IMG/VR virus record: IMGVR_UViG_3300045988_113957
Coordinates: 1 to 44,200 of that record
Source: a virus
Length of the DNA stretch: 44,200 bases
Direction: 5' to 3' (one strand)
Shown here: positions 1 through 44,200 of the stretch, piece after piece
Layout: the number at the start of each line of letters is the position of its first letter
How positions within the stretch are numbered: position 1 is the stretch's first letter
Made by a program: the position numbers and the translations under genes
Notes under the pieces: model-generated
What the model saw: only the letters and a program-made list of their open reading frames with translations
What the model was told of the DNA's origin: nothing
Database searches by the model: none

Positions 1-55
1 AAAAAAATGTTTCCCGTGAAACATTATGACGGTATTACATACTGTAAAATGTTTG
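1..55. repeat. 55-bp terminal direct repeat identical to 44146..44200 (circular-assembly overlap or short terminal redundancy)
   Basis: Bases 1-55 (aaaaaaatgtttcccgtgaaacattatgacggtattacatactgtaaaatgtttg) are repeated exactly as the last 55 bases of the window. Confidence 0.95.
7..24. repeat. Perfect inverted repeat ATGTTTC-ccgt-GAAACAT
   Basis: 7-bp arms with a 4-nt spacer; a near copy TGTTTC-acga-GAAACA lies at 44005..44020. Confidence 0.8.
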
Positions 56-275
56 TCAAGGGTTACTGAATGCCAAAATTTAAAGTTATAATAACAATGT
101 GATATAACCGTAAAAACACGCTTGCATTATAGCCTTAAACGCGCATAACAGGCAATGCAACAGCAGAACAATGAACATGTGCAGGTGTACAGCCGAATAA
201 TCAGCGGCAATATAGGCAACGCAAGCGGCTTGAATGCAGTGTTGCTATAGCCTTCAAGCGGAGCGGAATCGGGCT

Positions 276-288
276 ATTCCGCCATGAT
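276..288. repeat. 13-bp direct repeat ATTCCGCCATGAT, left copy (right copy 2766..2778)
   Basis: Exact 13-mer on both sides of the minus-strand cassette; the left copy also pairs with GCGGAAT at 263-269 to form a hairpin. Confidence 0.85.
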
Positions 289-325
289 ATTATACAGAAA
301 AAGCATAGTATAATACAGCGGAGTA

Positions 326-358
326 TAAAAAGCCCGCCGGAACATTGCATTCCGACGG
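326..358 (-). terminator. Rho-independent terminator closing the minus-strand cassette
   Basis: Minus-strand reading: CCGTCGGAA-tgcaatg-TTCCGGCGG (9-bp stem, one G-U) followed by GCTTTTTA, 20 nt after the stop at 378. Confidence 0.7.
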
Positions 359-377
359 TTGAAACGCTTATTAAGCT

Positions 378-800
378 TTACCTGCCGCTGTCGGCTTCCG
401 CTTGCCCCGCTAATCTCCGTATCGTGTTAAAAATGTACTCCCGATTGAGTCGCTTTGAACTGCGAATGTGCTGCATTAATGCTTGCAGTTCCTCCGCTAT
501 TTCAAACAGGCTATTTGACATCTCTTCATAGTCCGTTTCGTATGACAGTTTTTCCCGCTCCATTGTCTCTTCCATCTCCCAACGATTCCGAACCCACAAG
601 TCGAAAAAACTTGCCAGTGTTTCGTCGCCGCTTGCGTGCAGTGCTTCCGAAAAAAGCGTTTCAGCCGAAACAGAACGCGCCGCCAACGCCCGAACAATTG
701 AAGGGGCTTCGTAAAAGTATGTCAAAATGTTATCATGGTACGGGATTTTTGAAATTTCGTTTTCGTGTTCATCGCGCATATCCCAATAGCTTTTAATCAT
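378..800 (-). CDS. Hypothetical helical acidic protein (140 aa), last gene of the antisense cassette
   Basis: The ORF-track frame 378..818 begins at TTG; the internal ATG at 800 is preceded by acAGGAGGAcaaaaaATG; no family recognised. Confidence 0.6.
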   Translation of the reverse strand: MIKSYWDMRDEHENEISKIPYHDNILTYFYEAPSIVRALAARSVSAETLFSEALHASGDETLASFFDLWVRNRWEMEETMEREKLSYETDYEEMSNSLFEIAEELQALMQHIRSSKRLNREYIFNTIRRLAGQAEADSGR

Positions 801-814
801 TTTTTGTCCTCCTG

Positions 815-1183
815 TCAAAAATTAATTTCACGGTCGAGCATGTATTGTATCTCGTCATTCCCGAGAGCATTCTCACTCGACAGGATATAGTCCGCAATGT
901 CTTCAACCGAAATCGGCATGTCAATTATATAATCCGCGGACTGAAGATTGTAACTGTTGTCAAACCAGAAATAATCGTTCTGTGGGTTGAAATGCCCGTA
1001 AAAGGCTCGGCTAAGAATCCAGCGCGGCTTTGAGCACGCAAAAATTTCATCCAAATCATACATGCTGAAAATGTGTTCATCTTCATAGTCCGCCGCTTCA
1101 CAATAGTCGTTGTGCAATGCAACGATTTCGCAGGTGTCCAGGCTGTTGATATAATCAACGAGTTTCTTTTTCATTTCGTTCAT
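815..1183 (-). CDS. Strongly acidic small protein, paralog B of 1968..2342
   Basis: 122 aa with 25 D/E against 7 K/R; RBS GGAGAAGGAG; shares N-terminal MNEMKKKLVDYIN and C-terminal DIA-YILS-E--LGND motifs with 1968..2342. Confidence 0.7.
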   Translation of the reverse strand: MNEMKKKLVDYINSLDTCEIVALHNDYCEAADYEDEHIFSMYDLDEIFACSKPRWILSRAFYGHFNPQNDYFWFDNSYNLQSADYIIDMPISVEDIADYILSSENALGNDEIQYMLDREINF

Positions 1184-1306
1184 TTCTTACTCCTTCTCCC
1201 CGTATAGCCAGATAGGACAGCTTGAAATTTATTTTTTAATCAGCAACGGTAACGCTAAGATTACCAGGACGAAAAGAACAAATGTCATTCTGTCACTCGC
1301 CCCGCT

Positions 1307-1975
1307 TCAATGAAAAATGTCCCTGCTGTCGACGAACCCGAAAACGTTTTCGTCGTCCTTGTACACCGGGACCCCCGCGGGAGCCTTAACGCTTTCCCAG
1401 CTTCCGCCGTTTACGGACAACCTGTAAAATCTCCCGTCGTCGCATATGTATGCATACTTCCGCGCCGTGTACAAAAGTTCAGCAGTGCGGATTTTTTCCG
1501 CCAGCTCCGCCGAAATCCTTGCGGAGCATTCTTCCGCCGCTGCGGGCTTCCATGCTTTCCGCCATGCCGCACCAAGTGCAGCTTCCGCAAACCGCCGACA
1601 ACTTTTTTTGCAAAGCTCGTCAATTTTGGCGGCGACATCTTCCGACAAATTCCCGGCTTCCGCCATGCCGAAACCTGACATAATCTCGGCTTTTGTCGGC
1701 AGCTGCACGGCAGCCCACAACATAATTCCAGTTCCGCTCGGGGTTATATGCGCTTCAACCTCCGCGTTTATGCTCGCGCGAATTTCGCCAGGACGGAGCA
1801 AAAAATTAACAAGATATTTTTTCGTTTCGTTGACCTCTGCATAGTCAAACAGCGCACGCACGTCCGAAGCCGCCAAACTCCAGCCGCCTTCGTAACAAAG
1901 AAAACGCATGTTTCTGTCCTCGCTGTCGAGCTCAGATTCTTTCAAGTTGATTTTTCCAAGCAATGTTTTACTCAT
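1307..1975 (-). CDS. Hypothetical protein (222 aa)
   Basis: The ATG at 1975 overlaps the stop of the upstream gene (ATGAGTAA). The first 48 codons of the ORF-track frame overlap 1968..2342 and were dropped. C-terminal YAY-x4-G-x-FYR motif. Confidence 0.6.
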   Translation of the reverse strand: MSKTLLGKINLKESELDSEDRNMRFLCYEGGWSLAASDVRALFDYAEVNETKKYLVNFLLRPGEIRASINAEVEAHITPSGTGIMLWAAVQLPTKAEIMSGFGMAEAGNLSEDVAAKIDELCKKSCRRFAEAALGAAWRKAWKPAAAEECSARISAELAEKIRTAELLYTARKYAYICDDGRFYRLSVNGGSWESVKAPAGVPVYKDDENVFGFVDSRDIFH

Positions 1976-2342
1976 TGTCTTCGCCCTCCTTCTCATCGAG
2001 TATCTTTTGAACTTTGTCGTTTCCCAGACTATCTTCCTCCGACAGGATATAGTTTGCAATGTCGCTTTCAAAAATCGGCAATTCCCACGCGCCGTATGAG
2101 TCGAGGTTGCCGTATCCATTGACTTGCCAGAAGTCTTTCATGAAGTCAAAGTCGCCAAACCGAATCATGCGCACGAGCTCCCACTTGTCTACACCGTCGA
2201 GGACTTCTTCCAACTCTTCCATGTTGTAGATGTAGTCGTCCATGCAGTTAGCGGCATCGCAATAAGCATTATGCAATGCAATTTTTTCGTCGGTATCCAT
2301 GCCGTTGATATAGTCAACGAGTTTCTTTTTCATTTCGTTCAT
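1968..2342 (-). CDS. Strongly acidic small protein, paralog A of 815..1183
   Basis: 124 aa from MNEMKKK, with about 32 D/E against 11 K/R; ATGA overlap with the upstream gene at 2339-2342. Confidence 0.7.
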   Translation of the reverse strand: MNEMKKKLVDYINGMDTDEKIALHNAYCDAANCMDDYIYNMEELEEVLDGVDKWELVRMIRFGDFDFMKDFWQVNGYGNLDSYGAWELPIFESDIANYILSEEDSLGNDKVQKILDEKEGEDNE

Positions 2343-2524
2343 TTTGTTGTTCCTCCATTCGAGACTTCCACCGCGTCCCACTCAACAATGCCACGCCCGG
2401 AAGCAGCCTTCCAGACCGGTTGACGGTAAAAACCGCCGTGCCGGTAGGCATACCGATAATTTGAGGTATAGTAAACCCCTTGCTTTTCAATCTTCTTTGC
2501 AAGCTTTGCGGATATTTTTGTCAT
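2339..2524 (-). CDS. Small basic protein (61 aa; 76 aa if the leaderless ATG at 2569 is used)
   Basis: TIR GAAGGGAAAATAAAAATG; an in-frame ATG at 2569 lies exactly 6 nt after the -10 box; carries the YAY-x2-GGFYR motif also seen in 1307..1975. Confidence 0.55.
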   Translation of the reverse strand: MTKISAKLAKKIEKQGVYYTSNYRYAYRHGGFYRQPVWKAASGRGIVEWDAVEVSNGGTTK

Positions 2525-2575
2525 TTTTATTTTCCCTTCTGGTTTTCGGGTTTTCCTTCCCTTTTTCATGCCTTT

Positions 2576-2604
2576 ATTATACTCTTTTCGCGTGCATATG
2601 TCAA
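2576..2604 (-). promoter_or_regulatory. Consensus sigma70/sigmaA promoter of the antisense cassette
   Basis: Minus-strand TTGACA (2604-2599), 17 nt, TATAAT (2581-2576). Confidence 0.75.
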
Positions 2605-2753
2605 CCCTTTTTTGCTGAAAAACAAAGTATATTTTACTGGTGCAGCTTGATATTCGCAGGGCTTGCGATAGGTTGTATATCATAGCCTATGTTACAATGC
2701 CCGATATAATTATGATACTGCATTTCATCGTATGCCGTCTGGATACTTGCCTT

Positions 2754-3054
2754 GCTATGCTTTACATTCCGCCATGATTATTTATTGTATGAGTACATCA
2801 ACGCTTGTTTTACGCTGCTTTCGCTTCCCTGCTTTGCTGTCGTTCCGCCATGTACTATGTAAAATATTAATAGCGTAACATTGCTATGCGGTATTATGCA
2901 GTGTATTCCGCTTGCCTTGCTTGCGTATGCTATACTATGCAATATTATAATTGCTGTTTATTTGCTGCTGCTATTGCATTATGTGCGGGCTATTGCGTGC
3001 ATATTGCTATTGCTATGTGGTTGTTTATTGTGTGTGTTGTCGGTATTGTGCTAT
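2754..3054. repeat. Degenerate TGCTAT / CTATTGC short-repeat array in the non-coding DNA upstream of terL
   Basis: TGCTAT at 2754, 2882, 2928, 2969, 3005, 3011 and 3049; CTATTGC at 2971, 2990 and 3007; no convincing ORF. Confidence 0.7.
2766..2778. repeat. 13-bp direct repeat ATTCCGCCATGAT, right copy
   Basis: Identical to 276..288; a degenerate third copy GTTCCGCCATGTA lies at 2843-2855. Confidence 0.85.
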
Positions 3055-3259
3055 GAAATAATGACAGAGAGTAAGCCCCACGGTGGGGGATATGCGGTAT
3101 GAGTGCAGGAACAACTTTACCCCTCCGACCACATTTCAACAAAAAGACCCTTTCGCCAAAAGAACCACGAAAAGAACCAAAGAACCACCAACAGAACCAA
3201 AAGCCTTTCCGCAAACACTGTTTCATGATATAATAAATACATACCATAGGAGGCACAGT

Positions 3260-4936
3260 ATGGACATAGCAAAACTAATATTCGAACGCATAGAAGAAGA
3301 CCCGACTAATGCTGAGGCATGTAACGATTTAATCGACTGGTGCATTGCAGAAGCCGCCGCAAAGCCGAAAAAGACGCATTATTACAGTGCTGAGCTTCGG
3401 AAAGTTCTTTCAAAGCAACTGCGCAATAAGTGTGAAGGTGACGTTGAGCAATTATTCAACGCATACAGACGGAGCTTGTTATTTGATGCTCCTAATTCAT
3501 TTGACGCATATTTGCTGTATTTAGAGATAGACAGACCGCCAGCCGAACGATTCTATCAACCTCGCAGGAAACGCCTCAAAGAGGTTGTAGACGCATTACA
3601 GGCACTCACAGACAATGAGCTTGATGAACTGTTTATCAGTATGCCGCCTCGTGTGGGCAAGAGTACAATACTTTTGTTTTACGTTACTTGGCTGATTGGC
3701 AGGAATGATGAACGTTCGAATTTGTACAGTGCGTATTCGAGCACGATAACGCAAGCGTTTTACAACGGCATATTGGAGGTACTCACCGACCCTATCACAT
3801 ACAGATGGTCTGACGTATTCCCGAATGAGCGGATAGCGAAAACGAATGCGCAGGAAACGACAATTGATTTAGGGCGAAAGAAGCGTTATGCCAGCCTTAC
3901 ATGCAGGTCATTGTACGGAACTCTTAACGGTGCGTGTGACTGCAACGGCGTTGTTATATCAGATGACCTTATCGGCGGCATCGAGGAAGCGTTAAACCGT
4001 GACAGGCTTGTTTCTGCATGGAGCAAAGTCGATAACAATTTGTTACCGAGAGCGAAAGAAACGGCGAAAGTGTTGTGGTGCGGTACACGTTGGAGCATGA
4101 TTGACCCTGCGGGTCTTAGGATGGAGCTGTTGATGAACAGCGACCAGTACAAAAAGCGGCGGTTTAAAATAATCAACATTCCTGCACTCGATGAGAACGA
4201 TGAATCCAACTTCTATTACGACTACGATGTGGGATTCAGTACGGAGTATTACCGCCAGAGACGTGCATCATTCGAACGAAACAACGATATGGCATCATGG
4301 GTTGCGCAGTACATGGGCGAACCTATAGAGCGTGAAGGCACGGTATTCAATCCTGAGGATATGCGGTACTACAACGGTGAACTTCCGGAAGGCGAGCCTG
4401 ATAGGGTGTTTCTTGCGTGCGACCCGTCATTCGGCGGCGGGGACTATTGTGCAGCTCCTGTGTGCTACCAGTACGGTGAAGACATTTACGTTCACGATGT
4501 TGTTTACGACAACGGCGATAAGCGCATAACCCAACCCCTTCTTGCAAGAGCAATAATCGACAACAACGTGAGGACGGCGCAATTTGAAGCCACAAAGGCT
4601 ACTGAGACGTACAGAGACGGCGTACAAGAGCTTTTAAAGCAAAAGGGGTACAGAATATCGATAACGACAAAAGCCGCTCCTACACGCACTACAAACGGCG
4701 TGAGCGCAATGAAGGAACAGCGCATACTCGATAAAGCCCCCGAAATCCGTGAACGGATGATATTCCGTGAAGAGGGGAAACGGACAAAAGCATATTCGTT
4801 GTTCATGCAGAATGTGTTCTCGTTCAAGTTTTTGGGCAAGAACAAGCATGATGACGCTCCCGACAGCCTTGTTATGGCAATGAACATGGTAACAGGCAGA
4901 CGGCAGAGGGCTGATATATTCCAGCGTCCGTTCTAA
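3260..4936 (+). CDS. terL: Terminase large subunit
   Basis: RBS ataGGAGGcacagtATG; Walker A-like PPRVGKST; Walker B VVISDDL; C-terminal nuclease-type acidic segment FLACDPSFGGGDY. The 5' extension 3083..3259 has no RBS. Confidence 0.85.
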   Translation: MDIAKLIFERIEEDPTNAEACNDLIDWCIAEAAAKPKKTHYYSAELRKVLSKQLRNKCEGDVEQLFNAYRRSLLFDAPNSFDAYLLYLEIDRPPAERFYQPRRKRLKEVVDALQALTDNELDELFISMPPRVGKSTILLFYVTWLIGRNDERSNLYSAYSSTITQAFYNGILEVLTDPITYRWSDVFPNERIAKTNAQETTIDLGRKKRYASLTCRSLYGTLNGACDCNGVVISDDLIGGIEEALNRDRLVSAWSKVDNNLLPRAKETAKVLWCGTRWSMIDPAGLRMELLMNSDQYKKRRFKIINIPALDENDESNFYYDYDVGFSTEYYRQRRASFERNNDMASWVAQYMGEPIEREGTVFNPEDMRYYNGELPEGEPDRVFLACDPSFGGGDYCAAPVCYQYGEDIYVHDVVYDNGDKRITQPLLARAIIDNNVRTAQFEATKATETYRDGVQELLKQKGYRISITTKAAPTRTTNGVSAMKEQRILDKAPEIRERMIFREEGKRTKAYSLFMQNVFSFKFLGKNKHDDAPDSLVMAMNMVTGRRQRADIFQRPF

Positions 4937-4947
4937 ATTACAAACTC

Positions 4948-4976
4948 TTGACAAACATTTTAGAATGTGTTATGAT
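4948..4976 (+). promoter_or_regulatory. sigmaA-type promoter upstream of the portal gene
   Basis: TTGACA, 17 nt, TATGAT, with an extended -10 TGt. Confidence 0.6.
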
Positions 4977-5008
4977 ATAATAGAGTATATAGAAACGGCG
5001 GTGAATAA

Positions 5009-6454
5009 ATGGGCGTTCCAAAATACAGACTGAATTATTACGGCAGAGAGCCTATTTACACGGACGAAACTGCCGTTACTGCTGAAAACTTGCTTGATGT
5101 TTTGCAGAAAGCTTTCAAGGTGCATACCCTCAACCGTTCGGATATTGACTATTTGTATAATTACTATAAGGGCAAACAGCCGATTCTCGAACGCACAAAG
5201 GAGTTTCGCAAAGACATATGCAATGTTGTTGTAGAAAACCACGCAAATGAGATAGTATCGTTTAAGACAGGCTATCTTATGAGCAATGCAATACAGTACG
5301 TTTCAAGAGACAGCGATGTGCGTAACGTTGATGCTGTTGATGCGTTGAACAAGTACATGCAGGCGGCTTCAAAGGCTTCGTGCGACAGAGTGCTTGCCGA
5401 ATGGTTTGCGATATGTGGTGTTGCTTACAGAATCGTACTCAAGCGTGACGATGCAGAGGGCGGTGACGTGAACCCTATTATGGCATACAACCTTGACCCC
5501 AGAAACACGTTTGTGGTGTATTCAAGCGGCATTGGGCATGAGCCTATGCTCGGCGTTTCATACGTCCAACATGATGACGGCTCGGTTATTCTGTCTTGCT
5601 ACACGAAAACGGAATATTTCAAGGTCGGCTATCCCGCTACTGTCGGATTGAACGGCATGGGCGCAATACAGGAGCATACCGAACACATTCTCGGTGACAT
5701 TCCGATAATCGAATACCTACAGAACCCTGCAAGGCTCGGCGCATTTGAAACCGTCTTGACGCAGCTTGACGCACTGAACATTATTTCATCGAACCGTCTT
5801 GACGGTGTAGAGCAGTTTATACAGTCCATCCTTGTTACCAAAGGCATTGACCTAATCGATGACAGCGGCGAGAAGATTGACCTTTATGCGCAATTGCGTG
5901 AAATGCTCGGACTGAACCTTCCTGCCGACGGTGACGCAAAGTATTTGACGCAGGAACTTAACCAGACGCAAACACAAACGCTTGTTGATTATCTTTATCA
6001 GTCCGTGCTTGTTGCTTGCGGTATGCCGAACAGGAACGGCGGCTCAAGTACCTCCGACACTGGCACTGCCGTTACCATGCGTGACGGTTGGGCTGATGCG
6101 GAAGCAAGGGCAAAGGACACCGAACAGATGTTTGAGCCTTCAGAGCGGCGTTTTCTCGGCATTGTCTTGCGGATACTTGATGCAACACGGCACATAACGC
6201 TTGTCAATGACGATATTGCTATCGTATTCACACGCCGTAATTACGAAAACATGCAGAATAAGGTGCAGGTGTTCGCAACGCTCAGAGCGATTGAAAGCTT
6301 CCCGCCTTTGCTTGCATACGAAATCAGCGGCATTACTCCAGACCCGACAAGAGGCTGGCTTATGGAGCAGGAATATGCGGCTTCACAGGAACGCAAAAAG
6401 CTTGAGGCATACAAGGCAATGAACACGATTGACCTGCACGGAGGCAATGAATGA
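5009..6454 (+). CDS. Portal protein (SPP1 gp6-like)
   Basis: 481 aa immediately after terL; N-terminal region DIDYLYNYYKGKQPIL...VVENHANEIVSFKTGY is typical of gp6-type portals. Confidence 0.8.
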   Translation: MGVPKYRLNYYGREPIYTDETAVTAENLLDVLQKAFKVHTLNRSDIDYLYNYYKGKQPILERTKEFRKDICNVVVENHANEIVSFKTGYLMSNAIQYVSRDSDVRNVDAVDALNKYMQAASKASCDRVLAEWFAICGVAYRIVLKRDDAEGGDVNPIMAYNLDPRNTFVVYSSGIGHEPMLGVSYVQHDDGSVILSCYTKTEYFKVGYPATVGLNGMGAIQEHTEHILGDIPIIEYLQNPARLGAFETVLTQLDALNIISSNRLDGVEQFIQSILVTKGIDLIDDSGEKIDLYAQLREMLGLNLPADGDAKYLTQELNQTQTQTLVDYLYQSVLVACGMPNRNGGSSTSDTGTAVTMRDGWADAEARAKDTEQMFEPSERRFLGIVLRILDATRHITLVNDDIAIVFTRRNYENMQNKVQVFATLRAIESFPPLLAYEISGITPDPTRGWLMEQEYAASQERKKLEAYKAMNTIDLHGGNE

Positions 6455-7053
6455 CGGATTATTTTGACATTGTAGATGATGCAATTGATTCGTTGAAGGC
6501 GCAAGTCGCTATCCTGTACTATGATTTGCGCAAGAATGTGGCAAAATTCGATTCAGTCAACGTTATCGGCAACATGAACACGCTGAAACAGCGGATTTTG
6601 CAGTTGTCCGTTGATGCGTTCTCCGTTATGGCAACAAAGCTCCATGCCGAATTGTCCGAAAATACGCTTTCGGAAGCCCCTACACGCTCATGGGTGCGTG
6701 AACGCATGTATGACTACTGCCGAACCACAAAGTACGTTATAGCGCATGAGATTGAACGCAAGTGCGACAGGGCGGCGGAGGCGGTTATATGCTCAAACAA
6801 GCCCAAAGACGAATTGGACAATGCGCTTAGGCTTATGCTGCTTACCCTGCTTGCGGCTGGCGAATACATAACCTATGAGGTTGTTTTGAAAACATTCAAG
6901 GACGACGGTGCTGAAAAGGTGCGTTGGGTTGCCGAAAAAACCATTCGCACATGCGACACCTGCCTTGATAGAGACGGCGAAATTTACCCGATAGACAGCG
7001 TTCCGCCGCCCCCACATGTTAACTGTCGTTGTATACTCGAACGAGTATATTGA
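6451..7053 (+). CDS. Head morphogenesis protein (Mu F / SPP1 gp7 family)
   Basis: ATGA overlap with the portal gene; C-terminal CDTCLDRDGEIYPIDSVPPPPHVNCRC motif. Confidence 0.75.
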   Translation: MTDYFDIVDDAIDSLKAQVAILYYDLRKNVAKFDSVNVIGNMNTLKQRILQLSVDAFSVMATKLHAELSENTLSEAPTRSWVRERMYDYCRTTKYVIAHEIERKCDRAAEAVICSNKPKDELDNALRLMLLTLLAAGEYITYEVVLKTFKDDGAEKVRWVAEKTIRTCDTCLDRDGEIYPIDSVPPPPHVNCRCILERVY

Positions 7054-7067
7054 CGGTTTTGCATATA

Positions 7068-7110
7068 TCAGAGAGAACTGTAAACACACTACTCAGAGAG
7101 AACTGTAAAC
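7068..7110. repeat. Two exact 18-bp direct repeats TCAGAGAGAACTGTAAAC (7068-7085, 7093-7110)
   Basis: Perfect copies 25 bp apart in the 72-bp gap before the scaffold gene. Confidence 0.9.
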
Positions 7111-7125
7111 GCGAAAGGATTTATT

Positions 7126-7698
7126 ATGGCAAAGATTGATACTGCAAAGATTGATGGATATGCCGATATGACGGCGGAAGAAAAACTTGCCGCTCTTGAA
7201 GGCTACGATATTCCCGAACCCGATATGAAAGGGTTTGTGACAAAAGCTCAGTTTGACAAAACCGCTTCGGAGCTTGCGTCATGGAAGAAGAAACATAACG
7301 CACTTGCGGCGCAGGGCGAAAACGTACAGAATGCGCAGAATGAAGAGATTGAGATGCTGAAGCAAACGGTTGCGGCACTTCAAAAAAATGAACAGATTAA
7401 TGCGCAGACTGTACAGCTTACGGCACTCGGCTATGATGCCGAACTTGCTAAAGCGACTGCAACGGCAATGGTTGACGGTGATTTTGCAACCGTCATGCTG
7501 AATCAGCAGAAATTTATCACCGAACATGATAAGTCCTACAAGGCACAGCTGATGGGCGGCACACCTAAACCCGTGGGCGGCACTGTCGGCGGCAGCGCAA
7601 TTGATTATACAAAGCTTATTGCGGACGCAAATGCACGAGGCGATTTTACCGCCGTTGCATATTACACCCGCCTGCAAGGGCAAAACAAAACGAATTAG
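7126..7698 (+). CDS. Scaffolding protein
   Basis: 190 aa, helical, A/E/K/Q-rich, located between the gp7-like and capsid genes. Confidence 0.65.
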   Translation: MAKIDTAKIDGYADMTAEEKLAALEGYDIPEPDMKGFVTKAQFDKTASELASWKKKHNALAAQGENVQNAQNEEIEMLKQTVAALQKNEQINAQTVQLTALGYDAELAKATATAMVDGDFATVMLNQQKFITEHDKSYKAQLMGGTPKPVGGTVGGSAIDYTKLIADANARGDFTAVAYYTRLQGQNKTN

Positions 7699-7709
7699 GA
7701 GTTTGAACA

Positions 7710-8723
7710 ATGGCAGATACTTTTGCTACAAGTTTTGCGGTGCTTAACTATAGCGGTATGCTTTTCAATAAAGGCAATACCCGCACACCGCTTTCATCTA
7801 TCATAGGCTCTCGGGCAAAGACTACCAACCATGTAGAATTTGTCACCGGACAGAGCTACACTTCGGGCGGCGGTACTCAGCCTGCAATTTCTGAAACCGC
7901 CTCACTTACCGCACCTGATGCTACTGTCGTTACCCGCACTCAGCAGACTAACGTCACTCAGATTTTTCAGGAAACCATCGGTATTTCGTATGCCAAACAG
8001 TCTAACATGGGAACGCTCAGCGGCGTAAACATTCAAAATCAGAGCGCAAATCCGCTTAACGAACTCGACTTCCAGGTTGCGGCAAGAATGCAGAAAATTG
8101 CGGCGGATATTGAAGCAACGTTTGTTGCGGGTGCTTACAGCAAGGCAACTACCGATGCAACCATAAACAAAACCCGTGGTCTTACCACCGCAATCACCAC
8201 CAACGTAACGGCAATGTCAAATAAGCCCCTCGGTCTTTGGGACGTTGCCGATATGGTGAAAAAGATTTACGGACAGAATGCACCGACTAACGGTCTTGTT
8301 CTGTGGTGTGATGCAACCACCATGTTCCAGCTCAATGCCGATGCAGTACAGAACGGTCTTACCGTCGTTCCCGCCGCAAGGGAAGTTAACGGCATTCAGC
8401 TTTCAAGCGTCGTAACCCCGCTCGGCGTTGTTTATCTGTATCTCGGCGAATACCTGCCCGCAGGTACTGCGCTCTTGCTGAATCTTGACGTGATTGCGCC
8501 CGTATTCCAGCCTGTACCCGGCAAGGGCAACTTCTTCCTTGAACAGCTTGCAAAGACAGGCGCAGGCGAAAAGTATCAGATTTTCGGACAGGTCGGTCTT
8601 GACCATGGTCCGGAATGGTATCACGGCAAGTGGACTGGTATCGCAACCACCTTCACCAAGCCCGAATACAGCAGGACTGTTTACGTTGCAGGCGGCAATA
8701 TCACCACCACTACGTCGGCTTAA
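7710..8723 (+). CDS. Major capsid protein
   Basis: 337 aa; RBS AGGAG; position directly after the scaffold gene; composition and length fit an HK97-fold capsid protein. Confidence 0.7.
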   Translation: MADTFATSFAVLNYSGMLFNKGNTRTPLSSIIGSRAKTTNHVEFVTGQSYTSGGGTQPAISETASLTAPDATVVTRTQQTNVTQIFQETIGISYAKQSNMGTLSGVNIQNQSANPLNELDFQVAARMQKIAADIEATFVAGAYSKATTDATINKTRGLTTAITTNVTAMSNKPLGLWDVADMVKKIYGQNAPTNGLVLWCDATTMFQLNADAVQNGLTVVPAAREVNGIQLSSVVTPLGVVYLYLGEYLPAGTALLLNLDVIAPVFQPVPGKGNFFLEQLAKTGAGEKYQIFGQVGLDHGPEWYHGKWTGIATTFTKPEYSRTVYVAGGNITTTTSA

Positions 8724-8748
8724 GTAATCTCAAGGCAGGAGGCAAGAT

Positions 8749-9066
8749 ATGATGGAACAGCACGAAAAGGAAGCAATGGTAAACGCATTATGCGGAGAAA
8801 CTGACCCTAACCAGCTTTCCGCATACCTTGCCCTTGCCGCTGACAAAATACTGAACAAGCGGTATCCGTTCGGACGTAAAGGGGGCGAAACAGTTCCTTC
8901 AAAGTATGAAACACTGCAATGTCAAATTGCGGCATATCTGCTTAACAAACGTGGCATGGAAGGACAAACAGGACACACCGAAAGCGCAACGACTATGCAG
9001 TTTGAAAGCGGAGATGTGCCTGATTCCATGCTTGACGCAGTAATACCGACAGCGAGGATTTTCTGA
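8749..9066 (+). CDS. Head-tail connector / DNA-packaging protein (gp15-like position)
   Basis: 105 aa; RBS AGGAGG; segment LSAYLALAADKILNKRYPF resembles gp6-like connector proteins. Confidence 0.5.
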   Translation: MMEQHEKEAMVNALCGETDPNQLSAYLALAADKILNKRYPFGRKGGETVPSKYETLQCQIAAYLLNKRGMEGQTGHTESATTMQFESGDVPDSMLDAVIPTARIF

Positions 9067-9416
9067 TGAGACTTGCACAGCGTTTACAGCAGACGGTTTA
9101 CTACTCGATGTATTTAGGACGTAAGCCTGTTGCCGTTGACGGTCTTTACACAGGCGAGTACACCATCGAGTATGCTGACCCTGCACCTATCGGTGCAAGC
9201 GTAACCCCTGCAAAGGGCGGCACGGAAGCGGAAATGTTCGGCTTGAGCGAAGACTATGACAAAATAATCACAGTTGAGGGCGCAAGCTGGGCGTTTAACG
9301 AAGCAACACGGTTCTGGATTGACGCAAAGCCCACAGAACCCGCTGATTATGCCGTTGTGCGTGTTGCACAGTCGAAGAACCTTACTGCCGTTGCCGTACG
9401 AAAGGTGAAGCAGTGA
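9066..9416 (+). CDS. Head closure / head-tail adaptor protein
   Basis: 116 aa; ATGA-type coupling; call rests on synteny. Confidence 0.45.
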   Translation: MRLAQRLQQTVYYSMYLGRKPVAVDGLYTGEYTIEYADPAPIGASVTPAKGGTEAEMFGLSEDYDKIITVEGASWAFNEATRFWIDAKPTEPADYAVVRVAQSKNLTAVAVRKVKQ

Positions 9417-9934
9417 ACATACGGTTCGAATTAAGCAAAGACTCGATAAAAGCGGCAGTAAATGCCTTGAAAGCGTATCAAAAGCGTGTTGAAAAATACG
9501 AACGTGATTTAAGGCTTGCGGTTGCACACAGGCTTGCCGAATACGCTCAACAGCTTGCCGATTCCGCCGAGTACGGTTCGGTTATTGACAACGAAGGCAA
9601 CGTGCATTCGCTTCCGTTCACGTTTGACGTTTCGGTTGCGGATGACGGAAGGCTTGTTGTTGCGCACGGCGATGAGGTTGCGTTTATCGAGTTCGGCGCA
9701 GGTGTGTACTACAACGGAGCTGTCGGAACGTCACCACACCCGAAAGCAGGAAGCCTGACAATCGGCTCATACGGCAAAGGAAAAGGCGCACAGGAAACAT
9801 GGGCATACATGGACGAGAACGGCGAATTTGTTTACACTCACGGTACAATTGCGCAAATGCCAATGTACAAAGCTTTACTGTCTATCGCCCAACAAGTCCC
9901 TCGTATTGCAAAGGAGGTTTCGGAATCATTATGA
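9413..9934 (+). CDS. Neck / tail-joining protein (HK97 gp10-like position)
   Basis: 173 aa; overlapping start; call rests on synteny only. Confidence 0.4.
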   Translation: MNIRFELSKDSIKAAVNALKAYQKRVEKYERDLRLAVAHRLAEYAQQLADSAEYGSVIDNEGNVHSLPFTFDVSVADDGRLVVAHGDEVAFIEFGAGVYYNGAVGTSPHPKAGSLTIGSYGKGKGAQETWAYMDENGEFVYTHGTIAQMPMYKALLSIAQQVPRIAKEVSESL

Positions 9935-10338
9935 TTAACGTTGAATCATGGGTTTATACTCAGATATACAATGCTGTTACGGCAAAGTATCCCGATATAT
10001 CTATCGCAGGGGAGTATGTGCCGTCACCCGCAACCTTCCCGCATGTTTCCGTTGTTTGCGTTTACAACGTCCCCTACCGCAGAGCAAGCACGCTTGAGGA
10101 AGTCGAGAATTGCGCTGAAACGGTTTTTACCGTTGACGTGTACTCTAACTCCACTGACGGCAAGAAAAGCCAATGCTGGGCAATTATGAGCGTTGTGGAC
10201 GATGCTATGAAGGCAATGAACTTTAGCCGTGCCGATTGTTCGCCCCGAACCGTTCCGAATCTGGAAACCGACATTTACAGACTGAACGCACGTTACCGTG
10301 CAATAATATCAAACAAAAACGAAATCTTTAGGGGGTAA
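9931..10338 (+). CDS. Tail completion / terminator protein
   Basis: ATGA overlap at 9931; 135 aa; synteny places it before the major tail protein. The upstream part of the ORF-track frame (9799..) was rejected. Confidence 0.4.
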   Translation: MINVESWVYTQIYNAVTAKYPDISIAGEYVPSPATFPHVSVVCVYNVPYRRASTLEEVENCAETVFTVDVYSNSTDGKKSQCWAIMSVVDDAMKAMNFSRADCSPRTVPNLETDIYRLNARYRAIISNKNEIFRG

Positions 10339-10343
10339 TTTAT

Positions 10344-10823
10344 ATGCCTATTGAATGTACCACTGTCGGCATGAAATTCGCTTATTGCGTTGAGACTACC
10401 GCAGGTACCAGACCCACCACAGGCTTTACCGTGCTTAACGGCATTGTGTCTGTCGGCGCAATTACTATAACCCAGAATCCTTTGCAGGTGGTTCTTCCTG
10501 CCGAAAAGAAATATCGCTACCTTAAGGGCAAGGACGATATAAGCGGTGAGGTTGACGTTGTTATGTACAACGAGGATTCATACCTGACAGGTTGGGAAAC
10601 CATGCGCACCGCCGCTGAAACCGCAAGAGCAAGCGGAAAAAGCACATGGTTTGTATTCCTGCCTGACGGCAACCACAAAGCGTTTGCGTTCACCGCTTCG
10701 CCCGGCGTTCTTGGCTCTGGCGGTCTGTCCGACAACATGATTTACGAAGTTAACACTTCGCTGACCGTTGAAGACGTGGGCGGCTATGTCGAAAAGCCCA
10801 CAGTTAAAGCTAATTCCGACTAA
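10344..10823 (+). CDS. Major tail protein
   Basis: 159 aa, located immediately before the chaperone pair and the tape measure. Confidence 0.6.
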   Translation: MPIECTTVGMKFAYCVETTAGTRPTTGFTVLNGIVSVGAITITQNPLQVVLPAEKKYRYLKGKDDISGEVDVVMYNEDSYLTGWETMRTAAETARASGKSTWFVFLPDGNHKAFAFTASPGVLGSGGLSDNMIYEVNTSLTVEDVGGYVEKPTVKANSD

Positions 10824-10839
10824 TCAGAGGTAATACAAC

Positions 10840-11193
10840 ATGGAAAACAAGACTAATCTTCCCAAAACTCTGACCTTCACCTTTGAAGGCAGGGATTACA
10901 CGCTTGAGTTCACCGCTCGCACTTGCGAAATTGCATACACCAAGTATGACCTTCGCATTGAAGACGGTGCTTCCGCTATTTTCAGACTGCCCACACTGTT
11001 TAAGTGCGCATTGCTGAAAAACCATGCAGACATTTCGAATGCGCTTGTTGAGCGTATGCTTGACGCACTCGGCAACAAAGCCGAACTTGCGGGCAAACTT
11101 GCAGAAATGTATCTTGCACCCGCAATGTCGCTTGTTGAGGAAAGCAAGGACGAAGAAGAGGGAAACGGAATCAGCTGGAACGCAAGTTTCTAA
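10840..11193 (+). CDS. Tail assembly chaperone (G-like, unshifted product)
   Basis: 117 aa with an acidic C-terminus, directly upstream of the tape measure. Confidence 0.7.
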   Translation: MENKTNLPKTLTFTFEGRDYTLEFTARTCEIAYTKYDLRIEDGASAIFRLPTLFKCALLKNHADISNALVERMLDALGNKAELAGKLAEMYLAPAMSLVEESKDEEEGNGISWNASF

Positions 11194-11639
11194 GTTTTTC
11201 CGATTCTGACACAGACGGGGGTGAAAAAACCGTCCCATGGAACATACAACTTGTTCGTGAAACTTTTCCGTATCTTCTCTCTATCGGAATGACGGCGGAG
11301 CAGTACTGGGATGGCGATTTTACCCTCGTTTCGTCATATTTGGAAGGACATAAGCTTGCGCTTCAGCGTAAATACGAAAATGATAACTGGAACGCATGGC
11401 TGCATGGTCGGTACACCTATGAGGCACTGGGTGTTGCGCTGTCAGGAATCTTCTCCAAGCACAGCAGCGCAAAATACCCCGATAAACCGTACGAAATGCA
11501 AAACGATGAACGCAAAGAAAAATGCAAGCCCAAGCCCAAAGATAAAACGGAGTTTTACAAAAGCTGGGATGAACTTGCAGAGCAATACGAAGGAAAGGAG
11601 GACATGTCTTGTCTGTATCGATTGATGAACTTATCATAG
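10840..11639 (+). CDS. Tail assembly chaperone, -1 frameshift fusion product (GT-like)
   Basis: The -1 frame is open from 11139 to 11639. The heptamer G GGA AAC at 11160-11166 lies in the zero frame 27 nt before the stop. Confidence 0.65.
11160..11166 (+). promoter_or_regulatory. Programmed -1 ribosomal frameshift slippery heptamer GGGAAAC
   Basis: X XXY YYZ pattern in phase with the 10840 frame (gaG GGA AAC); compare lambda G/GT GGGAAAG. Confidence 0.65.
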
Positions 11640-14600
11640 GCATAGATTCTGACGCTTCGAAAGCGTTACAAGGCTTAAAATCGATGGTGGATACGCTCAA
11701 TCAAGTATCCGCACCGACAGAAACGGCGGTTAAATCGCTGAAAAAGCTAAAGAAAGTGCTTGAAGCGATAAACGGATTAAGCGTTAACGTCAAAGGGCTT
11801 TCAGAGCTTACGAACGCACTCAAAGAGATGTCGGAGTTTGATATTTCTAACCTTAAAAAACTTCCGAATGCGTTAAAAAAACTGTCTGAGGTTGACATTG
11901 CTTCACTTGTTCCGCAAATTCAGGCACTCGCTGACGCTATGAGACCGCTGTCGCAAGTCATGAAAGATATTGCGGCGGGGTATGCGGCACTGCCAAAGAA
12001 CATACGGGCTTACGTTAATGCCGCCAATAGTGCGCAATCAGCAACACAGAAGAAACTGCTCACGTTTGCGCAATTGTACATTAAACTGCGCTTGATTTTC
12101 AATGTGTTCCGCACCGCAGTAAACGCCGTCTCTGAGTGGGTTGACGCTGCGAACACCTACATTGAGGACATGAACCTGTTCAGCGTTGCAATGGGGAAGT
12201 ACGCTGAATCAGCACGGAATTATGCGCAAGAAGTTGCAAACGTAATGGGCATTGACCCGGGCGCATGGATGAGGTATCAGGGCGTATTCCAAACCCTTGC
12301 AACAGGCTTCGGTGTTGCGGGCGACCGTGCCGCTGTAATGAGCCAACAGCTCACACAGTTGGGCTACGACATATCCTCGTTCTATAACATTGACGTTGAA
12401 GCTGCAATGCTGAAACTGCAAAGCGGCTTGAGCGGTGAACTTGAACCGTTGCGCCGTATAGGTTATGACCTGTCGCAAGCAAGACTTGAAGCTGAGGCGC
12501 TGTCACTGGGTATTGAAAAGAATTTCAGCGATATGACGCAAGCCGAAAAGGCATACTTGCGTTATTACGCTATCCTTACACAGGTTACTCAAGCACAGGG
12601 CGATATGTCACGCACACTTGACGCTCCGTCAAATCAGCTCCGAATACTGAAAGAGCAAGCGGCACAGGCGGCTCGTGCGCTCGGCGAAATCTTCATTCCC
12701 GCATTGAACGCAATCCTGCCGTATGCAATTGCCGTTATGCACGTTATTCGCGACCTCGCTTCCGAAATTGCGGCGGCTTTCGGGTTCGAAATGCCCAAGG
12801 TTGATTACTCCGACCTGTCAACATCGGTTAGCATAACCGACAATCTTTCTGACGGAATGGAAGACGTTGCGGACGGAATCGACCATGCAAACACATCGGC
12901 GAAGAAATTCTCCCGCACACTTGCAGGGTTTGACCAATTAAACATTGTCGGCAGTGTGTCAGGCGGTGGAGCAGGCGGCGGCGGTGCAAGCATCGACACT
13001 TCCGGCGGCGGGTTCGACTGGAACAAGTTGCCGCTTCCGACCTATGATTTTATCGGAGATTCCGTATCCGAAAGGGTTGCGGCGATTGAAGAAAAAATCA
13101 AAGGCGCAATTCCGACAATAAAGTTTTTCGGAACATTGCTTGCAGGCGCACTTGCTACTGTCGGCATAATTAAGCTAATCAGTAAATTTAAAGAATTTAT
13201 CAAACTGCTTAAAACTTCCTCAACGGCGGCAAAAACGCTTAAAACGGCTCTCGGCATCGGGTTGATGGTTACGGGCTTAACTATGGCTTTTGAGGGTGCG
13301 AAAAAAATCGGCGCAGGCGAAGCCGAATTAAAGGACTACATCAAAACGGCTATCGGCTCGGCACTCGGAATTGCGGGCGGTTTGCTCATTTTCGGTACTG
13401 GACCCGTTGGTTGGACAATCGGAATCCTTGCGGCACTCACCGTTGTTATAGCAGGTATTGCGATAGGCGCAAAAGAGAAGCTTGATAAACAGGTTGCCGA
13501 ATGGTTCTTTACGGCAGGTGACAACACAATTTCGGTTGATATGCTTGCCGACAGCTTCGATAAAGCCCTTTCGAACATTAACGGCGTGAATGGCGCACTC
13601 GACAGCGGCATTAAGAAGTACAAAGAGTACTCCGACAATGTCGATACAACCCGAACCGAGCTTGAGAACCTTATAGGCGACTTGCAGGTTGTTTCGCCCG
13701 ATGACCCCGAAGTCGCAACCCTTGTTGACAACATTATTGCTAAGTTTAACGAACTGCTTGATTACAGCCGCCTTGAGCTTAAGGAAATAGGCATGAACAT
13801 CAAGCGTTCCCTTGCAGGCTCAATGGGTGAAGTCGTTGCGGCAATGGGCGGTGACGTTACAACCTACATGGCACTTGTTGACGAAATGGTCAACGGCGGT
13901 GTGGAATCGTTCGAAGACATTACGCAACAAATCGAAGAGCTGAGTGTACAGTATAAAGCTGGAACAATCAGCCTTGATGAGTTTTCGCAACAGTCTTCCG
14001 CATTGTACAGTAAGTTACAAACGCTTGTGGGCGATGGCAGCGGCAAGATACTGAACCCGCTTTCCTCTGCCGAAGCTTTGTATGGCAGTATAGATTGGGA
14101 AAACAAAGACCAAATCACAGGCTTCTTTGAACATATCACCGAATCAATCGGCGAATCCAAAGCACTTGCGGAGCAGGAACTTAAGGATTACAATGCAATG
14201 CTTGACGACCTCATGCCTTTCGCAAGCACCCCCGACCAGGTTAATGCCATTAAGGGGCTTAGAACGGCGGCGAACGAAGCTTACCAGAACAGGCTCACGC
14301 AGATAGGCGATGAAACCACAGGCTTAGGCGCGCTCATTGAAGAAGACATAATCCGAAAATATCAGGAAATGGTCACTGCTGCGTGGCAAAACACGGAGGG
14401 CGATTATAGGTTTAAAGCAATTGCGGTCAAGAACGCCGCAAAGAGCTTCAACGACCAGTTTGGCAAACCGTTTCTTGAGGAACTTGAAAAACTCTACGGC
14501 AAAGAGTTTGACGAGGATAACCCCTTGAGGAAAATGCTCGAACACGTTATAAGCCCCGCTGAAATCAATCTCAATACGGACAACCTTTTAACGTGGCTTA

Positions 14601-15334
14601 ACGACGAGTACATCACTCCCGCACTCGGAAGAGCTACATCGCGTGTAACGGAATGGCGAAACGGTGATTTTATTGATGCACTTGCAGCGGCGGACGAAGC
14701 TGGCGCAATTGAGTTCAACGAGTTATTCAATGAACATTACATCAACCCTGCACTCACCAACGCCACAGAGCGTGTACAACGTTGGAAACGCAAGGATTTT
14801 CGTGACGAAATTGCAAGCATTGACGAATTTGTTGCAGGGGACGCAAGAGCGGCAGGAACAACCATAGGTACAGAAGTTGCCAACGGCTTGTCGAGCGGGC
14901 TTGAAACGGCAACAGAAGCGTTTAACAAGTGGTTCAACGCACTGTCGCCGAGAGTGAGATACATCATGGGCGTACTCGTAGGAGCGGGAGGCGGCAGCTT
15001 GTCACTTCCTGGCATGAACATTCCCGCATACGCAAGCGGCGGGTTCGTTCCGAAAGGCGACTTGTTCCTTGCTAATGAAAACGCTCCCGAATTTGTCGGC
15101 AACATCGGCAACAGAACGGCTGTCGCAAACAACAACCAAATCGTTCAGGGCATTGCAAGCGGCGTACAACACGCAAACGCCGAACAGAACATGCTGCTAA
15201 GGGAAGTGCGTGATTATCTCCGTGCTTTACTGAACGTCCAAGGCGACAATACTATTGTGTTTGCGCCTTCCGTTGAGGCGGGACGCGTTGTGTCACGTTC
15301 GCTTAAAATGTATGAACAATCGAAAGGATATTAA
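11609..15334 (+). CDS. Tail tape measure protein
   Basis: 1,241 aa; TTG start 8 nt after AAGGAAAGGAGG; TP901-type core-like region MNLFSVAMGKYAESARNYAQEVANVMGIDPGAW; hydrophobic central block and a Gly run. Confidence 0.85.
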   Translation: MSVSIDELIIGIDSDASKALQGLKSMVDTLNQVSAPTETAVKSLKKLKKVLEAINGLSVNVKGLSELTNALKEMSEFDISNLKKLPNALKKLSEVDIASLVPQIQALADAMRPLSQVMKDIAAGYAALPKNIRAYVNAANSAQSATQKKLLTFAQLYIKLRLIFNVFRTAVNAVSEWVDAANTYIEDMNLFSVAMGKYAESARNYAQEVANVMGIDPGAWMRYQGVFQTLATGFGVAGDRAAVMSQQLTQLGYDISSFYNIDVEAAMLKLQSGLSGELEPLRRIGYDLSQARLEAEALSLGIEKNFSDMTQAEKAYLRYYAILTQVTQAQGDMSRTLDAPSNQLRILKEQAAQAARALGEIFIPALNAILPYAIAVMHVIRDLASEIAAAFGFEMPKVDYSDLSTSVSITDNLSDGMEDVADGIDHANTSAKKFSRTLAGFDQLNIVGSVSGGGAGGGGASIDTSGGGFDWNKLPLPTYDFIGDSVSERVAAIEEKIKGAIPTIKFFGTLLAGALATVGIIKLISKFKEFIKLLKTSSTAAKTLKTALGIGLMVTGLTMAFEGAKKIGAGEAELKDYIKTAIGSALGIAGGLLIFGTGPVGWTIGILAALTVVIAGIAIGAKEKLDKQVAEWFFTAGDNTISVDMLADSFDKALSNINGVNGALDSGIKKYKEYSDNVDTTRTELENLIGDLQVVSPDDPEVATLVDNIIAKFNELLDYSRLELKEIGMNIKRSLAGSMGEVVAAMGGDVTTYMALVDEMVNGGVESFEDITQQIEELSVQYKAGTISLDEFSQQSSALYSKLQTLVGDGSGKILNPLSSAEALYGSIDWENKDQITGFFEHITESIGESKALAEQELKDYNAMLDDLMPFASTPDQVNAIKGLRTAANEAYQNRLTQIGDETTGLGALIEEDIIRKYQEMVTAAWQNTEGDYRFKAIAVKNAAKSFNDQFGKPFLEELEKLYGKEFDEDNPLRKMLEHVISPAEINLNTDNLLTWLNDEYITPALGRATSRVTEWRNGDFIDALAAADEAGAIEFNELFNEHYINPALTNATERVQRWKRKDFRDEIASIDEFVAGDARAAGTTIGTEVANGLSSGLETATEAFNKWFNALSPRVRYIMGVLVGAGGGSLSLPGMNIPAYASGGFVPKGDLFLANENAPEFVGNIGNRTAVANNNQIVQGIASGVQHANAEQNMLLREVRDYLRALLNVQGDNTIVFAPSVEAGRVVSRSLKMYEQSKGY

Positions 15335-15335
15335 A

Positions 15336-15740
15336 ATGCCAAGGCTTGATGATTTGTATGAAAATTACAGCATGGGCTTCGAAGTGGACGGGGTTCCGAT
15401 ACCGAACCCCTCCGCTCACGGCGGCTCAATTAACGAACTCGACAGCGGAGCGGCGAATGTCGGACGTGACTTGACGGGAACAATGCACAGAGCGTACATT
15501 GCCACTAAAACCCCGTTTTGGCTTGAGTATTCCTACATTCTCTTTCCGAAAGCTCACGAAATAATCGCACTTTGCAGTAAACCGAGTTTTACAGTGCGTT
15601 ATAAAAGCTTGCTGACGGGTAAATTTGAGGAAATTGTGGCATATAAAGGCGCAAATTTGACATATACCGTTCCCGACTGTTTGGACGGAGACTGGGACAG
15701 TGCCAAAGTCTCTTTCAAAATTGAATTTATTGAGTATTAG
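15336..15740 (+). CDS. Distal tail protein-like (small)
   Basis: 134 aa; the ATG lies 2 nt after the tape measure stop; call rests on synteny. Confidence 0.45.
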   Translation: MPRLDDLYENYSMGFEVDGVPIPNPSAHGGSINELDSGAANVGRDLTGTMHRAYIATKTPFWLEYSYILFPKAHEIIALCSKPSFTVRYKSLLTGKFEEIVAYKGANLTYTVPDCLDGDWDSAKVSFKIEFIEY

Positions 15741-15748
15741 GAGCAACC

Positions 15749-17338
15749 ATGATTACAGCGACTAACCAATTTCACGAAGCAATTCGGCAAAGAAACCCTC
15801 GGGAACGTATCTTATGCCTGTTCTCAAACCCGCTTTACGGTGAAGTGCCGTCACTCGTTTCTACGATGATGGCATGGACGGACGAAGACATTTCGGCGCA
15901 AGGCGTGAACATTACCGAAACAATGTGCGCTGATGATGAACTGCACATTGGCGAAACAAACTCCGCAACGATAAGCCTTACGCTAATCAACCGTGACCAA
16001 CTGTTAACCAACTACATGGTCAGCGGTGCGTACGCAAACGACTGTACCGTGTACATGGGCGTTGAAACGCTCTCACGCAACGTACAGCCGCCTCAGGGTG
16101 CGTTATGCTATGCTTATATGGGTTACACTCCGTTCACGACAGGAACGCTTATAGAGGGCTACAGCACCGCTCCGTATTTGCGTATAGAGGGCGAAGGTGC
16201 GCCTTTACAGCCTCCGTTTGCCGTGTATTCGGTATTCATCGATGAAGACTACACCGACACAGGCGCAAAGATAACGTGCATCGGCGCAAATGAAGGCGAA
16301 GTATGGGCTTGCACATGGGACTACGGTTCATCATGGGCGCAAATGGGGCTGTTCACATGGGGAGAGTTATCGTCTCAAACATGGGGAAGCTTTAGCGGCA
16401 AGTTTGGCGGATGGGAAGGTTTGTCCCTCAGCACATTCATGGGCAAAAAGCTCCAACGTCTTGCGCTGAAACATCTCAGCTTTGCACGGCGGGGAACAAC
16501 ACTGATTGAGTACAACATGCGTGGCACGGCTTCACATTTCGAATACCGTTCGTGCGGTGTATTCCGTTTCGACAGACCGAGACTACTGAATGCCGAAACA
16601 ATTAAACTCAACAGTTTTGATAAGCTTGAAAAAAGTGACAAAAAGGTGTATAATTTCCTTGAAGGGCTGACTTATCCGATTACGTTAGGTTCGCTGTACA
16701 CACAGCTTTGTGCCGAAGTCGGATTAACCCCTGCCGAAACGACATTCACGAACTCCACATATGCCATTTCGGCTAAGCCCGAATGGCATGAGGATATAAC
16801 CTCAAACGAGGTCTTCCGTGACATTGCCGAACTCGCATGTGCTAACGTGCGCATGACCCGTGACGGAAAACTGTCTCTCGGATGGTTCACGGCGGAAAAC
16901 TACTCCTTGCCGCAGAGTATGCTTTTCTCGACAGAAATATACGATTTTGAAGTAAAAAGAATTGACAAACTCGTTGTTGAGTTCGACCGTGAAAGCACAG
17001 GCACTACCTCAAAGGGCATTGAAAGAGTGACGTTGACCGTGGGAACTGGCAATAACGCTTATTATATCCGCAACAACCCGCTGATTATGGGGACGGACAC
17101 TGTTGTTAAGAAGATGATGAATGCTATCCTTTCAAAGCTTAAGTCTTTTTCGGAGTACAATCCTGCAATAATAACAGCTGTTTCCGACTGGACGGTTGAA
17201 GCGGGCGACATAATAGACATACAAGCACACGGAAAAAACTTTTCGTTGCCGATTTTTAGGCAAGCGATAACCTACGGCGGAATTGCCGTTGCGACTTACT
17301 CAAACGACGGTGAAGAAAACAGAAAGGCGACAGACTAA
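15749..17338 (+). CDS. Tail-associated / baseplate hub (Tal-like) protein
   Basis: 529 aa, following the Dit-like gene. Confidence 0.5.
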   Translation: MITATNQFHEAIRQRNPRERILCLFSNPLYGEVPSLVSTMMAWTDEDISAQGVNITETMCADDELHIGETNSATISLTLINRDQLLTNYMVSGAYANDCTVYMGVETLSRNVQPPQGALCYAYMGYTPFTTGTLIEGYSTAPYLRIEGEGAPLQPPFAVYSVFIDEDYTDTGAKITCIGANEGEVWACTWDYGSSWAQMGLFTWGELSSQTWGSFSGKFGGWEGLSLSTFMGKKLQRLALKHLSFARRGTTLIEYNMRGTASHFEYRSCGVFRFDRPRLLNAETIKLNSFDKLEKSDKKVYNFLEGLTYPITLGSLYTQLCAEVGLTPAETTFTNSTYAISAKPEWHEDITSNEVFRDIAELACANVRMTRDGKLSLGWFTAENYSLPQSMLFSTEIYDFEVKRIDKLVVEFDRESTGTTSKGIERVTLTVGTGNNAYYIRNNPLIMGTDTVVKKMMNAILSKLKSFSEYNPAIITAVSDWTVEAGDIIDIQAHGKNFSLPIFRQAITYGGIAVATYSNDGEENRKATD

Positions 17339-18186
17339 TGGCTACTACCACTCCTAATCACGGCTTCACAAAGCCCGCTGCAACCGACAATGTAAACATT
17401 GCGGTACTAAACTCAAACATGGATAAGCTTGATGGCTTGTTTGATGCAAAAGAGATAACCATGCTCAATTATGCGCTTGCGGCGGCTTCGGCGGCAATCA
17501 ACAAAAACGACACCGTAAACTCTGCAATCGGCAAGCTCGAAAAAAGGCTTGCAACCGTGGAGGCAGACACGGGCAACCCCGAAGCACTTTCCGCTTCAAA
17601 CATTGCGGCGGACTACACCGCAAACTTGGTTGCGCCTGCCGACATAACAGAGAATGATACTATCCTCCAAGTACTGCAAAAACTCATGGCGTACATACGG
17701 TTCTGGACTGTACGCCGCATTGCGGTTGTTGATGGCAGAGCAGGCAAGACGCTTACGGCATACGGCTTTGACGATGTTGCAACGGCTACTGTCTCTATCC
17801 CCGCAAAACTGTCGGATTTAACCGTAACCGAACCTCTTGCAATTGCAAACGGAGGTACGGGTGCTGCAACCGCTAATGTTGCCGCAAGTGCGCTCGGAAC
17901 GTGCTATGCTACTTGCGATGCAGCGGCAAGAATTGTAGCTAAAACGGCAACCCTGTTGGGCAAAAACACACCATACAACCGTTTTGCGGGTTCAGTTGCG
18001 TATGTGCTTTTTGTAAACGGCAACACGGCGGCAAACCCCACTCTTGATGTGGCTGGCACAGGGGCGGCGGCAATTATCAACTGTCACACAAATGCGGCTG
18101 TTTCGGCAGCGGATATAGGCGTAAACATGACGGCGCATTTAGTGTTTAACGGTTCGAGCTGGGTTCTGATAAATCCTGCATCTTAA
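17338..18186 (+). CDS. Tail fibre / receptor-binding protein
   Basis: N-terminal TPNHGFTKPAATDNVNIAVLNSNMDKLD and the internal IANGGTGAATA motif are typical of Firmicute phage fibres. Confidence 0.6.
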   Translation: MATTTPNHGFTKPAATDNVNIAVLNSNMDKLDGLFDAKEITMLNYALAAASAAINKNDTVNSAIGKLEKRLATVEADTGNPEALSASNIAADYTANLVAPADITENDTILQVLQKLMAYIRFWTVRRIAVVDGRAGKTLTAYGFDDVATATVSIPAKLSDLTVTEPLAIANGGTGAATANVAASALGTCYATCDAAARIVAKTATLLGKNTPYNRFAGSVAYVLFVNGNTAANPTLDVAGTGAAAIINCHTNAAVSAADIGVNMTAHLVFNGSSWVLINPAS

Positions 18187-18195
18187 GGAGGCAAC

Positions 18196-19101
18196 ATGCA
18201 TACAATACAGGTATCTGTTCGAGACAAAATTGCGACACAAACCGATGGCACGGTTATAATCAACGGCAACAGCGATTACAGCATCGAGTTCGACTTTGAC
18301 GCTGAATGGGCTGACTTAAACAACAAAGTCGGAATATTCGCCTACAACGATGCGGCGGCGCATAAATGGGCATATCAAACCGTGATGTTTAGCGGTAACA
18401 CCTGCGCCGTGCCGATATTGCGGGATATACACTGCGTATACGTCGGCGTAACGGCGGGCAACGTGCGAGTTACTACCCCCGCAAAGGTGCAGTGCAGGCT
18501 CAGCATATCCGACTATGCGGACACGGAAGAACCGCCCTCCGCTGATGTTTGGGGACAAATCCTTGCAAAGTTGGACGAATTGCAAACCGAGATTGACGAA
18601 ATCAAGGAAGGCGAAGTGTGGGAAAAAGTTTGCCAAGTTACGACAACCGAAGACACAACTGCGATATATCAGTCTTTCGGCGGGAACTACAAAAAAATCC
18701 GTGCGATTTTTGCGGGGGAATCCACGGTTGCATGTACTGTATGGGTATATCCGAACACGAAAACCACACCCGGGGGCAGAGACATAGCGTATATATTTAA
18801 CGCACCATACGCTGCCGCAGGAAAATATACAATTGTCGGTGAATTTAGCTCGTCTCCATACCCTGCGCCTAACGGCTCTGATAATAGATACCGCGGACGA
18901 TGTTCCATCGCACGAGAATGGAAACCGACCGCTTTACATGCTGGATGGGGTGACAGTCTTTTTGATAATTATGTTGATGACTTTTATGCGCACCTCGGAG
19001 AAGGCGACATCGCACAAGGCATAAAAAGTCTTTACTGGACGCACAACACAGGAGAGATAAAAGCAGGTGCTAAAATGGTTGTTTATGGGGTAAAAGCATG
19101 A
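18196..19101 (+). CDS. Hypothetical tail-tip associated protein
   Basis: 301 aa; RBS AAGGAGG; position only. Confidence 0.4.
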   Translation: MHTIQVSVRDKIATQTDGTVIINGNSDYSIEFDFDAEWADLNNKVGIFAYNDAAAHKWAYQTVMFSGNTCAVPILRDIHCVYVGVTAGNVRVTTPAKVQCRLSISDYADTEEPPSADVWGQILAKLDELQTEIDEIKEGEVWEKVCQVTTTEDTTAIYQSFGGNYKKIRAIFAGESTVACTVWVYPNTKTTPGGRDIAYIFNAPYAAAGKYTIVGEFSSSPYPAPNGSDNRYRGRCSIAREWKPTALHAGWGDSLFDNYVDDFYAHLGEGDIAQGIKSLYWTHNTGEIKAGAKMVVYGVKA

Positions 19102-19496
19102 AAAAATGTGTTAACGGAAAAATAATTGATATGACCTCCGATGAGGTAACGGCATATCAGGCGGAGACAATTACGACACAAAAGCAAATCCCGACAGCGG
19201 GGCTTGAAGACAAAATAATGGTGTATATCGAATCTATCCCAACAGCGGACACTCCGACCGTCCCGCCCAAGCTTGGGTTTAAATGGAAGCTGATATACAG
19301 CGGCTCGGCGGGGTTTGCATGGGAGCTTGTACCTGACCCCGATGCTGTCGGAACTGTTGCAAAACCCTTTGAGTGGTTCGCGGGAATTCGTGTTGCTGTG
19401 GGATACCACTATACCAACGGCGTTGACATTGCGCTTGCTGTTGCGGACGGCGTTCCTGCAAATTTTGACGATGAAGCGTTTTTAGTTAAGCTGTAA
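19098..19496 (+). CDS. Hypothetical protein (tail-fibre accessory position)
   Basis: 132 aa; ATGA overlap. Confidence 0.4.
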   Translation: MKKCVNGKIIDMTSDEVTAYQAETITTQKQIPTAGLEDKIMVYIESIPTADTPTVPPKLGFKWKLIYSGSAGFAWELVPDPDAVGTVAKPFEWFAGIRVAVGYHYTNGVDIALAVADGVPANFDDEAFLVKL

Positions 19497-19500
19497 TGGC

Positions 19501-19529
19501 TTGACGGATGCAACAATATATGCTATAAT
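19501..19529 (+). promoter_or_regulatory. Consensus promoter abutting the endolysin ATG
   Basis: TTGACG, 17 nt, TGcTATAAT; only 6 nt (caaaac) lie between the -10 box and the ATG at 19536. Confidence 0.65.
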
Positions 19530-19535
19530 CAAAAC

Positions 19536-20411
19536 ATGAAGTATGATGTTATTGATTTTATTCGGTGGGGCTTGCGGCATACGATACGTTATGCCGCTCC
19601 CGCTGACGCAGATATGCCGCTGACACCCGATGAATGCGGAATATATCCCACACGCTACCTGTTTGGGACAGTATGGAAACCCTGCACTAAGGCTACGCTG
19701 AATGAGCGTTTTGTCAACCATTACGCAAAACAGGGCTACAGCGAAGAGGATTTTGCCCGCATTACGTCGGAGTGGTCTGAACGTGATTATGCGACAGACT
19801 GTCAAGGCTTACTTGACGCATGGCTGACGGTTGAGTGCAACGAGAAGACCGACATTAATGCGCATATGAACTACACCGATTGGTGTACGGACAAAGGCGC
19901 AATTGCCGAGATAAACCGACCGTATGTTGTCGGCGAAGCGTTGTTTATGCAGTCAAAATCAAAAGGCAGAATGACACATGTCGGCTGGATTTGTGGCAAG
20001 CTGGGACGTGAACCGCTGGTGCTTGAAGCCCGTGGTTTGCGCTGGGGTGTGGTTATCACCAAGCTTAGCGACAGACCGTGGACGCATCGTGGATTGATGA
20101 CGAAAAAATTCGATTATGGCAAAGGTGACAAAATTATGACAAAATTTGAAGTTTCAAGCCCTATGCGTGAGGGCGAAGAGTACAAAAAAATGCAGGCGGC
20201 ACTCAATGCGGCGGGCTACACCGATGAAGCAAAGAAGCCGCTTGTTGAGGACGGAAAGTGGGGCAAGAAATCACAGTTTGCGTTTGAACGCTTGCTGGAG
20301 AATCACGCTGAATCCGAACCTGTTGAAGAACAGCCTGTAACAATCAGCAAGCCGCACACAATCAAGCTCACCGTTGACGATGTGGACTGCTATGAATGCA
20401 CCGTAAATTAA
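19536..20411 (+). CDS. Endolysin: NlpC/P60-type endopeptidase with a C-terminal peptidoglycan-binding domain
   Basis: Cys motif DCQGLLD and His motif MTHVGWI; C-terminal PG_binding_1-like YKKMQAALNAAGYTDEAKKPLVEDGKWGKKSQFAFERL. Confidence 0.75.
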   Translation: MKYDVIDFIRWGLRHTIRYAAPADADMPLTPDECGIYPTRYLFGTVWKPCTKATLNERFVNHYAKQGYSEEDFARITSEWSERDYATDCQGLLDAWLTVECNEKTDINAHMNYTDWCTDKGAIAEINRPYVVGEALFMQSKSKGRMTHVGWICGKLGREPLVLEARGLRWGVVITKLSDRPWTHRGLMTKKFDYGKGDKIMTKFEVSSPMREGEEYKKMQAALNAAGYTDEAKKPLVEDGKWGKKSQFAFERLLENHAESEPVEEQPVTISKPHTIKLTVDDVDCYECTVN

Positions 20412-20412
20412 C

Positions 20413-20688
20413 ATGAATGACGCAGTACTTACAGCCCTGCTTTCGCTTGCGGGGACGGCGATAGGCTCAATAGCGGGCATTCTTGCGTCAAACAAGTTGA
20501 CGAATTTCAGACTGAAATCGCTGGAAGACCGTGTTTCTCAACATAACCACCTTATTGAGCGCATGTATGGAGTTGAAGACCGTGCTAAGGCGAATCAACA
20601 CAGAATTAACAGGATAGAAGAAAGGCTTGAATTGCATGAAAACAAACTGGACAATTTGGCTCAAAGCCGCAACCATCAGAGCGATTAA
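20413..20688 (+). CDS. N-terminally membrane-anchored coiled-coil protein (lysis accessory?)
   Basis: 91 aa; TM segment VLTALLSLAGTAIGSIAGILA followed by a heptad-like charged helix; starts 2 nt after the endolysin stop. Confidence 0.5.
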   Translation: MNDAVLTALLSLAGTAIGSIAGILASNKLTNFRLKSLEDRVSQHNHLIERMYGVEDRAKANQHRINRIEERLELHENKLDNLAQSRNHQSD

Positions 20689-20887
20689 GACAGCGGCACA
20701 AACGGCTTGCGGTGTGCTTGCGACTTCCGCATTGCTGTCCGAAGTCAACTGGGCTGTTGTCGGCTCATCTGCGGCAATGGCGGCTATCGTCAGTCTCTTA
20801 ACGTCACTTGCGGGGCTTCCCGAGGTGAAGATGCAAGAGCGTGAGCGATTGCGAGTAAACAAAAACACGCCCCCCGAGGACGCCTAA
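20636..20887 (+). CDS. Holin (two TM helices)
   Basis: MKTNWTIWLKAATIRAIKTAAQTA...SLLTSLAGLPE pattern resembles r1t / phage_holin_1-type holins; charged C-terminus; overlaps the upstream ORF by 53 nt. Confidence 0.6.
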   Translation: MKTNWTIWLKAATIRAIKTAAQTACGVLATSALLSEVNWAVVGSSAAMAAIVSLLTSLAGLPEVKMQERERLRVNKNTPPEDA

Positions 20888-20904
20888 TTGGCGTTCTCTT
20901 TTTT
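20878..20904 (+). terminator. Rho-independent terminator after the lysis cassette
   Basis: GGACGCC-taatt-GGCGTTC (one G-U) followed by TCTTTTTT. Confidence 0.7.
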
Positions 20905-21132
20905 ATGCAAAATATGTCAAATTCAGAATTAAACAGTATATCAAATACTAAAATAATCACTTTGTTAAAGGAATATTGTCACGATTCTGTCGCTCGTGAC
21001 ATGGCTGTCATGCGGCTGGTTGAAGGCTCAACGTATATTGACATTGCACATATCTTTAACGTATCTCAATCGACAGCTCGCCGCAAGTGCATTAAGGCTG
21101 AAAATGCCGTCAAAATGCACATAAATGAATGA
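20905..21132 (+). CDS. Mini HTH protein resembling sigma-70 region 4 / LuxR-type HTH
   Basis: ARDMAVMRLVEGSTYIDIAHIFNVSQSTARRKCIKAENAVK matches the R-x-V-x2-L-x3-G-x-(S/T)-Y-x2-IA-x4-S-x-(S/G)-T pattern. AT-rich gene with no obvious RBS. Confidence 0.5.
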   Translation: MQNMSNSELNSISNTKIITLLKEYCHDSVARDMAVMRLVEGSTYIDIAHIFNVSQSTARRKCIKAENAVKMHINE

Positions 21133-21183
21133 GCCTACTACGTTGCTGTATTATAATTAAATAAACAAGCAATGGAGGTGCGC

Positions 21184-21606
21184 ATGAACCCTTACGGATA
21201 TAATGTGCCGAACATGTACGGCAACAACACGTTCACACCGCAAATGCCGTACAGCCCGCCTGTTACGCAGCCCCAGCTTCCGTTTGGACAACAATCCAAC
21301 CTGATATGGGTACACGGCATACAAGGCGGCAACGCATACAAGATGGGCGCAAATCAGTCTGTTATCCTGCTTGATGAGACCGCTCCGCTTGCATTTTTTA
21401 AGCGCACGGACAGTGCAGGGTATGCGACTATGGACATTTACGATTTAACCCCTCACAAAGAATCAGAAACAGATTTACAATCTATTGAACAACGTTTAGC
21501 AAAATTGGAGGCACGATTAAATGAATCCGATACTGCAATCTCTAAGCCAAAACAACCCGCAAATGGCAAAAATGCAAGAAATGACGGGCATGATGCAACA
21601 GTATAA
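21184..21606 (+). CDS. Hypothetical protein with a P/Q/Y/N-rich N-terminus and a small beta domain
   Basis: GGAGGtgcgcATG; 140 aa; the core SNLIWVHGIQGGNAYKMGANQSVILLDETAPLAFFKR recurs in Firmicute phage proteins of unknown function. Confidence 0.5.
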   Translation: MNPYGYNVPNMYGNNTFTPQMPYSPPVTQPQLPFGQQSNLIWVHGIQGGNAYKMGANQSVILLDETAPLAFFKRTDSAGYATMDIYDLTPHKESETDLQSIEQRLAKLEARLNESDTAISKPKQPANGKNARNDGHDATV

Positions 21607-21748
21607 GCAATTCCGTGCGGCAATGGCGGGGAAAAACCCGCAGGCGTTGCTCAACATGCTAATGCAAAACGGCAGTGTATCCCAACAGCAGATGCAACAG
21701 GCGCAGACCCAAGGACAAATTTTTATGCAGGCTATGCGTAATCAGTAA
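21521..21748 (+). CDS. Gln/Met-rich small protein (75 aa)
   Basis: RBS GGAGG 9 nt upstream; overlaps the preceding ORF by 86 nt in another frame. Confidence 0.45.
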   Translation: MNPILQSLSQNNPQMAKMQEMTGMMQQYKQFRAAMAGKNPQALLNMLMQNGSVSQQQMQQAQTQGQIFMQAMRNQ

Positions 21749-21793
21749 CCGACTTTAACAAGTCCATATGGATTATCATCCATCCCAGTGCAA

Positions 21794-21813
21794 CAGACAC
21801 GGAAACGTGTTTG
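21794..21813 (+). other. Hairpin capped by a GAAA tetraloop
   Basis: CAGACACG-gaaa-CGTGTTTG (8-bp stem, one mismatch), 24 nt upstream of the ATG at 21837. Confidence 0.5.
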
Positions 21814-21836
21814 AATAAATCAAGGATGGTTTTTTT

Positions 21837-22436
21837 ATGGACAACAACTTCACTCCTGCCGATTATGCGGCAATGAACGGCGGCTTTGGCGGCGGCAATC
21901 AGGAATGGCTCTGGATTATTCTGTTTTTCCTGTTTGCAGGCGGCGGAAACGGCTTTGGCGGCAACCGTAAAGACTGCGCAACCACCGAGGACGTGCAGAA
22001 CCAGTTCAATTTTGCGGCTCTTGAGCGGCAGAACGGCGAGACTGTTGCGGCGGTTGCAAACAACACTACCGCTGTTACCAACGCAGTAAAAGACAGCGAA
22101 ATCAGGCTCCAGCAGGGTATCAACGCACTTGCGGGCATGGAACAGAATATTATCGGCAATACGTCCAGATGCTGCTGTGAAACCCTTCGTGGCATTGACG
22201 GTGTGAACTACAATGCCGCAATGAATACCGCTGCAATCAATGCAAACACCACAGCGCAGGTACAGAAGATTCTTGACGCAATCACGGGCAACAGAATGGC
22301 GGATATGCAGAACCAGATTAACCAGCTCCAGCTCCAGTCACAGCTTTGCGGTGTGGTTCGCTACCCTACCAATACGACCTACTCGGTTAACTCTCCCTGT
22401 TTCTGCGGTAACGGCGGTTGCGGTTGCGGATACTAA
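21837..22436 (+). CDS. Gly-flanked single-TM protein with an N/Q/A-rich ectodomain and a Cys/Gly-rich C-terminus
   Basis: NGGFGGGNQEWLWIILFFLFAGGGNGFGGN (YjcZ-like tiny-TM look), an internal CCC, and the C-terminal CFCGNGGCGCGY. Confidence 0.6.
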   Translation: MDNNFTPADYAAMNGGFGGGNQEWLWIILFFLFAGGGNGFGGNRKDCATTEDVQNQFNFAALERQNGETVAAVANNTTAVTNAVKDSEIRLQQGINALAGMEQNIIGNTSRCCCETLRGIDGVNYNAAMNTAAINANTTAQVQKILDAITGNRMADMQNQINQLQLQSQLCGVVRYPTNTTYSVNSPCFCGNGGCGCGY

Positions 22437-22457
22437 TCAACTTTGACTTAATCGGCG

Positions 22458-22491
22458 GGTATCATTTTCGTGGCAACACGAAATTGATACC
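22458..22491 (+). other. 15-bp stem hairpin capped by a GCAA tetraloop
   Basis: GGTATCATTTTCGTG-gcaa-CACGAAATTGATACC (one central mismatch); no U-tract; lies in the 5' UTR of 22515. Confidence 0.6.
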
Positions 22492-22514
22492 TTGCACCAT
22501 ATCGGAGGTAAACT

Positions 22515-22946
22515 ATGTCATGTTCGAATAATTTCAGGAAATCAGCAGTAAGCACGGTAAACACAGCGGCGCAGACCGTAACGGCAAACGCAACCCCGCT
22601 TTCCCTGCTCGGCAGTGTATGTTACAACAGCGGCTGTTCGCTGTCCGCAAATGCAAGCGGCATCAACATCAAAAGCAGCGGGCTTTATACCGCCTCAGGA
22701 AGCGTCACAATCACTCCGACAGCGGCAGGGACTGTTACTGTATACCTTGCGCTAAACGGCGTTACACTGCCTTGTAGCGTGCGTCAGCAAACGGTTGTGG
22801 CGGCATCACCTATCACCATAAACACCTCGGCAATTGCGTTCGGTGCAGGGGCTTGCGCTTGCAACTCGTCAACCCTGACGCTTGTTGTCTCGGGTGCAGC
22901 CGGAACGGTTGACTATGTTACGGCAGGGGCGGTACGCCTCGCATAA
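22515..22946 (+). CDS. Beta-rich A/T/S/G/V protein resembling BclA C-terminal (C1q-like) or DUF3992 (Ena-like) domains
   Basis: 143 aa; RBS GGAGG; Cys at positions 3, 36, 41, 87, 114 and 116; alternating beta-strand pattern (GLYTASGSVTITPTAAGTVTVYLALNGVTL). Confidence 0.45.
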   Translation: MSCSNNFRKSAVSTVNTAAQTVTANATPLSLLGSVCYNSGCSLSANASGINIKSSGLYTASGSVTITPTAAGTVTVYLALNGVTLPCSVRQQTVVAASPITINTSAIAFGAGACACNSSTLTLVVSGAAGTVDYVTAGAVRLA

Positions 22947-22960
22947 GAAAGGCGGAAGCA

Positions 22961-23530
22961 ATGGCGGCAAGTGAGATACTGTCTAAAATAGCAACACATC
23001 AGGTAAAAGGCATAATGTTTCACGCTCAAATGGCGGACTATTTCGACTTTTTGAACCTCCGTGGATTCAAACGGTTGCATGAGTATCAGTACATGAGCGA
23101 ATCAGCCGAATATCGGAAGACTTGCAGGTTTTGCATAAACCATTGCTACAAGCTATGCAAAATCGGGCAAACGGATGACCCACACGTCATACCTGACAGA
23201 TGGTACAGCGCACGGCGGAGTGAGGTGGATACTAACACGAAGCGCAGGGCTGTCGTTGAAGCATTTGAGCAGTATGTATTGTGGGAGCAAAACACACTGC
23301 AACTTTACGAACAGTGCTATTCCGAACTTGTTGCGGAAGGCAAAATTGCAATAGCGGATTATGTCAAGAATCTCATTGCAGACGTTGCGGATGAACTTAA
23401 GCACGCTTCCCGCTTGCGCCTGGAACTTGCAAACACTGACGGCGATATTATACACGTTTATGACCTGCAAGAGGCTATGCACGAGGATTACAAGCAAAAA
23501 ACGAGGGTAGTCGGCGTGATACTCTCTTGA
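22961..23530 (+). CDS. Ferritin-like four-helix-bundle protein (non-canonical metal ligands)
   Basis: 189 aa; HQVKGIMFHAQMADYFDFLNLRGFKRLHEYQYMSESAEY and EQYVLWEQNTLQLYEQ resemble ferritin helices A/B and C. Confidence 0.45.
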   Translation: MAASEILSKIATHQVKGIMFHAQMADYFDFLNLRGFKRLHEYQYMSESAEYRKTCRFCINHCYKLCKIGQTDDPHVIPDRWYSARRSEVDTNTKRRAVVEAFEQYVLWEQNTLQLYEQCYSELVAEGKIAIADYVKNLIADVADELKHASRLRLELANTDGDIIHVYDLQEAMHEDYKQKTRVVGVILS

Positions 23531-23555
23531 CGGCGCATTTTGAACGTGCTATAAT
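23527..23555 (+). promoter_or_regulatory. Consensus promoter overlapping the stop codon of 22961..23530
   Basis: TTGACG, 17 nt, TGcTATAAT. Confidence 0.7.
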
Positions 23556-23561
23556 TATCAC

Positions 23562-23775
23562 TGTCAGACAGGATGAACCTCTTACCTCGCAGTCAGCGAC
23601 GGCGGGCGGGCATGATAACACGTTCGCCGTCGCAACTCCTTCTTGTCTGTCTTGAGTAAAAATGGTGCGCATTATGCGCTGTACTATATATCGCAACGGG
23701 GTTTTCAGCCTCCTTCATTTTTATTTCCTCCTTCGCAAAGGGAGCTGCTTGCTGGTCACGGGCGGCTCTCTTTTG
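23562..23775 (+). ncRNA. Candidate ~215-nt structured non-coding RNA or leader
   Basis: Bracketed by the promoter at 23527 and the terminator at 23738. Perfect 9-bp stem GCGACGGCG/CGCCGTCGC (23596-23604 / 23625-23633) nested in CAGACAGG/CTTGTCTG. Two CCUCC motifs at 23709-13 and 23727-31. No + strand ORF with an RBS. Confidence 0.4.
23593..23718 (-). CDS. Candidate 41-codon ORF antisense to the putative RNA
   Basis: MKEAENPVAIYSTAHNAHHFYSRQTRRSCDGERVIMPARRR. Its TIR GAAGGAGGAAATAAAAATG nearly matches those of 36184 and 2524. Only a weak promoter candidate exists (TTGCAC-17-ATTAAT, 23848..23820). Confidence 0.3.
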   Translation of the reverse strand: MKEAENPVAIYSTAHNAHHFYSRQTRRSCDGERVIMPARRR

Positions 23776-23779
23776 CGTT
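23738..23779 (+). terminator. Putative intrinsic terminator
   Basis: The AAGGGAGCTGCTTG / CACGGGCGGCTCTCTT stem (about 12 bp, several G-U pairs) is followed by TTTTGCGTT. Confidence 0.5.
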
Positions 23780-23808
23780 ATATATTTATTTTTTGTTCAA
23801 AAAAAGGG

Positions 23809-23838
23809 TTGACACGCACATTAATGCGGGTGTATAAT
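23809..23838 (+). promoter_or_regulatory. Early (recombination/replication operon) promoter
   Basis: TTGACA, 18 nt, TATAAT; the spacer contains the palindrome CATTAATG. Confidence 0.65.
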
Positions 23839-23883
23839 ACATGTGCAAACAAAAAAGCGGCAACCCCGCAGAAAGAGGAGATT

Positions 23884-24120
23884 ATGAACACAAAGCAAAT
23901 AAACACCCGCATTGCGTACTATGATGCGCTCCGCAAGCTTATGGCGAATGCCAAAGAGAACATGCGCCAAGCTGAAATCAGCCTTGACGATGCTAACACT
24001 GACGGCATGGCAACGGCAGAAGAAAAAGACCTTGCACAGGCAAGGTATGATGCGGCAGTCAACCTTTACGCAAGGCTGATTAACCTGCCGTTCGAATACG
24101 AAGAGGAGGACGATTTTTAA
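23884..24120 (+). CDS. Small helical protein with an acidic C-terminal tip (..LPFEYEEEDDF)
   Basis: RBS AGAGGAGattATG; 78 aa; first gene of the early operon. Confidence 0.6.
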   Translation: MNTKQINTRIAYYDALRKLMANAKENMRQAEISLDDANTDGMATAEEKDLAQARYDAAVNLYARLINLPFEYEEEDDF

Positions 24121-24121
24121 A

Positions 24122-24580
24122 ATGACTTTATATGAAATCAACCAGAACATTCTGTCTCTTATTGATGAAGAGACAGGCGAAATCTCCGACACTGTAGCGT
24201 TCGAAGCACTGCTCGGCGCAAAAGACGAAAAGCTTGAAAACATAATCAAGCTGTACAAGAATGCAACAGCCGACAGTGCGGCACTCAAAGCCGAAGCGGA
24301 CGCATTCACAAAGAGAGCAAAAGCGGCGGCGGCACTTGCTGACCGCATGAAGGCAATGTTGGAAGCCGAGCTTGACGGCAACACATTTGAATGCACGACC
24401 GGAAAGGTTAGCTTCCGCAAGAGCAAGGCACTCATTGTGGACGACGAAGCCCGCATTCCCGAGCAGTATCAGAAAATTGCCTTTAGCGTTGACAAGGCTG
24501 CACTCAAGAAGGCAATTGAAGGCGGCGAGAACATTGCGGGTGCGCACATTGAAGTGCGTCAGAATGTGCAGGTGAAATGA
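24122..24580 (+). CDS. Siphovirus Gp157-family protein
   Basis: 152 aa; N-terminal MTLYEINQNILSLIDEETGEI and a coiled-coil centre typical of Sipho_Gp157; sits upstream of an annealase as usual. Confidence 0.6.
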   Translation: MTLYEINQNILSLIDEETGEISDTVAFEALLGAKDEKLENIIKLYKNATADSAALKAEADAFTKRAKAAAALADRMKAMLEAELDGNTFECTTGKVSFRKSKALIVDDEARIPEQYQKIAFSVDKAALKKAIEGGENIAGAHIEVRQNVQVK

Positions 24581-24581
24581 C

Positions 24582-25313
24582 ATGAAAGAACTAAAATTTC
24601 GGTGTCTGCGGGCGGAAGATGTAAACGCAAGAGTGCAGAAACTTGTAGTCGGTAGCGGGGCAATTTTGCTGCTGTACAAAGATGCAAGGGTTGACATGGC
24701 TATGCTTGATAAAGAAGTCGGACCTTTTAACTGGAAAAGGGAACACAGCCGTGACAATGCGAATTGCACCATCAGTATTTGGGACGAAGAGAAATCCCAA
24801 TGGGTGAGCAAGGAAGATGTCGGCACTCCGTCAAACACGGAGGCAGAAAAAGGGCTTGCAAGCGACGCTTTTAAGCGTGCCGGCTTCAACTGGGGCATCG
24901 GCAGGGAGCTGTACACTGCGCCTTTTATCTGGGTTAATGCGGACAAATTTCAGACTCGCAAGACCCCGAGGGGAGGCGATGAGGTTGACGGCAAGTTCCT
25001 CGTCACCCGCATGGACGTTGACGAGGACAGCCGCAAAATCACACGGCTGGAAATTGCTTTTAAGCACAAAAACAACCCTGCAACCCCTTGTTTTAAATGG
25101 GTGGATACGGACGCAAAGCCCGCAACCCCGAAAGAACCTGCAAAGCAACCGAGCCGTGCAGACCAACTGGCAGAGCTTGAACGGCTGTTGACGGAGACCA
25201 ACACCGACAGACAAAAGTTCTTCGGATATTACAAAGCAGAGAATGCTGACGAGATGGATGCTGACCAGCTGGCGGAGGGCTTGCAGATACTGCGCCGCCG
25301 TTCGGCAAAATGA
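24582..25313 (+). CDS. Single-strand annealing protein, Rad52/Sak (DUF1071) type
   Basis: LLLYKDARVDMAMLDKEVGPFNWKREH...AFKRAGFNWGIGRELY signature. Confidence 0.7.
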   Translation: MKELKFRCLRAEDVNARVQKLVVGSGAILLLYKDARVDMAMLDKEVGPFNWKREHSRDNANCTISIWDEEKSQWVSKEDVGTPSNTEAEKGLASDAFKRAGFNWGIGRELYTAPFIWVNADKFQTRKTPRGGDEVDGKFLVTRMDVDEDSRKITRLEIAFKHKNNPATPCFKWVDTDAKPATPKEPAKQPSRADQLAELERLLTETNTDRQKFFGYYKAENADEMDADQLAEGLQILRRRSAK

Positions 25314-25334
25314 AAGAGCAAGGAGGAATAAAAG

Positions 25335-26129
25335 ATGGAAAGAGCGAGGGAGAAAGCCAACCCCTGTCTTGACTGTATGTATGCAGTCCCTAAAAGGGGT
25401 GAACAGAACTGTTGTTGGGCGGAACGGTTTGAGCCTGTCGAAGGCTGGATTGCCCAAAAGGTTCATTACCCTTGGGCTCACAGCCCGTCCTGCAAAGAGA
25501 CGTACGCAATTGAGTACTGTCCAAAGTTTAAAATTGACCCAAGGGCATTAACGTACAACACACGTTTTGAGGAAACGCTCGGGCGGATGGAAGCGGCGGT
25601 GCGCCGTGTTGTATCAAATCCGTTCGGCATGACGGAAACGGAAGCTGTAGACTGTCTTTACTCCCGTGCCGAGGTCAGCAGGACGTTCCAACCCGCCGCA
25701 AAAGTACTTACGGTGATGAAACTGTTGCCGCCGGGCAAGGGAATATCCGTAACGAAAATAACGGAGCGAACACGGCTCACGATGAATGCTGTTGCAAACG
25801 CAATTACCATACTGACCGGATGGGGCTGGATATTCGAAGTCGATTGCGACATTATCGACTTCACGGTAACAATAACCCTCAATGGGTTTGATAATCCGCA
25901 GAAGGAGGTAGACATTGTGGAACAACAAAACAAGATGGTACTTGCCTGGCTCGAAGAGTACGGCACTATAACAGCGCAAGAAGCTGTTGAGGTGCTTGAC
26001 ATATACCGCTTGTCCGCAAGGATTTATGACCTGAGGGCAAAGGGACACAAAATACGCACAACGTCTGTATCAAGGACACGAGCAGACGGACGCAGAGTAT
26101 CTTACGCAAAATACATTCTGGAGGATTGA
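25335..26129 (+). CDS. DNA-binding protein: Cys-rich N-terminus plus a C-terminal winged-helix
   Basis: CLDCMY..NCCW..C..C at the N-terminus; C-terminal ITAQEAVEVLDIYRLSARIYDLRAKGHKI resembles the HTH_39-type wHTH. Confidence 0.5.
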   Translation: MERAREKANPCLDCMYAVPKRGEQNCCWAERFEPVEGWIAQKVHYPWAHSPSCKETYAIEYCPKFKIDPRALTYNTRFEETLGRMEAAVRRVVSNPFGMTETEAVDCLYSRAEVSRTFQPAAKVLTVMKLLPPGKGISVTKITERTRLTMNAVANAITILTGWGWIFEVDCDIIDFTVTITLNGFDNPQKEVDIVEQQNKMVLAWLEEYGTITAQEAVEVLDIYRLSARIYDLRAKGHKIRTTSVSRTRADGRRVSYAKYILED

Positions 26130-26130
26130 T

Positions 26131-26553
26131 ATGAACAAATCTATGTTTATTGGCAATGTTGCCACACAGCCTACAATGCGCACCACACAGTCTGGCAAGA
26201 ACTATTGCCTGTTCGTGGTTGCTGTGAACGACCGCCGCAAAAACGGCGAGGAAACGCAGTACATACGCTGTACGGCGTGGGATAAGTTAGGCGAGATATG
26301 CCAACAGTATCTCACCACAGGCACGAAGGTGTTCGTTGAAGGCACTGCGAAGGCACACGGCTATCTGGACAAGAACGCCGAAGCAAAAGCTGAATTGCAG
26401 CTAACGGTGCAGAACATGGAGATGCTGTCGAGCAAGAAAAAGAGCGACCCACAAAAGCTTGATGAGACAATCACCGATGTTCAGACAGGCTACAGCAGAC
26501 AGTTTACGGACGAAGGCAGGTTTACCGAGGTGGAAGCAGACCTTCCGTTCTAA
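26131..26553 (+). CDS. ssb: Single-stranded DNA-binding protein
   Basis: OB-fold N-terminus (FIGNVATQPTMRTTQSGKNYCLFVVAVN...RCTAWDKLGE) and an acidic tip ending DLPF. Confidence 0.85.
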   Translation: MNKSMFIGNVATQPTMRTTQSGKNYCLFVVAVNDRRKNGEETQYIRCTAWDKLGEICQQYLTTGTKVFVEGTAKAHGYLDKNAEAKAELQLTVQNMEMLSSKKKSDPQKLDETITDVQTGYSRQFTDEGRFTEVEADLPF

Positions 26554-26579
26554 GCTTTAAAAAAACATACGCACTGACA

Positions 26580-26608
26580 GGCGGGAAGTGAATTACTCCC
26601 GCCTTTTA
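26580..26608 (+). terminator. Rho-independent terminator after ssb
   Basis: GGCGGGA-agtgaattac-TCCCGCC followed by TTTTAG. Confidence 0.65.
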
Positions 26609-26639
26609 GTGTATATATTTTATTGATGCAAATTTGTTG

Positions 26640-26668
26640 TTGACTAATCGGGCAGAGTATGCTATAAT
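26640..26668 (+). promoter_or_regulatory. Replication-operon promoter
   Basis: TTGACT, 17 nt, TGcTATAAT. Confidence 0.7.
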
Positions 26669-26696
26669 CTGCACACGGCTTATGAAGGAGGCTAAA

Positions 26697-27398
26697 ATGA
26701 TTAAAGAATGGTTAGGAAAAAAGTTAAAACTGTCGGATGAGGAAATCCGTGCATATGCGTGGATTTTGAAAGAGACTGACGGCGGCGAAAGACCGCTGCA
26801 AACAACGATGCAAGAGTTTAAACAGGCAACGTGCCAAACGAAGACGTTTGCCGGTGAATTGCTTAAAGCCCTTGCAACAAAAGGCTGTATCGAGTATCAG
26901 CGGGTGGAAATTTGCAAAGACTGCATGTTGTTTATCCAAGTCACGGAGTTCGGCAAGCCCCCGCATGAGCTTTGCGAAGAAACCCCGCCGCCTACTCCGC
27001 CCCCGACACCTATCGACTACCGAGACGTGATAACGGAGGAAGCAGACCCCGAAGAAGAAAAAAGGGAAACCCTCCGACAGGCGATTATGGAGCTTGACAA
27101 CGAAAAAGACATCGTTATTGAGCCGTGGATGCTCAAATTTAGGCTTAAGCCGCTTGCCCTGCTGTACTACGCATACGCTTACAGCAACCGCAGCAGCGAA
27201 GACCGTTGGTATGAGAAAATTACCGACACTTGCAAGAAATTTGAGGTAAAAGAGGCTACCTTGGCACTCGCAAGAAACGCCCTAACGGAAAGAGGGCTGT
27301 TTATGCGCGAAATCCCGCAACGAAGGGCAAGTACCGCATATCCCTACATAATCAAAACAGAAATGCTTAAAAATTTCAAAAATACGGAGGAAAATTAA
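26697..27398 (+). CDS. Replication-associated wHTH-like protein with a Pro-rich linker
   Basis: GAAGGAGGctaaaATG; 233 aa; two helical halves joined by PPPTPPPTP. Confidence 0.45.
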   Translation: MIKEWLGKKLKLSDEEIRAYAWILKETDGGERPLQTTMQEFKQATCQTKTFAGELLKALATKGCIEYQRVEICKDCMLFIQVTEFGKPPHELCEETPPPTPPPTPIDYRDVITEEADPEEEKRETLRQAIMELDNEKDIVIEPWMLKFRLKPLALLYYAYAYSNRSSEDRWYEKITDTCKKFEVKEATLALARNALTERGLFMREIPQRRASTAYPYIIKTEMLKNFKNTEEN

Positions 27399-27399
27399 C

Positions 27400-28455
27400 A
27401 TGGCAAACACTAACATCAACACCAACGCATTCACCGCACGAATCAGCACCATTGACGCCGCAGGAGACCTTATAGCGGGCATTCTGCTTGACCGTATCAT
27501 TTACCTGCTCAGCCCCGAATCGGACGCAAAAACGGAACGTATAGAGCGTGACGGCTATACATGGATTGCTCGCCGCCGTGCAGACTGGAAAGATGAAATC
27601 CGCATCAGCGCAAAGCAGTACGACCGCGCCGCAAGGATACTGGAACGCAAGGGGTTCATCGTCACGAAAACCTTCCGCCTTGACGGCGACCCCGCTACCC
27701 ATATACGCCTTAACTATGACGTATTGAACTCTAATTTTTGCGATTGGAGTGACCGTGCAAACGTTGATTTGGGCAGTAACTCAAACGGCAACAACGGCGG
27801 CAAAACTGCTACCGAAAAGGTGAACAACGAACTCGCCAATGCGGAGACAGCAACTACCCCTTCGGGGGTAAACGCTGTTACCAAAAGGACAGTTGATGTT
27901 CCCGAAAGGGAATCTTACGCTCTCCCTGAAAGGGCAATTTCCCCTAATGGCAATAATAATAATAATAATCTTAATAGCAATATTAATTTAAATAAAAATA
28001 TTAATAATATTATTAATAAAAAATTTAATAATAATTATTTAAATAATAATAATAAATTAAATAAATTTAATAATATTAATAATTTAAATTTAAATTTAAA
28101 TAATAATAATAATACCGATAAGGCAAGTTTGGAACAACAGATTTGCCAATACACGGACTACAGACCCCTCAAAGAGGCACTGCAAAATTTTATTGCAATG
28201 CGTGAGAGAATCGACCGTCCGATAAACGTATACGGCATCAAGAAAGTGTTGCAGAAGCTTGATGACCTCAGCCTGTGCAACGAAGAGCGTGCTGTCGGCA
28301 TCGTACAGCAAAGCATTAACAGACAATGGCTGTCCTTCTACCCCATCAGCCAAAAGGCAGCACAGACCGTGCAGAGCGCATGGACGGCGGTGAAACCCGC
28401 TAAAGCACAGCCGCAAGAAAAAGCATGGAATCCGGCATACGGCATTCTTGTTTAA
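27400..28455 (+). CDS. Replisome organiser / DnaD-like replication initiator with an internal poly-Asn tract
   Basis: N-terminal wHTH-like LLDRIIYLL...GYTWIARRRADWKDEIRISAKQYDRAARILERKGFI; C-terminal DnaD/DnaB_2-like LKEALQNFIAMRERIDRPINVYGIKKVLQKLDDLS...SINRQWLSFYP. Confidence 0.6.
   Translation: MANTNINTNAFTARISTIDAAGDLIAGILLDRIIYLLSPESDAKTERIERDGYTWIARRRADWKDEIRISAKQYDRAARILERKGFIVTKTFRLDGDPATHIRLNYDVLNSNFCDWSDRANVDLGSNSNGNNGGKTATEKVNNELANAETATTPSGVNAVTKRTVDVPERESYALPERAISPNGNNNNNNLNSNINLNKNINNIINKKFNNNYLNNNNKLNKFNNINNLNLNLNNNNNTDKASLEQQICQYTDYRPLKEALQNFIAMRERIDRPINVYGIKKVLQKLDDLSLCNEERAVGIVQQSINRQWLSFYPISQKAAQTVQSAWTAVKPAKAQPQEKAWNPAYGILV
27952..28114. repeat. 163-bp AT-only low-complexity tract (3 G/C in total) inside the replisome-organiser gene
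   Basis: Encodes in frame NNNNNNLNSNINLNKNINNIINKKFNNNYLNNNNKLNKFNNINNLNLNLNNNNN; built from AAT/TTAAAT units. Confidence 0.95.
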
Positions 28456-28478
28456 AAAACCGAAAGGAGCAAAAGAAA

Positions 28479-29363
28479 ATGTTTGATGAAGCTTACAAAA
28501 TGCTTGCAAACTTAATGGCTTCCCTCACAGACGAAATGAAAGCCGAAGTAGAGAAACGCAAGGCAATGACCCCTCATGAGAGGCTGCAAGAGGCTGTTGA
28601 CTACTTTAACGCAACCACGCACGGGACGCTCAACGAGCAGGACGGTTGGGACTGTACGACATGCCACAATAGCGGATACATTGCCCGCATAGGGATAAAC
28701 AAGCACGGCGAGGAAGAAATGCAGCACGTCAAGTGTAAATGCATGAAGGTGCGCAAATCAATCCGTGCGCTCAAGGCAAGCGGGCTTGAGGATGAAGTCA
28801 AGCGTTGCAGGTTTGACAATTATGATACCACCGAACCGTGGCAAGCAAGGCTCAAAGAGACCGCTCAAGCCTTCACAAAGGCTGCACTTGAGGATAGTTC
28901 CGAGGCGCATTGCTTGTTTTTCGGCGGGCAAAGCGGAGCGGGCAAAAGCCACCTTTGCACGGCGGTTTTTCGGGAGTTCTTGCTGTCAAACAGGCTTGCA
29001 AGGTACGCACAATGGGTTGGCACGGCTCAGGGCATTAAGGCGGTTGCCAATGATGCAGAGGCGTACAAAGCCGCAATTGACGAGCTTGCGGAATGCGACT
29101 TGCTGTACATTGACGACCTGTTTAAGCCAGTGAACAATGCAGCCCCGACAGCAGCGGACGTGCGACTTGCATATGACATAATCAACCGCCGATATGTACG
29201 GCATAAACCGACTATCGTATCTTCGGAACTGACCAGCGGTGAAATCATTGACATTGACGAAGCCACAGGCGGCAGGATAGTTGAGATGGCGGCGGGCTAC
29301 ACCATAAACATCAAGCGTGACCGTACCCGCAACTACCGTTTGCGCAGCACCATGGAGGTGTAA
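28479..29363 (+). CDS. DnaC/IstB-like AAA+ helicase loader
   Basis: RBS AAAGGAG; Walker A GGQSGAGKSH; Walker B LLYIDDL; N-terminal CxxC..CxC zinc motif. Confidence 0.75.
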   Translation: MFDEAYKMLANLMASLTDEMKAEVEKRKAMTPHERLQEAVDYFNATTHGTLNEQDGWDCTTCHNSGYIARIGINKHGEEEMQHVKCKCMKVRKSIRALKASGLEDEVKRCRFDNYDTTEPWQARLKETAQAFTKAALEDSSEAHCLFFGGQSGAGKSHLCTAVFREFLLSNRLARYAQWVGTAQGIKAVANDAEAYKAAIDELAECDLLYIDDLFKPVNNAAPTAADVRLAYDIINRRYVRHKPTIVSSELTSGEIIDIDEATGGRIVEMAAGYTINIKRDRTRNYRLRSTMEV

Positions 29364-29364
29364 A

Positions 29365-29790
29365 ATGGAGTTTGTATACAACCTTCGAGCAATCGGCAAA
29401 GGCAGACCCCGAATCAACACATACACGCACGTTGCATACACGCCGAAGACCACACAGGCGTATGAAACGGCTCTGAAAGCCCACACACGGGCTTTAATGA
29501 GTGCAGACGATAAAATACCTTACCCAGCCGAAACCCCGCTTAAAATCGAAATATGTGCGTTTTACGCTATGCCCAAACGTTGGAGCAAAAGAAAACGTGC
29601 CGAGCTTGACGGCAAGCCGATGATGCAGAAACCCGACTGCGACAATGCCGCAAAAGCTATACTTGACGCATTAAACGGTTTAGTGTATAATGACGATAAG
29701 CAGATAACCGAGCTGCACATGGCAAAAGTTTACAGCACGGCAGACAAAATAACGGTGAAGATTACGGAGGCAGAGAATGGAGAATTTTGA
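29365..29790 (+). CDS. rusA: RusA-family Holliday junction resolvase
   Basis: KPDCDNAAKAILDALNGLVYNDDKQI signature; 141 aa. Confidence 0.75.
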   Translation: MEFVYNLRAIGKGRPRINTYTHVAYTPKTTQAYETALKAHTRALMSADDKIPYPAETPLKIEICAFYAMPKRWSKRKRAELDGKPMMQKPDCDNAAKAILDALNGLVYNDDKQITELHMAKVYSTADKITVKITEAENGEF

Positions 29791-30304
29791 AGGACTGGCA
29801 ATGTACGGTTTACAGCCGGGGGAAGTATTTAAAACCGTGAGTGGCACGGACAATACATATGCCGTATCCAACAAGGGCAGGATATTTAACTGCCGCAGGC
29901 GCAGATTTGTACAGCCCGCAAGCGACACGGTGAGGATAAGACAGGACGGCAAGTGGCGAAACGTAACTCGGCAAAGAGTTGTCGCCGAAGCCTTCGTGCC
30001 GAACCCGAACAACAAGCCTTGCGCACTGAAAATAGACTATGACAAAGGGATTGAAGCCGAAAACCTGTACTGGGGTGAATGGCGGGAAACCCTTTACAAA
30101 CGCAAAGCACAGCAAGGCGACCCACACCCCTTTGTCAAAAAAAGAATCACCGGCACGTCAATCCATGACGGCAGCGAGATTCACTACGACAGCATGAAAG
30201 AAGCTGAAAAGGACGGCTATCTTGTTTGCGGCATAAGCAATTGCGTTCGTGGGCGCAAAAAACGGTACAAGGGCTACACATGGAGGGAGGTAAACGATGG
30301 TTGA
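29777..30304 (+). CDS. NUMOD4/HNH_3-like protein with a decayed catalytic motif (copy 1)
   Basis: YAVSNKGRIFN (NUMOD4-like); VVAEAFVPNPNNKPCALKIDYDKGIEAENLYW has K in place of the HNH His; C-terminal ..RKKRYKGYTWR. Confidence 0.55.
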   Translation: MENFEGLAMYGLQPGEVFKTVSGTDNTYAVSNKGRIFNCRRRRFVQPASDTVRIRQDGKWRNVTRQRVVAEAFVPNPNNKPCALKIDYDKGIEAENLYWGEWRETLYKRKAQQGDPHPFVKKRITGTSIHDGSEIHYDSMKEAEKDGYLVCGISNCVRGRKKRYKGYTWREVNDG

Positions 30305-30821
30305 GACATGGCAGCCTGTAAAAAGATTCCCAGATTACGAAGTTTCGAACCTTGGGCGTTTTCGGGAAAAGGCGACAGGAAAAGCGGTAAAGGTGTATAA
30401 AGGCTGGTATGTACACCTTATGCGCAACGGCATTCTCTACGCACGGAGTGCCGCAAAGCTGGTTGCGCAGGTTTACGTTCCAAACCCCGACCCGAAAAAC
30501 AAAAAACGGGTCGAAAGATACAACCGCAAGTTTACAGACATTCGGGCGGAAAACTTGTATTGGGCAAACTGGGCGGAGCGGGACTGTCCAGACAAAGACA
30601 ACCCGATTAAGCAGGCACAAAAAAAGCTTATTGACAAAAAGTATGCCGTTATCGGCACGTCACTGGAAGACGGACACGAAATACATTTCGAAAGCACACA
30701 GGCAGCGGGAAGAGCAGGATTTAGTTTCCAATGCGTGTCTCGCTGTTGCAGGGGCGAAAGCAAAACACACAAAGGCTACACATGGAGAAAGGCGGAGAGA
30801 GACAATGACAAAAATTCTTGA
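30297..30821 (+). CDS. NUMOD4/HNH_3-like protein with a decayed catalytic motif (copy 2)
   Basis: WQPVKRFPDYEVSNLGRF; LVAQVYVPNPDPKNKKRVERYNRKFTDIRAENLYW lacks the His; C-terminal ..SKTHKGYTWR. Confidence 0.55.
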   Translation: MVETWQPVKRFPDYEVSNLGRFREKATGKAVKVYKGWYVHLMRNGILYARSAAKLVAQVYVPNPDPKNKKRVERYNRKFTDIRAENLYWANWAERDCPDKDNPIKQAQKKLIDKKYAVIGTSLEDGHEIHFESTQAAGRAGFSFQCVSRCCRGESKTHKGYTWRKAERDNDKNS

Positions 30822-31311
30822 CAGCGGCAATCGTACGGAGTTTGAGACAGGCGCAGTGCGTGACGTTCAGCAGGGCAAAGGGCGGTTCGATTTAATGCCG
30901 CTGGACATTATGAGCAAAGTGTTTGAGATTGAGTTTGCAGACGAATTTGAGGAAGGCAGCATTGCGGATGTGCTGAAATCTATAGCGGTTTTCCAGCAGA
31001 CAGGCAACGAAGGCTGGCTGTGTATTGCGATAGCGCATTACAGTCAGGCAGTGCATGTTTCCCTTCCAACTCTCATGCTTGACGTTGCAAAACATTTCGA
31101 AAACGGTGCTTTGAAATACGGAGAACACAACTGGAAAAAAGGAATTCCTGTCAGCCGTTATATTGATTCAGCGGTTCGGCACTTGATGAAAGATTGCGAC
31201 TGCGAGACGGACGAAGACCACGAAGCCGCATTTGTGTGGAACTGCATGTGCGCCGCATGGACGATGAAACATAAGCCCGAGATGGACGATTACACGCAAA
31301 AGTGTGACTAA
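30805..31311 (+). CDS. DUF5664 / dATP-dGTP diphosphohydrolase-like (MazG-related) protein
   Basis: DSGNRTEFETGAVRDVQQGKGRFDLMP...GALKYGEHNWKKGIP..SAVRHL...DEDHEAAFVWN pattern. Only the last 168 codons of ORF 30409..31311 are used. Confidence 0.55.
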   Translation: MTKILDSGNRTEFETGAVRDVQQGKGRFDLMPLDIMSKVFEIEFADEFEEGSIADVLKSIAVFQQTGNEGWLCIAIAHYSQAVHVSLPTLMLDVAKHFENGALKYGEHNWKKGIPVSRYIDSAVRHLMKDCDCETDEDHEAAFVWNCMCAAWTMKHKPEMDDYTQKCD

Positions 31312-31341
31312 CTTGCTGGTAACTTGCCTGTAACTTGCTGG
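31309..31341. repeat. Three tandem 11-bp repeats TAACTTGC(T/C)(G/T)G
   Basis: taacttgctgg taacttgcctg taacttgctgg, beginning at the stop codon of 30805..31311 and ending 34 bp upstream of the -35 box at 31375. Confidence 0.9.
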
Positions 31342-31374
31342 TAAAAATATATTTGCCAATGGGTGCAAAAACGC

Positions 31375-31403
31375 TTGACAAACATAGATGACAGGGATAT
31401 AAT
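31375..31403 (+). promoter_or_regulatory. Consensus promoter of the small-gene operon
   Basis: AAAACGC-TTGACA, 17 nt, TATAAT. Confidence 0.75.
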
Positions 31404-31447
31404 ACTCTACGAGAAGCGCAGGAAGCGCAAACAAGGAGGATTTAAAA

Positions 31448-31654
31448 ATGATATATTTTAAAATCGAACGTCCTGTATCTATTGGGACGTATCCGAAACC
31501 GCAAGGCAACCGTGTTGACGCAATCGTCAACTTTGATGAACCAATATTCGTTGCCGAAATCGGCAGGTCTGCGTGGGGGTACATCGAGTATGCGCACCCG
31601 CTGACAGCGGAACAGGCGGCGGCATATGAACTGACAAAAGGCAAGGAGGAATAG
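31448..31654 (+). CDS. Small protein (68 aa), possibly DarA_N-like
   Basis: AAGGAGGA RBS; the pattern RP-x-SIGTYPK ... WGYIEY-x3-LT-x-EQ-x3-YEL is recalled from polyvalent-protein / DarA N-terminal modules (unverified). Confidence 0.4.
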   Translation: MIYFKIERPVSIGTYPKPQGNRVDAIVNFDEPIFVAEIGRSAWGYIEYAHPLTAEQAAAYELTKGKEE

Positions 31655-31655
31655 A

Positions 31656-31784
31656 ATGAATTATTGGGCGTTTTTTTGGGTATTAGCCCCTGTTGCCGCT
31701 TGCATGGTGCTGATTTTCGCAAGCAACTGGGTGGAAAAGACAGGGGAAACCCTGTTGGACTGGTGGAGGCGTCACCATGAGTGA
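31656..31784 (+). CDS. 42-aa single-TM peptide
   Basis: AAGGAGGAatagaATG; MNYWAFFWVLAPVAACMVLIFASNW...; below the ORF-track cutoff. Confidence 0.45.
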   Translation: MNYWAFFWVLAPVAACMVLIFASNWVEKTGETLLDWWRRHHE

Positions 31785-32022
31785 TACGATTGGCAAAAGT
31801 GTATGCCTGCTACTGTGGGGCGGAGTGAGCTATATCGTGCTGGCATCGATATTGATTCTTGCAGTGGATTTTGCGCAAGAGCATCTGCATGTTAAGGGCA
31901 AAAGAAACCAGCCAATATCAATAGCGAAGGTTTGTTCGGCAGCGGCTGTATGCATTGTGGCAGCAATCGAGGTACTTGTGGTGGTGTACGGGTTTGTTTA
32001 TATATTAACAAAAGGAGTTTAG
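31777..32022 (+). CDS. Two-TM membrane protein (81 aa)
   Basis: Overlapping start (caccATGAGTGA); two hydrophobic helices. Confidence 0.5.
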   Translation: MSDTIGKSVCLLLWGGVSYIVLASILILAVDFAQEHLHVKGKRNQPISIAKVCSAAAVCIVAAIEVLVVVYGFVYILTKGV

Positions 32023-32023
32023 C

Positions 32024-32242
32024 ATGGGCATATTCGTTGATTTGGGCAAAATTAAAGAGCGGGCAGAATTGATTGCAACGCTTGCATATGGGATTAACGG
32101 CGATATATACGCGCATTGTGAGGCACGGAAAGACTATCCGTATTACAGTCTGCCAGCAGGCGTACCGAAAAAAACGCAAATACAGGCGGACATTCTGCGC
32201 TTGCGGCGGGAGCTGCTTGCGCTGTCAAAAATGCTGGACTAA
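32024..32242 (+). CDS. Hypothetical protein (72 aa)
   Basis: RBS AAAGGAG. Confidence 0.45.
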   Translation: MGIFVDLGKIKERAELIATLAYGINGDIYAHCEARKDYPYYSLPAGVPKKTQIQADILRLRRELLALSKMLD

Positions 32243-32262
32243 TGACAGGAGGACGAAACAAG

Positions 32263-32562
32263 ATGAGACTGATTGATGCCGATAAGATGGCGGTAGAGGA
32301 ACTTGAAGCGTTTATATCTGCGCAGTTGAAAATTACTGATGCGGCAAACCGTGACATTAACAGCATTGTACATGCAAAAATTCAGCGGCTAATTGCGGAC
32401 ACTCCGACTGTTGAAGACGCTGTGCAGGTTGTGCGGTGCAAAGACTGTGAGCATTTCGAAGCTGCAACCGTCAATAAAAAGGGATTTTTGATTTGTCCGA
32501 ATACTGGCATGGACATATGGGATGAGTGCTATTGCGCTCACGGTGAAAGGTTTTGTGGCTGA
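32263..32562 (+). CDS. Hypothetical protein with a C-terminal 4-Cys module (CKDCEHF...C...C)
   Basis: RBS ACAGGAGGA 9 nt upstream; alternative coupled start at 32242. Confidence 0.5.
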   Translation: MRLIDADKMAVEELEAFISAQLKITDAANRDINSIVHAKIQRLIADTPTVEDAVQVVRCKDCEHFEAATVNKKGFLICPNTGMDIWDECYCAHGERFCG

Positions 32563-32631
32563 CATTTATGTCGGTCGCAAAAGATGAATGCTAAGGACAG
32601 ACAATGATTCAAAAGGAAAAGGGGTGACGGA

Positions 32632-32883
32632 ATGAAAATAAATTGGCTCAAGGGAGTTGAACCGCCTTGCGATGGGGACTATGACGTGGCAATCGAAGCT
32701 AAAAAAGGCGCACTGTTCGTAATAAAAGGCGAAGTTAGGCTTGCAGTGGGATGGTTCACAGAGGGGAAGGGGTGGTATGTACCAGGCTACAGCGACTTAA
32801 ACGCAACGGAATATGAAAGCGTGTGGGAAGTCATCGGATGGCTACAGCCGACCCCAGTAAAGTTTGTTTGTGGTAAAGTTTAA
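32632..32883 (+). CDS. Hypothetical DUF551-like small beta protein
   Basis: 83 aa; RBS AAAGGGGTG; Trp-rich. Confidence 0.4.
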   Translation: MKINWLKGVEPPCDGDYDVAIEAKKGALFVIKGEVRLAVGWFTEGKGWYVPGYSDLNATEYESVWEVIGWLQPTPVKFVCGKV

Positions 32884-32898
32884 AAATAGGAGGGGAGC

Positions 32899-33159
32899 AT
32901 GAGAAATGAGAAACGAGAATCTGACGGGGGAAGAGAAGAACTGGTACGTTTTCTTCTTAAATGCTTCAACGATAGGGAACGCATAAAACCAGATTCTTAT
33001 CTCTGTTTGAGCTGCAAACATTATAAACCGAGAAAAGGCGAATGCAAAAAAATAAAGGGCTTCCTCGGCGAAGACTTTGCACACGGAAACGTTTACAGTG
33101 CAATTTGCCCGGAATATGAACCAGGAAAGGATTGGCAATGGCTACGAACAAAAAAGTAA
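32899..33159 (+). CDS. 4-Cys module protein (CLSCKHY..GECKKIKGFLGED..C)
   Basis: RBS TAGGAGGGGAG; 86 aa. Confidence 0.5.
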   Translation: MRNEKRESDGGREELVRFLLKCFNDRERIKPDSYLCLSCKHYKPRKGECKKIKGFLGEDFAHGNVYSAICPEYEPGKDWQWLRTKK

Positions 33160-33482
33160 TCACCTTTGAGCAATTGAACAACGCATTTGACGATGCAATG
33201 CGCATTGCCACAAAACGCAGAACTGAAAAGCAAAGGAAAACTTTAAGAATTAACTTTGCGCAAGAAAATAACTTTGCGCAAGAACTAAGGAAAGCACTTG
33301 ACGAAATGGACAAAGAGGAATTTAAGCGCACAGGGACTTGCTGGGACTGCAAGCATTACGACAGAAAGGAAGGAGATTGCTTGATTATAAAGCGATGGTT
33401 CGGAGAGGATATTCCTGGCGGACACGATTCCATAGACTTTTGCTCAAAGATAGAAAGGAGAAAAAGCGATGAAAATAACTGA
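33138..33482 (+). CDS. 4-Cys module protein (CWDCKHY..GDCLIIKRWFGED..C)
   Basis: ATG at 33138 after AGGAAAGGA (the ORF track begins at a TTG at 33132); paralogous motif to 32899. Confidence 0.5.
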   Translation: MATNKKVITFEQLNNAFDDAMRIATKRRTEKQRKTLRINFAQENNFAQELRKALDEMDKEEFKRTGTCWDCKHYDRKEGDCLIIKRWFGEDIPGGHDSIDFCSKIERRKSDENN

Positions 33483-33738
33483 CCAGTATATTGACGTGCT
33501 GACGGAAGGCGAGTGGTGGGATTACATTCCTGACGATTCTTCCGATATGGAACTGCGGCTGCTGGAAAGGGCTGTAAAGGAAATGGCGGGCATTGCGTCC
33601 CGACTGACGTATTGCGGCGAATGTGAGCATTTTAACCGCATAACGAACACACTCGGCACATGCGAACGATGCACCGAAGGCACTAAAACCGAGGATGATT
33701 TTTGTTCGAACGGCGAAGCAAAGGGGGAAGAAAAATGA
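33469..33738 (+). CDS. 4-Cys module protein (CGECEHF..GTCERC..EDDFC)
   Basis: RBS AAAGGAG; 89 aa. Confidence 0.5.
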   Translation: MKITDQYIDVLTEGEWWDYIPDDSSDMELRLLERAVKEMAGIASRLTYCGECEHFNRITNTLGTCERCTEGTKTEDDFCSNGEAKGEEK

Positions 33739-34700
33739 GCGTAAATTGGCATGAGGACAACAGGAAGCCGCAAGAGGCGGGGAGTTACTATACGATAATC
33801 GAGGATGTTGCAACACACGATGTGGAAGTCGGCATAACAACGTACGATGAATCGAGACAGCAATGGCTGATAGATGAGCAATGCGGAAGGCAAGTCAAAG
33901 CGTGGGCAAAAATTGAAAAGCCGTGTATGCCCGAAAATCCGTACGTTCCCGAGGAATTTCGCAAACGGCTGATGACGTACATGGGGCGGACAGTTGGAGA
34001 AAAAAGCTTGAATACGTTGAAAAGCGAAGAACAAAAAGAGAAAGAGCTGAAAGAGAAAATCGATGCGCACAGCAAATGGCTTCGCAACGCGGGTGGTGAG
34101 AGACTGAACCTTGACGGCGCAGACTTGCAGGGGATGGACTTAAGCGGCGTAATTTTTTGCAAAGCAAGTCTTAACGGCACAAATTTTAGAGGGGCTACTC
34201 TTCGTGAGACAAATTTTAGAGAAGCTGAGCTAAAAGGAGCTAATTTTAGCGGTGCGCATATCAAGAACGCCACCTTCGCCGATGCCAACGTGCGCGATAC
34301 TGTGTTTGAAAATGCGGAAATTGCCGGTGCGGATTTTACAGGTGCGAAACTCAACTGGGCGGATTTTAAAAACGCAAATTGCGAAAACACAAACTTTGCA
34401 GGAACGAATTTATCCCATGCAAGATTCGTCAACGCAAACTGCCGTCATGCTTATTTCGAGGACGCAAAGGGATGCGCAAACTTTAAAGATGCCGACATTG
34501 CAGGCGTAATTCTCACATCAGCAATGGAGACACTTTACGGCGGCTGGATAACTGAGACGCAAGTGACAACAGCATTAGAGCCAATCCTTGTAAGCGGGCT
34601 GCACAGCCCCCATCTAACCAAAAAAATAAAAAGAAAGCTTCGTGTACTGGAAAAATTCATTTCCCGCCACGAAAAACAAAGGAGAAAGGCAGAGGAATGA
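33735..34700 (+). CDS. Pentapeptide-repeat protein 1 (DUF551-like N-domain, coiled coil, about 26 pentapeptide repeats)
   Basis: ATGA overlap. Repeats ADLQG MDLSG ... ANFSG AHIKN ATFAD ANVRD ... ADFKN ANCEN TNFAG span about 34104-34511. Confidence 0.8.
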   Translation: MSVNWHEDNRKPQEAGSYYTIIEDVATHDVEVGITTYDESRQQWLIDEQCGRQVKAWAKIEKPCMPENPYVPEEFRKRLMTYMGRTVGEKSLNTLKSEEQKEKELKEKIDAHSKWLRNAGGERLNLDGADLQGMDLSGVIFCKASLNGTNFRGATLRETNFREAELKGANFSGAHIKNATFADANVRDTVFENAEIAGADFTGAKLNWADFKNANCENTNFAGTNLSHARFVNANCRHAYFEDAKGCANFKDADIAGVILTSAMETLYGGWITETQVTTALEPILVSGLHSPHLTKKIKRKLRVLEKFISRHEKQRRKAEE

Positions 34701-34921
34701 AAAAAATAGAGGATAGATACGGCGGATACAGCCGTGGTAATGCGGCTATCCTTGTCGGGAATTTGCCGGGCAGGAAAAAACTGTCGCTGCTTGTCCGTGG
34801 AGACGACCCCGAAGATAATGCCGCTTGCATTCTGTACAACGCCGCATATTTCAGAAGCGATGAAGATGCTGAAAGGTTTTTGGAGGCTTTGAGAATAGTG
34901 ATAGGAGATGAAATAGAATGA
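34697..34921 (+). CDS. Hypothetical protein (74 aa)
   Basis: ATGA overlaps at both ends. Confidence 0.45.
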   Translation: MKKIEDRYGGYSRGNAAILVGNLPGRKKLSLLVRGDDPEDNAACILYNAAYFRSDEDAERFLEALRIVIGDEIE

Positions 34922-34922
34922 A
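34901..34922. repeat. 22-bp junction repeat ATAGGAGATGAAATA(G/T)AATGAA, left copy
   Basis: Matches 35675..35696 at 21 of 22 positions; contains the RBS and ATG of ant. Confidence 0.85.
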
Positions 34923-35685
34923 TGAAATTAAAGTGTTTAACAACGCAGAGTTTGGCAAAATCCGAACCCTGAACAGAGACGGCGAACCGTGGTTTGTCGG
35001 CAAAGACGTGGCAACGGCATTGGGATACAAAGACAGCGTGAATGCGCTAAAATCCCATGTATCCGAGGAAGATAAAGGTGGGTGGCGGATTGCCACCCAA
35101 TACGGAGAACGTGAAGCGGTAATAATTAATGAATCTGGACTTTACAGTCTGATTCTGTCAAGCAAGCTGGAAGGTGCAAAACGGTTTAAACGTTGGGTTA
35201 CGGCAGAAGTGCTTCCGTCAATCCGCAAGAGCGGCGGATACATAGCGGGGCAGGATGAGATGAGCGACACGGAACTGCTTGCGAAGGCACTGTTAGTTGC
35301 GCAAAGGCAGATTGAACAGCGCAATGCGCAGATTGCGGAAATGCAGCCTAAGGCACTCTTTGCGGACGCAGTAGCGGCATCCCACACGTCAATCTTGATT
35401 GGTGAGCTTGCAAAGATACTCAAGCAAAACGGAGTTGACATCGGTCAAAACCGACTTTTCGAGACGCTTCGACAGCAGGGGTACTTGATACGGCGCAACG
35501 GCACGGATTATAACAGCCCGACACAAAGAGCGATGGAACTCGGCTTGTTTGAGGTAAAAGAATCAACCGTTGGCAACCCTGACGGCTCGGTGCGTGTTAC
35601 TCGCACAACCAAAGTGACAGGCAAGGGACAGCAGTATTTCATAAACAAGTTTTTAGGAGGCATTAAGGATGTTAATAGGAGATGA
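34918..35685 (+). CDS. ant: Antirepressor (BRO-N plus KilAC/ANT domains)
   Basis: N-terminal FNNAEFGKIRTL..GEPWFVGKDVATALGY...INESGLYSLILSSKLEGAKRFKRWVT; C-terminal ANT-type ALFADAVAASHTSILIGELAKIL. Confidence 0.8.
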   Translation: MNEIKVFNNAEFGKIRTLNRDGEPWFVGKDVATALGYKDSVNALKSHVSEEDKGGWRIATQYGEREAVIINESGLYSLILSSKLEGAKRFKRWVTAEVLPSIRKSGGYIAGQDEMSDTELLAKALLVAQRQIEQRNAQIAEMQPKALFADAVAASHTSILIGELAKILKQNGVDIGQNRLFETLRQQGYLIRRNGTDYNSPTQRAMELGLFEVKESTVGNPDGSVRVTRTTKVTGKGQQYFINKFLGGIKDVNRR

Positions 35686-35696
35686 AATATAATGAA
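35675..35696. repeat. 22-bp junction repeat, right copy
   Basis: ataggagatgaaatataatgaa; contains the ant stop codon and the RBS and ATG of 35692. Confidence 0.85.
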
Positions 35697-35967
35697 CGAC
35701 ACTAAGTGTAACGAGGTGCAAACGATGAACTTCTGCGGCAAGACGGAGGACAAGCCTCTCCCACTCTATGCGGTCAAACACAAAGCGACCGGGAAAATGA
35801 TTACAGGTACGGACTTTCGCTATCCTCATCCCCGACAGATTATCAACGAATACCATCCTCCGCTTCTCTTTACAGGTTATGACTTGGTACGAGAGATACA
35901 TCGCAGGCATATCAATTTGAAACGATATACTGTGGTGAGAGTCAATGTGGAGGTGGCAGGTGGCTAA
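35692..35967 (+). CDS. Hypothetical protein (91 aa)
   Basis: RBS AGGAG within the junction repeat. Confidence 0.45.
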   Translation: MNDTKCNEVQTMNFCGKTEDKPLPLYAVKHKATGKMITGTDFRYPHPRQIINEYHPPLLFTGYDLVREIHRRHINLKRYTVVRVNVEVAGG

Positions 35968-36043
35968 GAGAGCATACACTGCGCCGAGCGATATATCAAG
36001 CGTGGGATGCTGTTGCAGTGTGAATTACAAGGAATAAGCAAAG

Positions 36044-36071
36044 GGCGCAATTCGGGATTCTGGGTTGCGCC
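36044..36071 (+). terminator. Weak hairpin / possible terminator
   Basis: GGCGCAA-(14 nt)-TTGCGCC followed by TAAAATATATT (poor U-tract). Confidence 0.3.
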
Positions 36072-36103
36072 TAAAATATATTGTTCAAAAACGCAAAAAA
36101 CGC

Positions 36104-36132
36104 TTGACGGCAATGGAGGGTGGTGGTATAAT
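36104..36132 (+). promoter_or_regulatory. Consensus promoter
   Basis: AAAACGC-TTGACG, 17 nt, TGgTATAAT. Confidence 0.75.
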
Positions 36133-36183
36133 AAGTACCATCAAGTGAGGCGGACACATAAAAACGCAGAAGGAGAAATAAAA

Positions 36184-36879
36184 ATGGAAAACAAGGTCTA
36201 CACGCAGGAAGAGGTAAACGAAATATGCACTCAGCATGAAGCGTGGTTGAAGGATTGGCACACAGGCAAACGTGCCGATTTCAGCGGAGCAAACCTCCGA
36301 GGGTTACATTTGGAAGGACGCTCCCTAAGGAAGGCGAATTTCCAACGCACGGACTTAACGGGAGCATTTTTAAAGTCGGCTGATTTCGACCACGCCAACT
36401 TTGAAGGGGCGAATCTCACTTTCGTGAGAGCGTCATATGCAAAATTCAACGACTGCATGGCAGACCATGCATGTTTTGACGAAGCGCACCTGACAGGCAC
36501 TTATTTCGAAGGGGCTTCGCTCCAGCGTGCCTCTTTCAGGAAGGCACAGGTCAACTTTGCCTCCTTTAGAGAGGCAAAGTTGTGGCGAGCAGACTTTGTG
36601 GACGCCATAACCGGCGGCACAATCTTTGCCCGAGCCAACCTGGAGTTTGCAGCCTTCAACTCGGGCTTTGCCGGAAATAACTTCGATGATAGACAGATTG
36701 CCGAGTTTGCATATAATCTGTGCACTGCCGTCCTTGGCGGTCACACAAACAGCCCTGAGGTGAAGGAAACAGTTCGCAAGATACTTAGCCTTGCGAACAG
36801 GGCGGAGTCGGTGAAGGTGTTTGGTCGTGTGCAAGAGTATAGAAACGGACAGTATATAACAGCAAAGGAGGCTGAATGA
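36184..36879 (+). CDS. Pentapeptide-repeat protein 2
   Basis: TIR GAAGGAGAAATAAAAATG. About 26 repeats (ADFSG ANLRG LHLEG ... ANFEG ANLTF ... ASFRE AKLWR ADFVD). The ORF-track 5' extension spans the promoter and was rejected. Confidence 0.8.
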   Translation: MENKVYTQEEVNEICTQHEAWLKDWHTGKRADFSGANLRGLHLEGRSLRKANFQRTDLTGAFLKSADFDHANFEGANLTFVRASYAKFNDCMADHACFDEAHLTGTYFEGASLQRASFRKAQVNFASFREAKLWRADFVDAITGGTIFARANLEFAAFNSGFAGNNFDDRQIAEFAYNLCTAVLGGHTNSPEVKETVRKILSLANRAESVKVFGRVQEYRNGQYITAKEAE

Positions 36880-37322
36880 TGAAAAAAATTTACACAGAAA
36901 AAATTCATCAATCGACCCGCTTCGGGCTGGTTGATGAAGACGGACGCAAAACCCCTTGCGGGACGCTGTGGTCGGACGCACAGCGGGAGACGTTTAAACG
37001 CCTGCTTAATGGCGGGAACAACCTCGCCTTTATGGTGTGGGGCGGTGACGGCGCAAAGAAATCCGCCTTATGGGCGAAGTGGACGGACGCTCGGGGGCAA
37101 AAGAAACTCTATAAGCTCGGCACGTTCGGGCAGAATGCACCGATGGAAGAGTTTGTAGAAGTCGCAATCGCAACGGCGCACGACAACAAGTGTTGCGCAA
37201 CATGCGGACACTTTGAACGTGTTAACAGGCACGGACAGATAAACTGCGGCATGGGCGTATGCACGCTCATAAACAGGGAGAGATACTGCTTGTTTAAATG
37301 CGGGGATTGGAGTATGCAATGA
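36876..37322 (+). CDS. Hypothetical protein with a C-terminal Cys module (CCATCGHF...C..C....C..C)
   Basis: GGAGGctgaATGATG; 148 aa. Confidence 0.5.
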   Translation: MMKKIYTEKIHQSTRFGLVDEDGRKTPCGTLWSDAQRETFKRLLNGGNNLAFMVWGGDGAKKSALWAKWTDARGQKKLYKLGTFGQNAPMEEFVEVAIATAHDNKCCATCGHFERVNRHGQINCGMGVCTLINRERYCLFKCGDWSMQ

Positions 37323-38179
37323 ACGAACTGAAAGAAAAAGAAACGCAGGCAATAAAGGTACTGCGTACTTTTGAACCCGAAGAAGGGTACGTCCTCGCCT
37401 ACAGCGGCGGCAAGGATAGCGACTGCATAAAAATTCTTGCGCAGCTTGCAGGGGTAAAATTTGAGGCGGTGCATAATTTAACAACGGCGGACGCACCCGA
37501 GACTATGCAGTATATCAAATCCCAACCTGATGTGAGCATTAGTTGGGCGAGGGACAAAAACGGAAAACACGTCACTATGTGGAATCTAATTGAGACGCAC
37601 GGACTTCCGACACGCGTCCTCCGCTTTTGCTGCAACAAGCTGAAAGAGCAAGCAAATCAAGGACGCTTGCTTATAACGGGCGTACGCAAAGCGGAATCAG
37701 TCAACCGAAAACGGGACGGCGGGCTTGTAAAAATAATGGGCAAGCCCAAAACAACGGAAAAACTGGCGCAAGAGATAGGCGTTGAGTACAGCAAACCCAG
37801 AGAAGATGGGCTTATCCTTAACGACGACAACGCCGAATCCCGCCGAATGGTGGAGCAGTGCTATCGCACTCGCAAAACCTTAGTTAACCCAATTTTGGAC
37901 TGGACGGGTGAGGACGTGTGGGAATTCCTGCACCATTACGGTTGTGAGGGAAACCCACTATACAGATGCGGACACAGCCGTGTGGGCTGCATCGGCTGCC
38001 CGATGAAGGGCGGCAAAAAAATGAAGGCAGACCTTGAGCAGTATCCGAAATATGCTCAAATGTACTTCCGTGCAACGGACAGAATGCTTAAACGCCGCAT
38101 GGAGCAAGGCAAGGAACTTCCGCTTGCGTGGGGCGACGGCAGACCCGAAACCGTTATGAAATGGTGGCTTGAGAATTGA
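37319..38179 (+). CDS. PAPS-reductase / PP-loop ATPase family protein (DndC/IbrA-like)
   Basis: ATGA overlap; PP-loop AYSGGKDSD; C-terminal Cys cluster CGHSRVGCIGCP. Confidence 0.7.
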   Translation: MNELKEKETQAIKVLRTFEPEEGYVLAYSGGKDSDCIKILAQLAGVKFEAVHNLTTADAPETMQYIKSQPDVSISWARDKNGKHVTMWNLIETHGLPTRVLRFCCNKLKEQANQGRLLITGVRKAESVNRKRDGGLVKIMGKPKTTEKLAQEIGVEYSKPREDGLILNDDNAESRRMVEQCYRTRKTLVNPILDWTGEDVWEFLHHYGCEGNPLYRCGHSRVGCIGCPMKGGKKMKADLEQYPKYAQMYFRATDRMLKRRMEQGKELPLAWGDGRPETVMKWWLEN

Positions 38180-38188
38180 GGTGGAAGC

Positions 38189-38794
38189 ATGAAAATAATC
38201 AGCGCAAGCTGTCACATCGAAACGCCGATTGACGGCGCAGAAATACTAAAGCGCATCGAAAAAGCAGGACGCACCTGCTACAAATCGGAAGACCGCATCA
38301 CGGAGGAATCAGCAAAGAACTTTGTCCGAAAGCTGATAGAGCGTGGGCATGAAAGCGTGCTTGAACACGAAAGCATCACCGTGCGGTTTGTCTGCGACCG
38401 TGGCATATCGCATGAGATTGTACGCCACAGACTTGCCAGCTACTCACAGGAGAGCCAACGATATGTGCGCTATAACGGCGACATTGAGTTTATCAACCCT
38501 CGTATGCCCAATGCAAAAGCGTACGAAGCGTGGCAAGAGTTATGCGAACGTGCCGAGGAAACGTATAAGGAACTGCTGTCGTACGGTGTACAGCCGCAAC
38601 AAGCCCGCTCCGTGCTTCCGAACAGCACAAAAACGGAAATTATTATGACAGCAAACCTGCGGGAATGGCGGCATTTTTTGAAACTGCGGACGGCGAAAGC
38701 GGCGCACCCGCAAATGCGTGAGCTGACCGTGCCGCTGCTGCACGAATTGCAACGGCAGATTCCTGTCGTTTTTGACGATATAGGGGAGGGCTGA
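38189..38794 (+). CDS. thyX: Flavin-dependent thymidylate synthase
   Basis: ThyX signature RHRLASYSQESQRY; 201 aa. Confidence 0.85.
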   Translation: MKIISASCHIETPIDGAEILKRIEKAGRTCYKSEDRITEESAKNFVRKLIERGHESVLEHESITVRFVCDRGISHEIVRHRLASYSQESQRYVRYNGDIEFINPRMPNAKAYEAWQELCERAEETYKELLSYGVQPQQARSVLPNSTKTEIIMTANLREWRHFLKLRTAKAAHPQMRELTVPLLHELQRQIPVVFDDIGEG

Positions 38795-38795
38795 T

Positions 38796-39458
38796 ATGGG
38801 CAAGGTGCTGATAGCCTGCGAGGAAAGCCAAGCCGTATGTAAGGCATTTCGTGAGCGAGGGCATGAAGCGTACAGCTGCGACATACAAAAGCCTTCCGGC
38901 GGACACCCCGAATGGCACATACACGGAGACGCAATTGCGGCATTGCAGGGCGGCAAAATTGTGACCATGGACGGAGTGACGCGCGATATAGGCAAGTGGG
39001 ATTTACTGATTGCGCACCCGCCGTGTACGTATCTGACAAATGCAGGAGCGCGGCATCTATGGAAAGGGCATCAACTGCAAGCGGACAGGGTAATGCTCGG
39101 AATAAAGGCGCGGGATTTCTTCATGCGGTTCTGGTGGGCAAAAATCGAAAAAATATGCGTCGAGAATCCTGTGCCGAGCAAGATTTTTGTAATGCCGGAA
39201 CGCTCGCAAATCATCCAACCGTGCCAATTTGGACATCCATATACCAAGAGAACCTGTTTATGGCTACAAAATTTACCACCGCTGAAACCGACAAACATCG
39301 TCAAGCCGACAGCAACATGGTGTCCGAGCGGTAGCTACAGCCATAACCATGGGGAGCAACACAAAGGCACGTTCACCACGGACAGGGCGAAAAACCGCTC
39401 AAAGACTTTCCCAGGCATTGCCGCCGCAATGGCAGAGCAGTGGGGCAGTTTAATTTGA
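38796..39458 (+). CDS. Short C5-cytosine-methyltransferase-like protein (no recognisable motif I or TRD)
   Basis: AHPPCTYLTNAG (motif IV-like), VENPVPS (motif VI-like), QFGHPYTKRTCLWL, and C-terminal FPGIAAAMAEQW (motif X-like). Confidence 0.5.
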   Translation: MGKVLIACEESQAVCKAFRERGHEAYSCDIQKPSGGHPEWHIHGDAIAALQGGKIVTMDGVTRDIGKWDLLIAHPPCTYLTNAGARHLWKGHQLQADRVMLGIKARDFFMRFWWAKIEKICVENPVPSKIFVMPERSQIIQPCQFGHPYTKRTCLWLQNLPPLKPTNIVKPTATWCPSGSYSHNHGEQHKGTFTTDRAKNRSKTFPGIAAAMAEQWGSLI

Positions 39459-39500
39459 CGATATTCAACCTTAAACGGAGAATATATTTTAGAAAAATGC

Positions 39501-39529
39501 TTGACACGTTAGTCTCCGGAGGTTATAAT
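39501..39529 (+). promoter_or_regulatory. Consensus promoter
   Basis: TTGACA, 17 nt, TATAAT. Confidence 0.75.
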
Positions 39530-39576
39530 AGTGTCCATCAAGCGAAGGATACGCTAAAAACCGAAGGAGACTAACG
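39507..39576 (+). promoter_or_regulatory. 11-bp perfect inverted repeat linking the promoter spacer to the RBS of 39578
   Basis: CGTTAGTCTCC (39507-39517) and GGAGACTAACG (39566-39576); the right arm contains the Shine-Dalgarno sequence. Confidence 0.6.
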
Positions 39577-39577
39577 A

Positions 39578-39871
39578 ATGAAAAAGAAAACGCACAGAAT
39601 CGCGTACAGAATCAAAGGCACATGCGGAGCAAAGGTCGTAGTAAACGGCAAGGAATATGAACTTGTCGAAGACGTCCACGGTGGGCAATGGGCGGGAATG
39701 GAAGACATTTACCCGACAGAAGCATGCGCACAGACAACCACAGGCGAAGAAGTCTGGTGGATGTTTGACGACGGCGAGGCTCTTGACCAGTGGGCGGAAA
39801 AAGAGGACTGGAACGCCAACATCAACGGCGTGATTGAACTCGATGAGGATGATGAGGATGATGAGGATTAA
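39578..39871 (+). CDS. Hypothetical protein with a poly-acidic tail (ELDEDDEDDED)
   Basis: 97 aa; RBS AAGGAGA. Confidence 0.5.
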   Translation: MKKKTHRIAYRIKGTCGAKVVVNGKEYELVEDVHGGQWAGMEDIYPTEACAQTTTGEEVWWMFDDGEALDQWAEKEDWNANINGVIELDEDDEDDED

Positions 39872-39882
39872 GGAGGCAATAT

Positions 39883-40254
39883 ATGAAACTCGACACATTG
39901 AAAACGATTGAATCTGCACTCAATGACGCAATCATGGCGGAAGAAGCAAAGAAAAGAAATTGGCGAGCGCAGATTCAAATTGAGCTGAGGGACGCATTAA
40001 GAAATCCCGAAATCGGACGGGGCAAAGAGATACCGATTCGACCATACTCCAACGGAAGGCTGGACGCAGGAGCTGCCTTCCGCATAATAGAAGAAACAGT
40101 CAATACGACCGAAAATGATGAGGTAAAGGAAGAGTGCAAACGGCTGTTTACGCTCTTTGACGATAACAGCCACAAAGAAAACGAAGCCGATAACCGCATC
40201 GCCGAACTTAGGGCGGCGGCGAATGCAATCAAAAACATAAATTGGAGGGAATAA
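39883..40254 (+). CDS. Hypothetical helical protein (123 aa)
   Basis: RBS AAGGAGG. Confidence 0.5.
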   Translation: MKLDTLKTIESALNDAIMAEEAKKRNWRAQIQIELRDALRNPEIGRGKEIPIRPYSNGRLDAGAAFRIIEETVNTTENDEVKEECKRLFTLFDDNSHKENEADNRIAELRAAANAIKNINWRE

Positions 40255-40256
40255 AC

Positions 40257-40511
40257 ATGAACTTATCTGCACTAATCACGATAAAAAGGCTGCTGGAAAG
40301 GGCTATCGAACAAGCAAAAACGGAGCTTGAGACGAGCAAGAAAAGATATGACTCGTTGAAAAACCTGTCCAAAATGACGGAGGACGATGCAGCGAAAGCC
40401 GCAATTGCCACACAGCTGAGTGCCGCGGACGAACTAACGCATGTGCTGTGGCGGTGGAAATTAGATTTGGAGAACGCATGGGAAGCGTTCACGGAGAAGG
40501 ACTGGAGGTAA
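40257..40511 (+). CDS. Hypothetical helical protein (84 aa)
   Basis: ATG at 40257, 7 nt after GGAGGG. Confidence 0.5.
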   Translation: MNLSALITIKRLLERAIEQAKTELETSKKRYDSLKNLSKMTEDDAAKAAIATQLSAADELTHVLWRWKLDLENAWEAFTEKDWR

Positions 40512-40514
40512 AAA

Positions 40515-40655
40515 ATGAGCAACGGAAACATGAGTACAGGGGCAAAAATCATCCTCGGGTTGATACTGTTTGCCATCGGGGCGGCACTCATACTCAGCGC
40601 AACGACAGGAACATCATGTGTGCCTGCATGTGCGGTAAGGGTGACGTTGCAGTAA
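40515..40655 (+). CDS. 46-aa single-TM peptide
   Basis: GGAGGtaaaaaATG; MSNGNMSTGAKIILGLILFAIGAALILSATTG...; below the ORF-track cutoff. Confidence 0.45.
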   Translation: MSNGNMSTGAKIILGLILFAIGAALILSATTGTSCVPACAVRVTLQ

Positions 40656-40738
40656 CACAGACTACACGAACAAACGAGTGCCGTAAAAATGCTTGCGGCA
40701 CTCAATTTCGATTTATAAAACAAGGAGCAACATAAAGA

Positions 40739-41548
40739 ATGCACTATCAAGGCGGCAAATACAGATTCATCAAGCACATAACGCCGATAATACAGGCGGA
40801 GATAGACAAACACCAAGCACGGCATTTTGTATCGCCGTTTTGTGGGGCTTGCAACATCGAGAGCGCAATCGTGCATACCGATAAAACCTGCAACGACAAG
40901 AATGAGTATATCATTCGAATGTGGCGGGAATTACAGCAAGGCAGGGAGTTCCCGTCAACAGTCACGGAAGAGCAGTACAAGTATGTGCGTGACCACAAGG
41001 ACGAAGACCCCGCATTGACAGGATTCATCGGAGCGGGCTGTTCGTACGCAGGAAAATGGTTTCACGGCTACGCAAGAGACAGAACTGGAAAGAATTACGC
41101 CGACCAAGCGAAACGTGGCAATGAAACAACGATGGATGGCAGGATATACCGCAATTTTGCCCGTGAAGCGAAAGACAGCAACGAACGCATGATGCAGGCA
41201 GGGCTGAAACACGCAGTATTTACGGCAGGGGACTACAGGGACGTGGAGATACCGCCCGACACGGTAATGTATTGCGACCCTCCGTATGCCGACACGCACG
41301 GATATGACGGCGCAAAGGGATTCAACTCCGCCGAATTTTGGGCATACATGGAAGAGCTTCTTGATAACACACCTAATCTGTCAATCTTTGTATCCGAGCA
41401 GACCGCACCAAGCGGATGGCGGGAAGTATGGCAGGAAGAGTGTTTGCAGGAAGTCCACAAGAACCCAAAGAACACAGGCAGGCGCAGAATGGAGCGGCTG
41501 TTTTACAAAACAAACAGAGAGGAACAGGATGGACACATCGAGACTTGA
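40739..41548 (+). CDS. dam: Dam-type N6-adenine DNA methyltransferase
   Basis: N-terminal YQGGKY, SPFCGACN (SAM-binding region), catalytic DPPY. Confidence 0.8.
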   Translation: MHYQGGKYRFIKHITPIIQAEIDKHQARHFVSPFCGACNIESAIVHTDKTCNDKNEYIIRMWRELQQGREFPSTVTEEQYKYVRDHKDEDPALTGFIGAGCSYAGKWFHGYARDRTGKNYADQAKRGNETTMDGRIYRNFAREAKDSNERMMQAGLKHAVFTAGDYRDVEIPPDTVMYCDPPYADTHGYDGAKGFNSAEFWAYMEELLDNTPNLSIFVSEQTAPSGWREVWQEECLQEVHKNPKNTGRRRMERLFYKTNREEQDGHIET

Positions 41549-42950
41549 GATAATACGGCAGTGCAGCCCCGCACAAAACCCCGATAAGACCCGCTACACA
41601 TGGGATGAGCGGGGAATGGGGCTGTTATTTGCGGAGGCATACAGGGACGTACTGCGGTACTGCCCGGAACGCAAAACATGGTATGCGTATGCGGACGGAC
41701 GATGGCAGCCCGACGCAGGCGCATTATTGTGTGCCGAGCAGATAAAGGCGTTCAGCCGCCTAATGACGCTGTATTGCGCCGAGATAGAGGATGACAGCCT
41801 AAGGCAGGCTTATACATCGTTCGTTGCAAAAATGGGCGACAGGCGGTTTAGAGACCGTATAGCGAAGGATGCCGCCAGCGTATTCCCTATATCGGCACGG
41901 CAGTTTGACAGCAAGCCCGAGCTTATAAATTGCAAGAACGGCACATACGACTTGCAGGCAATGCGCTTCCGCAAACATGATTGGCGGGACTTTCTGACAA
42001 TGCAGACAAATTTTAGGTACACGCATACCCCGCCGCAATGCGGCAGATGGGAACGTTTCATCGCCGAAATCACGGAAGGCGACACGGATAAAGCGGAATA
42101 CCTCCAGAAAGCCGCAGGATACGCTGTAACAGGCTTTAACCGTGAAGAGTGTATGTTTATACTCTGGGGCAAAAGCACCCGCAACGGCAAATCTACGCTG
42201 TTAAACGCTATACAGTATGCACTGGGCGATTACGGCACTGTAGCACCTGTCAGCGTGATATGCACGCACGGAACGAGCAGGAATGCAGATTCGGCAACTC
42301 CGACCCTTGCAAGGCTTGCGGGCAAACGTTTCGTTACAATGGCGGAATCGAACCAGTACGGTAGGCTTGATGAGGAAACGGTAAAACAAATCACCGGCGG
42401 TGAGGAAATATCAGCAAGGAATCTCTATGAAAGCCCGATAACGTATCTTCCGCAGTTTACATTGTGGCTGTCATGCAACGACCTTCCCGAGGTCAGGGAC
42501 AAATCCGTATTTGCAAGCGACCGCATACGCCTAATCGAGCTCAACAGGCATTTCGGTGAAGCCGAGCGGGATGAAACCTTAAAGGACTACTTCCGGCAGG
42601 AAGACGCAATGCAGGGCATTTTTAAGTGGCTGACGGACGGTTATGCAATGTACAGACAGCAGGGACTAAAACTCCCCGACAGCATGAAACAGAGCTTGCG
42701 CAAATACGAAACCTCAAACGATGTTGTAGCCCAGTACATAATCTCGAACTGTTCGGAAATTCCGACAGGTTCAACCTTTATAACCGATTTGTATATACGA
42801 TATAAATCTTTCTGTAAAGAAAATGGATATTATATCATGAACGCACGGAAATTTGCAGAGAATATACAAGAGAGATATGAAGTCAGGAAAGACGAAAACG
42901 GATATAATTGTGCAGTCGGACTGATTCTAAAACAAAAAAACAATCAGTAA
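41529..42950 (+). CDS. SF3 helicase (D5 / P4-primase C-terminal type), no primase domain seen
   Basis: Start MDTSRL after AGAGAGGAACAGG; D5_N-like N-terminus; Walker A GKSTRNGKST; Walker B region FVTMAES. The ORF-track 5' extension overlaps dam and was rejected. Confidence 0.75.
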   Translation: MDTSRLEIIRQCSPAQNPDKTRYTWDERGMGLLFAEAYRDVLRYCPERKTWYAYADGRWQPDAGALLCAEQIKAFSRLMTLYCAEIEDDSLRQAYTSFVAKMGDRRFRDRIAKDAASVFPISARQFDSKPELINCKNGTYDLQAMRFRKHDWRDFLTMQTNFRYTHTPPQCGRWERFIAEITEGDTDKAEYLQKAAGYAVTGFNREECMFILWGKSTRNGKSTLLNAIQYALGDYGTVAPVSVICTHGTSRNADSATPTLARLAGKRFVTMAESNQYGRLDEETVKQITGGEEISARNLYESPITYLPQFTLWLSCNDLPEVRDKSVFASDRIRLIELNRHFGEAERDETLKDYFRQEDAMQGIFKWLTDGYAMYRQQGLKLPDSMKQSLRKYETSNDVVAQYIISNCSEIPTGSTFITDLYIRYKSFCKENGYYIMNARKFAENIQERYEVRKDENGYNCAVGLILKQKNNQ

Positions 42951-42965
42951 AGGAGAAAAAACAAA

Positions 42966-43190
42966 ATGACAATCAGGGAAGTATTCGAAAGCATTGAAAG
43001 AAACAACGGAGAGAACAAGTCACAGATAGCCAAACGGATAGGAATTAAACGACAATATTATACCTATGCCGTGAACGAGAAATCCTGCTCATGCTTAAAG
43101 GGCGAGACTCTCTCCCGATGGCTAAAGGCTTTAGGCTACCAGTTAGTAATCGAGAAAGAAGACGGAACGGAAAGTTTTGTAATCGACTGA
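42966..43190 (+). CDS. XRE-like HTH regulator (74 aa)
   Basis: NKSQIAKRIGIKRQYYTYAVN helix-turn-helix; RBS AAGGAGA. Confidence 0.55.
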   Translation: MTIREVFESIERNNGENKSQIAKRIGIKRQYYTYAVNEKSCSCLKGETLSRWLKALGYQLVIEKEDGTESFVID

Positions 43191-43253
43191 TATTGCTCAA
43201 AGGGAAATTGTCAAGTGATTTACCGTAAAATGGGGTAAAATGCGGTATTTCGC

Positions 43254-43282
43254 TTGACAGTGTGTATCTCTTTTATTATATA
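43254..43282 (+). promoter_or_regulatory. Promoter candidate upstream of terS (distal)
   Basis: CGC-TTGACA, 17 nt, TATATA. Confidence 0.5.
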
Positions 43283-43357
43283 GTACTCTCCTATAGGAAG
43301 GTTATACAGGGTGTCAAGTAAATAATTGACAAAACAGGGCGTTTTTAAGGAAAACGC

Positions 43358-43388
43358 TTGACAAAACACTCAGGAATTGTGGTATAAT
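43358..43388 (+). promoter_or_regulatory. Promoter upstream of terS (proximal)
   Basis: AAAACGC-TTGACA, 19 nt, TGgTATAAT (the extended -10 compensates for the long spacer). Confidence 0.6.
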
Positions 43389-43427
43389 AGAGTAAATAAT
43401 ATATTATCAGTAACGGAGAAAGGGAAA

Positions 43428-43973
43428 ATGGAAGAAAAAAAGACAGGAACGAAGAATAACAGCAGGAAACAATCAACGGCAGTATCAAAACCAAAGCACA
43501 TGAAGGTTGCGACTCCGCAAAACGATGAATCAAGGGCAATGGTATCTCAGCTATTGTCCGAGGTTGCTGTTGCAGCACGGATGCCCAAGGTTCGCAACGA
43601 TGAAGAACTCGCTCTCAGGTTCGAACAGTATTTCGCTTATTGCTCCGCTAACGGTATCATCCCCACAATCGAAGAGATGTATCTCTACACAGGCTACTCA
43701 ATCGGCAGTGTAAACAATTGGCTTGAAGGTAAACACGGATTCAGTCAGCATACAGCGTCTATTGTGAGACGAGCAAGAGACTTTGTGCAAGCGTCTGATG
43801 CTAAACTTGCAATTAGCGGTAAAATCGATAAAATATTATATATATTTAGGGGGAAGAATTTTTATTCAATGACCGATTCTGTCAAAATTGTGGCAGAAAT
43901 GCAGCAAACTGAGGGCAAAAGTGTCAAAGAATTGCAAGAAATATACGCAAAGTCAATACCAATTGAGGAATAA
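43428..43973 (+). CDS. terS: Terminase small subunit
   Basis: GGAGAAAGGGAAAATG; DEELALRFEQYFAYCSANGIIPTIEEMYLYTGYSIGSVNNWL (HTH) and ...ILYIFRGKNFYSMTD are typical of Terminase_2-type TerS. Confidence 0.75.
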   Translation: MEEKKTGTKNNSRKQSTAVSKPKHMKVATPQNDESRAMVSQLLSEVAVAARMPKVRNDEELALRFEQYFAYCSANGIIPTIEEMYLYTGYSIGSVNNWLEGKHGFSQHTASIVRRARDFVQASDAKLAISGKIDKILYIFRGKNFYSMTDSVKIVAEMQQTEGKSVKELQEIYAKSIPIEE

Positions 43974-44004
43974 CGGGGCTACTTTAGGTCAATTTCGCAC
44001 AAAA

Positions 44005-44020
44005 TGTTTCACGAGAAACA
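44005..44020. repeat. Inverted repeat TGTTTC-acga-GAAACA
   Basis: Second copy of the motif at 7..24 (equivalent to 44152..44169), about 147 bp away. Confidence 0.75.
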
Positions 44021-44082
44021 CCATGGCGGGGACTATTGTGCTGTTTTGTATATTATATTGTGGCAAACTTGTGACAAAATGT

Positions 44083-44138
44083 GTCAGCGACTCTCTGGCG
44101 CAAACGACTTTAAAAAGTCAGCGACTCTCTGGCGCAAA
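44083..44138. repeat. Two exact 22-bp direct repeats GTCAGCGACTCTCTGGCGCAAA (44083-44104, 44117-44138)
   Basis: Perfect copies 34 bp apart (start to start) in non-coding DNA downstream of terS. Confidence 0.9.
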
Positions 44139-44145
44139 TTCATAT

Positions 44146-44200
44146 AAAAAAATGTTTCCCGTGAAACATTATGACGGTATTACATACTGTAAAATGTTTG
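44146..44200. repeat. 55-bp terminal direct repeat (copy of 1..55)
   Basis: Exact identity with the first 55 bases. Confidence 0.95.

Follow-up and report, generated by a model that had tools for sequence, protein, structure and literature searches.

A slot of variable gene content between terS and terL in gut Clostridia siphophages carries an antisense operon with two members of a large acidic phage family

The window analysed here, that is, the whole 44,200-nt stretch of the viral record, represents a circular assembly of 44,145 bp, with window ends that overlap by 55 bp. On the circular map the two terminase genes are ~3.4 kb apart, as a sequence-only reading of this DNA had stated. The upstream border of the locus is terS (43428..43973, plus strand; 181 aa), which is 89-96% identical to its copies in sister genomes, and the downstream border is terL (3260..4936, plus strand; 558 aa). 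Profile support is weak for both genes: terS matches the terminase small subunit family phrog_606 (E 1.9e-4) and gives a match below the cut-off to Pfam GP3_package (E 1e-3), and terL gives faint Terminase_6N and T7 RNaseH-like matches. The genes downstream of terL (portal, Mu-F and capsid) form a context that fits a terminase. A megablast search with positions 1-5000 of the window against 50,697 phage records returned no match.

Between terS and terL lies the sole minus-strand coding block of the genome; the remaining long minus-strand ORFs look spurious, in agreement with the earlier claim that the only substantial minus-strand genes sit in this gap. An independent gene caller found the same five genes that had been read from the sequence, with products of 61, 124, 222, 122 and 140 aa (A to E). 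A sixth gene, for a 19-aa hydrophobic micropeptide (MTFVLFVLVILALPLLIKK; 1229..1288, minus strand), had been overlooked. Gene A (2339..2524, minus strand) encodes a basic product (+7), in which a reading of the translations shows a GGFYR motif resembling the C-terminal part of C; the same reading allows an alternative form of A of 76 aa, from a start at 2569. Genes B (1968..2342) and D (815..1183), both on the minus strand, are paralogues with 42% identity, and their net charges of -21 and -18 confirm the two extremely acidic products noted before. Gene C (1307..1975, minus strand) lacks the C-terminal ~53 aa found in homologues of 273-275 aa. The product of gene E (378..800, minus strand) has a net charge of -11, and its C-terminal 45 aa are also found in different 141-aa proteins of two sister genomes, L001 and L006. 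All products but one are soluble, and of the five soluble ones four are acidic.

Little can be learned about these products from known families. Searches of the five larger products against Pfam, PADLOC and PDB sequences gave nothing, which upholds for Pfam and PADLOC the earlier remark that no family was recognisable, and a PHROGs search gave phrog_4534 only; E has no Pfam, PHROG or PDB match. Homologue searches with C and E each found seven close clusters, all unannotated. There is no recombinase or transposase domain in the five products according to Pfam and PHROGs. Gene GC is 0.42-0.52, compared with 0.48 (sd 0.03) for the genome; GC carries no signal of foreign origin, and the earlier view of the block as an acquired island gains nothing from it.

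The operon has its own expression signals, both of which had been identified from the sequence. It starts at a sigma-70 promoter (TTGACA-17-TATAAT; 2604..2576, minus strand) that matches the consensus at 12 of 12 positions, and at its downstream end is an intrinsic terminator with an 11-bp stem (358..334, minus strand; T-run to ~324). The terminator hairpin is conserved in all sister genomes. The 12/12 promoter is common to L006 only; the other sisters have different strong minus-strand promoters at the same position. Further 12/12 promoters of the genome are located at 23809, 31375 and 39501, in the non-structural half, and two of them sit directly upstream of small-gene arrays. Judged from the promoter consensus, host RNA polymerase would read the operon early.

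Three short conserved elements lie between the genes. First, B is joined to C by a stop/start junction, GAGGnnnAnGnCAATGAGTAA (1968..1988, minus strand), which combines an RBS with overlapping ATG and TAA and occurs eight times in seven genomes, joining differing gene pairs. Second, the micropeptide is conserved in all sister genomes, more strongly than any other gene of the slot; among seven variants, its codons show 157 synonymous differences versus 54 (conservative) non-synonymous ones. Third, an invariant leader, GCTGTCCTATCTGGCTATACGGGGAG (1196..1221, minus strand), directly precedes the RBS and start codon (ATG) of gene D. Its 23-mer core, CTGTCCTATCTGGCTATACGGGG, is found exactly in 20 IMG/VR stretches and three bacterial genomes, preceding unrelated genes; copies before differing genes number three in L005 and two in L006. 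Two possible identities for the leader were set aside. As a structured RNA, it gives z-scores of ~0 and has no Rfam match even at E <= 10; as a sigma-70 promoter, its would-be -35 region varies by context, and an L005 copy is ~50 nt downstream of a perfect promoter. Which genes the short linkers connect varies from one genome to the next, and gene shuffling seems, judging from the sequences, to make use of the junction, the micropeptide gene and the 23-nt leader.

Genes B and D belong to a large acidic phage family and are not ArdA or Ocr. Both match phrog_4534 (B, E 2.1e-7, residues 2-101; D, E 3.1e-7, residues 1-115), as does a distant slot member in L053 (E 3.8e-17). The family has at least 1,693 representatives at 50% identity (E <= 1e-3). 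The family is confined to phages, and the single property common to all its members is a very strong negative charge: among 112 single-domain representatives, the median net charge is -24 and the maximum pI is 4.88, so that more than 100 diverged members retain the extreme acidity seen in B and D. Related but uncharacterised BFVD proteins include A0A8S5UXC9 and A0A8S5SDR5, as well as those of the Bacillus phages phiAGATE and Bobb. One member is located at the terminus of a phi29-like genome, and early genes of phi29 sit at the genome terminus; others occur, in records of large phages, close to the record start within arrays of small genes of no known function. The only fusion partners of the acidic domain are DUF3849 and a weak DUF1419 match, on both of which the polyvalent-protein paper is silent, and a literature search on phrog_4534 and DUF3849 gave nothing relevant.

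The structure predictions proposed by the sequence-only reading were of uneven use. The AF2 model of D is confident (pLDDT 92.3) and has no fold match in a Foldseek search of the PDB (best E 3.3, TM 0.22), whereas it matches BFVD models (TM 0.85, E 4e-10), all of them uncharacterised phage proteins; the model of C is unusable (pLDDT 35), its alignment being too shallow. An ArdA identity for B and D was rejected. Neither product matches Pfam ArdA (PF07275) at E <= 1, the A1 profile found nothing among PDB sequences, and hhalign of A1 against ArdA 2W82 gave a probability of 0.5% (E 0.11). The three-domain elongated fold of ArdA is not indicated either, in that the D model has no PDB neighbour though the PDB contains 2W82. 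The hhalign alignment falls exactly on the DIA-YIL-E--LGN motif, in the ArdA C-terminal domain, so that the faint likeness to ArdA remarked upon earlier is a real local resemblance but not a significant one. Kinship with Ocr (T7 gp0.3) was likewise rejected (hhalign probability 0.05%; no Foldseek PDB or Pfam match). The conserved acidity keeps a DNA-mimic or anti-defence role plausible, and the charge is also compatible with roles other than DNA mimicry.

The sequence-only reading held that terS and terL are normally adjacent and were split here by an insertion. This is contradicted by related genomes, as a distance of 2.2-6.4 kb separates the two genes in every one of the 46 related loci with both detected, the smallest gap being 2,215 bp and none of the sites being empty; even in the cultured Clostridium phage Maintenon, whose TerL is only 42% identical, the gap is 2.65 kb. 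The terS-terL gap is ancestral to the phage lineage, and the slot is lineage-wide. Its content is another matter. The five sister genomes (L001 and L003-L006) have TerL proteins that are 98.7-99.6% identical, yet their minus-strand genes differ, and contigs sharing an identical TerL protein have three distinct gene sets in the slot. None of the five genes is present in L005, and L004 encodes a chimeric protein with an acidic-family tail. Profile scans of same-slot proteins from sister and distant genomes left all of them unknown save a serine recombinase and an FtsK-like ATPase, and profile searches detected no known family for anti-defence, anti-restriction or exclusion, whether in the present operon or at the corresponding position in the sisters. 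The first gene product of L001 (161 aa, with a DGRGNFISSY... tail) was considered as ArdA-like and discarded, since neither Pfam nor PDB sequences supported this and IMG/VR contained no further relatives. A literature search on terS/terL hypervariable regions gave nothing relevant.

On both sides of the variable genes are conserved non-coding flanks. The left flank (1..365, extending from 43974 over the circular junction) holds the terminator and is 84-92% identical in nucleotide sequence to L001 and L003-L006, with the identity stopping at window positions 369-406. The right flank (2664..3259) extends up to terL and is 92-94% identical to L001 and L003-L005, in which homology starts at 2664/2665; in L006 it starts from 2529. 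The breakpoints of homology are accordingly at ~365-406 on the left and ~2664 (2529 in L006) on the right, and the locus shows the pattern of a hotspot, with conserved flanks around gene content that differs among near-identical genomes. The boundaries of exchange are these flanks, not a 13-bp direct repeat that the sequence-only reading had taken to bound the cassette. Homology runs through both copies of the repeat, and the polymorphism that the same reading had proposed to look for exactly there in relatives falls elsewhere, with content replaced and never absent. What stands of the proposed acquired accessory island, as opposed to packaging machinery, is an autonomous antisense accessory unit with dispensable and variable content; its acquisition by insertion does not stand.

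We consider it probable that positions 366-2663 are the variable core of a slot for accessory genes that is ancestral to the lineage, with an operon likely to serve host takeover or anti-defence and with shuffling mediated by the linkers. A clade of gut Clostridia siphophages would keep this slot between terS and terL, filled here by a leftward six-gene operon in the order A, B, C, micropeptide, D, E, which would be started by a consensus host-type sigma-70 promoter and ended by the conserved intrinsic terminator. Judging from the mosaic patterns, genes may be shuffled during co-infection by homologous recombination at the flanks and linkers. Host RNA polymerase would read the operon early in infection, and its products would then act on host proteins. 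B and D would most likely bind a basic host protein that itself binds nucleic acids and block it stoichiometrically, in the manner of DNA-mimic anti-defence or host takeover; they would resemble Ocr and ArdA in action, without kinship to either. An early role in host takeover or anti-defence is the most likely function of the operon.

There are other possible scenarios. The block could be a moron, or lysogenic-conversion unit, expressed from the prophage and protecting the lysogen, e.g., through superinfection exclusion, with the micropeptide as a membrane-acting component. From consensus scans it has its own promoter and terminator, which look constitutive and are antisense to the late genes, and the best conserved gene of the slot encodes the 19-aa membrane-like peptide. 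In more distant relatives the slot contains a large serine recombinase, an HTH protein and a small HExxH-motif protein, so that it could equally be a lysogeny or moron region; profile scans indicate that the present genome encodes an anti-repressor, and the leader element occurs in the Flintibacter muris chromosome amid phage-like small genes. We nevertheless regard this scenario as unlikely. The block is not cleanly absent from some close relatives and is not atypical in composition. The relatives' serine recombinase has no significant match in the window (tblastn, best E 0.29), and a profile-library scan of 13 window proteins, which are part of the proteome, revealed no integrase or repressor. 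Typical exclusion proteins are unlike soluble acidic products, which most of the operon's products are. Moreover, a phrog_4534 member is encoded in a phi29-like genome, and cultured phi29-like phages are, to our knowledge, strictly lytic.

A bolder possibility, which we judge distinctly unlikely, is that phrog_4534 proteins are new polyanionic inhibitors of host DNA-binding defence proteins, forming an arsenal of swapped paralogues, and that cassettes are exchanged in the slot by means of the linkers, above all the leader. There would be several such paralogues per phage, in a structurally unprecedented class. The linkers, and most of all the 23-nt leader, which is found too in unrelated phi29-like and 60-kb phages, would form a host-factor-dependent early-expression signal. 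It would be common to siphophages, phi29-like phages and 60-kb phages that are unrelated but infect the same Oscillospiraceae or Clostridia hosts, and would at the same time serve as a portable site of recombination through which early genes are traded across phage families. In a search for a regulator common to leader-bearing phages, the only protein shared with phi29-like phages was the product of window positions 19536-20411 (33% identity), which is possibly an endolysin.

A third scenario is that cis-acting signals in the flanks, for packaging or late transcription, hold the slot in place and that the genes are neutral passengers. It draws on the short repeats of the locus, namely 22-nt direct repeats after terS and the motif TCCGCCATG, which is the core of the 13-mer ATTCCGCCATGAT. 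The earlier description of the 13-mer was correct: on the plus strand there are exact copies at 276..288, in the left flank downstream of the terminator and outside the variable block, and at 2766..2778, along with a third, degenerate copy, GTTCCGCCATGTA, at 2842..2854, which has three mismatches and is conserved in most sisters. The motif TCCGCCATG occurs six times versus 0.41 expected, with five of the six copies within 278-2852, all on the plus strand; in the five close relatives the copies are clustered in the gap (16 of 20 copies counted over all 46 loci), at conserved flank positions. The flanks are conserved and the genes are not, and a weak promoter-like site on the plus strand (2761-2788), upstream of terL, overlaps the right 13-mer. 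On the other hand, two copies of TCCGCCATG are inside gene C, in differing reading frames, and the motif is missing from more distant relatives, which retain the gap. Purifying selection on the micropeptide and the acidic family further shows that the genes are not neutral, and we consider this scenario improbable.

The 13-bp repeat itself is neither an insertion scar nor an att-like border. The left copy is unchanged in all five aligned sisters, whatever their cassette content, whereas the right copy is ACTCCGCCATGAT in four (12/13) and ACTCCGCCATGCT in the fifth (11/13), such that exact 13/13 identity of the two copies is peculiar to the present genome. Exact 13-mer pairs <=4 kb apart number 30 in the whole genome, versus 3.6 expected from a first-order Markov model, and five are in the 3.4-kb terS-terL stretch; one exact pair is therefore unexceptional here. 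It is highly improbable that a mobile island of five genes entered the junction of a once adjacent terS-terL pair and duplicated, or made use of, ATTCCGCCATGAT as its target, even though an exact pair brackets an autonomous unit with its own promoter and terminator, because both 13-mers are within flanks common to all sisters, ~90-110 bp outside the breaks, and occur regardless of slot content, in L005 as well, and because the block has no recombinase or transposase, no atypical GC and no empty site in any relative.

The favoured reading, an accessory-gene slot with a likely host-takeover or anti-defence operon, would have practical implications. The position of the slot is fixed across a clade of abundant human-gut phages, and strains whose terminase is identical differ in its content; the family that predominates there is very large (~1,700 clusters at 50% identity), extremely acidic throughout and confidently predicted to have a fold without precedent. 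Variable slots of small early genes have been a repeated source of phage counter-defence genes, and few anti-defence proteins are known in gut Firmicutes. For anti-defence screens in these bacteria, the slot contents offer a concrete list of targets at low cost. The conserved linkers, especially the 23-nt leader shared with unrelated phages, suggest a route by which genes are traded, and could serve as bait for harvesting early or accessory genes from metagenomes.

Finally, we compare the locus with known systems. In T4-type hyperplastic regions, mobile cassettes are bounded by promoter-stem-loop (PeSL) elements. As in those regions, small and mostly unknown genes lie here between conserved essential genes, content varies among near-identical genomes, and short conserved regulatory sequences between genes appear to serve as recombination linkers. 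The present case differs in its Clostridia siphophage group, in a terS-terL location that is conserved clade-wide, in a block antisense to the rest of the genome, and in linkers that are a junction and a micropeptide/leader element rather than promoter-stem-loops, with no RNA structure detected. The morons of lambdoid phages are autonomous promoter-gene-terminator units, and the operon resembles them as a self-contained unit with its own sigma-70 promoter and terminator among essential late genes; in contrast, it has six genes and no GC anomaly, and its slot is never empty in relatives, so that the variation is not one of presence and absence. With Ocr and ArdA, B and D share a size of ~120 aa, a net charge of ~-20 to -30, a strong host-type promoter and, for ArdA, the local motif resemblance in the C-terminal domain, but there is no sequence, profile or fold relationship. 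Their kin in phrog_4534 and the BFVD place B and D in a family of uncharacterised phage proteins.

The cassette between terS (43428..43973) and terL (3260..4936) is very probably the local content of an ancestral slot, with variable cargo, borders in the conserved flanks, and six genes joined by conserved linkers. The window is a 44,145-bp circular assembly with a 55-bp terminal overlap. Support for terS is weak (phrog_606 at E 1.9e-4; Pfam GP3_package below its cut-off), as is the Pfam support for terL, which is followed by portal, Mu-F-like and capsid genes. Elsewhere the genome encodes an anti-repressor (Ant, 34918-35685), a PAPS-reductase-like protein (37298-38179), a small acidic protein ending DEDDEDDED (39578-39871) and a DNA methyltransferase (phrog_56, 40739-41548). 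The sequence-only reading held that an acquired island splits the normally adjacent terminase genes, and this does not survive comparison with relatives. A scan of IMG/VR with terL gave 80 loci, in 46 of which terS was detectable too; in 46/46 the distance from terS to the downstream terL is 2.2-6.4 kb. In Clostridium phage Maintenon, the closest cultured phage (TerL identity 42%), the annotation places the two genes 2.65 kb apart, with small hypothetical genes, two minus-strand ORFs and two tRNAs between them. Adjacent terS and terL were found in none of these relatives (the 46 loci and Maintenon), and an ancestral gap is well supported. Relatives with 60-68% TerL identity (L009-L080) fill the slot otherwise: 27 loci have a large plus-strand serine recombinase and 19 have a minus-strand FtsK/SpoIIIE ATPase, and the cargo also includes an HTH protein, a small HExxH-motif protein, a 334-aa unknown protein and many unknowns. 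Other branches of the clade thus keep genes of lysogeny or mobility in this position.

An independent gene caller, applied to an ENA contig, returns the same five minus-strand genes, A to E, of 61, 124, 222, 122 and 140 aa. They are, as proposed, the only substantial minus-strand genes: the long minus-strand ORFs outside the cassette are Cys/Phe/Leu/Ser-rich and overlap convincing plus-strand genes, which makes the cassette the sole coding block on that strand. The number five is nonetheless too low, because the C-D spacer encodes a sixth, previously unannotated product, the 19-aa hydrophobic micropeptide MTFVLFVLVILALPLLIKK (1288..1229, minus strand). It is kept in all sister genomes, with two copies in L006. 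Its codon differences among seven nucleotide variants are 157 synonymous versus 54 conservative non-synonymous, and between the window and L003 ten codons differ with the peptide identical. No other gene of the slot is as well conserved. Genes B and C are joined by GAGGnnnAnGnCAATGAGTAA (1968-1988, minus strand), a junction that combines an RBS with an ATG overlapped by a TAA. Seven genomes (L003-L006 and L109 among them) have eight copies in all, which link different gene pairs, the upstream genes all ending ...E/D-x-x-N-E and the downstream genes all beginning MSK. This shared junction explains why many unrelated slot proteins end in ...EDxDNE and the following ones start with MSK. A slot of six genes with conserved linkers is well supported.

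The five sister genomes (L001, L003-L006) have TerL identities of 98.7-99.6%, and their flanks are about 91-95% identical at the nucleotide level; their minus-strand slot genes nonetheless differ. L005 contains 0/5 of the window's genes, and three different gene sets are found among contigs whose TerL matches at every residue. Homology to the window stops on the left at 369-406, just past the terminator and within the 3′ end of gene E, and restarts on the right at 2664/2665, or at 2529 in L006. We consider variable cargo bordered by conserved flanks to be well supported. The mosaicism extends into the genes themselves: L004 contains a chimera of a C-like body and an acidic-family C-terminal tail, the tails ...REINF and ...EDNDNE of the acidic family exchange independently of the body, and the window's gene C stops ~53 residues short of the C-terminus seen in its homologues, which are 273-275 aa long. 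Taken together, the linkers, the chimera, the tail swaps and the shortened C point to homologous recombination at the flanks and linkers, by which the slot would be shuffled.

The most unexpected by-product of the analysis is an invariant leader, AAG-CTGTCCTATCTGGCTATACGGGG-AG (1221..1196, minus strand), with a 23-nt core; it lies directly after the micropeptide and is followed by the RBS and start of the next gene. There are three related segments in L005 and two copies in L006, each preceding a different gene. Exact copies of the 23-mer come from 20 IMG/VR stretches and, on the bacterial side, from three assemblies, those of Flintibacter muris DSM 110149, a Lachnospiraceae MAG and a Clostridia MAG; the leader-bearing loci (L082-L104, L116) include phi29-like genomes of 14-15 kb as well as contigs of 50-69 kb. 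The leader is always oriented as the downstream gene, just upstream of the RBS and about 15-30 nt before the start codon; the genes behind it are unrelated, and so is the sequence upstream. In L092, a phi29-like contig of 13.9 kb, the 119-bp inverted terminal repeat is perfect and has the leader as its inner end, so that the leader precedes the first gene at both ends. Across roughly 110 loci every copy is exact or has a single mismatch, with none at 2-5, and trimming four bases off either end of the pattern gained just one new contig. No RNA structure is predicted for the leader and Rfam gives no match. A promoter role was considered and rejected: in L005 a perfect promoter lies about 50 nt upstream of the leader, which is therefore a 5′-UTR element. 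The only protein common to the window and the other leader-bearing phages is the product of 19536-20411, possibly an endolysin, and it follows that the putative cognate factor of the leader is probably host-encoded.

The promoter and terminator proposed for the cassette are both present on the minus strand, the former a 12/12 match to TTGACA-17-TATAAT (2604..2576) and the latter an 11-bp stem with a T-run (358..334). All sisters have the same terminator. The promoter is common only to L006 among them; L005 has a different perfect TTGACA-17-TATAAT promoter, and L001 has TTGCAA-17-TATAAT with a TG motif. The remaining 12/12 promoters of the genome (23809, 31375 and 39501) lie in its non-structural half, those at 31375 and 39501 directly upstream of small plus-strand genes. 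Given these promoter types and positions, the most economical reading is that the cassette is transcribed early by host RNA polymerase.

The five cassette proteins have no match in Pfam, PADLOC or PDB sequences. B and D are paralogous (42% identity), extremely acidic as first noticed (net charge -21 and -18, respectively), and match phrog_4534, a family of unknown function. The phrog_4534-type family forms 45 clusters at 90% identity, and an exhaustive profile search over 50%-identity representatives gave 1,693 at E <= 1e-3 and 538 at E <= 1e-10. Among 112 single-domain representatives the net charge runs from -6 to -43 (median -24) and the pI reaches at most 4.88, so acidity is a conserved family trait; an HNxYC motif, found in 59/149 representatives, is not universal. 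The AF2 model of gene D, with six helices and a small hairpin, is confident (pLDDT 92.3, pTM 0.83). Foldseek finds no neighbour for it in the PDB (best E 3.3), and in BFVD only uncharacterised phage proteins, among them ones from gut siphoviruses (TM 0.85) and from Bacillus and Lactobacillus phages. The C-terminal motif had been called faintly ArdA-like: hhalign against 2W82 (sequence verified) does pair precisely that motif, EDIADYILSSENALGN with YDVARYYIEETGALGE, but at a probability of 0.5%; for Ocr the hhalign probability is 0.05%. A few family members form part of longer proteins (one 1,005 aa long, one with DUF3849), and these partners offer no functional lead. In a phi29-like genome of 14 kb, one member occupies the extreme end, opposite the structural genes; in large Psychrobacter and Vibrio phages, others belong to arrays of small genes of unknown function close to the start of the record. 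The member P0045 (156 aa) runs on into DDGRGHFISSYDGKEHEVTVDG..., a module that also forms the C-terminus of the 161-aa protein encoded first in the L001 slot (8648-9133; phrog_15770); by eye this module resembles the ArdA C-terminus, a likeness that was dropped for want of profile or PDB support. Close homologues of C fall into just seven clusters, as do those of E. The homologues of C (P0047-P0052; L113) end in a domain related to free-standing 73-76-aa proteins (phrog_33937) of sister-genome slots, and the GGFYR segment in the middle of C is similar to gene A.

The function of the cassette is a more tentative matter. The favoured reading, possible though we would not call it probable, is that it serves early host takeover or anti-defence, with B and D as polyanionic decoys that would bind a basic host protein early in infection. 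The arguments for takeover or anti-defence are the host-type consensus promoter, the strain-level turnover, the multiplicity of paralogues, the family-wide conservation of charge and the placement of one member at the terminus of a phi29-like genome. The main competing reading, a moron or exclusion unit expressed from a prophage, would fit the micropeptide, the recombinase that distant relatives have in this slot, and the anti-repressor encoded at 34918-35685.

An island inserted between terS and terL and bounded by a 13-bp repeat is essentially excluded, because the gap is ancestral and both repeat copies sit within the conserved flanks, outside the points where homology breaks. The repeat itself was correctly described in the sequence-only reading: ATTCCGCCATGAT stands without mismatch at 276-288 and again at 2766-2778, and a copy at 2842-2854 has three mismatches. 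Both copies occur in all sisters whatever the cargo, the right one as ACTCCGCCATGAT (...GCT in L004), so that 13/13 identity is peculiar to the window genome. Such pairs are not unusual in this genome: five exact 13-mer direct pairs occur in this 3.4 kb, two of them owing to B/D paralogy, and the whole genome has 30 such pairs <=4 kb apart versus 3.6 expected. The 9-mer core TCCGCCATG has six copies in the genome versus 0.41 expected, five around the cassette in one orientation (278, 1558, 1659, 2768 and 2844, plus strand) and one at 39933 (minus strand). Of the 20 copies counted across 46 loci, 16 lie in the gap of the five close relatives, at conserved non-coding flank positions. In the window, the right copy of the 13-mer coincides in part with a weak promoter-like site on the plus strand, ahead of terL. 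The distribution does look non-random, and the 9-mer may be a regulatory or packaging motif. We also note two copies of GTCAGCGACTCTCTGGCGCAAA (44083-44104 and 44117-44138), starting 34 nt apart in the non-coding stretch right after terS, a candidate protein-binding or pac-related site. Upstream of terL, the non-coding stretch 2880-3060 is T/G-rich with many TTGCTAT/TGCTAT-like repeats; the sister genomes keep it, L005 with a partial deletion.

Finally, the feature is real and well delimited, and in kind it is ordinary, a hypervariable accessory region. What is unusual about it is that it stays between terS and terL, is organised as an antisense operon and contains conserved linkers; also notable is a large acidic family whose predicted structure appears to be novel.

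Follow-up and report, generated by a model that had tools for sequence, protein, structure and literature searches.

Organization of the six-gene locus downstream of the holin gene

The window, a stretch of viral DNA of 44,200 nucleotides, is a complete circular genome in which six co-directional genes (G1 to G6) run from a terminator-like hairpin to the early promoters at position 23527 (Table 1). The hairpin has a 9-bp stem with six G-C pairs (20876-20898) followed by six U residues (20899-20904), and its folding energy of -16.4 kcal/mol (z = -4.06) was matched in 0 of 200 shuffles, which bears out the strong terminator originally predicted after the holin. The TAA stop codon of the holin gene (20885-20887) lies inside the hairpin loop and the ATG of G1 (20905) is immediately 3' of the U-run. 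The hairpin is kept in the close relatives L001-L007 and is not general across the cassette loci, since an upstream terminator was found in 13 of 88 loci, 6 of them close relatives, versus 6.6% of control windows. The proposed terminator insulation is true for the lineage of the window only.

All six ORFs are present as first described and are conserved as proteins elsewhere, therefore they are genes and not chance ORFs. A GGAGG-type ribosome-binding site precedes each of G2 to G6, and no Shine-Dalgarno sequence was found ahead of G1. The likely start of G2 is the ATG at 21184, which we favoured because of the GGAGG upstream; G2 and G3 overlap by 86 nt. No sigma-70 promoter for G1 or G2 was found in the window, no integrase was found in its complete genome, and the cassette does not stand out from the genome in GC content.

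Table 1. Coordinates of the hairpin and the six genes in the window
Feature	Position	Strand	Description	Basis
Hairpin	20876..20904	+	terminator-like hairpin with U6; overlaps holin stop codon, abuts G1 start codon	stem and fold computation
G1	20905..21132	+	75-aa stand-alone sigma-70 region-4-type HTH, putative cassette regulator	Pfam, PHROG
G2	21184..21606	+	140 aa (144 aa from ATG 21172)	phrog_21718 8e-12, alignment A4
G3	21521..21748	+	75-aa Q/M-rich helical protein	phrog_22984 8e-10, alignment A5
G4	21837..22436	+	199-aa bitopic membrane protein	phrog_16490 3e-11, alignments A3 and A6
G5	22515..22946	+	143-aa BclA-C/C1q/TNF-type jelly-roll protein	family profile, Pfam of family members
G6	22961..23530	+	189-aa ferritin-fold protein	AF2 model, Foldseek

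Sequence features of G1 to G5

G1 matched HTH_Tnp_4 (1.9e-6; 27.8 bits, cutoff 27) and Sigma70_r4 (0.005) in Pfam and a sigma factor in PHROG (7.5e-4), in agreement with the predicted sigma-region-4-like HTH. Small ORFs at the same position in other loci match Sigma70_r4_2 (1.2e-5) or GerE, and an iterated HMM showed that in at least 40 of 103 loci a region-4 HTH ORF immediately precedes G2. G1 was among the three seed sequences of this HMM, so its own score of 1.1e-16 is a match by construction.

G2 consists of a P/N/Q/Y-rich N-terminus, a conserved domain of about 55 aa with the pattern I.V.G..GA.AY.M.PNS.V.LLDE..P...K.TDGAGY (alignment A4), a short trimer-type coiled coil and a disordered tail. 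Residue counts confirmed the P/Q/Y bias noted originally (eight P, six N, five Q and four Y in residues 1-40), and this N-terminus is prion-like. Weak matches to YadA, Lpp and Sugarporin_N involved the coiled-coil part only. At 50% identity the G2 family comprises 870 representatives, of which nearly all are stand-alone and 90-190 aa long, and it adjoins G4 in 120 of 136 loci. G3 is Q/M-rich as described (19 Q and 12 M in 75 residues) with repeated NPQ motifs. Sub-threshold Pfam matches to XPC-binding in 5 of 18 family members (best 0.006) and to UBQLN1 in 2 of 18, as well as PDB matches to RAD23 at E = 5-7, are weak evidence that G3 is possibly an STI1/ubiquilin-like client-binding chaperone.

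G4 starts with an acidic N-tail and a Gly-flanked hydrophobic segment (about residues 24-35), continues into an N/Q-rich helical hairpin (helices 56-119 and 125-167) and ends in a variable Cys/Gly tail, CFCGNGGCGCGY, with Cys at 188, 190, 195 and 197. The predicted Gly-flanked transmembrane segment and internal CCC were thus both recovered; the CCC (112-114) and an NRMADMQNQI motif are invariant in the alignments, and CC(C) is found in 86 of 89 non-redundant members. Given its short acidic N-tail, G4 may be oriented N-out and C-in, but K/R of about 0.5 on either side of the segment favours neither orientation. The AF2 model of G4 is helical, but at a pLDDT of only 49.6. The family gave no match in Pfam, PDB or NCBIfam and spans more than 7,816 homologous protein clusters, all of which lack both a functional name and a Pfam domain. 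G4 shows the highest pairwise identity among cassette members and is presumably the scaffold of the cassette. The YjcZ-like N-terminus that had also been proposed is not supported: no YjcZ model matches G4.

G5 has no collagen stalk and no apparent signal peptide and carries Cys3 and C114xC116; the terminal cysteines predicted for it are thus reduced to the N-terminal one, with a CxC at 114/116 instead of a C-terminal Cys. The window protein alone had no Pfam match. Among family members, 12 of 18 matched BclA_C (best 9.4e-8), a neighbouring gene in one locus (L140) is annotated BclA_C, and the family profile matched cerebellin C1q (6.8e-9) and the BclA C-terminal domain (3twi, 5.6e-4, covering 21-136 of 138) in the PDB. 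By analogy, G5 would be a compact trimeric beta jelly roll. The BclA_C half of the original assignment holds; the DUF3992/Ena half failed the model tests. In other phages slot 5 is held by an unrelated Cys-bearing beta-rich protein, and the presence of Cys in the G4 tail and in the slot-5 N-terminus did not co-vary (Fisher p = 0.29). G5 is 96% identical where G4 is 97% and is therefore not hypervariable, which argues against a receptor-binding tip.

G6 and the ferritin slot

The ferritin-like nature of G6 was borne out by structure comparison; the sequence-only signal was marginal (E 0.6-0.9; Pfam Ferritin 0.88). Its AF2 model (pLDDT 95.9, pTM 0.91) is a four-helix bundle with a long B-C loop and a short fifth helix, and Foldseek aligned it with ferritins of A. 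fulgidus, T. maritima and P. furiosus in the PDB (E 3e-4, TM 0.75/0.86) and with a gut Siphoviridae four-helix-bundle protein in BFVD (1.4e-7, TM 0.80/0.89). The modelled fold is that of a true ferritin. In the family H21 and E41 are invariant, E47, E109 and E145 are at least 90% conserved in alignment A7 (E47 is invariant in A2), and the positions corresponding to E17 and H53 hold Q/M/L and E/S/Q, respectively. Judged from these residues, ferroxidase site A is degenerate and the ligand set is kept in part only. An alternative slot filler, c7half, is a two-helix half-ferritin with an intact E14/Y21/E46xxH49 motif that matches Rubrerythrin (6.9e-5) and the first two helices of BfrB and Bfr. Encapsulated ferritins share the two-helix half-ferritin plan, and the sole match of c7half to an encapsulin-related PDB entry was EncB (7s5k, E = 0.5). 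Among the 110 loci with enough downstream sequence, G6 fills the slot in 43 and the half-ferritin does so in 28; no locus has both.

These features raise the question whether the cassette is an iron/oxidative-stress auxiliary module for strict anaerobes, with the ferritin or half-ferritin sequestering or oxidising iron and the Cys-rich membrane protein acting as a redox buffer or sensor, which would let the infected cell or lysogen survive oxygen exposure better. Of 110 loci, 71 have the slot occupied by one of two mutually exclusive families, the half-ferritin keeps its motif, the CCC of G4 is invariant and the carriers are all gut or rumen anaerobes. However, the remaining 39 loci have no ferritin-type gene, one close relative (L004) lost G6, site A of G6 is degenerate, and G2, G3, G5 and the fixed order are left unexplained, so we consider this role improbable.

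Distribution and portability of the cassette

The original prediction was open to refutation by a lack of co-occurrence outside this genome. We found that G2-G3-G4-G5(-G6) is a fixed-order cassette across 136 fetched loci, often preceded by the small region-4 HTH gene, with same-order partners beside G4 in all 80 viral and all 56 genomic loci. G2 to G5 occur together in 51 loci and all five of G2 to G6 in 39. Its carriers, tailed phages and prophages of gut and rumen Firmicutes, number in the thousands. The analysis supports the accessory module without virion or replication signature that had been claimed, and the set matches no described system; PHROG gave no structural annotation for its members. 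The cassette is dispensable, because relatives with at least 93% nucleotide identity have partial deletions: L004 is without window positions 22416-23383 and L006 without 21630-21890.

The cassette is also portable and occupies different sites in unrelated phage backbones, always co-oriented with the late genes. It lies after the holin in the window and elsewhere after Amidase_2 or GH25 lysins, upstream of TerL and portal, or at a prophage-chromosome junction (a 545-kb Phascolarctobacterium contig). In at least 28 related loci it sits between the late genes and a reverse-oriented integrase, which is the predicted moron slot. It also occurs among fibre genes (Laminin_G_3 with Gp10_C, YadA_head/Gp10_C, or DUF4376 with Mtd_N), and at locus L148 a Peptidase_S74 fibre gene splits it between G2-G3 and G4-G6. 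It is carried as well by large phages that encode DNA polymerase III alpha and NrdD themselves.

Adjacency to lysis genes in the window and many other loci would fit accessory lysis or egress factors working with the holin and endolysin, in roles comparable to XhlA, XepA and BhlA of Bacillus prophages, and G4 and the optional c23 resemble XhlA and BhlA in having a hydrophobic N-terminus followed by a coiled coil. However, the cassette is elsewhere far from lysis genes (before terminase, or after fibre genes without a nearby lysin), a lysin, an XhlA-like gene and an r1t holin are already present in the window, G4 is matched by neither holin nor XhlA models, and we know of no lysis role for ferritin or BclA_C proteins. 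We regard this as the least probable of the explanations.

The carriers bear on the spore-coat, exosporium or appendage flavour that was originally assigned to the module, namely that it serves lysogenic conversion with products joining these host spore layers. The BclA_C-type domain of the G5 family and the ferritin-superfamily, Cys-rich and Q/Y-rich proteins are consistent with it, as CotJC, Coat_F, ExsY/CdeC and GerQ are recurrent coat components of these kinds. So are the absence of apparent signal-peptide-like N-termini, as in coat proteins assembled in the mother cell, the 75-80-aa HTH regulator with a GerE match at locus L144, and the integrase-adjacent slot. A single genome scan with two short exact G4 peptide patterns returned only gut or rumen anaerobes, many of them Clostridia, but it included bins labelled Mogibacterium, Selenomonadaceae and Acholeplasmatales, which are known as non-sporulating. 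The 545-kb contig with the cassette belongs to Phascolarctobacterium, known as a non-sporulating diderm. The scan yielded no Bacillus loci and one Clostridium label, an 'uncultured Clostridium sp.' MAG. The cassette is moreover found in a complete genome without detected integrase, in the large polymerase-encoding phages and among fibre genes, the collagen stalk and exosporium-targeting motif are absent, and DUF3992 and YjcZ models had no match. A survey of sporulation genes in gut phages is silent in its main text on coat, exosporium, bclA, cotJ and ferritin. Support for the spore-coat reading is weak, and it appears very improbable.

A membrane-anchored complex as the tentatively favoured explanation

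We tentatively favour the possibility that the cassette is a portable accessory operon building a membrane-anchored complex, an assembly model drawn from co-occurrence and sequence features. As judged by reading and not by a predictor, none of the members begins with a hydrophobic stretch resembling a signal peptide, and a hydrophobic segment occurs only in G4 and, in relatives, c23; therefore the proteins probably assemble on G4 in the cytoplasm and would be anchored to the cytoplasmic membrane. G2 and G5 may be trimeric peripheral subunits, G3 a holdase for hydrophobic or low-complexity segments, and the ferritin-type subunit may handle iron or redox, possibly for the cysteine motifs. In the window, late transcription would read through the hairpin and end with this operon, whose expression G1 would then boost or time. 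The likely pay-off is an altered membrane or envelope of the producing cell, of the exclusion or protection type, and neither a spore layer nor a core virion part.

The repeated embedding among tail-fibre genes, including the cassette split by a fibre gene, counts against the membrane complex and for a role in the virion. Further points against the membrane complex are the low confidence of the G4 model, the even K/R charge around its hydrophobic segment, the lack of co-variation between the cysteines of G4 and slot 5, the sub-threshold STI1-like signal of G3, the failure of any PADLOC model to match, the missing sigma-70 promoter for G1 or G2 and a GC content like that of the genome. The main rival is a non-essential virion appendage or adsorption module, in which the helical fibre or stalk would be G4, the TNF-like head G5 and the trimeric adaptor G2, while G3 would be a fibre chaperone like T4 gp57A. 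Metal for Cys-coordinated sites along the fibre axis would come from the ferritin-type protein, comparable to the iron of T4 gp37 and of spike tips. The constant late-gene orientation, the trimer-type elements in G2 and G5, weak matches of the G5 profile to the PRD1 P5 spike heads (1yq5 and 6q5u, E about 1), the lack of signal-peptide-like N-termini, which fits cytoplasmic assembly, and the dispensability expected of optional fibres all agree with it. Nevertheless, a strongly hydrophobic Gly-flanked segment is atypical for fibres, the cassette occurs with unrelated virion backbones and at non-structural sites (after lysis genes, before terminase, beside integrase and at a prophage edge), it frequently has its own HTH regulator, G5 varies no more than its neighbours, and no PHROG structural annotation was found. 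We therefore think a virion role unlikely, although it deserves more weight than the other alternatives.

Comparison with known systems

Exosporium and coat assemblies (BclA-ExsFA-ExsY and CotJA-CotJB-CotJC) resemble the cassette in combining C1q-like, Cys-rich, Q/Y-rich and ferritin-superfamily proteins that appear to lack signal peptides. In contrast to them, the cassette lies in a late lytic-operon context and has lineages known as non-sporulating among its carriers, and no homology was found apart from the BclA_C and ferritin folds; Mn_catalase, CotJB, Coat_F and DUF3992 are absent among the Pfam matches of all its members. The alignment of the G5 family profile with the B. anthracis BclA C-terminal domain (PF18573, C1q/TNF superfamily) spans almost the full profile, whereas G5 is phage-encoded, stands alone at 143 aa without a collagen-like GXX stalk or N-terminal exosporium-anchoring region, bears an N-terminal Cys that is conserved as well as an internal CC/CxC, and in the window falls below Pfam detection. 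The G6 model superposes on prokaryotic 24-mer ferritins (Ftn) including the long B-C loop and fifth helix, but the conserved Tyr is replaced by the invariant His21, the E17 and H53 equivalents are changed, and G6 is always the last gene of a five-gene cassette with non-iron proteins.

The PRD1-type vertex, with the membrane protein P16 and the TNF-like trimeric spike P5, offers a working analogy for a membrane anchor bearing a TNF-like trimeric head. Unlike PRD1, however, the carriers, which are tailed phages, have HK97-type heads and lack an internal membrane, the cassette has no collagen-like linker, and the G5-P5 matches are not significant.

Morons, lysogenic conversion genes and exclusion genes beside receptor-binding genes (for example lambda bor/lom, phi80/N15 cor and T5 llp) comprise one or two genes, whereas the cassette has five or six in conserved order, no compositional difference from its genome, no promoter of its own identified in the window, carriers without detected integrase and no known exclusion phenotype. 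Like them, it is self-contained, co-oriented with the late genes, variable in position and dispensable, it often lies between lysis genes and attP-int or by fibre genes, and it includes a membrane-anchored product.

Genomic setting of the six genes

Bases 1-55 of the window are an exact repeat of bases 44146-44200, and because of this 55-bp terminal repeat the window was taken to be a complete phage genome, assembled as a circle of about 44,145 bp. On the + strand, the late operon extends from the terminase gene (3083) through the portal, tape-measure and tail genes to the lysis block, and six co-directional genes, G1 to G6, follow the holin gene. The original prediction of a terminator and six genes at this position proved accurate, apart from small corrections. 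Within the lysis block the ORFs of the XhlA-like protein and the holin overlap by 62 nt, and no catalytic-domain match was obtained for the lysin in Pfam.

Features of the phage genome around and beyond the six-gene run
Feature	Position	Strand	Description
Tape-measure protein gene	11609-15334	+	Late operon
Lysin gene	19536-20411	+	291 aa; weak PHROG endolysin matches, C-terminal part only
XhlA-like protein gene	20413-20688	+	Lysis block
r1t-type holin gene	20627-20887	+	Pfam 2.5e-13; PHROG holin 7.7e-17
Hairpin followed by U6	20876-20898		9-bp stem with 6 G-C pairs; holin stop codon in loop
G1	20905-21132		Probable region-4-type HTH
G2	21184-21606		Start probably at 21184
G3	21521-21748		Q/M-rich
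G4	21837-22436		Membrane-segment protein
G5	22515-22946		Slot 5
G6	22961-23530		Ferritin-type slot
Strong sigma-70 promoter	23527-23555		TTGACG-17-TATAAT with TG; where the six-ORF run ends
Terminator-like hairpin	23698-23712		Upstream of the first early gene (23884)
Perfect consensus sigma-70 promoter	23809-23838		TTGACA-18-TATAAT
Pentapeptide-repeat protein gene	33702-34700		Pfam 3e-29; one side of the antirepressor gene
Antirepressor gene	34918-35685		Bro-N/KilAC; early region
Pentapeptide-repeat protein gene	36007-36879		Pfam 1e-23; other side of the antirepressor gene
PAPS-reductase-like protein gene	37298-38179		Near the pentapeptide-repeat genes
Dam methylase gene	40739-41548		Early region
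D5-type primase gene	41286-42950		Early region

Beyond G6, about 250 nt without a convincing ORF separate the two sigma-70 promoters, and the promoter-bracketed stretch within 23527-23883, where late genes give way to early ones, may act as a regulatory leader or encode a small RNA. The early genes downstream encode Gam-like and Erf-like proteins, a replication initiator, a DnaC-like loader, the antirepressor, Dam and the D5 primase. No integrase was found in the window when the large ORFs were compared with Pfam and when the window was screened with a tyrosine-integrase HMM derived from related loci, this HMM being the only model applied to a 300-aa ORF (30409-31311). A minus-strand gene block (378-2683) carries a 94-nt imperfect direct repeat (1092-1185 and 2251-2344, 83% identity), and its proteins gave no family matches except phrog_4534.

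Five of the genes form a cassette of fixed order

A scan of IMG/VR with G4 returned 147 confirmed relatives. In the 80 loci that were kept, BLAST detected G2 in 64, G5 in 51 and G6 in 36, and the gene order was invariably G2-(G3)-G4-G5-G6. When HMMs derived from the alignments were run across 136 viral and genomic loci, G2, G3, G4 and G5 occurred together in 51 and all five genes in 39, with contig ends truncating most of the other loci that lack the full cassette. The co-occurrence in a fixed order bears out the original view of the genes as one module. The full architecture is [region-4 HTH]-G2-G3-G4-(G5 or c10beta)-(c23)-(G6 or c7half)-(DUF7841), where c10beta and c7half are alternative genes for slot 5 and the ferritin-type slot.

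The optional c23 gene (about 80 aa; L077:6781-7008 and L142:9104-9343, for example) lies between these two slots, and its product combines a hydrophobic N-terminus with a coiled coil, a plan resembling XhlA or BhlA. A DUF7841 protein (Pfam 1e-21; for example L009:7081-7569 and L144:8446-8901) is encoded 3' of the cassette in about 40 loci, often directly ahead of a reverse-oriented integrase, and is absent from the window. Two near-identical relatives of the window carry natural deletions: L004 lacks 22416-23383, comprising G5 and most of G6, and L006 lacks 21630-21890, comprising the 3' end of G3 and the 5' end of G4.

G2, G3 and G4 are already represented in PHROGs by families without an assigned function, and three of the five core proteins had no family beyond such PHROGs. 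Among GenBank phages the only relative was one unannotated 6.7-kb record, MT837517.1. PADLOC returned no family at E <= 0.1 for any of the six proteins, and a known anti-phage defence system was rejected on this basis. Literature searches yielded no paper dealing with the cassette, DUF7841 or phage-encoded BclA_C. The cassette is real and abundant in phages, and no description of it was found in the databases or literature searched, in line with the earlier statement that the gene set could not be matched to any described phage system.

Regulatory signals and the putative G1-type regulator

Folding of the hairpin at the holin stop codon gave -16.4 kcal/mol (z = -4.06), with no shuffled sequence folding equally well, and the ATG of G1 lies directly 3' of its U-run. 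No sigma-70 promoter was located for G1 or G2, and no terminator was found 3' of G6. Since an upstream terminator was present in only 13 of 88 loci, compared with 6.6% of control windows, the predicted terminator insulation was rejected as a general property of the cassette. Downstream terminators occurred in 18 of 85 loci, an enrichment of about threefold.

G1 is a stand-alone HTH protein of 75 aa, probably of sigma-70 region-4 type, with weak matches to Pfam models: Sigma70_r4 (0.005) and Sigma70_r4_2 (0.012) both fell below the cutoff and HTH_Tnp_4 just passed it (27.8 bits, cutoff 27). Its positional equivalents in other loci matched Sigma70_r4_2 at 1.2e-5, or GerE in L144, and the iterated HMM consensus of G1-type ORFs resembles an ECF sigma-4 domain. 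Because at least 40 of 103 loci have a small region-4 HTH ORF immediately 5' of G2, a putative G1-type regulator belongs to the cassette unit despite its sequence drift.

The cassette is portable and carried by phages of gut Firmicutes

The cassette is portable, dispensable, often self-regulated and co-oriented with late genes, and it was found in at least five different genomic contexts. It lies 3' of the holin gene in the window and directly 3' of Amidase_2 or GH25 endolysin genes in other loci; that its products are accessory lysis factors, as these neighbours might suggest, is very doubtful, and elsewhere it is placed differently. In L142 it is immediately 5' of the TerL, portal and capsid genes. 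In L137 it has fibre genes (Laminin_G_3, Gp10_C) on one side and the holin gene on the other, in L140 it lies 3' of a YadA_head/Gp10_C fibre gene and convergent with the genes for NrdD, NrdG and DNA polymerase III alpha, and in L146 it is flanked by DUF4376 and Mtd_N fibre genes. The large phage L148 has a split cassette, with G2-G3 (1195-1795) about 6 kb 5' of G4-G5-c23-G6 (8085-9737) and a gene for a 1,419-aa Peptidase_S74 tail fibre together with minus-strand dUTPase and RuvC genes inside the split. Because the cassette is repeatedly embedded among fibre genes, a non-essential virion appendage stays a serious rival explanation, even if a somewhat unlikely one.

A reverse-oriented tyrosine integrase gene follows the cassette in at least 28 loci. 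The moron or lysogenic-conversion slot that had been proposed is thus right for many relatives and is not the whole picture, given the many other positions. L144, from a Phascolarctobacterium MAG (QAMT01000004.1, 206496-222927), places the full r4-G2-G3-G4-G5-DUF7841 set at a prophage-chromosome junction within a 545-kb contig. There, a gene for a 3,603-aa polyvalent protein (SLT, PBECR1, ResIII helicase, methyltransferase, LPD38) lies 5' of the cassette, and chromosomal TonB/ExbBD and iron-type ABC transporter genes lie directly 3' of it.

Genome matches were mainly to Oscillospirales, Lachnospirales, Christensenellales, Peptostreptococcales and Erysipelotrichales, and the isolate carriers include R. 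flavefaciens FD-1 (contig ACOK01000103) and Lachnospiraceae X68 (QXWW01000035). Bacteroides, Treponema and Thermoguttaceae labels are regarded as unreliable because they come mostly from contigs of phage size or smaller or from matches at the ends of long contigs in MAG bins. A genome scan with two short exact G4 peptide patterns found no Bacillus locus and only one Clostridium-labelled locus, in an 'uncultured Clostridium sp.' MAG. The cassette travels with phages whose hosts are the butyrate- and fibre-degrading Clostridia that dominate the rumen and the human gut.

G4 is the most conserved member

G4 (199 aa, with only 3 Lys) has an acidic N-tail, a Gly-flanked hydrophobic transmembrane segment and a variable Cys/Gly tail, and is predicted to form two long helices in which N, Q, T and A are abundant. 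An invariant CCC stands just ahead of the turn and the motif NRMADMQNQI is also invariant. It is the most conserved cassette member, and the other members diverge in step. In public metagenomes, a G4 profile search found over 7,816 protein clusters (90% identity); the 120 listed clusters had no Pfam domain and no source name other than 'hypothetical protein'. The AF2 model was poor (pLDDT 49.6), and no family match was obtained in Pfam, NCBIfam (E <= 1) or the PDB. The Gly-flanked segment, CCC and Cys/Gly tail had all been noted in the original prediction; a YjcZ identity for the N-terminus, which had been called YjcZ-like, was rejected, as neither NCBIfam at E <= 1 nor Pfam returned a family and the likeness is compositional only. 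Disulfide or metal pairing between the G4 tail and the slot-5 N-terminus was rejected for want of covariation (p = 0.29). The A-ENA 'sporesilk' protein is 101 aa long, has no transmembrane segment and is cross-linked by isopeptide bonds (PMC13111695). This soluble alpha-hairpin of about 100 aa, with an N-terminal lock and Lys-based cross-links, differs from G4 in length, membrane segment and lysine content, and a relation of the G4 hairpin to it was set aside by description rather than sequence comparison.

G2 consists of a P/N/Q/Y-rich N-terminus, a conserved domain of about 55 residues that could not be assigned to a family, and a short coiled coil resembling trimeric ones (YadA, Lpp, Sugarporin_N). 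Its family numbers 870 representatives at 50% identity, essentially all small stand-alone proteins; the 2,183-aa P0298, which appeared to repeat the G2 domain, is a T/N-rich repeat protein and was discarded as a compositional false positive. The 3' end of G2 overlaps the 5' end of G3 by 86 nt in different frames (21521-21606), and the conservation of this overlap (38-59 nt in the distant relatives L075, L077 and L079) suggests translational coupling. G3 is Q/M-rich, as originally described, with 19 Q and 12 M in its 75 residues and NPQ repeats. Its sole recurrent similarities, to STI1-type XPC-binding and ubiquilin domains, were sub-threshold, and its identification as an STI1 domain was not accepted; they are a lead rather than a finding.

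In the window, slot 5 holds a predicted jelly roll and the next slot a ferritin-type protein

The G5 family profile matched BclA (3twi, 5.6e-4, positions 21-136 of 138) and the C1q domain of cerebellin (6.8e-9). The Pfam family BclA_C (PF18573) was matched by 12 of 18 G5 family members (best 9.4e-8); the window sequence alone had no family match. Through its family profile, G5 is assigned to the BclA_C / C1q-TNF jelly rolls as a predicted member. The protein has 143 aa, starts MSCSNNFRKSAV and contains no GXX repeats, in contrast to full-length BclA exosporium glycoprotein with its collagen-like GXX stalk and N-terminal exosporium-anchoring segment. Of the terminal cysteines originally described, the N-terminal one is present and the C-terminal one absent. 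G5 is not hypervariable, and its role as a fast-evolving receptor-binding tip was rejected. The alternative c10beta protein is beta-rich, with the N-terminus MACNC..C and an internal CC; homology to G5 was rejected (hhalign probability in the 1-2% range), and the two are analogous slot-fillers without detectable homology.

DUF3992 was absent from Pfam matches at E <= 1 for the 18 G5 members and the c10beta members tested, and PDB profile searches with the G5 and c10beta family alignments (A1 and A8) returned no Ena chain; a DUF3992/Ena identity was therefore rejected for both. Most of the original fold calls stand, including BclA_C for G5, while DUF3992 and YjcZ do not. The spore-coat module then proposed fares poorly and is very unlikely: its likeness to exosporium and coat sets is confined to composition and fold, and the collagen stalk, DUF3992 and YjcZ features were not found.

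The ferritin-like call for G6 was upheld. Its AF2 model (pLDDT 95.9) aligned by Foldseek to 3kx9, 1s3q and 1vlg with TM 0.75/0.86, and the modelled structure is a ferritin fold, with a four-helix bundle, a long B-C loop and a short fifth helix. In E. coli FtnA numbering, a complete ferroxidase centre comprises E17, Y24, E50, H53, E94 and E130. Judged by family conservation and an alignment with A. fulgidus Ftn, G6 keeps only E47, E109 and E145; the E17-equivalent is Q, M or L across the family, the H53-equivalent is E, S or Q, so that ExxH lacks its histidine, and the ferritin tyrosine (Y24-equivalent) is replaced by an invariant His21, as read from the alignment rather than from coordinates. 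The ferroxidase centre of G6 thus appears incomplete.

The alternative c7half is a two-helix protein of about 100 aa with invariant E14, Y21 and E46xxH49, which matched Rubrerythrin (6.9e-5) and, at 2.6e-5, the first two helices of BfrB and bacterioferritins. Its homology to G6 was rejected (hhalign probability in the 1-2% range), so that these too are analogous slot-fillers with no detectable homology. In the 110 loci with enough downstream sequence, G6 was present in 43, c7half in 28, both in none and neither in 39. Because the two are mutually exclusive, a ferritin-superfamily function is selected in that slot, although it is not obligatory. The slot bears on a reading of the whole cassette as an iron or oxidative-stress module, which is improbable.

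A tentative function and comparison with known systems

We infer, tentatively, a cell-level membrane-associated accessory function of the exclusion or protection type. It is favoured over the alternatives because the cassette occurs in unrelated phage backbones, in both monoderm and diderm Firmicutes, in non-structural positions and with its own regulator. The G2-G6 products would likely meet in the cytoplasm, because no signal-peptide-like N-terminus is apparent by reading and only G4 (and c23) is hydrophobic. As the most constrained member, G4 would be the natural scaffold and membrane anchor, and G2 and G5 would supply trimer-type modules. A possible role of G3 is to cover low-complexity or hydrophobic segments, and the ferritin-type subunit could handle iron or redox chemistry, perhaps tied to the cysteine motifs.

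A bolder and on balance unlikely proposal is that the cassette builds an unrecognised supramolecular structure of thousands of gut-Firmicutes phages: a membrane-anchored fibre or lattice, cysteine- or metal-linked, made from G4 helical hairpins with a TNF/C1q-like trimer cap, a ferritin-type iron donor and an STI1-like chaperone. Such appendages, built by phages for the cell or the virion, would form a class of their own that is new, with a C1q/TNF-like face exposed to the mammalian gut after lysis.

With its five or six genes in a conserved and portable operon, the cassette makes up a sizeable and well-defined portion of viral dark matter, and it is now testable because the gene set, alternative slot-fillers, natural deletion variants and cultured carriers have been defined. 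A cassette acting at the envelope would bear on phage-host dynamics such as exclusion or lysogen survival, and one forming a virion appendage would define a new optional fibre type. The animal host, too, may come into contact with the C1q/TNF-like and ferritin-like products.

Compared with known systems, the products have relatives at the domain level, BclA_C/C1q for G5 and ferritin for G6, and no match at the system level. A Hendrix-type moron has its own promoter and terminator and a deviant base composition. In the window an upstream terminator is present, no sigma-70 promoter was found for G1 or G2, and the GC content of the cassette (0.47-0.52) equals that of the genome. In its presence/absence polymorphism, seen in the L004 and L006 deletions, and in its variable position, the cassette does resemble such a moron.

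Follow-up and report, generated by a model that had tools for sequence, protein, structure and literature searches.

The late/early gene junction of an uncultured gut phage, analysed here within a 44,200-nt stretch of DNA (hereafter, the window), probably harbours a free-standing promoter-plus-terminator unit for a structured, non-coding + strand RNA. The elements follow one another in the order promoter P1, structured segment of ~216 nt, intrinsic terminator and promoter P2, and in our favoured reading (to which we assign a probability of about 0.5) the locus would be an independent gene whose RNA pairs in trans with Shine-Dalgarno (SD)/start regions. A stand-alone unit of promoter and terminator had already been put forward in an earlier note on this DNA, and this part of it gained support from the conservation of the region, the strand-specific substitutions within its hairpins and the presence of analogous cassettes in distant phages. 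The principle would not be a new one, and the function of the RNA is offered as a proposal based on sequence.

P1 (TTGACG-17-TGcTATAAT, + strand, 23527-23555) was found at the position claimed for it, where it shares sequence with the stop codon that ends the last late gene (22961-23530) and shows a near-consensus composition (11/12, plus an upstream TG). As sites scoring at least 11/12 are enriched ~20-fold in the window (13, vs 0.6 +/- 0.9 in dinucleotide shuffles), P1 stands above the chance level; among the window's strong promoters it alone is not followed by an SD and an ATG. Since P1 appears to be of the host sigma-A type, the RNA would be expected to be produced as soon as infection begins. 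P2 (TTGACA-18-TATAAT, + strand, 23809-23838) is a 12/12 match that is kept in all variants and belongs to the early recombination/replication operon (first ATG at 23884), the genes downstream of it being Gp157, Erf-like, HTH_39 and SSB. Across the phage, about ten promoters look constitutive, and a recognisable repressor is absent.

The predicted transcript would span positions 23562-23779 of the + strand (~216 nt), with its start placed ~7 nt past the -10 box of P1 and its 3' end in the U-tract of the terminator. In agreement with the ORF check made earlier, no SD-led + strand ORF was detected between P1 and the terminator: a 28-codon + strand ORF is devoid of an SD and broken in one relative (L003), and no protein-coding frame is conserved on either strand across the comparison set (7 distinct variants from related metagenomic phages, 78-95% identical).

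The intrinsic terminator (+ strand, 23736-23779; core GGGAGCUGC/GCGGCUCUC, U-tract UUUUGCGUU) is present where it had been placed (23738-23779), and its hairpin can be extended from 23736 to reach 16-17 bp (23736-23775). An automated terminator scan missed this hairpin because its loop is longer than 8 nt. Eight of its 17 pairs vary among the 7 variants, on one side only and with pairing maintained through G-U; 116/117 cells are paired on the + strand (vs 90/117 on the - strand). We propose that such a strong hairpin would end both the P1 transcripts and those of the late operon (in which read-through of the last late gene would append the RNA sequence as a 3' tail), and would insulate P2. The tandem and co-oriented disposition of P1, terminator and early operon could also signify that P1 transcripts serve the early operon as a regulated leader, with the terminator being conditionally read through (either by pairing of a CU-rich motif with the purine-rich 5' arm AAAGGGAG, or by a phage antiterminator) and with P1 and P2 jointly tuning early expression. 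Judging by the sequence, pairing of the CU motifs with the 5' arm of the terminator is conceivable in principle, and for the invariant 5' segment RNAalifold proposed alternative pairings over a long range. We nonetheless regard an attenuator as unlikely, because the perfect P2 is interposed between terminator and early genes (as a promoter also is in the analogous cassettes), and the operon would thus need no P1; moreover, the terminator stays paired in every variant and prevails in the predicted ensemble, the U-tract adjoins the next -35 box in three distant phages (L037, L053 and L038), and no riboswitch or leader family was matched by Rfam cmscan.

P1, the hairpins and the terminator are retained in all 7 variants, and conservation of the RNA region equals or surpasses that of the coding genes on either side (93-95% vs 83-91% identity to L035, and 83-98% vs 80-88% to L034), which is the reverse of the poor conservation in relatives that the earlier note had named as evidence against its own idea. 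For the window sequence, the + strand folds at -81.3 kcal/mol (z = -4.1), and in every one of the 7 variants the + strand fold is more stable than the - strand fold by 7-18 kcal/mol (z of -2.6 to -5.3 for the + strand vs -1.6 to -4.3 for the - strand). The 5' part is occupied by stem-loop domain 1 (+ strand, 23565-23649), in which an outer stem (CAGACAGGA/UCUUGUCUG, 23565-23573/23641-23649) encloses an inner hairpin (+ strand, 23596-23608/23621-23633) with the core GCGACGGCG/CGCCGTCGC (23596-23604/23625-23633), in line with the nested stems reported previously. The inner hairpin is paired in 91/91 cells on the + strand vs 75/91 on the - strand, and at one pair of the domain G-C, A-U and G-U were all seen; the outer stem is less certain, as it contains an A·C mismatch in 4/7 variants. 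Taken over all variants, 98.4% of the structure cells are paired. The fact that hairpin substitutions retain pairing almost throughout on the + strand, and create A·C mismatches on the - strand, suggests that the functional product would be the + strand RNA. The strand asymmetry of the pairing is clear; formal covariation is weak and not significant (a single pair changed on both sides, and 50/500 shuffles reach the observed score).

These data also bear on the prospect that the stretch has no dedicated function, i.e. that the terminator ends the late operon, P1 is fortuitous or vestigial, and the remainder is a decayed gene remnant or a recombination scar. The weak covariation would fit such an origin, as would the indels and duplications found in the stretch and the two contigs (L004 and L005) that diverge from all others inside it. 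Considering, however, that its conservation equals or exceeds that of the neighbouring genes, that the P1 hexamers are kept while the spacer drifts, that pairing is kept on one strand, and that independent analogous cassettes occur in distant phages, we deem this origin very improbable.

As an independent gene product, the RNA would be built from the 5' stem-loop domain, a small conserved hairpin, the single-stranded UCCUCCUU and one or two further CU-rich motifs. CU-rich motif 1 (CUCCUUCUUGUCUGUCU, + strand, 23636-23652) is conserved; in the variants that bear an insertion (L001, L002 and L035) it is duplicated and accompanied by a new hairpin, and in these and in L009 it is predicted to be exposed (P unpaired 0.8-0.99). 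The most conserved block (+ strand, 23667-23695) consists of the small hairpin (GCGCA-UUA-UGCGC, 70/70 cells paired on the + strand) followed by UGUACUAUAUAUCG, and includes a 19-mer that is invariant in 7/7 variants. That the highest conservation resides in this hairpin and UACUAUAUAUCG, and not in the seed, is left unexplained by the pairing model, and could point to a protein or RNA sponge (or to another non-pairing role) in which a host or phage factor is titrated via the CU motifs or the block 23667-23695; the 3-4 copies of the CU-rich motif, varying in number by duplication, would be consistent with it. As nothing in the RNA was recognised as a known protein-binding motif or family and the idea is purely speculative, we consider a sponge decidedly unlikely.

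The seed that we propose for trans pairing, UCCUCCUU (+ strand, 23726-23733), is anti-SD-like, lies in the linker directly 5' of the terminator, is invariant in 7/7 variants, and is predicted to be single-stranded in all of them (P(unpaired) 0.74-0.99). Both CCUCC motifs noticed earlier were recovered (23709-23713 and 23727-23731), the first of which (+ strand) is not conserved (GCUCC in L009; GCCUUC in L001, L002 and L035). In the mechanism that we envisage, the exposed, CU-rich seed, lengthened by the adjoining CAUUUUUAUUU, would pair with the SD-to-AUG segment of mRNAs and would in this way block ribosome binding. The likeliest targets would be the phage's own promoter-proximal genes whose translation initiation regions (TIRs) conform to GGAGGAA(A)UAAAA(A)UG, namely those with starts at 31448, 36184, 25335 and possibly 2524.

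When the seed block was compared with 156 SD-led starts, the best 3-4 phage TIRs reached -23 to -24 kcal/mol (mean -11.3, sd 4.5), a ranking that constitutes weak evidence (z about -2.8), since any CCUCC-bearing RNA scores well against SD regions. The first rank belongs to a candidate trans target at 31432-31450 (+ strand; duplex of -24.1 kcal/mol), the TIR of a 68-aa gene (start 31448) situated behind a perfect promoter (31375-31403). The second candidate (+ strand, 36166-36186; also -24.1 kcal/mol) is the TIR of a pentapeptide-repeat gene (start 36184) behind the promoter 36104-36132, which has AAATAAAAATG and GAAGGAG in common with the complement of the seed block. Third among the 156 starts comes the putative target at 25316-25345 (+ strand), the TIR of the HTH_39 gene of the early operon (start 25335); in a scan of the whole window it gave the best non-self duplex (-35.8 kcal/mol vs a mean of -10.4, sd 4.4), and in it GGAGGAAUAAAA is retained in close relatives and GGAGGAACAAAA is present in L034. 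Seed and target showed no co-variation among relatives at the TIRs of 36184, 25335 and 26697, where the available variation is small; in L046 one nucleotide is deleted from the seed block of the RNA, yet the 36184 TIR is unchanged. Only in the window and L003 is the first CCUCC block complementary to the 26697 TIR, a match that is lost in the other relatives.

The opposite strand does contain the 41-codon ORF reported for it (- strand, 23593-23718), with the TIR GAAGGAGGAAATAAAAATG and a strong SD (GGAGG, 8-nt spacer). From the two CCUCC motifs that had been read as this SD, only 23727-23731 corresponds to it, as 23709-23713 falls within codons 2-4 of the ORF. Similarly, the TIR had been described as almost identical to those of two operon-leading genes; what survives is a common 11-mer (AAATAAAAATG; 3 occurrences vs 0.14 expected), as the match needs a 1-nt gap and is absent within 3 mismatches (the forms being GAAGGAG-AAATAAAAATG at 36168-36186 and GAAGG-GAAAATAAAAATG at 2539..2522). 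Were the ORF a real gene, the P1 RNA could repress it by full-length pairing over its SD and start, and such a cis-antisense pair could invoke the near-ideal TIR, conserved in 7/7 variants, and a reading frame that stays open for 41-65 codons in all variants (in the same frame in L034). Against it, the frame is changed over at least half of the ORF in 3/7 variants (L001, L002 and L035; peptide lengths among variants of 41/41/41/47/59/65 aa), and the predicted peptide is basic and hydrophilic, being neither toxin-like nor hydrophobic. The search for a credible - strand promoter for the ORF returned only 8/12 and 9/12 matches, which are not conserved and are expected by chance, and no - strand transcription unit was found near it, all downstream genes being on the + strand. 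Given, in addition, that the hairpin substitutions suit the + strand only and that the - strand SD and AUG of the analogous cassettes open just 9, 21 and 2 codons (L037, L053 and L038, respectively), the antisense partnership suggested at the outset is highly improbable, and we judge that the ORF would be a mirror image of + strand motifs rather than a gene.

The divergent promoter that had been proposed to overlap P2 (TTGCAC-17-ATTAAT) matches at 8/12 only, which is the chance level, and its CATTAATG box varies in relatives. The notion of a compact switch replacing a repressor module gained no support: no operator-like conserved palindrome was found at the locus, the GCGCATTATGCGC palindrome is unique within the window, and neither the CATTAATG box nor the 11-nt inverted repeat 23823/23903 is conserved among relatives; an operator or switch was therefore rejected.

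At the equivalent position, behind homologues of the 189-aa late gene, three distant phages (L037, L053 and L038) were found to carry cassettes unrelated in sequence, in which a promoter, a 100-130-nt RNA, a terminator and a further promoter succeed one another and a single-stranded CCUCC lies 5' of the terminator. The analogous cassettes fold with z values of -5.4 and -6.1 on the + strand vs -0.9 and -2.0 on the - strand. For the analogous seed, the top predicted partner in L038 is the TIR belonging to the first gene downstream, and in L037 it is not a TIR. A promoter-to-terminator scan of the Gp157-related L011-L016 and of other loci of the 189-aa family yielded no further cassettes. Given that CCUCCUU matches the 3' tail of the 16S rRNA exactly, a positional class of RNAs, located at the late/early junctions of several unrelated Firmicute phages, might act as general anti-SD mimics. 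Such RNAs would compete with ribosomes for the strongest GGAGG-type sites and reprogramme translation globally, bringing about host shut-off or a temporal gating of promoter-proximal phage genes instead of acting on one target; this generalization we hold to be quite improbable.

Trans pairing by an independently encoded RNA has close parallels in Firmicutes, where RsaE/RoxS and the Listeria LhrC family are trans-acting sRNAs encoded by free-standing genes (with a sigma-A promoter and an intrinsic terminator) and use several unpaired pyrimidine-rich motifs to pair with GGAG-type SDs and block translation initiation. The RNA described here resembles them by having its own promoter and terminator and, as far as predicted, unpaired pyrimidine-rich motifs; unlike them, it is phage-encoded and longer (~216 nt), and in its seed CCUCC is extended by an A/U-rich part, so that complementarity covers the entire SD-spacer-AUG. 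Furthermore, it displays no homology to them in sequence or structure (no Rfam match at gathering score or E<=0.1). To our knowledge, the regulatory RNAs of phages infecting Gram-positive gut bacteria are almost uncharted. If real, the RNA would represent a new sRNA family without an Rfam model, and could offer a post-transcriptional means of ordering expression in a phage that has ~10 promoters of constitutive appearance and lacks a recognisable repressor. A search rule derived from it (strong promoter, 100-220 ORF-free nt with an exposed CCUCC, terminator and next promoter, at a late/early junction) could uncover similar genes in metagenomic phages.

The known phage sRNAs come mostly from phages of E. 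coli, Salmonella and Vibrio (PMC12197685). Among short phage RNAs, P22 sar, P1/P7 c4 and lambda OOP (68-77 nt, from Gram-negative temperate phages) are expressed from a constitutive promoter and keep ribosomes from binding phage mRNAs, their target being an antirepressor or cII in the immunity circuit, with c4 acting on sites elsewhere in the genome (PMC12197685). The masking of TIRs by a short phage RNA is also what we propose here, whereas in this phage no integrase or CI-type repressor was found, no sense gene overlaps the RNA, and the TIR of the Ant-like gene (34918) ranks only 10th of 156 for seed pairing. Lambda PreS, VP882 VpdS and SprY of an S. aureus prophage are independently transcribed and base pair in trans with host or phage mRNAs/sRNAs, and for none of them has a location at a late/early operon junction, or a seed of the anti-SD type, been described (PMC12197685). 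The present RNA would share with these its phage origin, own transcription and trans pairing, but is unrelated in sequence, and they are mostly Hfq-dependent in Gram-negative hosts.

The Rfam scan advised by the earlier note matched no family: cmscan against 4227 families gave no hit at gathering score over the whole window and only noise (E of at least 0.19) for 23300-24000 at E<=10, the covariance models of RsaE/RoxS and LhrC being among those left unmatched. No tRNA or tmRNA genes were detected, and blastn of 22900-24600 against GenBank phages found no match (the nearest TerL, from Clostridium innocuum phage Maintenon, is 42% identical). Scans for more remote homologues, using two 17-mers (IMG/VR) and a 19-mer (metagenomes), retrieved the same phage group and chance matches only. 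As L004 and L005 diverge from all others within the RNA gene, an attP/prophage junction was considered, and dropped given that neither an integrase nor a CI-type repressor was found and that both the 189-aa protein and the invariant 19-mer are absent from 185,579 species genomes; the divergent tails of the two contigs had no matches. Judged by the anatomy of the known elements, a ToxI-like type III toxin-antitoxin RNA (tandem 36-nt repeats and a toxin gene are both lacking), a CRISPR-repeat mimic (the duplicated motif is unlike CRISPR repeats) and a phi29 pRNA (the genome is terminase-using and siphovirus-type) were rejected. A replication origin at the locus was likewise rejected, as it has no iterons; an AT-rich repeat array typical of origins is located at 27952-28114, inside an O-like gene.

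In this siphovirus-type human gut phage genome the late genes occupy the + strand between ~2.9 kb and 23530. Among them are lysis genes, the large terminase (TerL, 3083-4936), whose nearest counterpart in GenBank phages shares 42% identity and belongs to a Clostridium innocuum phage, and a tape-measure-sized ORF (11609-15334). The early recombination/replication operon starts at an ATG at 23884 and encodes a 78-aa protein, Gp157, Erf-like, HTH_39 and SSB proteins, then O-like and DnaC-like ones; neither an integrase nor a CI-type repressor was recognised among the window's genes. At the junction, promoter P1 (23527-23555, + strand; TTGACG-17-TGcTATAAT, 11/12, extended -10) overlaps the stop codon of the last late gene, and a perfect promoter, P2 (23809-23838, + strand), drives the early operon. 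The window carries about ten near-perfect sigma-70-type promoters (13 promoter-like sites score at least 11/12, vs 0.6 +/- 0.9 in dinucleotide shuffles), most with a Shine-Dalgarno sequence (SD) and ATG 30-80 nt downstream. Besides P1 and P2, strong promoters lie at 4948-4976, 19501-19529, 26640-26668, 31375-31403, 36104-36132 and 39501-39529 (+ strand) and at 2604..2576 (minus strand), several of the set being preceded by an A-rich AAAAAGGG/AAAAACGC tract. P1 is the exception among them, as no SD-led ORF was found after it; the promoter, terminator, nested stems and lack of an SD-led ORF described in the earlier note are all present.

A genuine non-coding RNA gene on the + strand is likely at this locus (probability about 0.8). 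The 229-nt stretch folds at -81.3 kcal/mol (z = -4.1) on the + strand and at -65.6 kcal/mol (z = -2.6) on the minus strand, the predicted + strand fold comprising a 5' domain with the nested stems (outer stem 23565-73/23641-49; inner hairpin 23596-23608/23621-23633), a middle domain and the terminator hairpin (23736-23775, + strand; 16-17 bp, core GGGAGCUGC/GCGGCUCUC, followed by UUUUGCGUU). Related metagenomic contigs, sought via flanking proteins, DNA patterns and exact-protein look-ups, came from human-gut metagenomes only and yielded seven distinct versions with the window included (the others being L003, L009, identical to L008 and L052, L002, L001, L034, and L035, identical to L036), at 78-95% identity to the window. 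All seven keep the hairpins, the terminator, P2 and the P1 hexamers, the P1 spacer drifting.

Eight of the 17 terminator pairs change on one side only among these versions, G-U keeping every one paired, and one inner-hairpin pair occurs as G-C, A-U and G-U. Counted by cells, terminator pairing is 116/117 on the + strand and 90/117 in the same columns on the minus strand, and inner-hairpin pairing 91/91 and 75/91; the minus-strand losses arise because a + strand G-U turns into A·C. As the + strand fold is also more stable by 7-18 kcal/mol in every variant, the structure under selection is that of a + strand RNA. Strand-specific pairing is clear, whereas the formal covariation signal is weak (a single pair changed on both sides; 50/500 column shuffles match the observed score); since the outer stem additionally carries an A·C mismatch in 4/7 variants, we accept three elements as firm and no others: the terminator, the small GCGCA hairpin and the inner hairpin. 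Negative AT skew (U-rich + strand) is confined to the RNA region among nearby 300-nt windows. An attenuating leader, by which the RNA would feed the early operon, is disfavoured, given that P2 is present and the terminator always paired.

The RNA region is at least as conserved as its flanking genes (93-95% vs 83-91% identity to L035; 83-98% vs 80-88% to L034). Invariant parts are the 5' segment CAGACAGGAUGAACCUC, a 19-mer within the block 23667-23695 (hairpin GCGCA-UUA-UGCGC plus UGUACUAUAUAUCG), and UCCUCCUU (23726-23733), which lies in the linker directly 5' of the terminator and is predicted to be unpaired in 7/7 variants (P 0.74-0.99). The CU-rich motif CUCCUUCUUGYCUGYCU (23636-52) is also conserved, and in L001, L002 and L035 it is duplicated along with a new hairpin: an insertion of 45-72 nt after window ~23655 (4690-4765 in both L001 and L002; about 4958-5005 in L035) carries the motif copy behind hairpin ACCGACAUAAAUGUCGGU, L001 and L002 having an extra mini terminator-like hairpin, AAGGCUGCUGCCUUUUG. 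In the folds predicted for them, it is the second copy that pairs to close the outer stem, the first being left exposed. RNA growth looks modular, by duplication. This conservation, the strand-specific pairing and analogous cassettes in other phages all speak against a functionless boundary remnant. Inside the RNA gene two further contigs, L004 (4643-4867) and L005 (4767-4815), part from every other variant, the former past the equivalent of window 23603 and the latter past the second CU-motif copy, and stop 50-225 nt beyond the divergence point. No counterpart of their tails turned up in IMG/VR, GenBank phages, the other loci or the window itself; the tails may mark a recombination breakpoint, a chimeric assembly or a junction of unknown kind.

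The earlier note had proposed a cis-antisense pair between this RNA and a 41-codon minus-strand ORF (23593..23718), which is indeed present with a strong GGAGG SD (8-nt spacer) and a conserved ATG, same-frame products measuring 41, 41, 41 and 47 aa (the last in L034). The pair is disfavoured: in L002 (59 aa), L001 (65 aa) and L035 the frame is shifted across half or more, because of a 1-nt deletion near the start and the 45-72-nt insertion; no minus-strand promoter exceeds 8-9/12; and the downstream genes are all on the + strand. The divergent promoter suggested for it scores 8/12, a chance level, and its -10 box, CATTAATG, reads CATTGATG, CATTAAGG or CGTTATAG in relatives. Only one of the two CCUCC motifs, both previously assigned to the ORF's SD, has that role, the second (23709-13) being GCUCC or GCCUUC in relatives. 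The near-identity claimed between its translation initiation region (TIR) and two others needs a 1-nt gap, although a common 11-mer, AAATAAAAATG, holds (3 occurrences vs 0.14 expected). The likeliest account of the ORF is that it mirrors conserved motifs of the + strand. On the + strand, a 28-codon ORF lacks an SD and is broken in L003, and a 152-codon ORF (23662-24120), starting inside the RNA gene, spanning the terminator and P2 and in frame with the first early gene, is coincidental, as a 1-nt deletion breaks it in L009, L001 and L002.

In Firmicute sRNAs (RsaE/RoxS, LhrC), an exposed pyrimidine-rich motif by the terminator is the usual layout of the base-pairing seed. The exposed, invariant UCCUCCUU would be such a seed: its CCUCCUU matches GGAGG-type SDs by complementarity and, with the adjacent CAUUUUUAUUU, a whole SD-spacer-AUG, and the RNA would act in trans by masking the SD regions of mRNAs. 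We put this trans-acting, SD-masking phage sRNA at even odds, as the most likely mechanism. The best non-self duplex predicted in the whole-window scan involves the HTH_39 TIR (25335; -35.8 kcal/mol vs a background of -10.4 +/- 4.4), and the seed block scored against 156 SD-led starts ranks 31448, 36184, 25335 and 33735 highest (-24.1 to -22.7 vs -11.3 +/- 4.5), a ranking biased in that any CCUCC favours SD sites. The starts at 31448 and 36184 belong to first genes behind strong promoters, and 33735 and 36184, both among these four best predicted partners, encode pentapeptide-repeat proteins. As target evidence the complementarity is suggestive only, and no seed/target co-variation was found among the relatives. 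A sponge or protein-binding RNA would account better for the highly conserved central block.

No Rfam family matches the RNA. Known phage sRNAs (sar, c4, OOP, PreS, VpdS, SprY and others; PMC12197685) share its general logic but differ in sequence, host range, size and genomic setting; the locus is a new example of an already known kind, the phage-encoded regulatory sRNA. In the literature searched, no sRNA with an anti-SD seed is described for the late/early junction of a phage.

Other phages, whose early genes differ, encode homologues of the 189-aa last late protein (22961-23530) that are 47-49% identical to it, and three such loci (L037, 1367-1534; L053, 1104-1261; L038, about 5686-5812) carry a cassette in the same slot, 3' of the homologue and a tiny 32-42-aa ORF: a strong promoter is followed by an ORF-less 100-130-nt RNA and a strong terminator, the U-tract of which runs directly up to another strong promoter, and an SD with ATG comes last. 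The early operon of these phages is a different one (134-aa protein ... resolvase), and their RNAs show no sequence relationship with that of the window; fold z is -5.4 and -6.1 on the + strand vs -0.9 and -2.0 on the minus. Each has a predicted single-stranded CCUCC 5' of the terminator, the terminator-proximal copy again being the conserved one between L037 and L053. The L038 RNA is predicted to pair best with the TIR of the first gene downstream, and the L037 RNA with a site that is not a TIR. The cassette is recurrent, not universal, since other family members (L039, L041, L043, L044, L054) have a plain terminator after the gene, or the next gene directly. A general class of anti-SD mimics at phage late/early junctions seems improbable.

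The 189-aa protein lacks a Pfam, PHROG or NCBIfam match, the PDB matches of its family profile were ferritin-like and no better than weak (E 0.1-0.4), and the family occurs in siphovirus-type contigs and in one contig, L041, whose connector and tail genes are of the phi29 type. One arm of a 14-nt inverted repeat (23823-23836/23900-23913; 93% complementary, with 11 nt perfect) lies in the P2 spacer/-10 region and the other in codons 6-10 of the first early gene. Relatives do not conserve this repeat, synonymous changes disrupting it, so it is probably due to chance. An attP at the RNA locus is unlikely, for no integrase was recognised and 185,579 species genomes contain neither the 189-aa protein nor the invariant 19-mer. 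So is an origin of replication, which probably lies instead in an AT-rich array of degenerate tandem repeats (AATAATAAT-type, with periods of 9-45; 27952-28114) within the O-like replication-initiator gene (27400-28455). Two pentapeptide-repeat genes (33735-34700 and 36184-36879, the latter with its own strong promoter) were found, and a cluster of PAPS-reductase-like and thymidylate-synthase-like proteins and two DNA methyltransferases (37298-39458 and 40739-41548) may be a DNA-modification or anti-restriction module.
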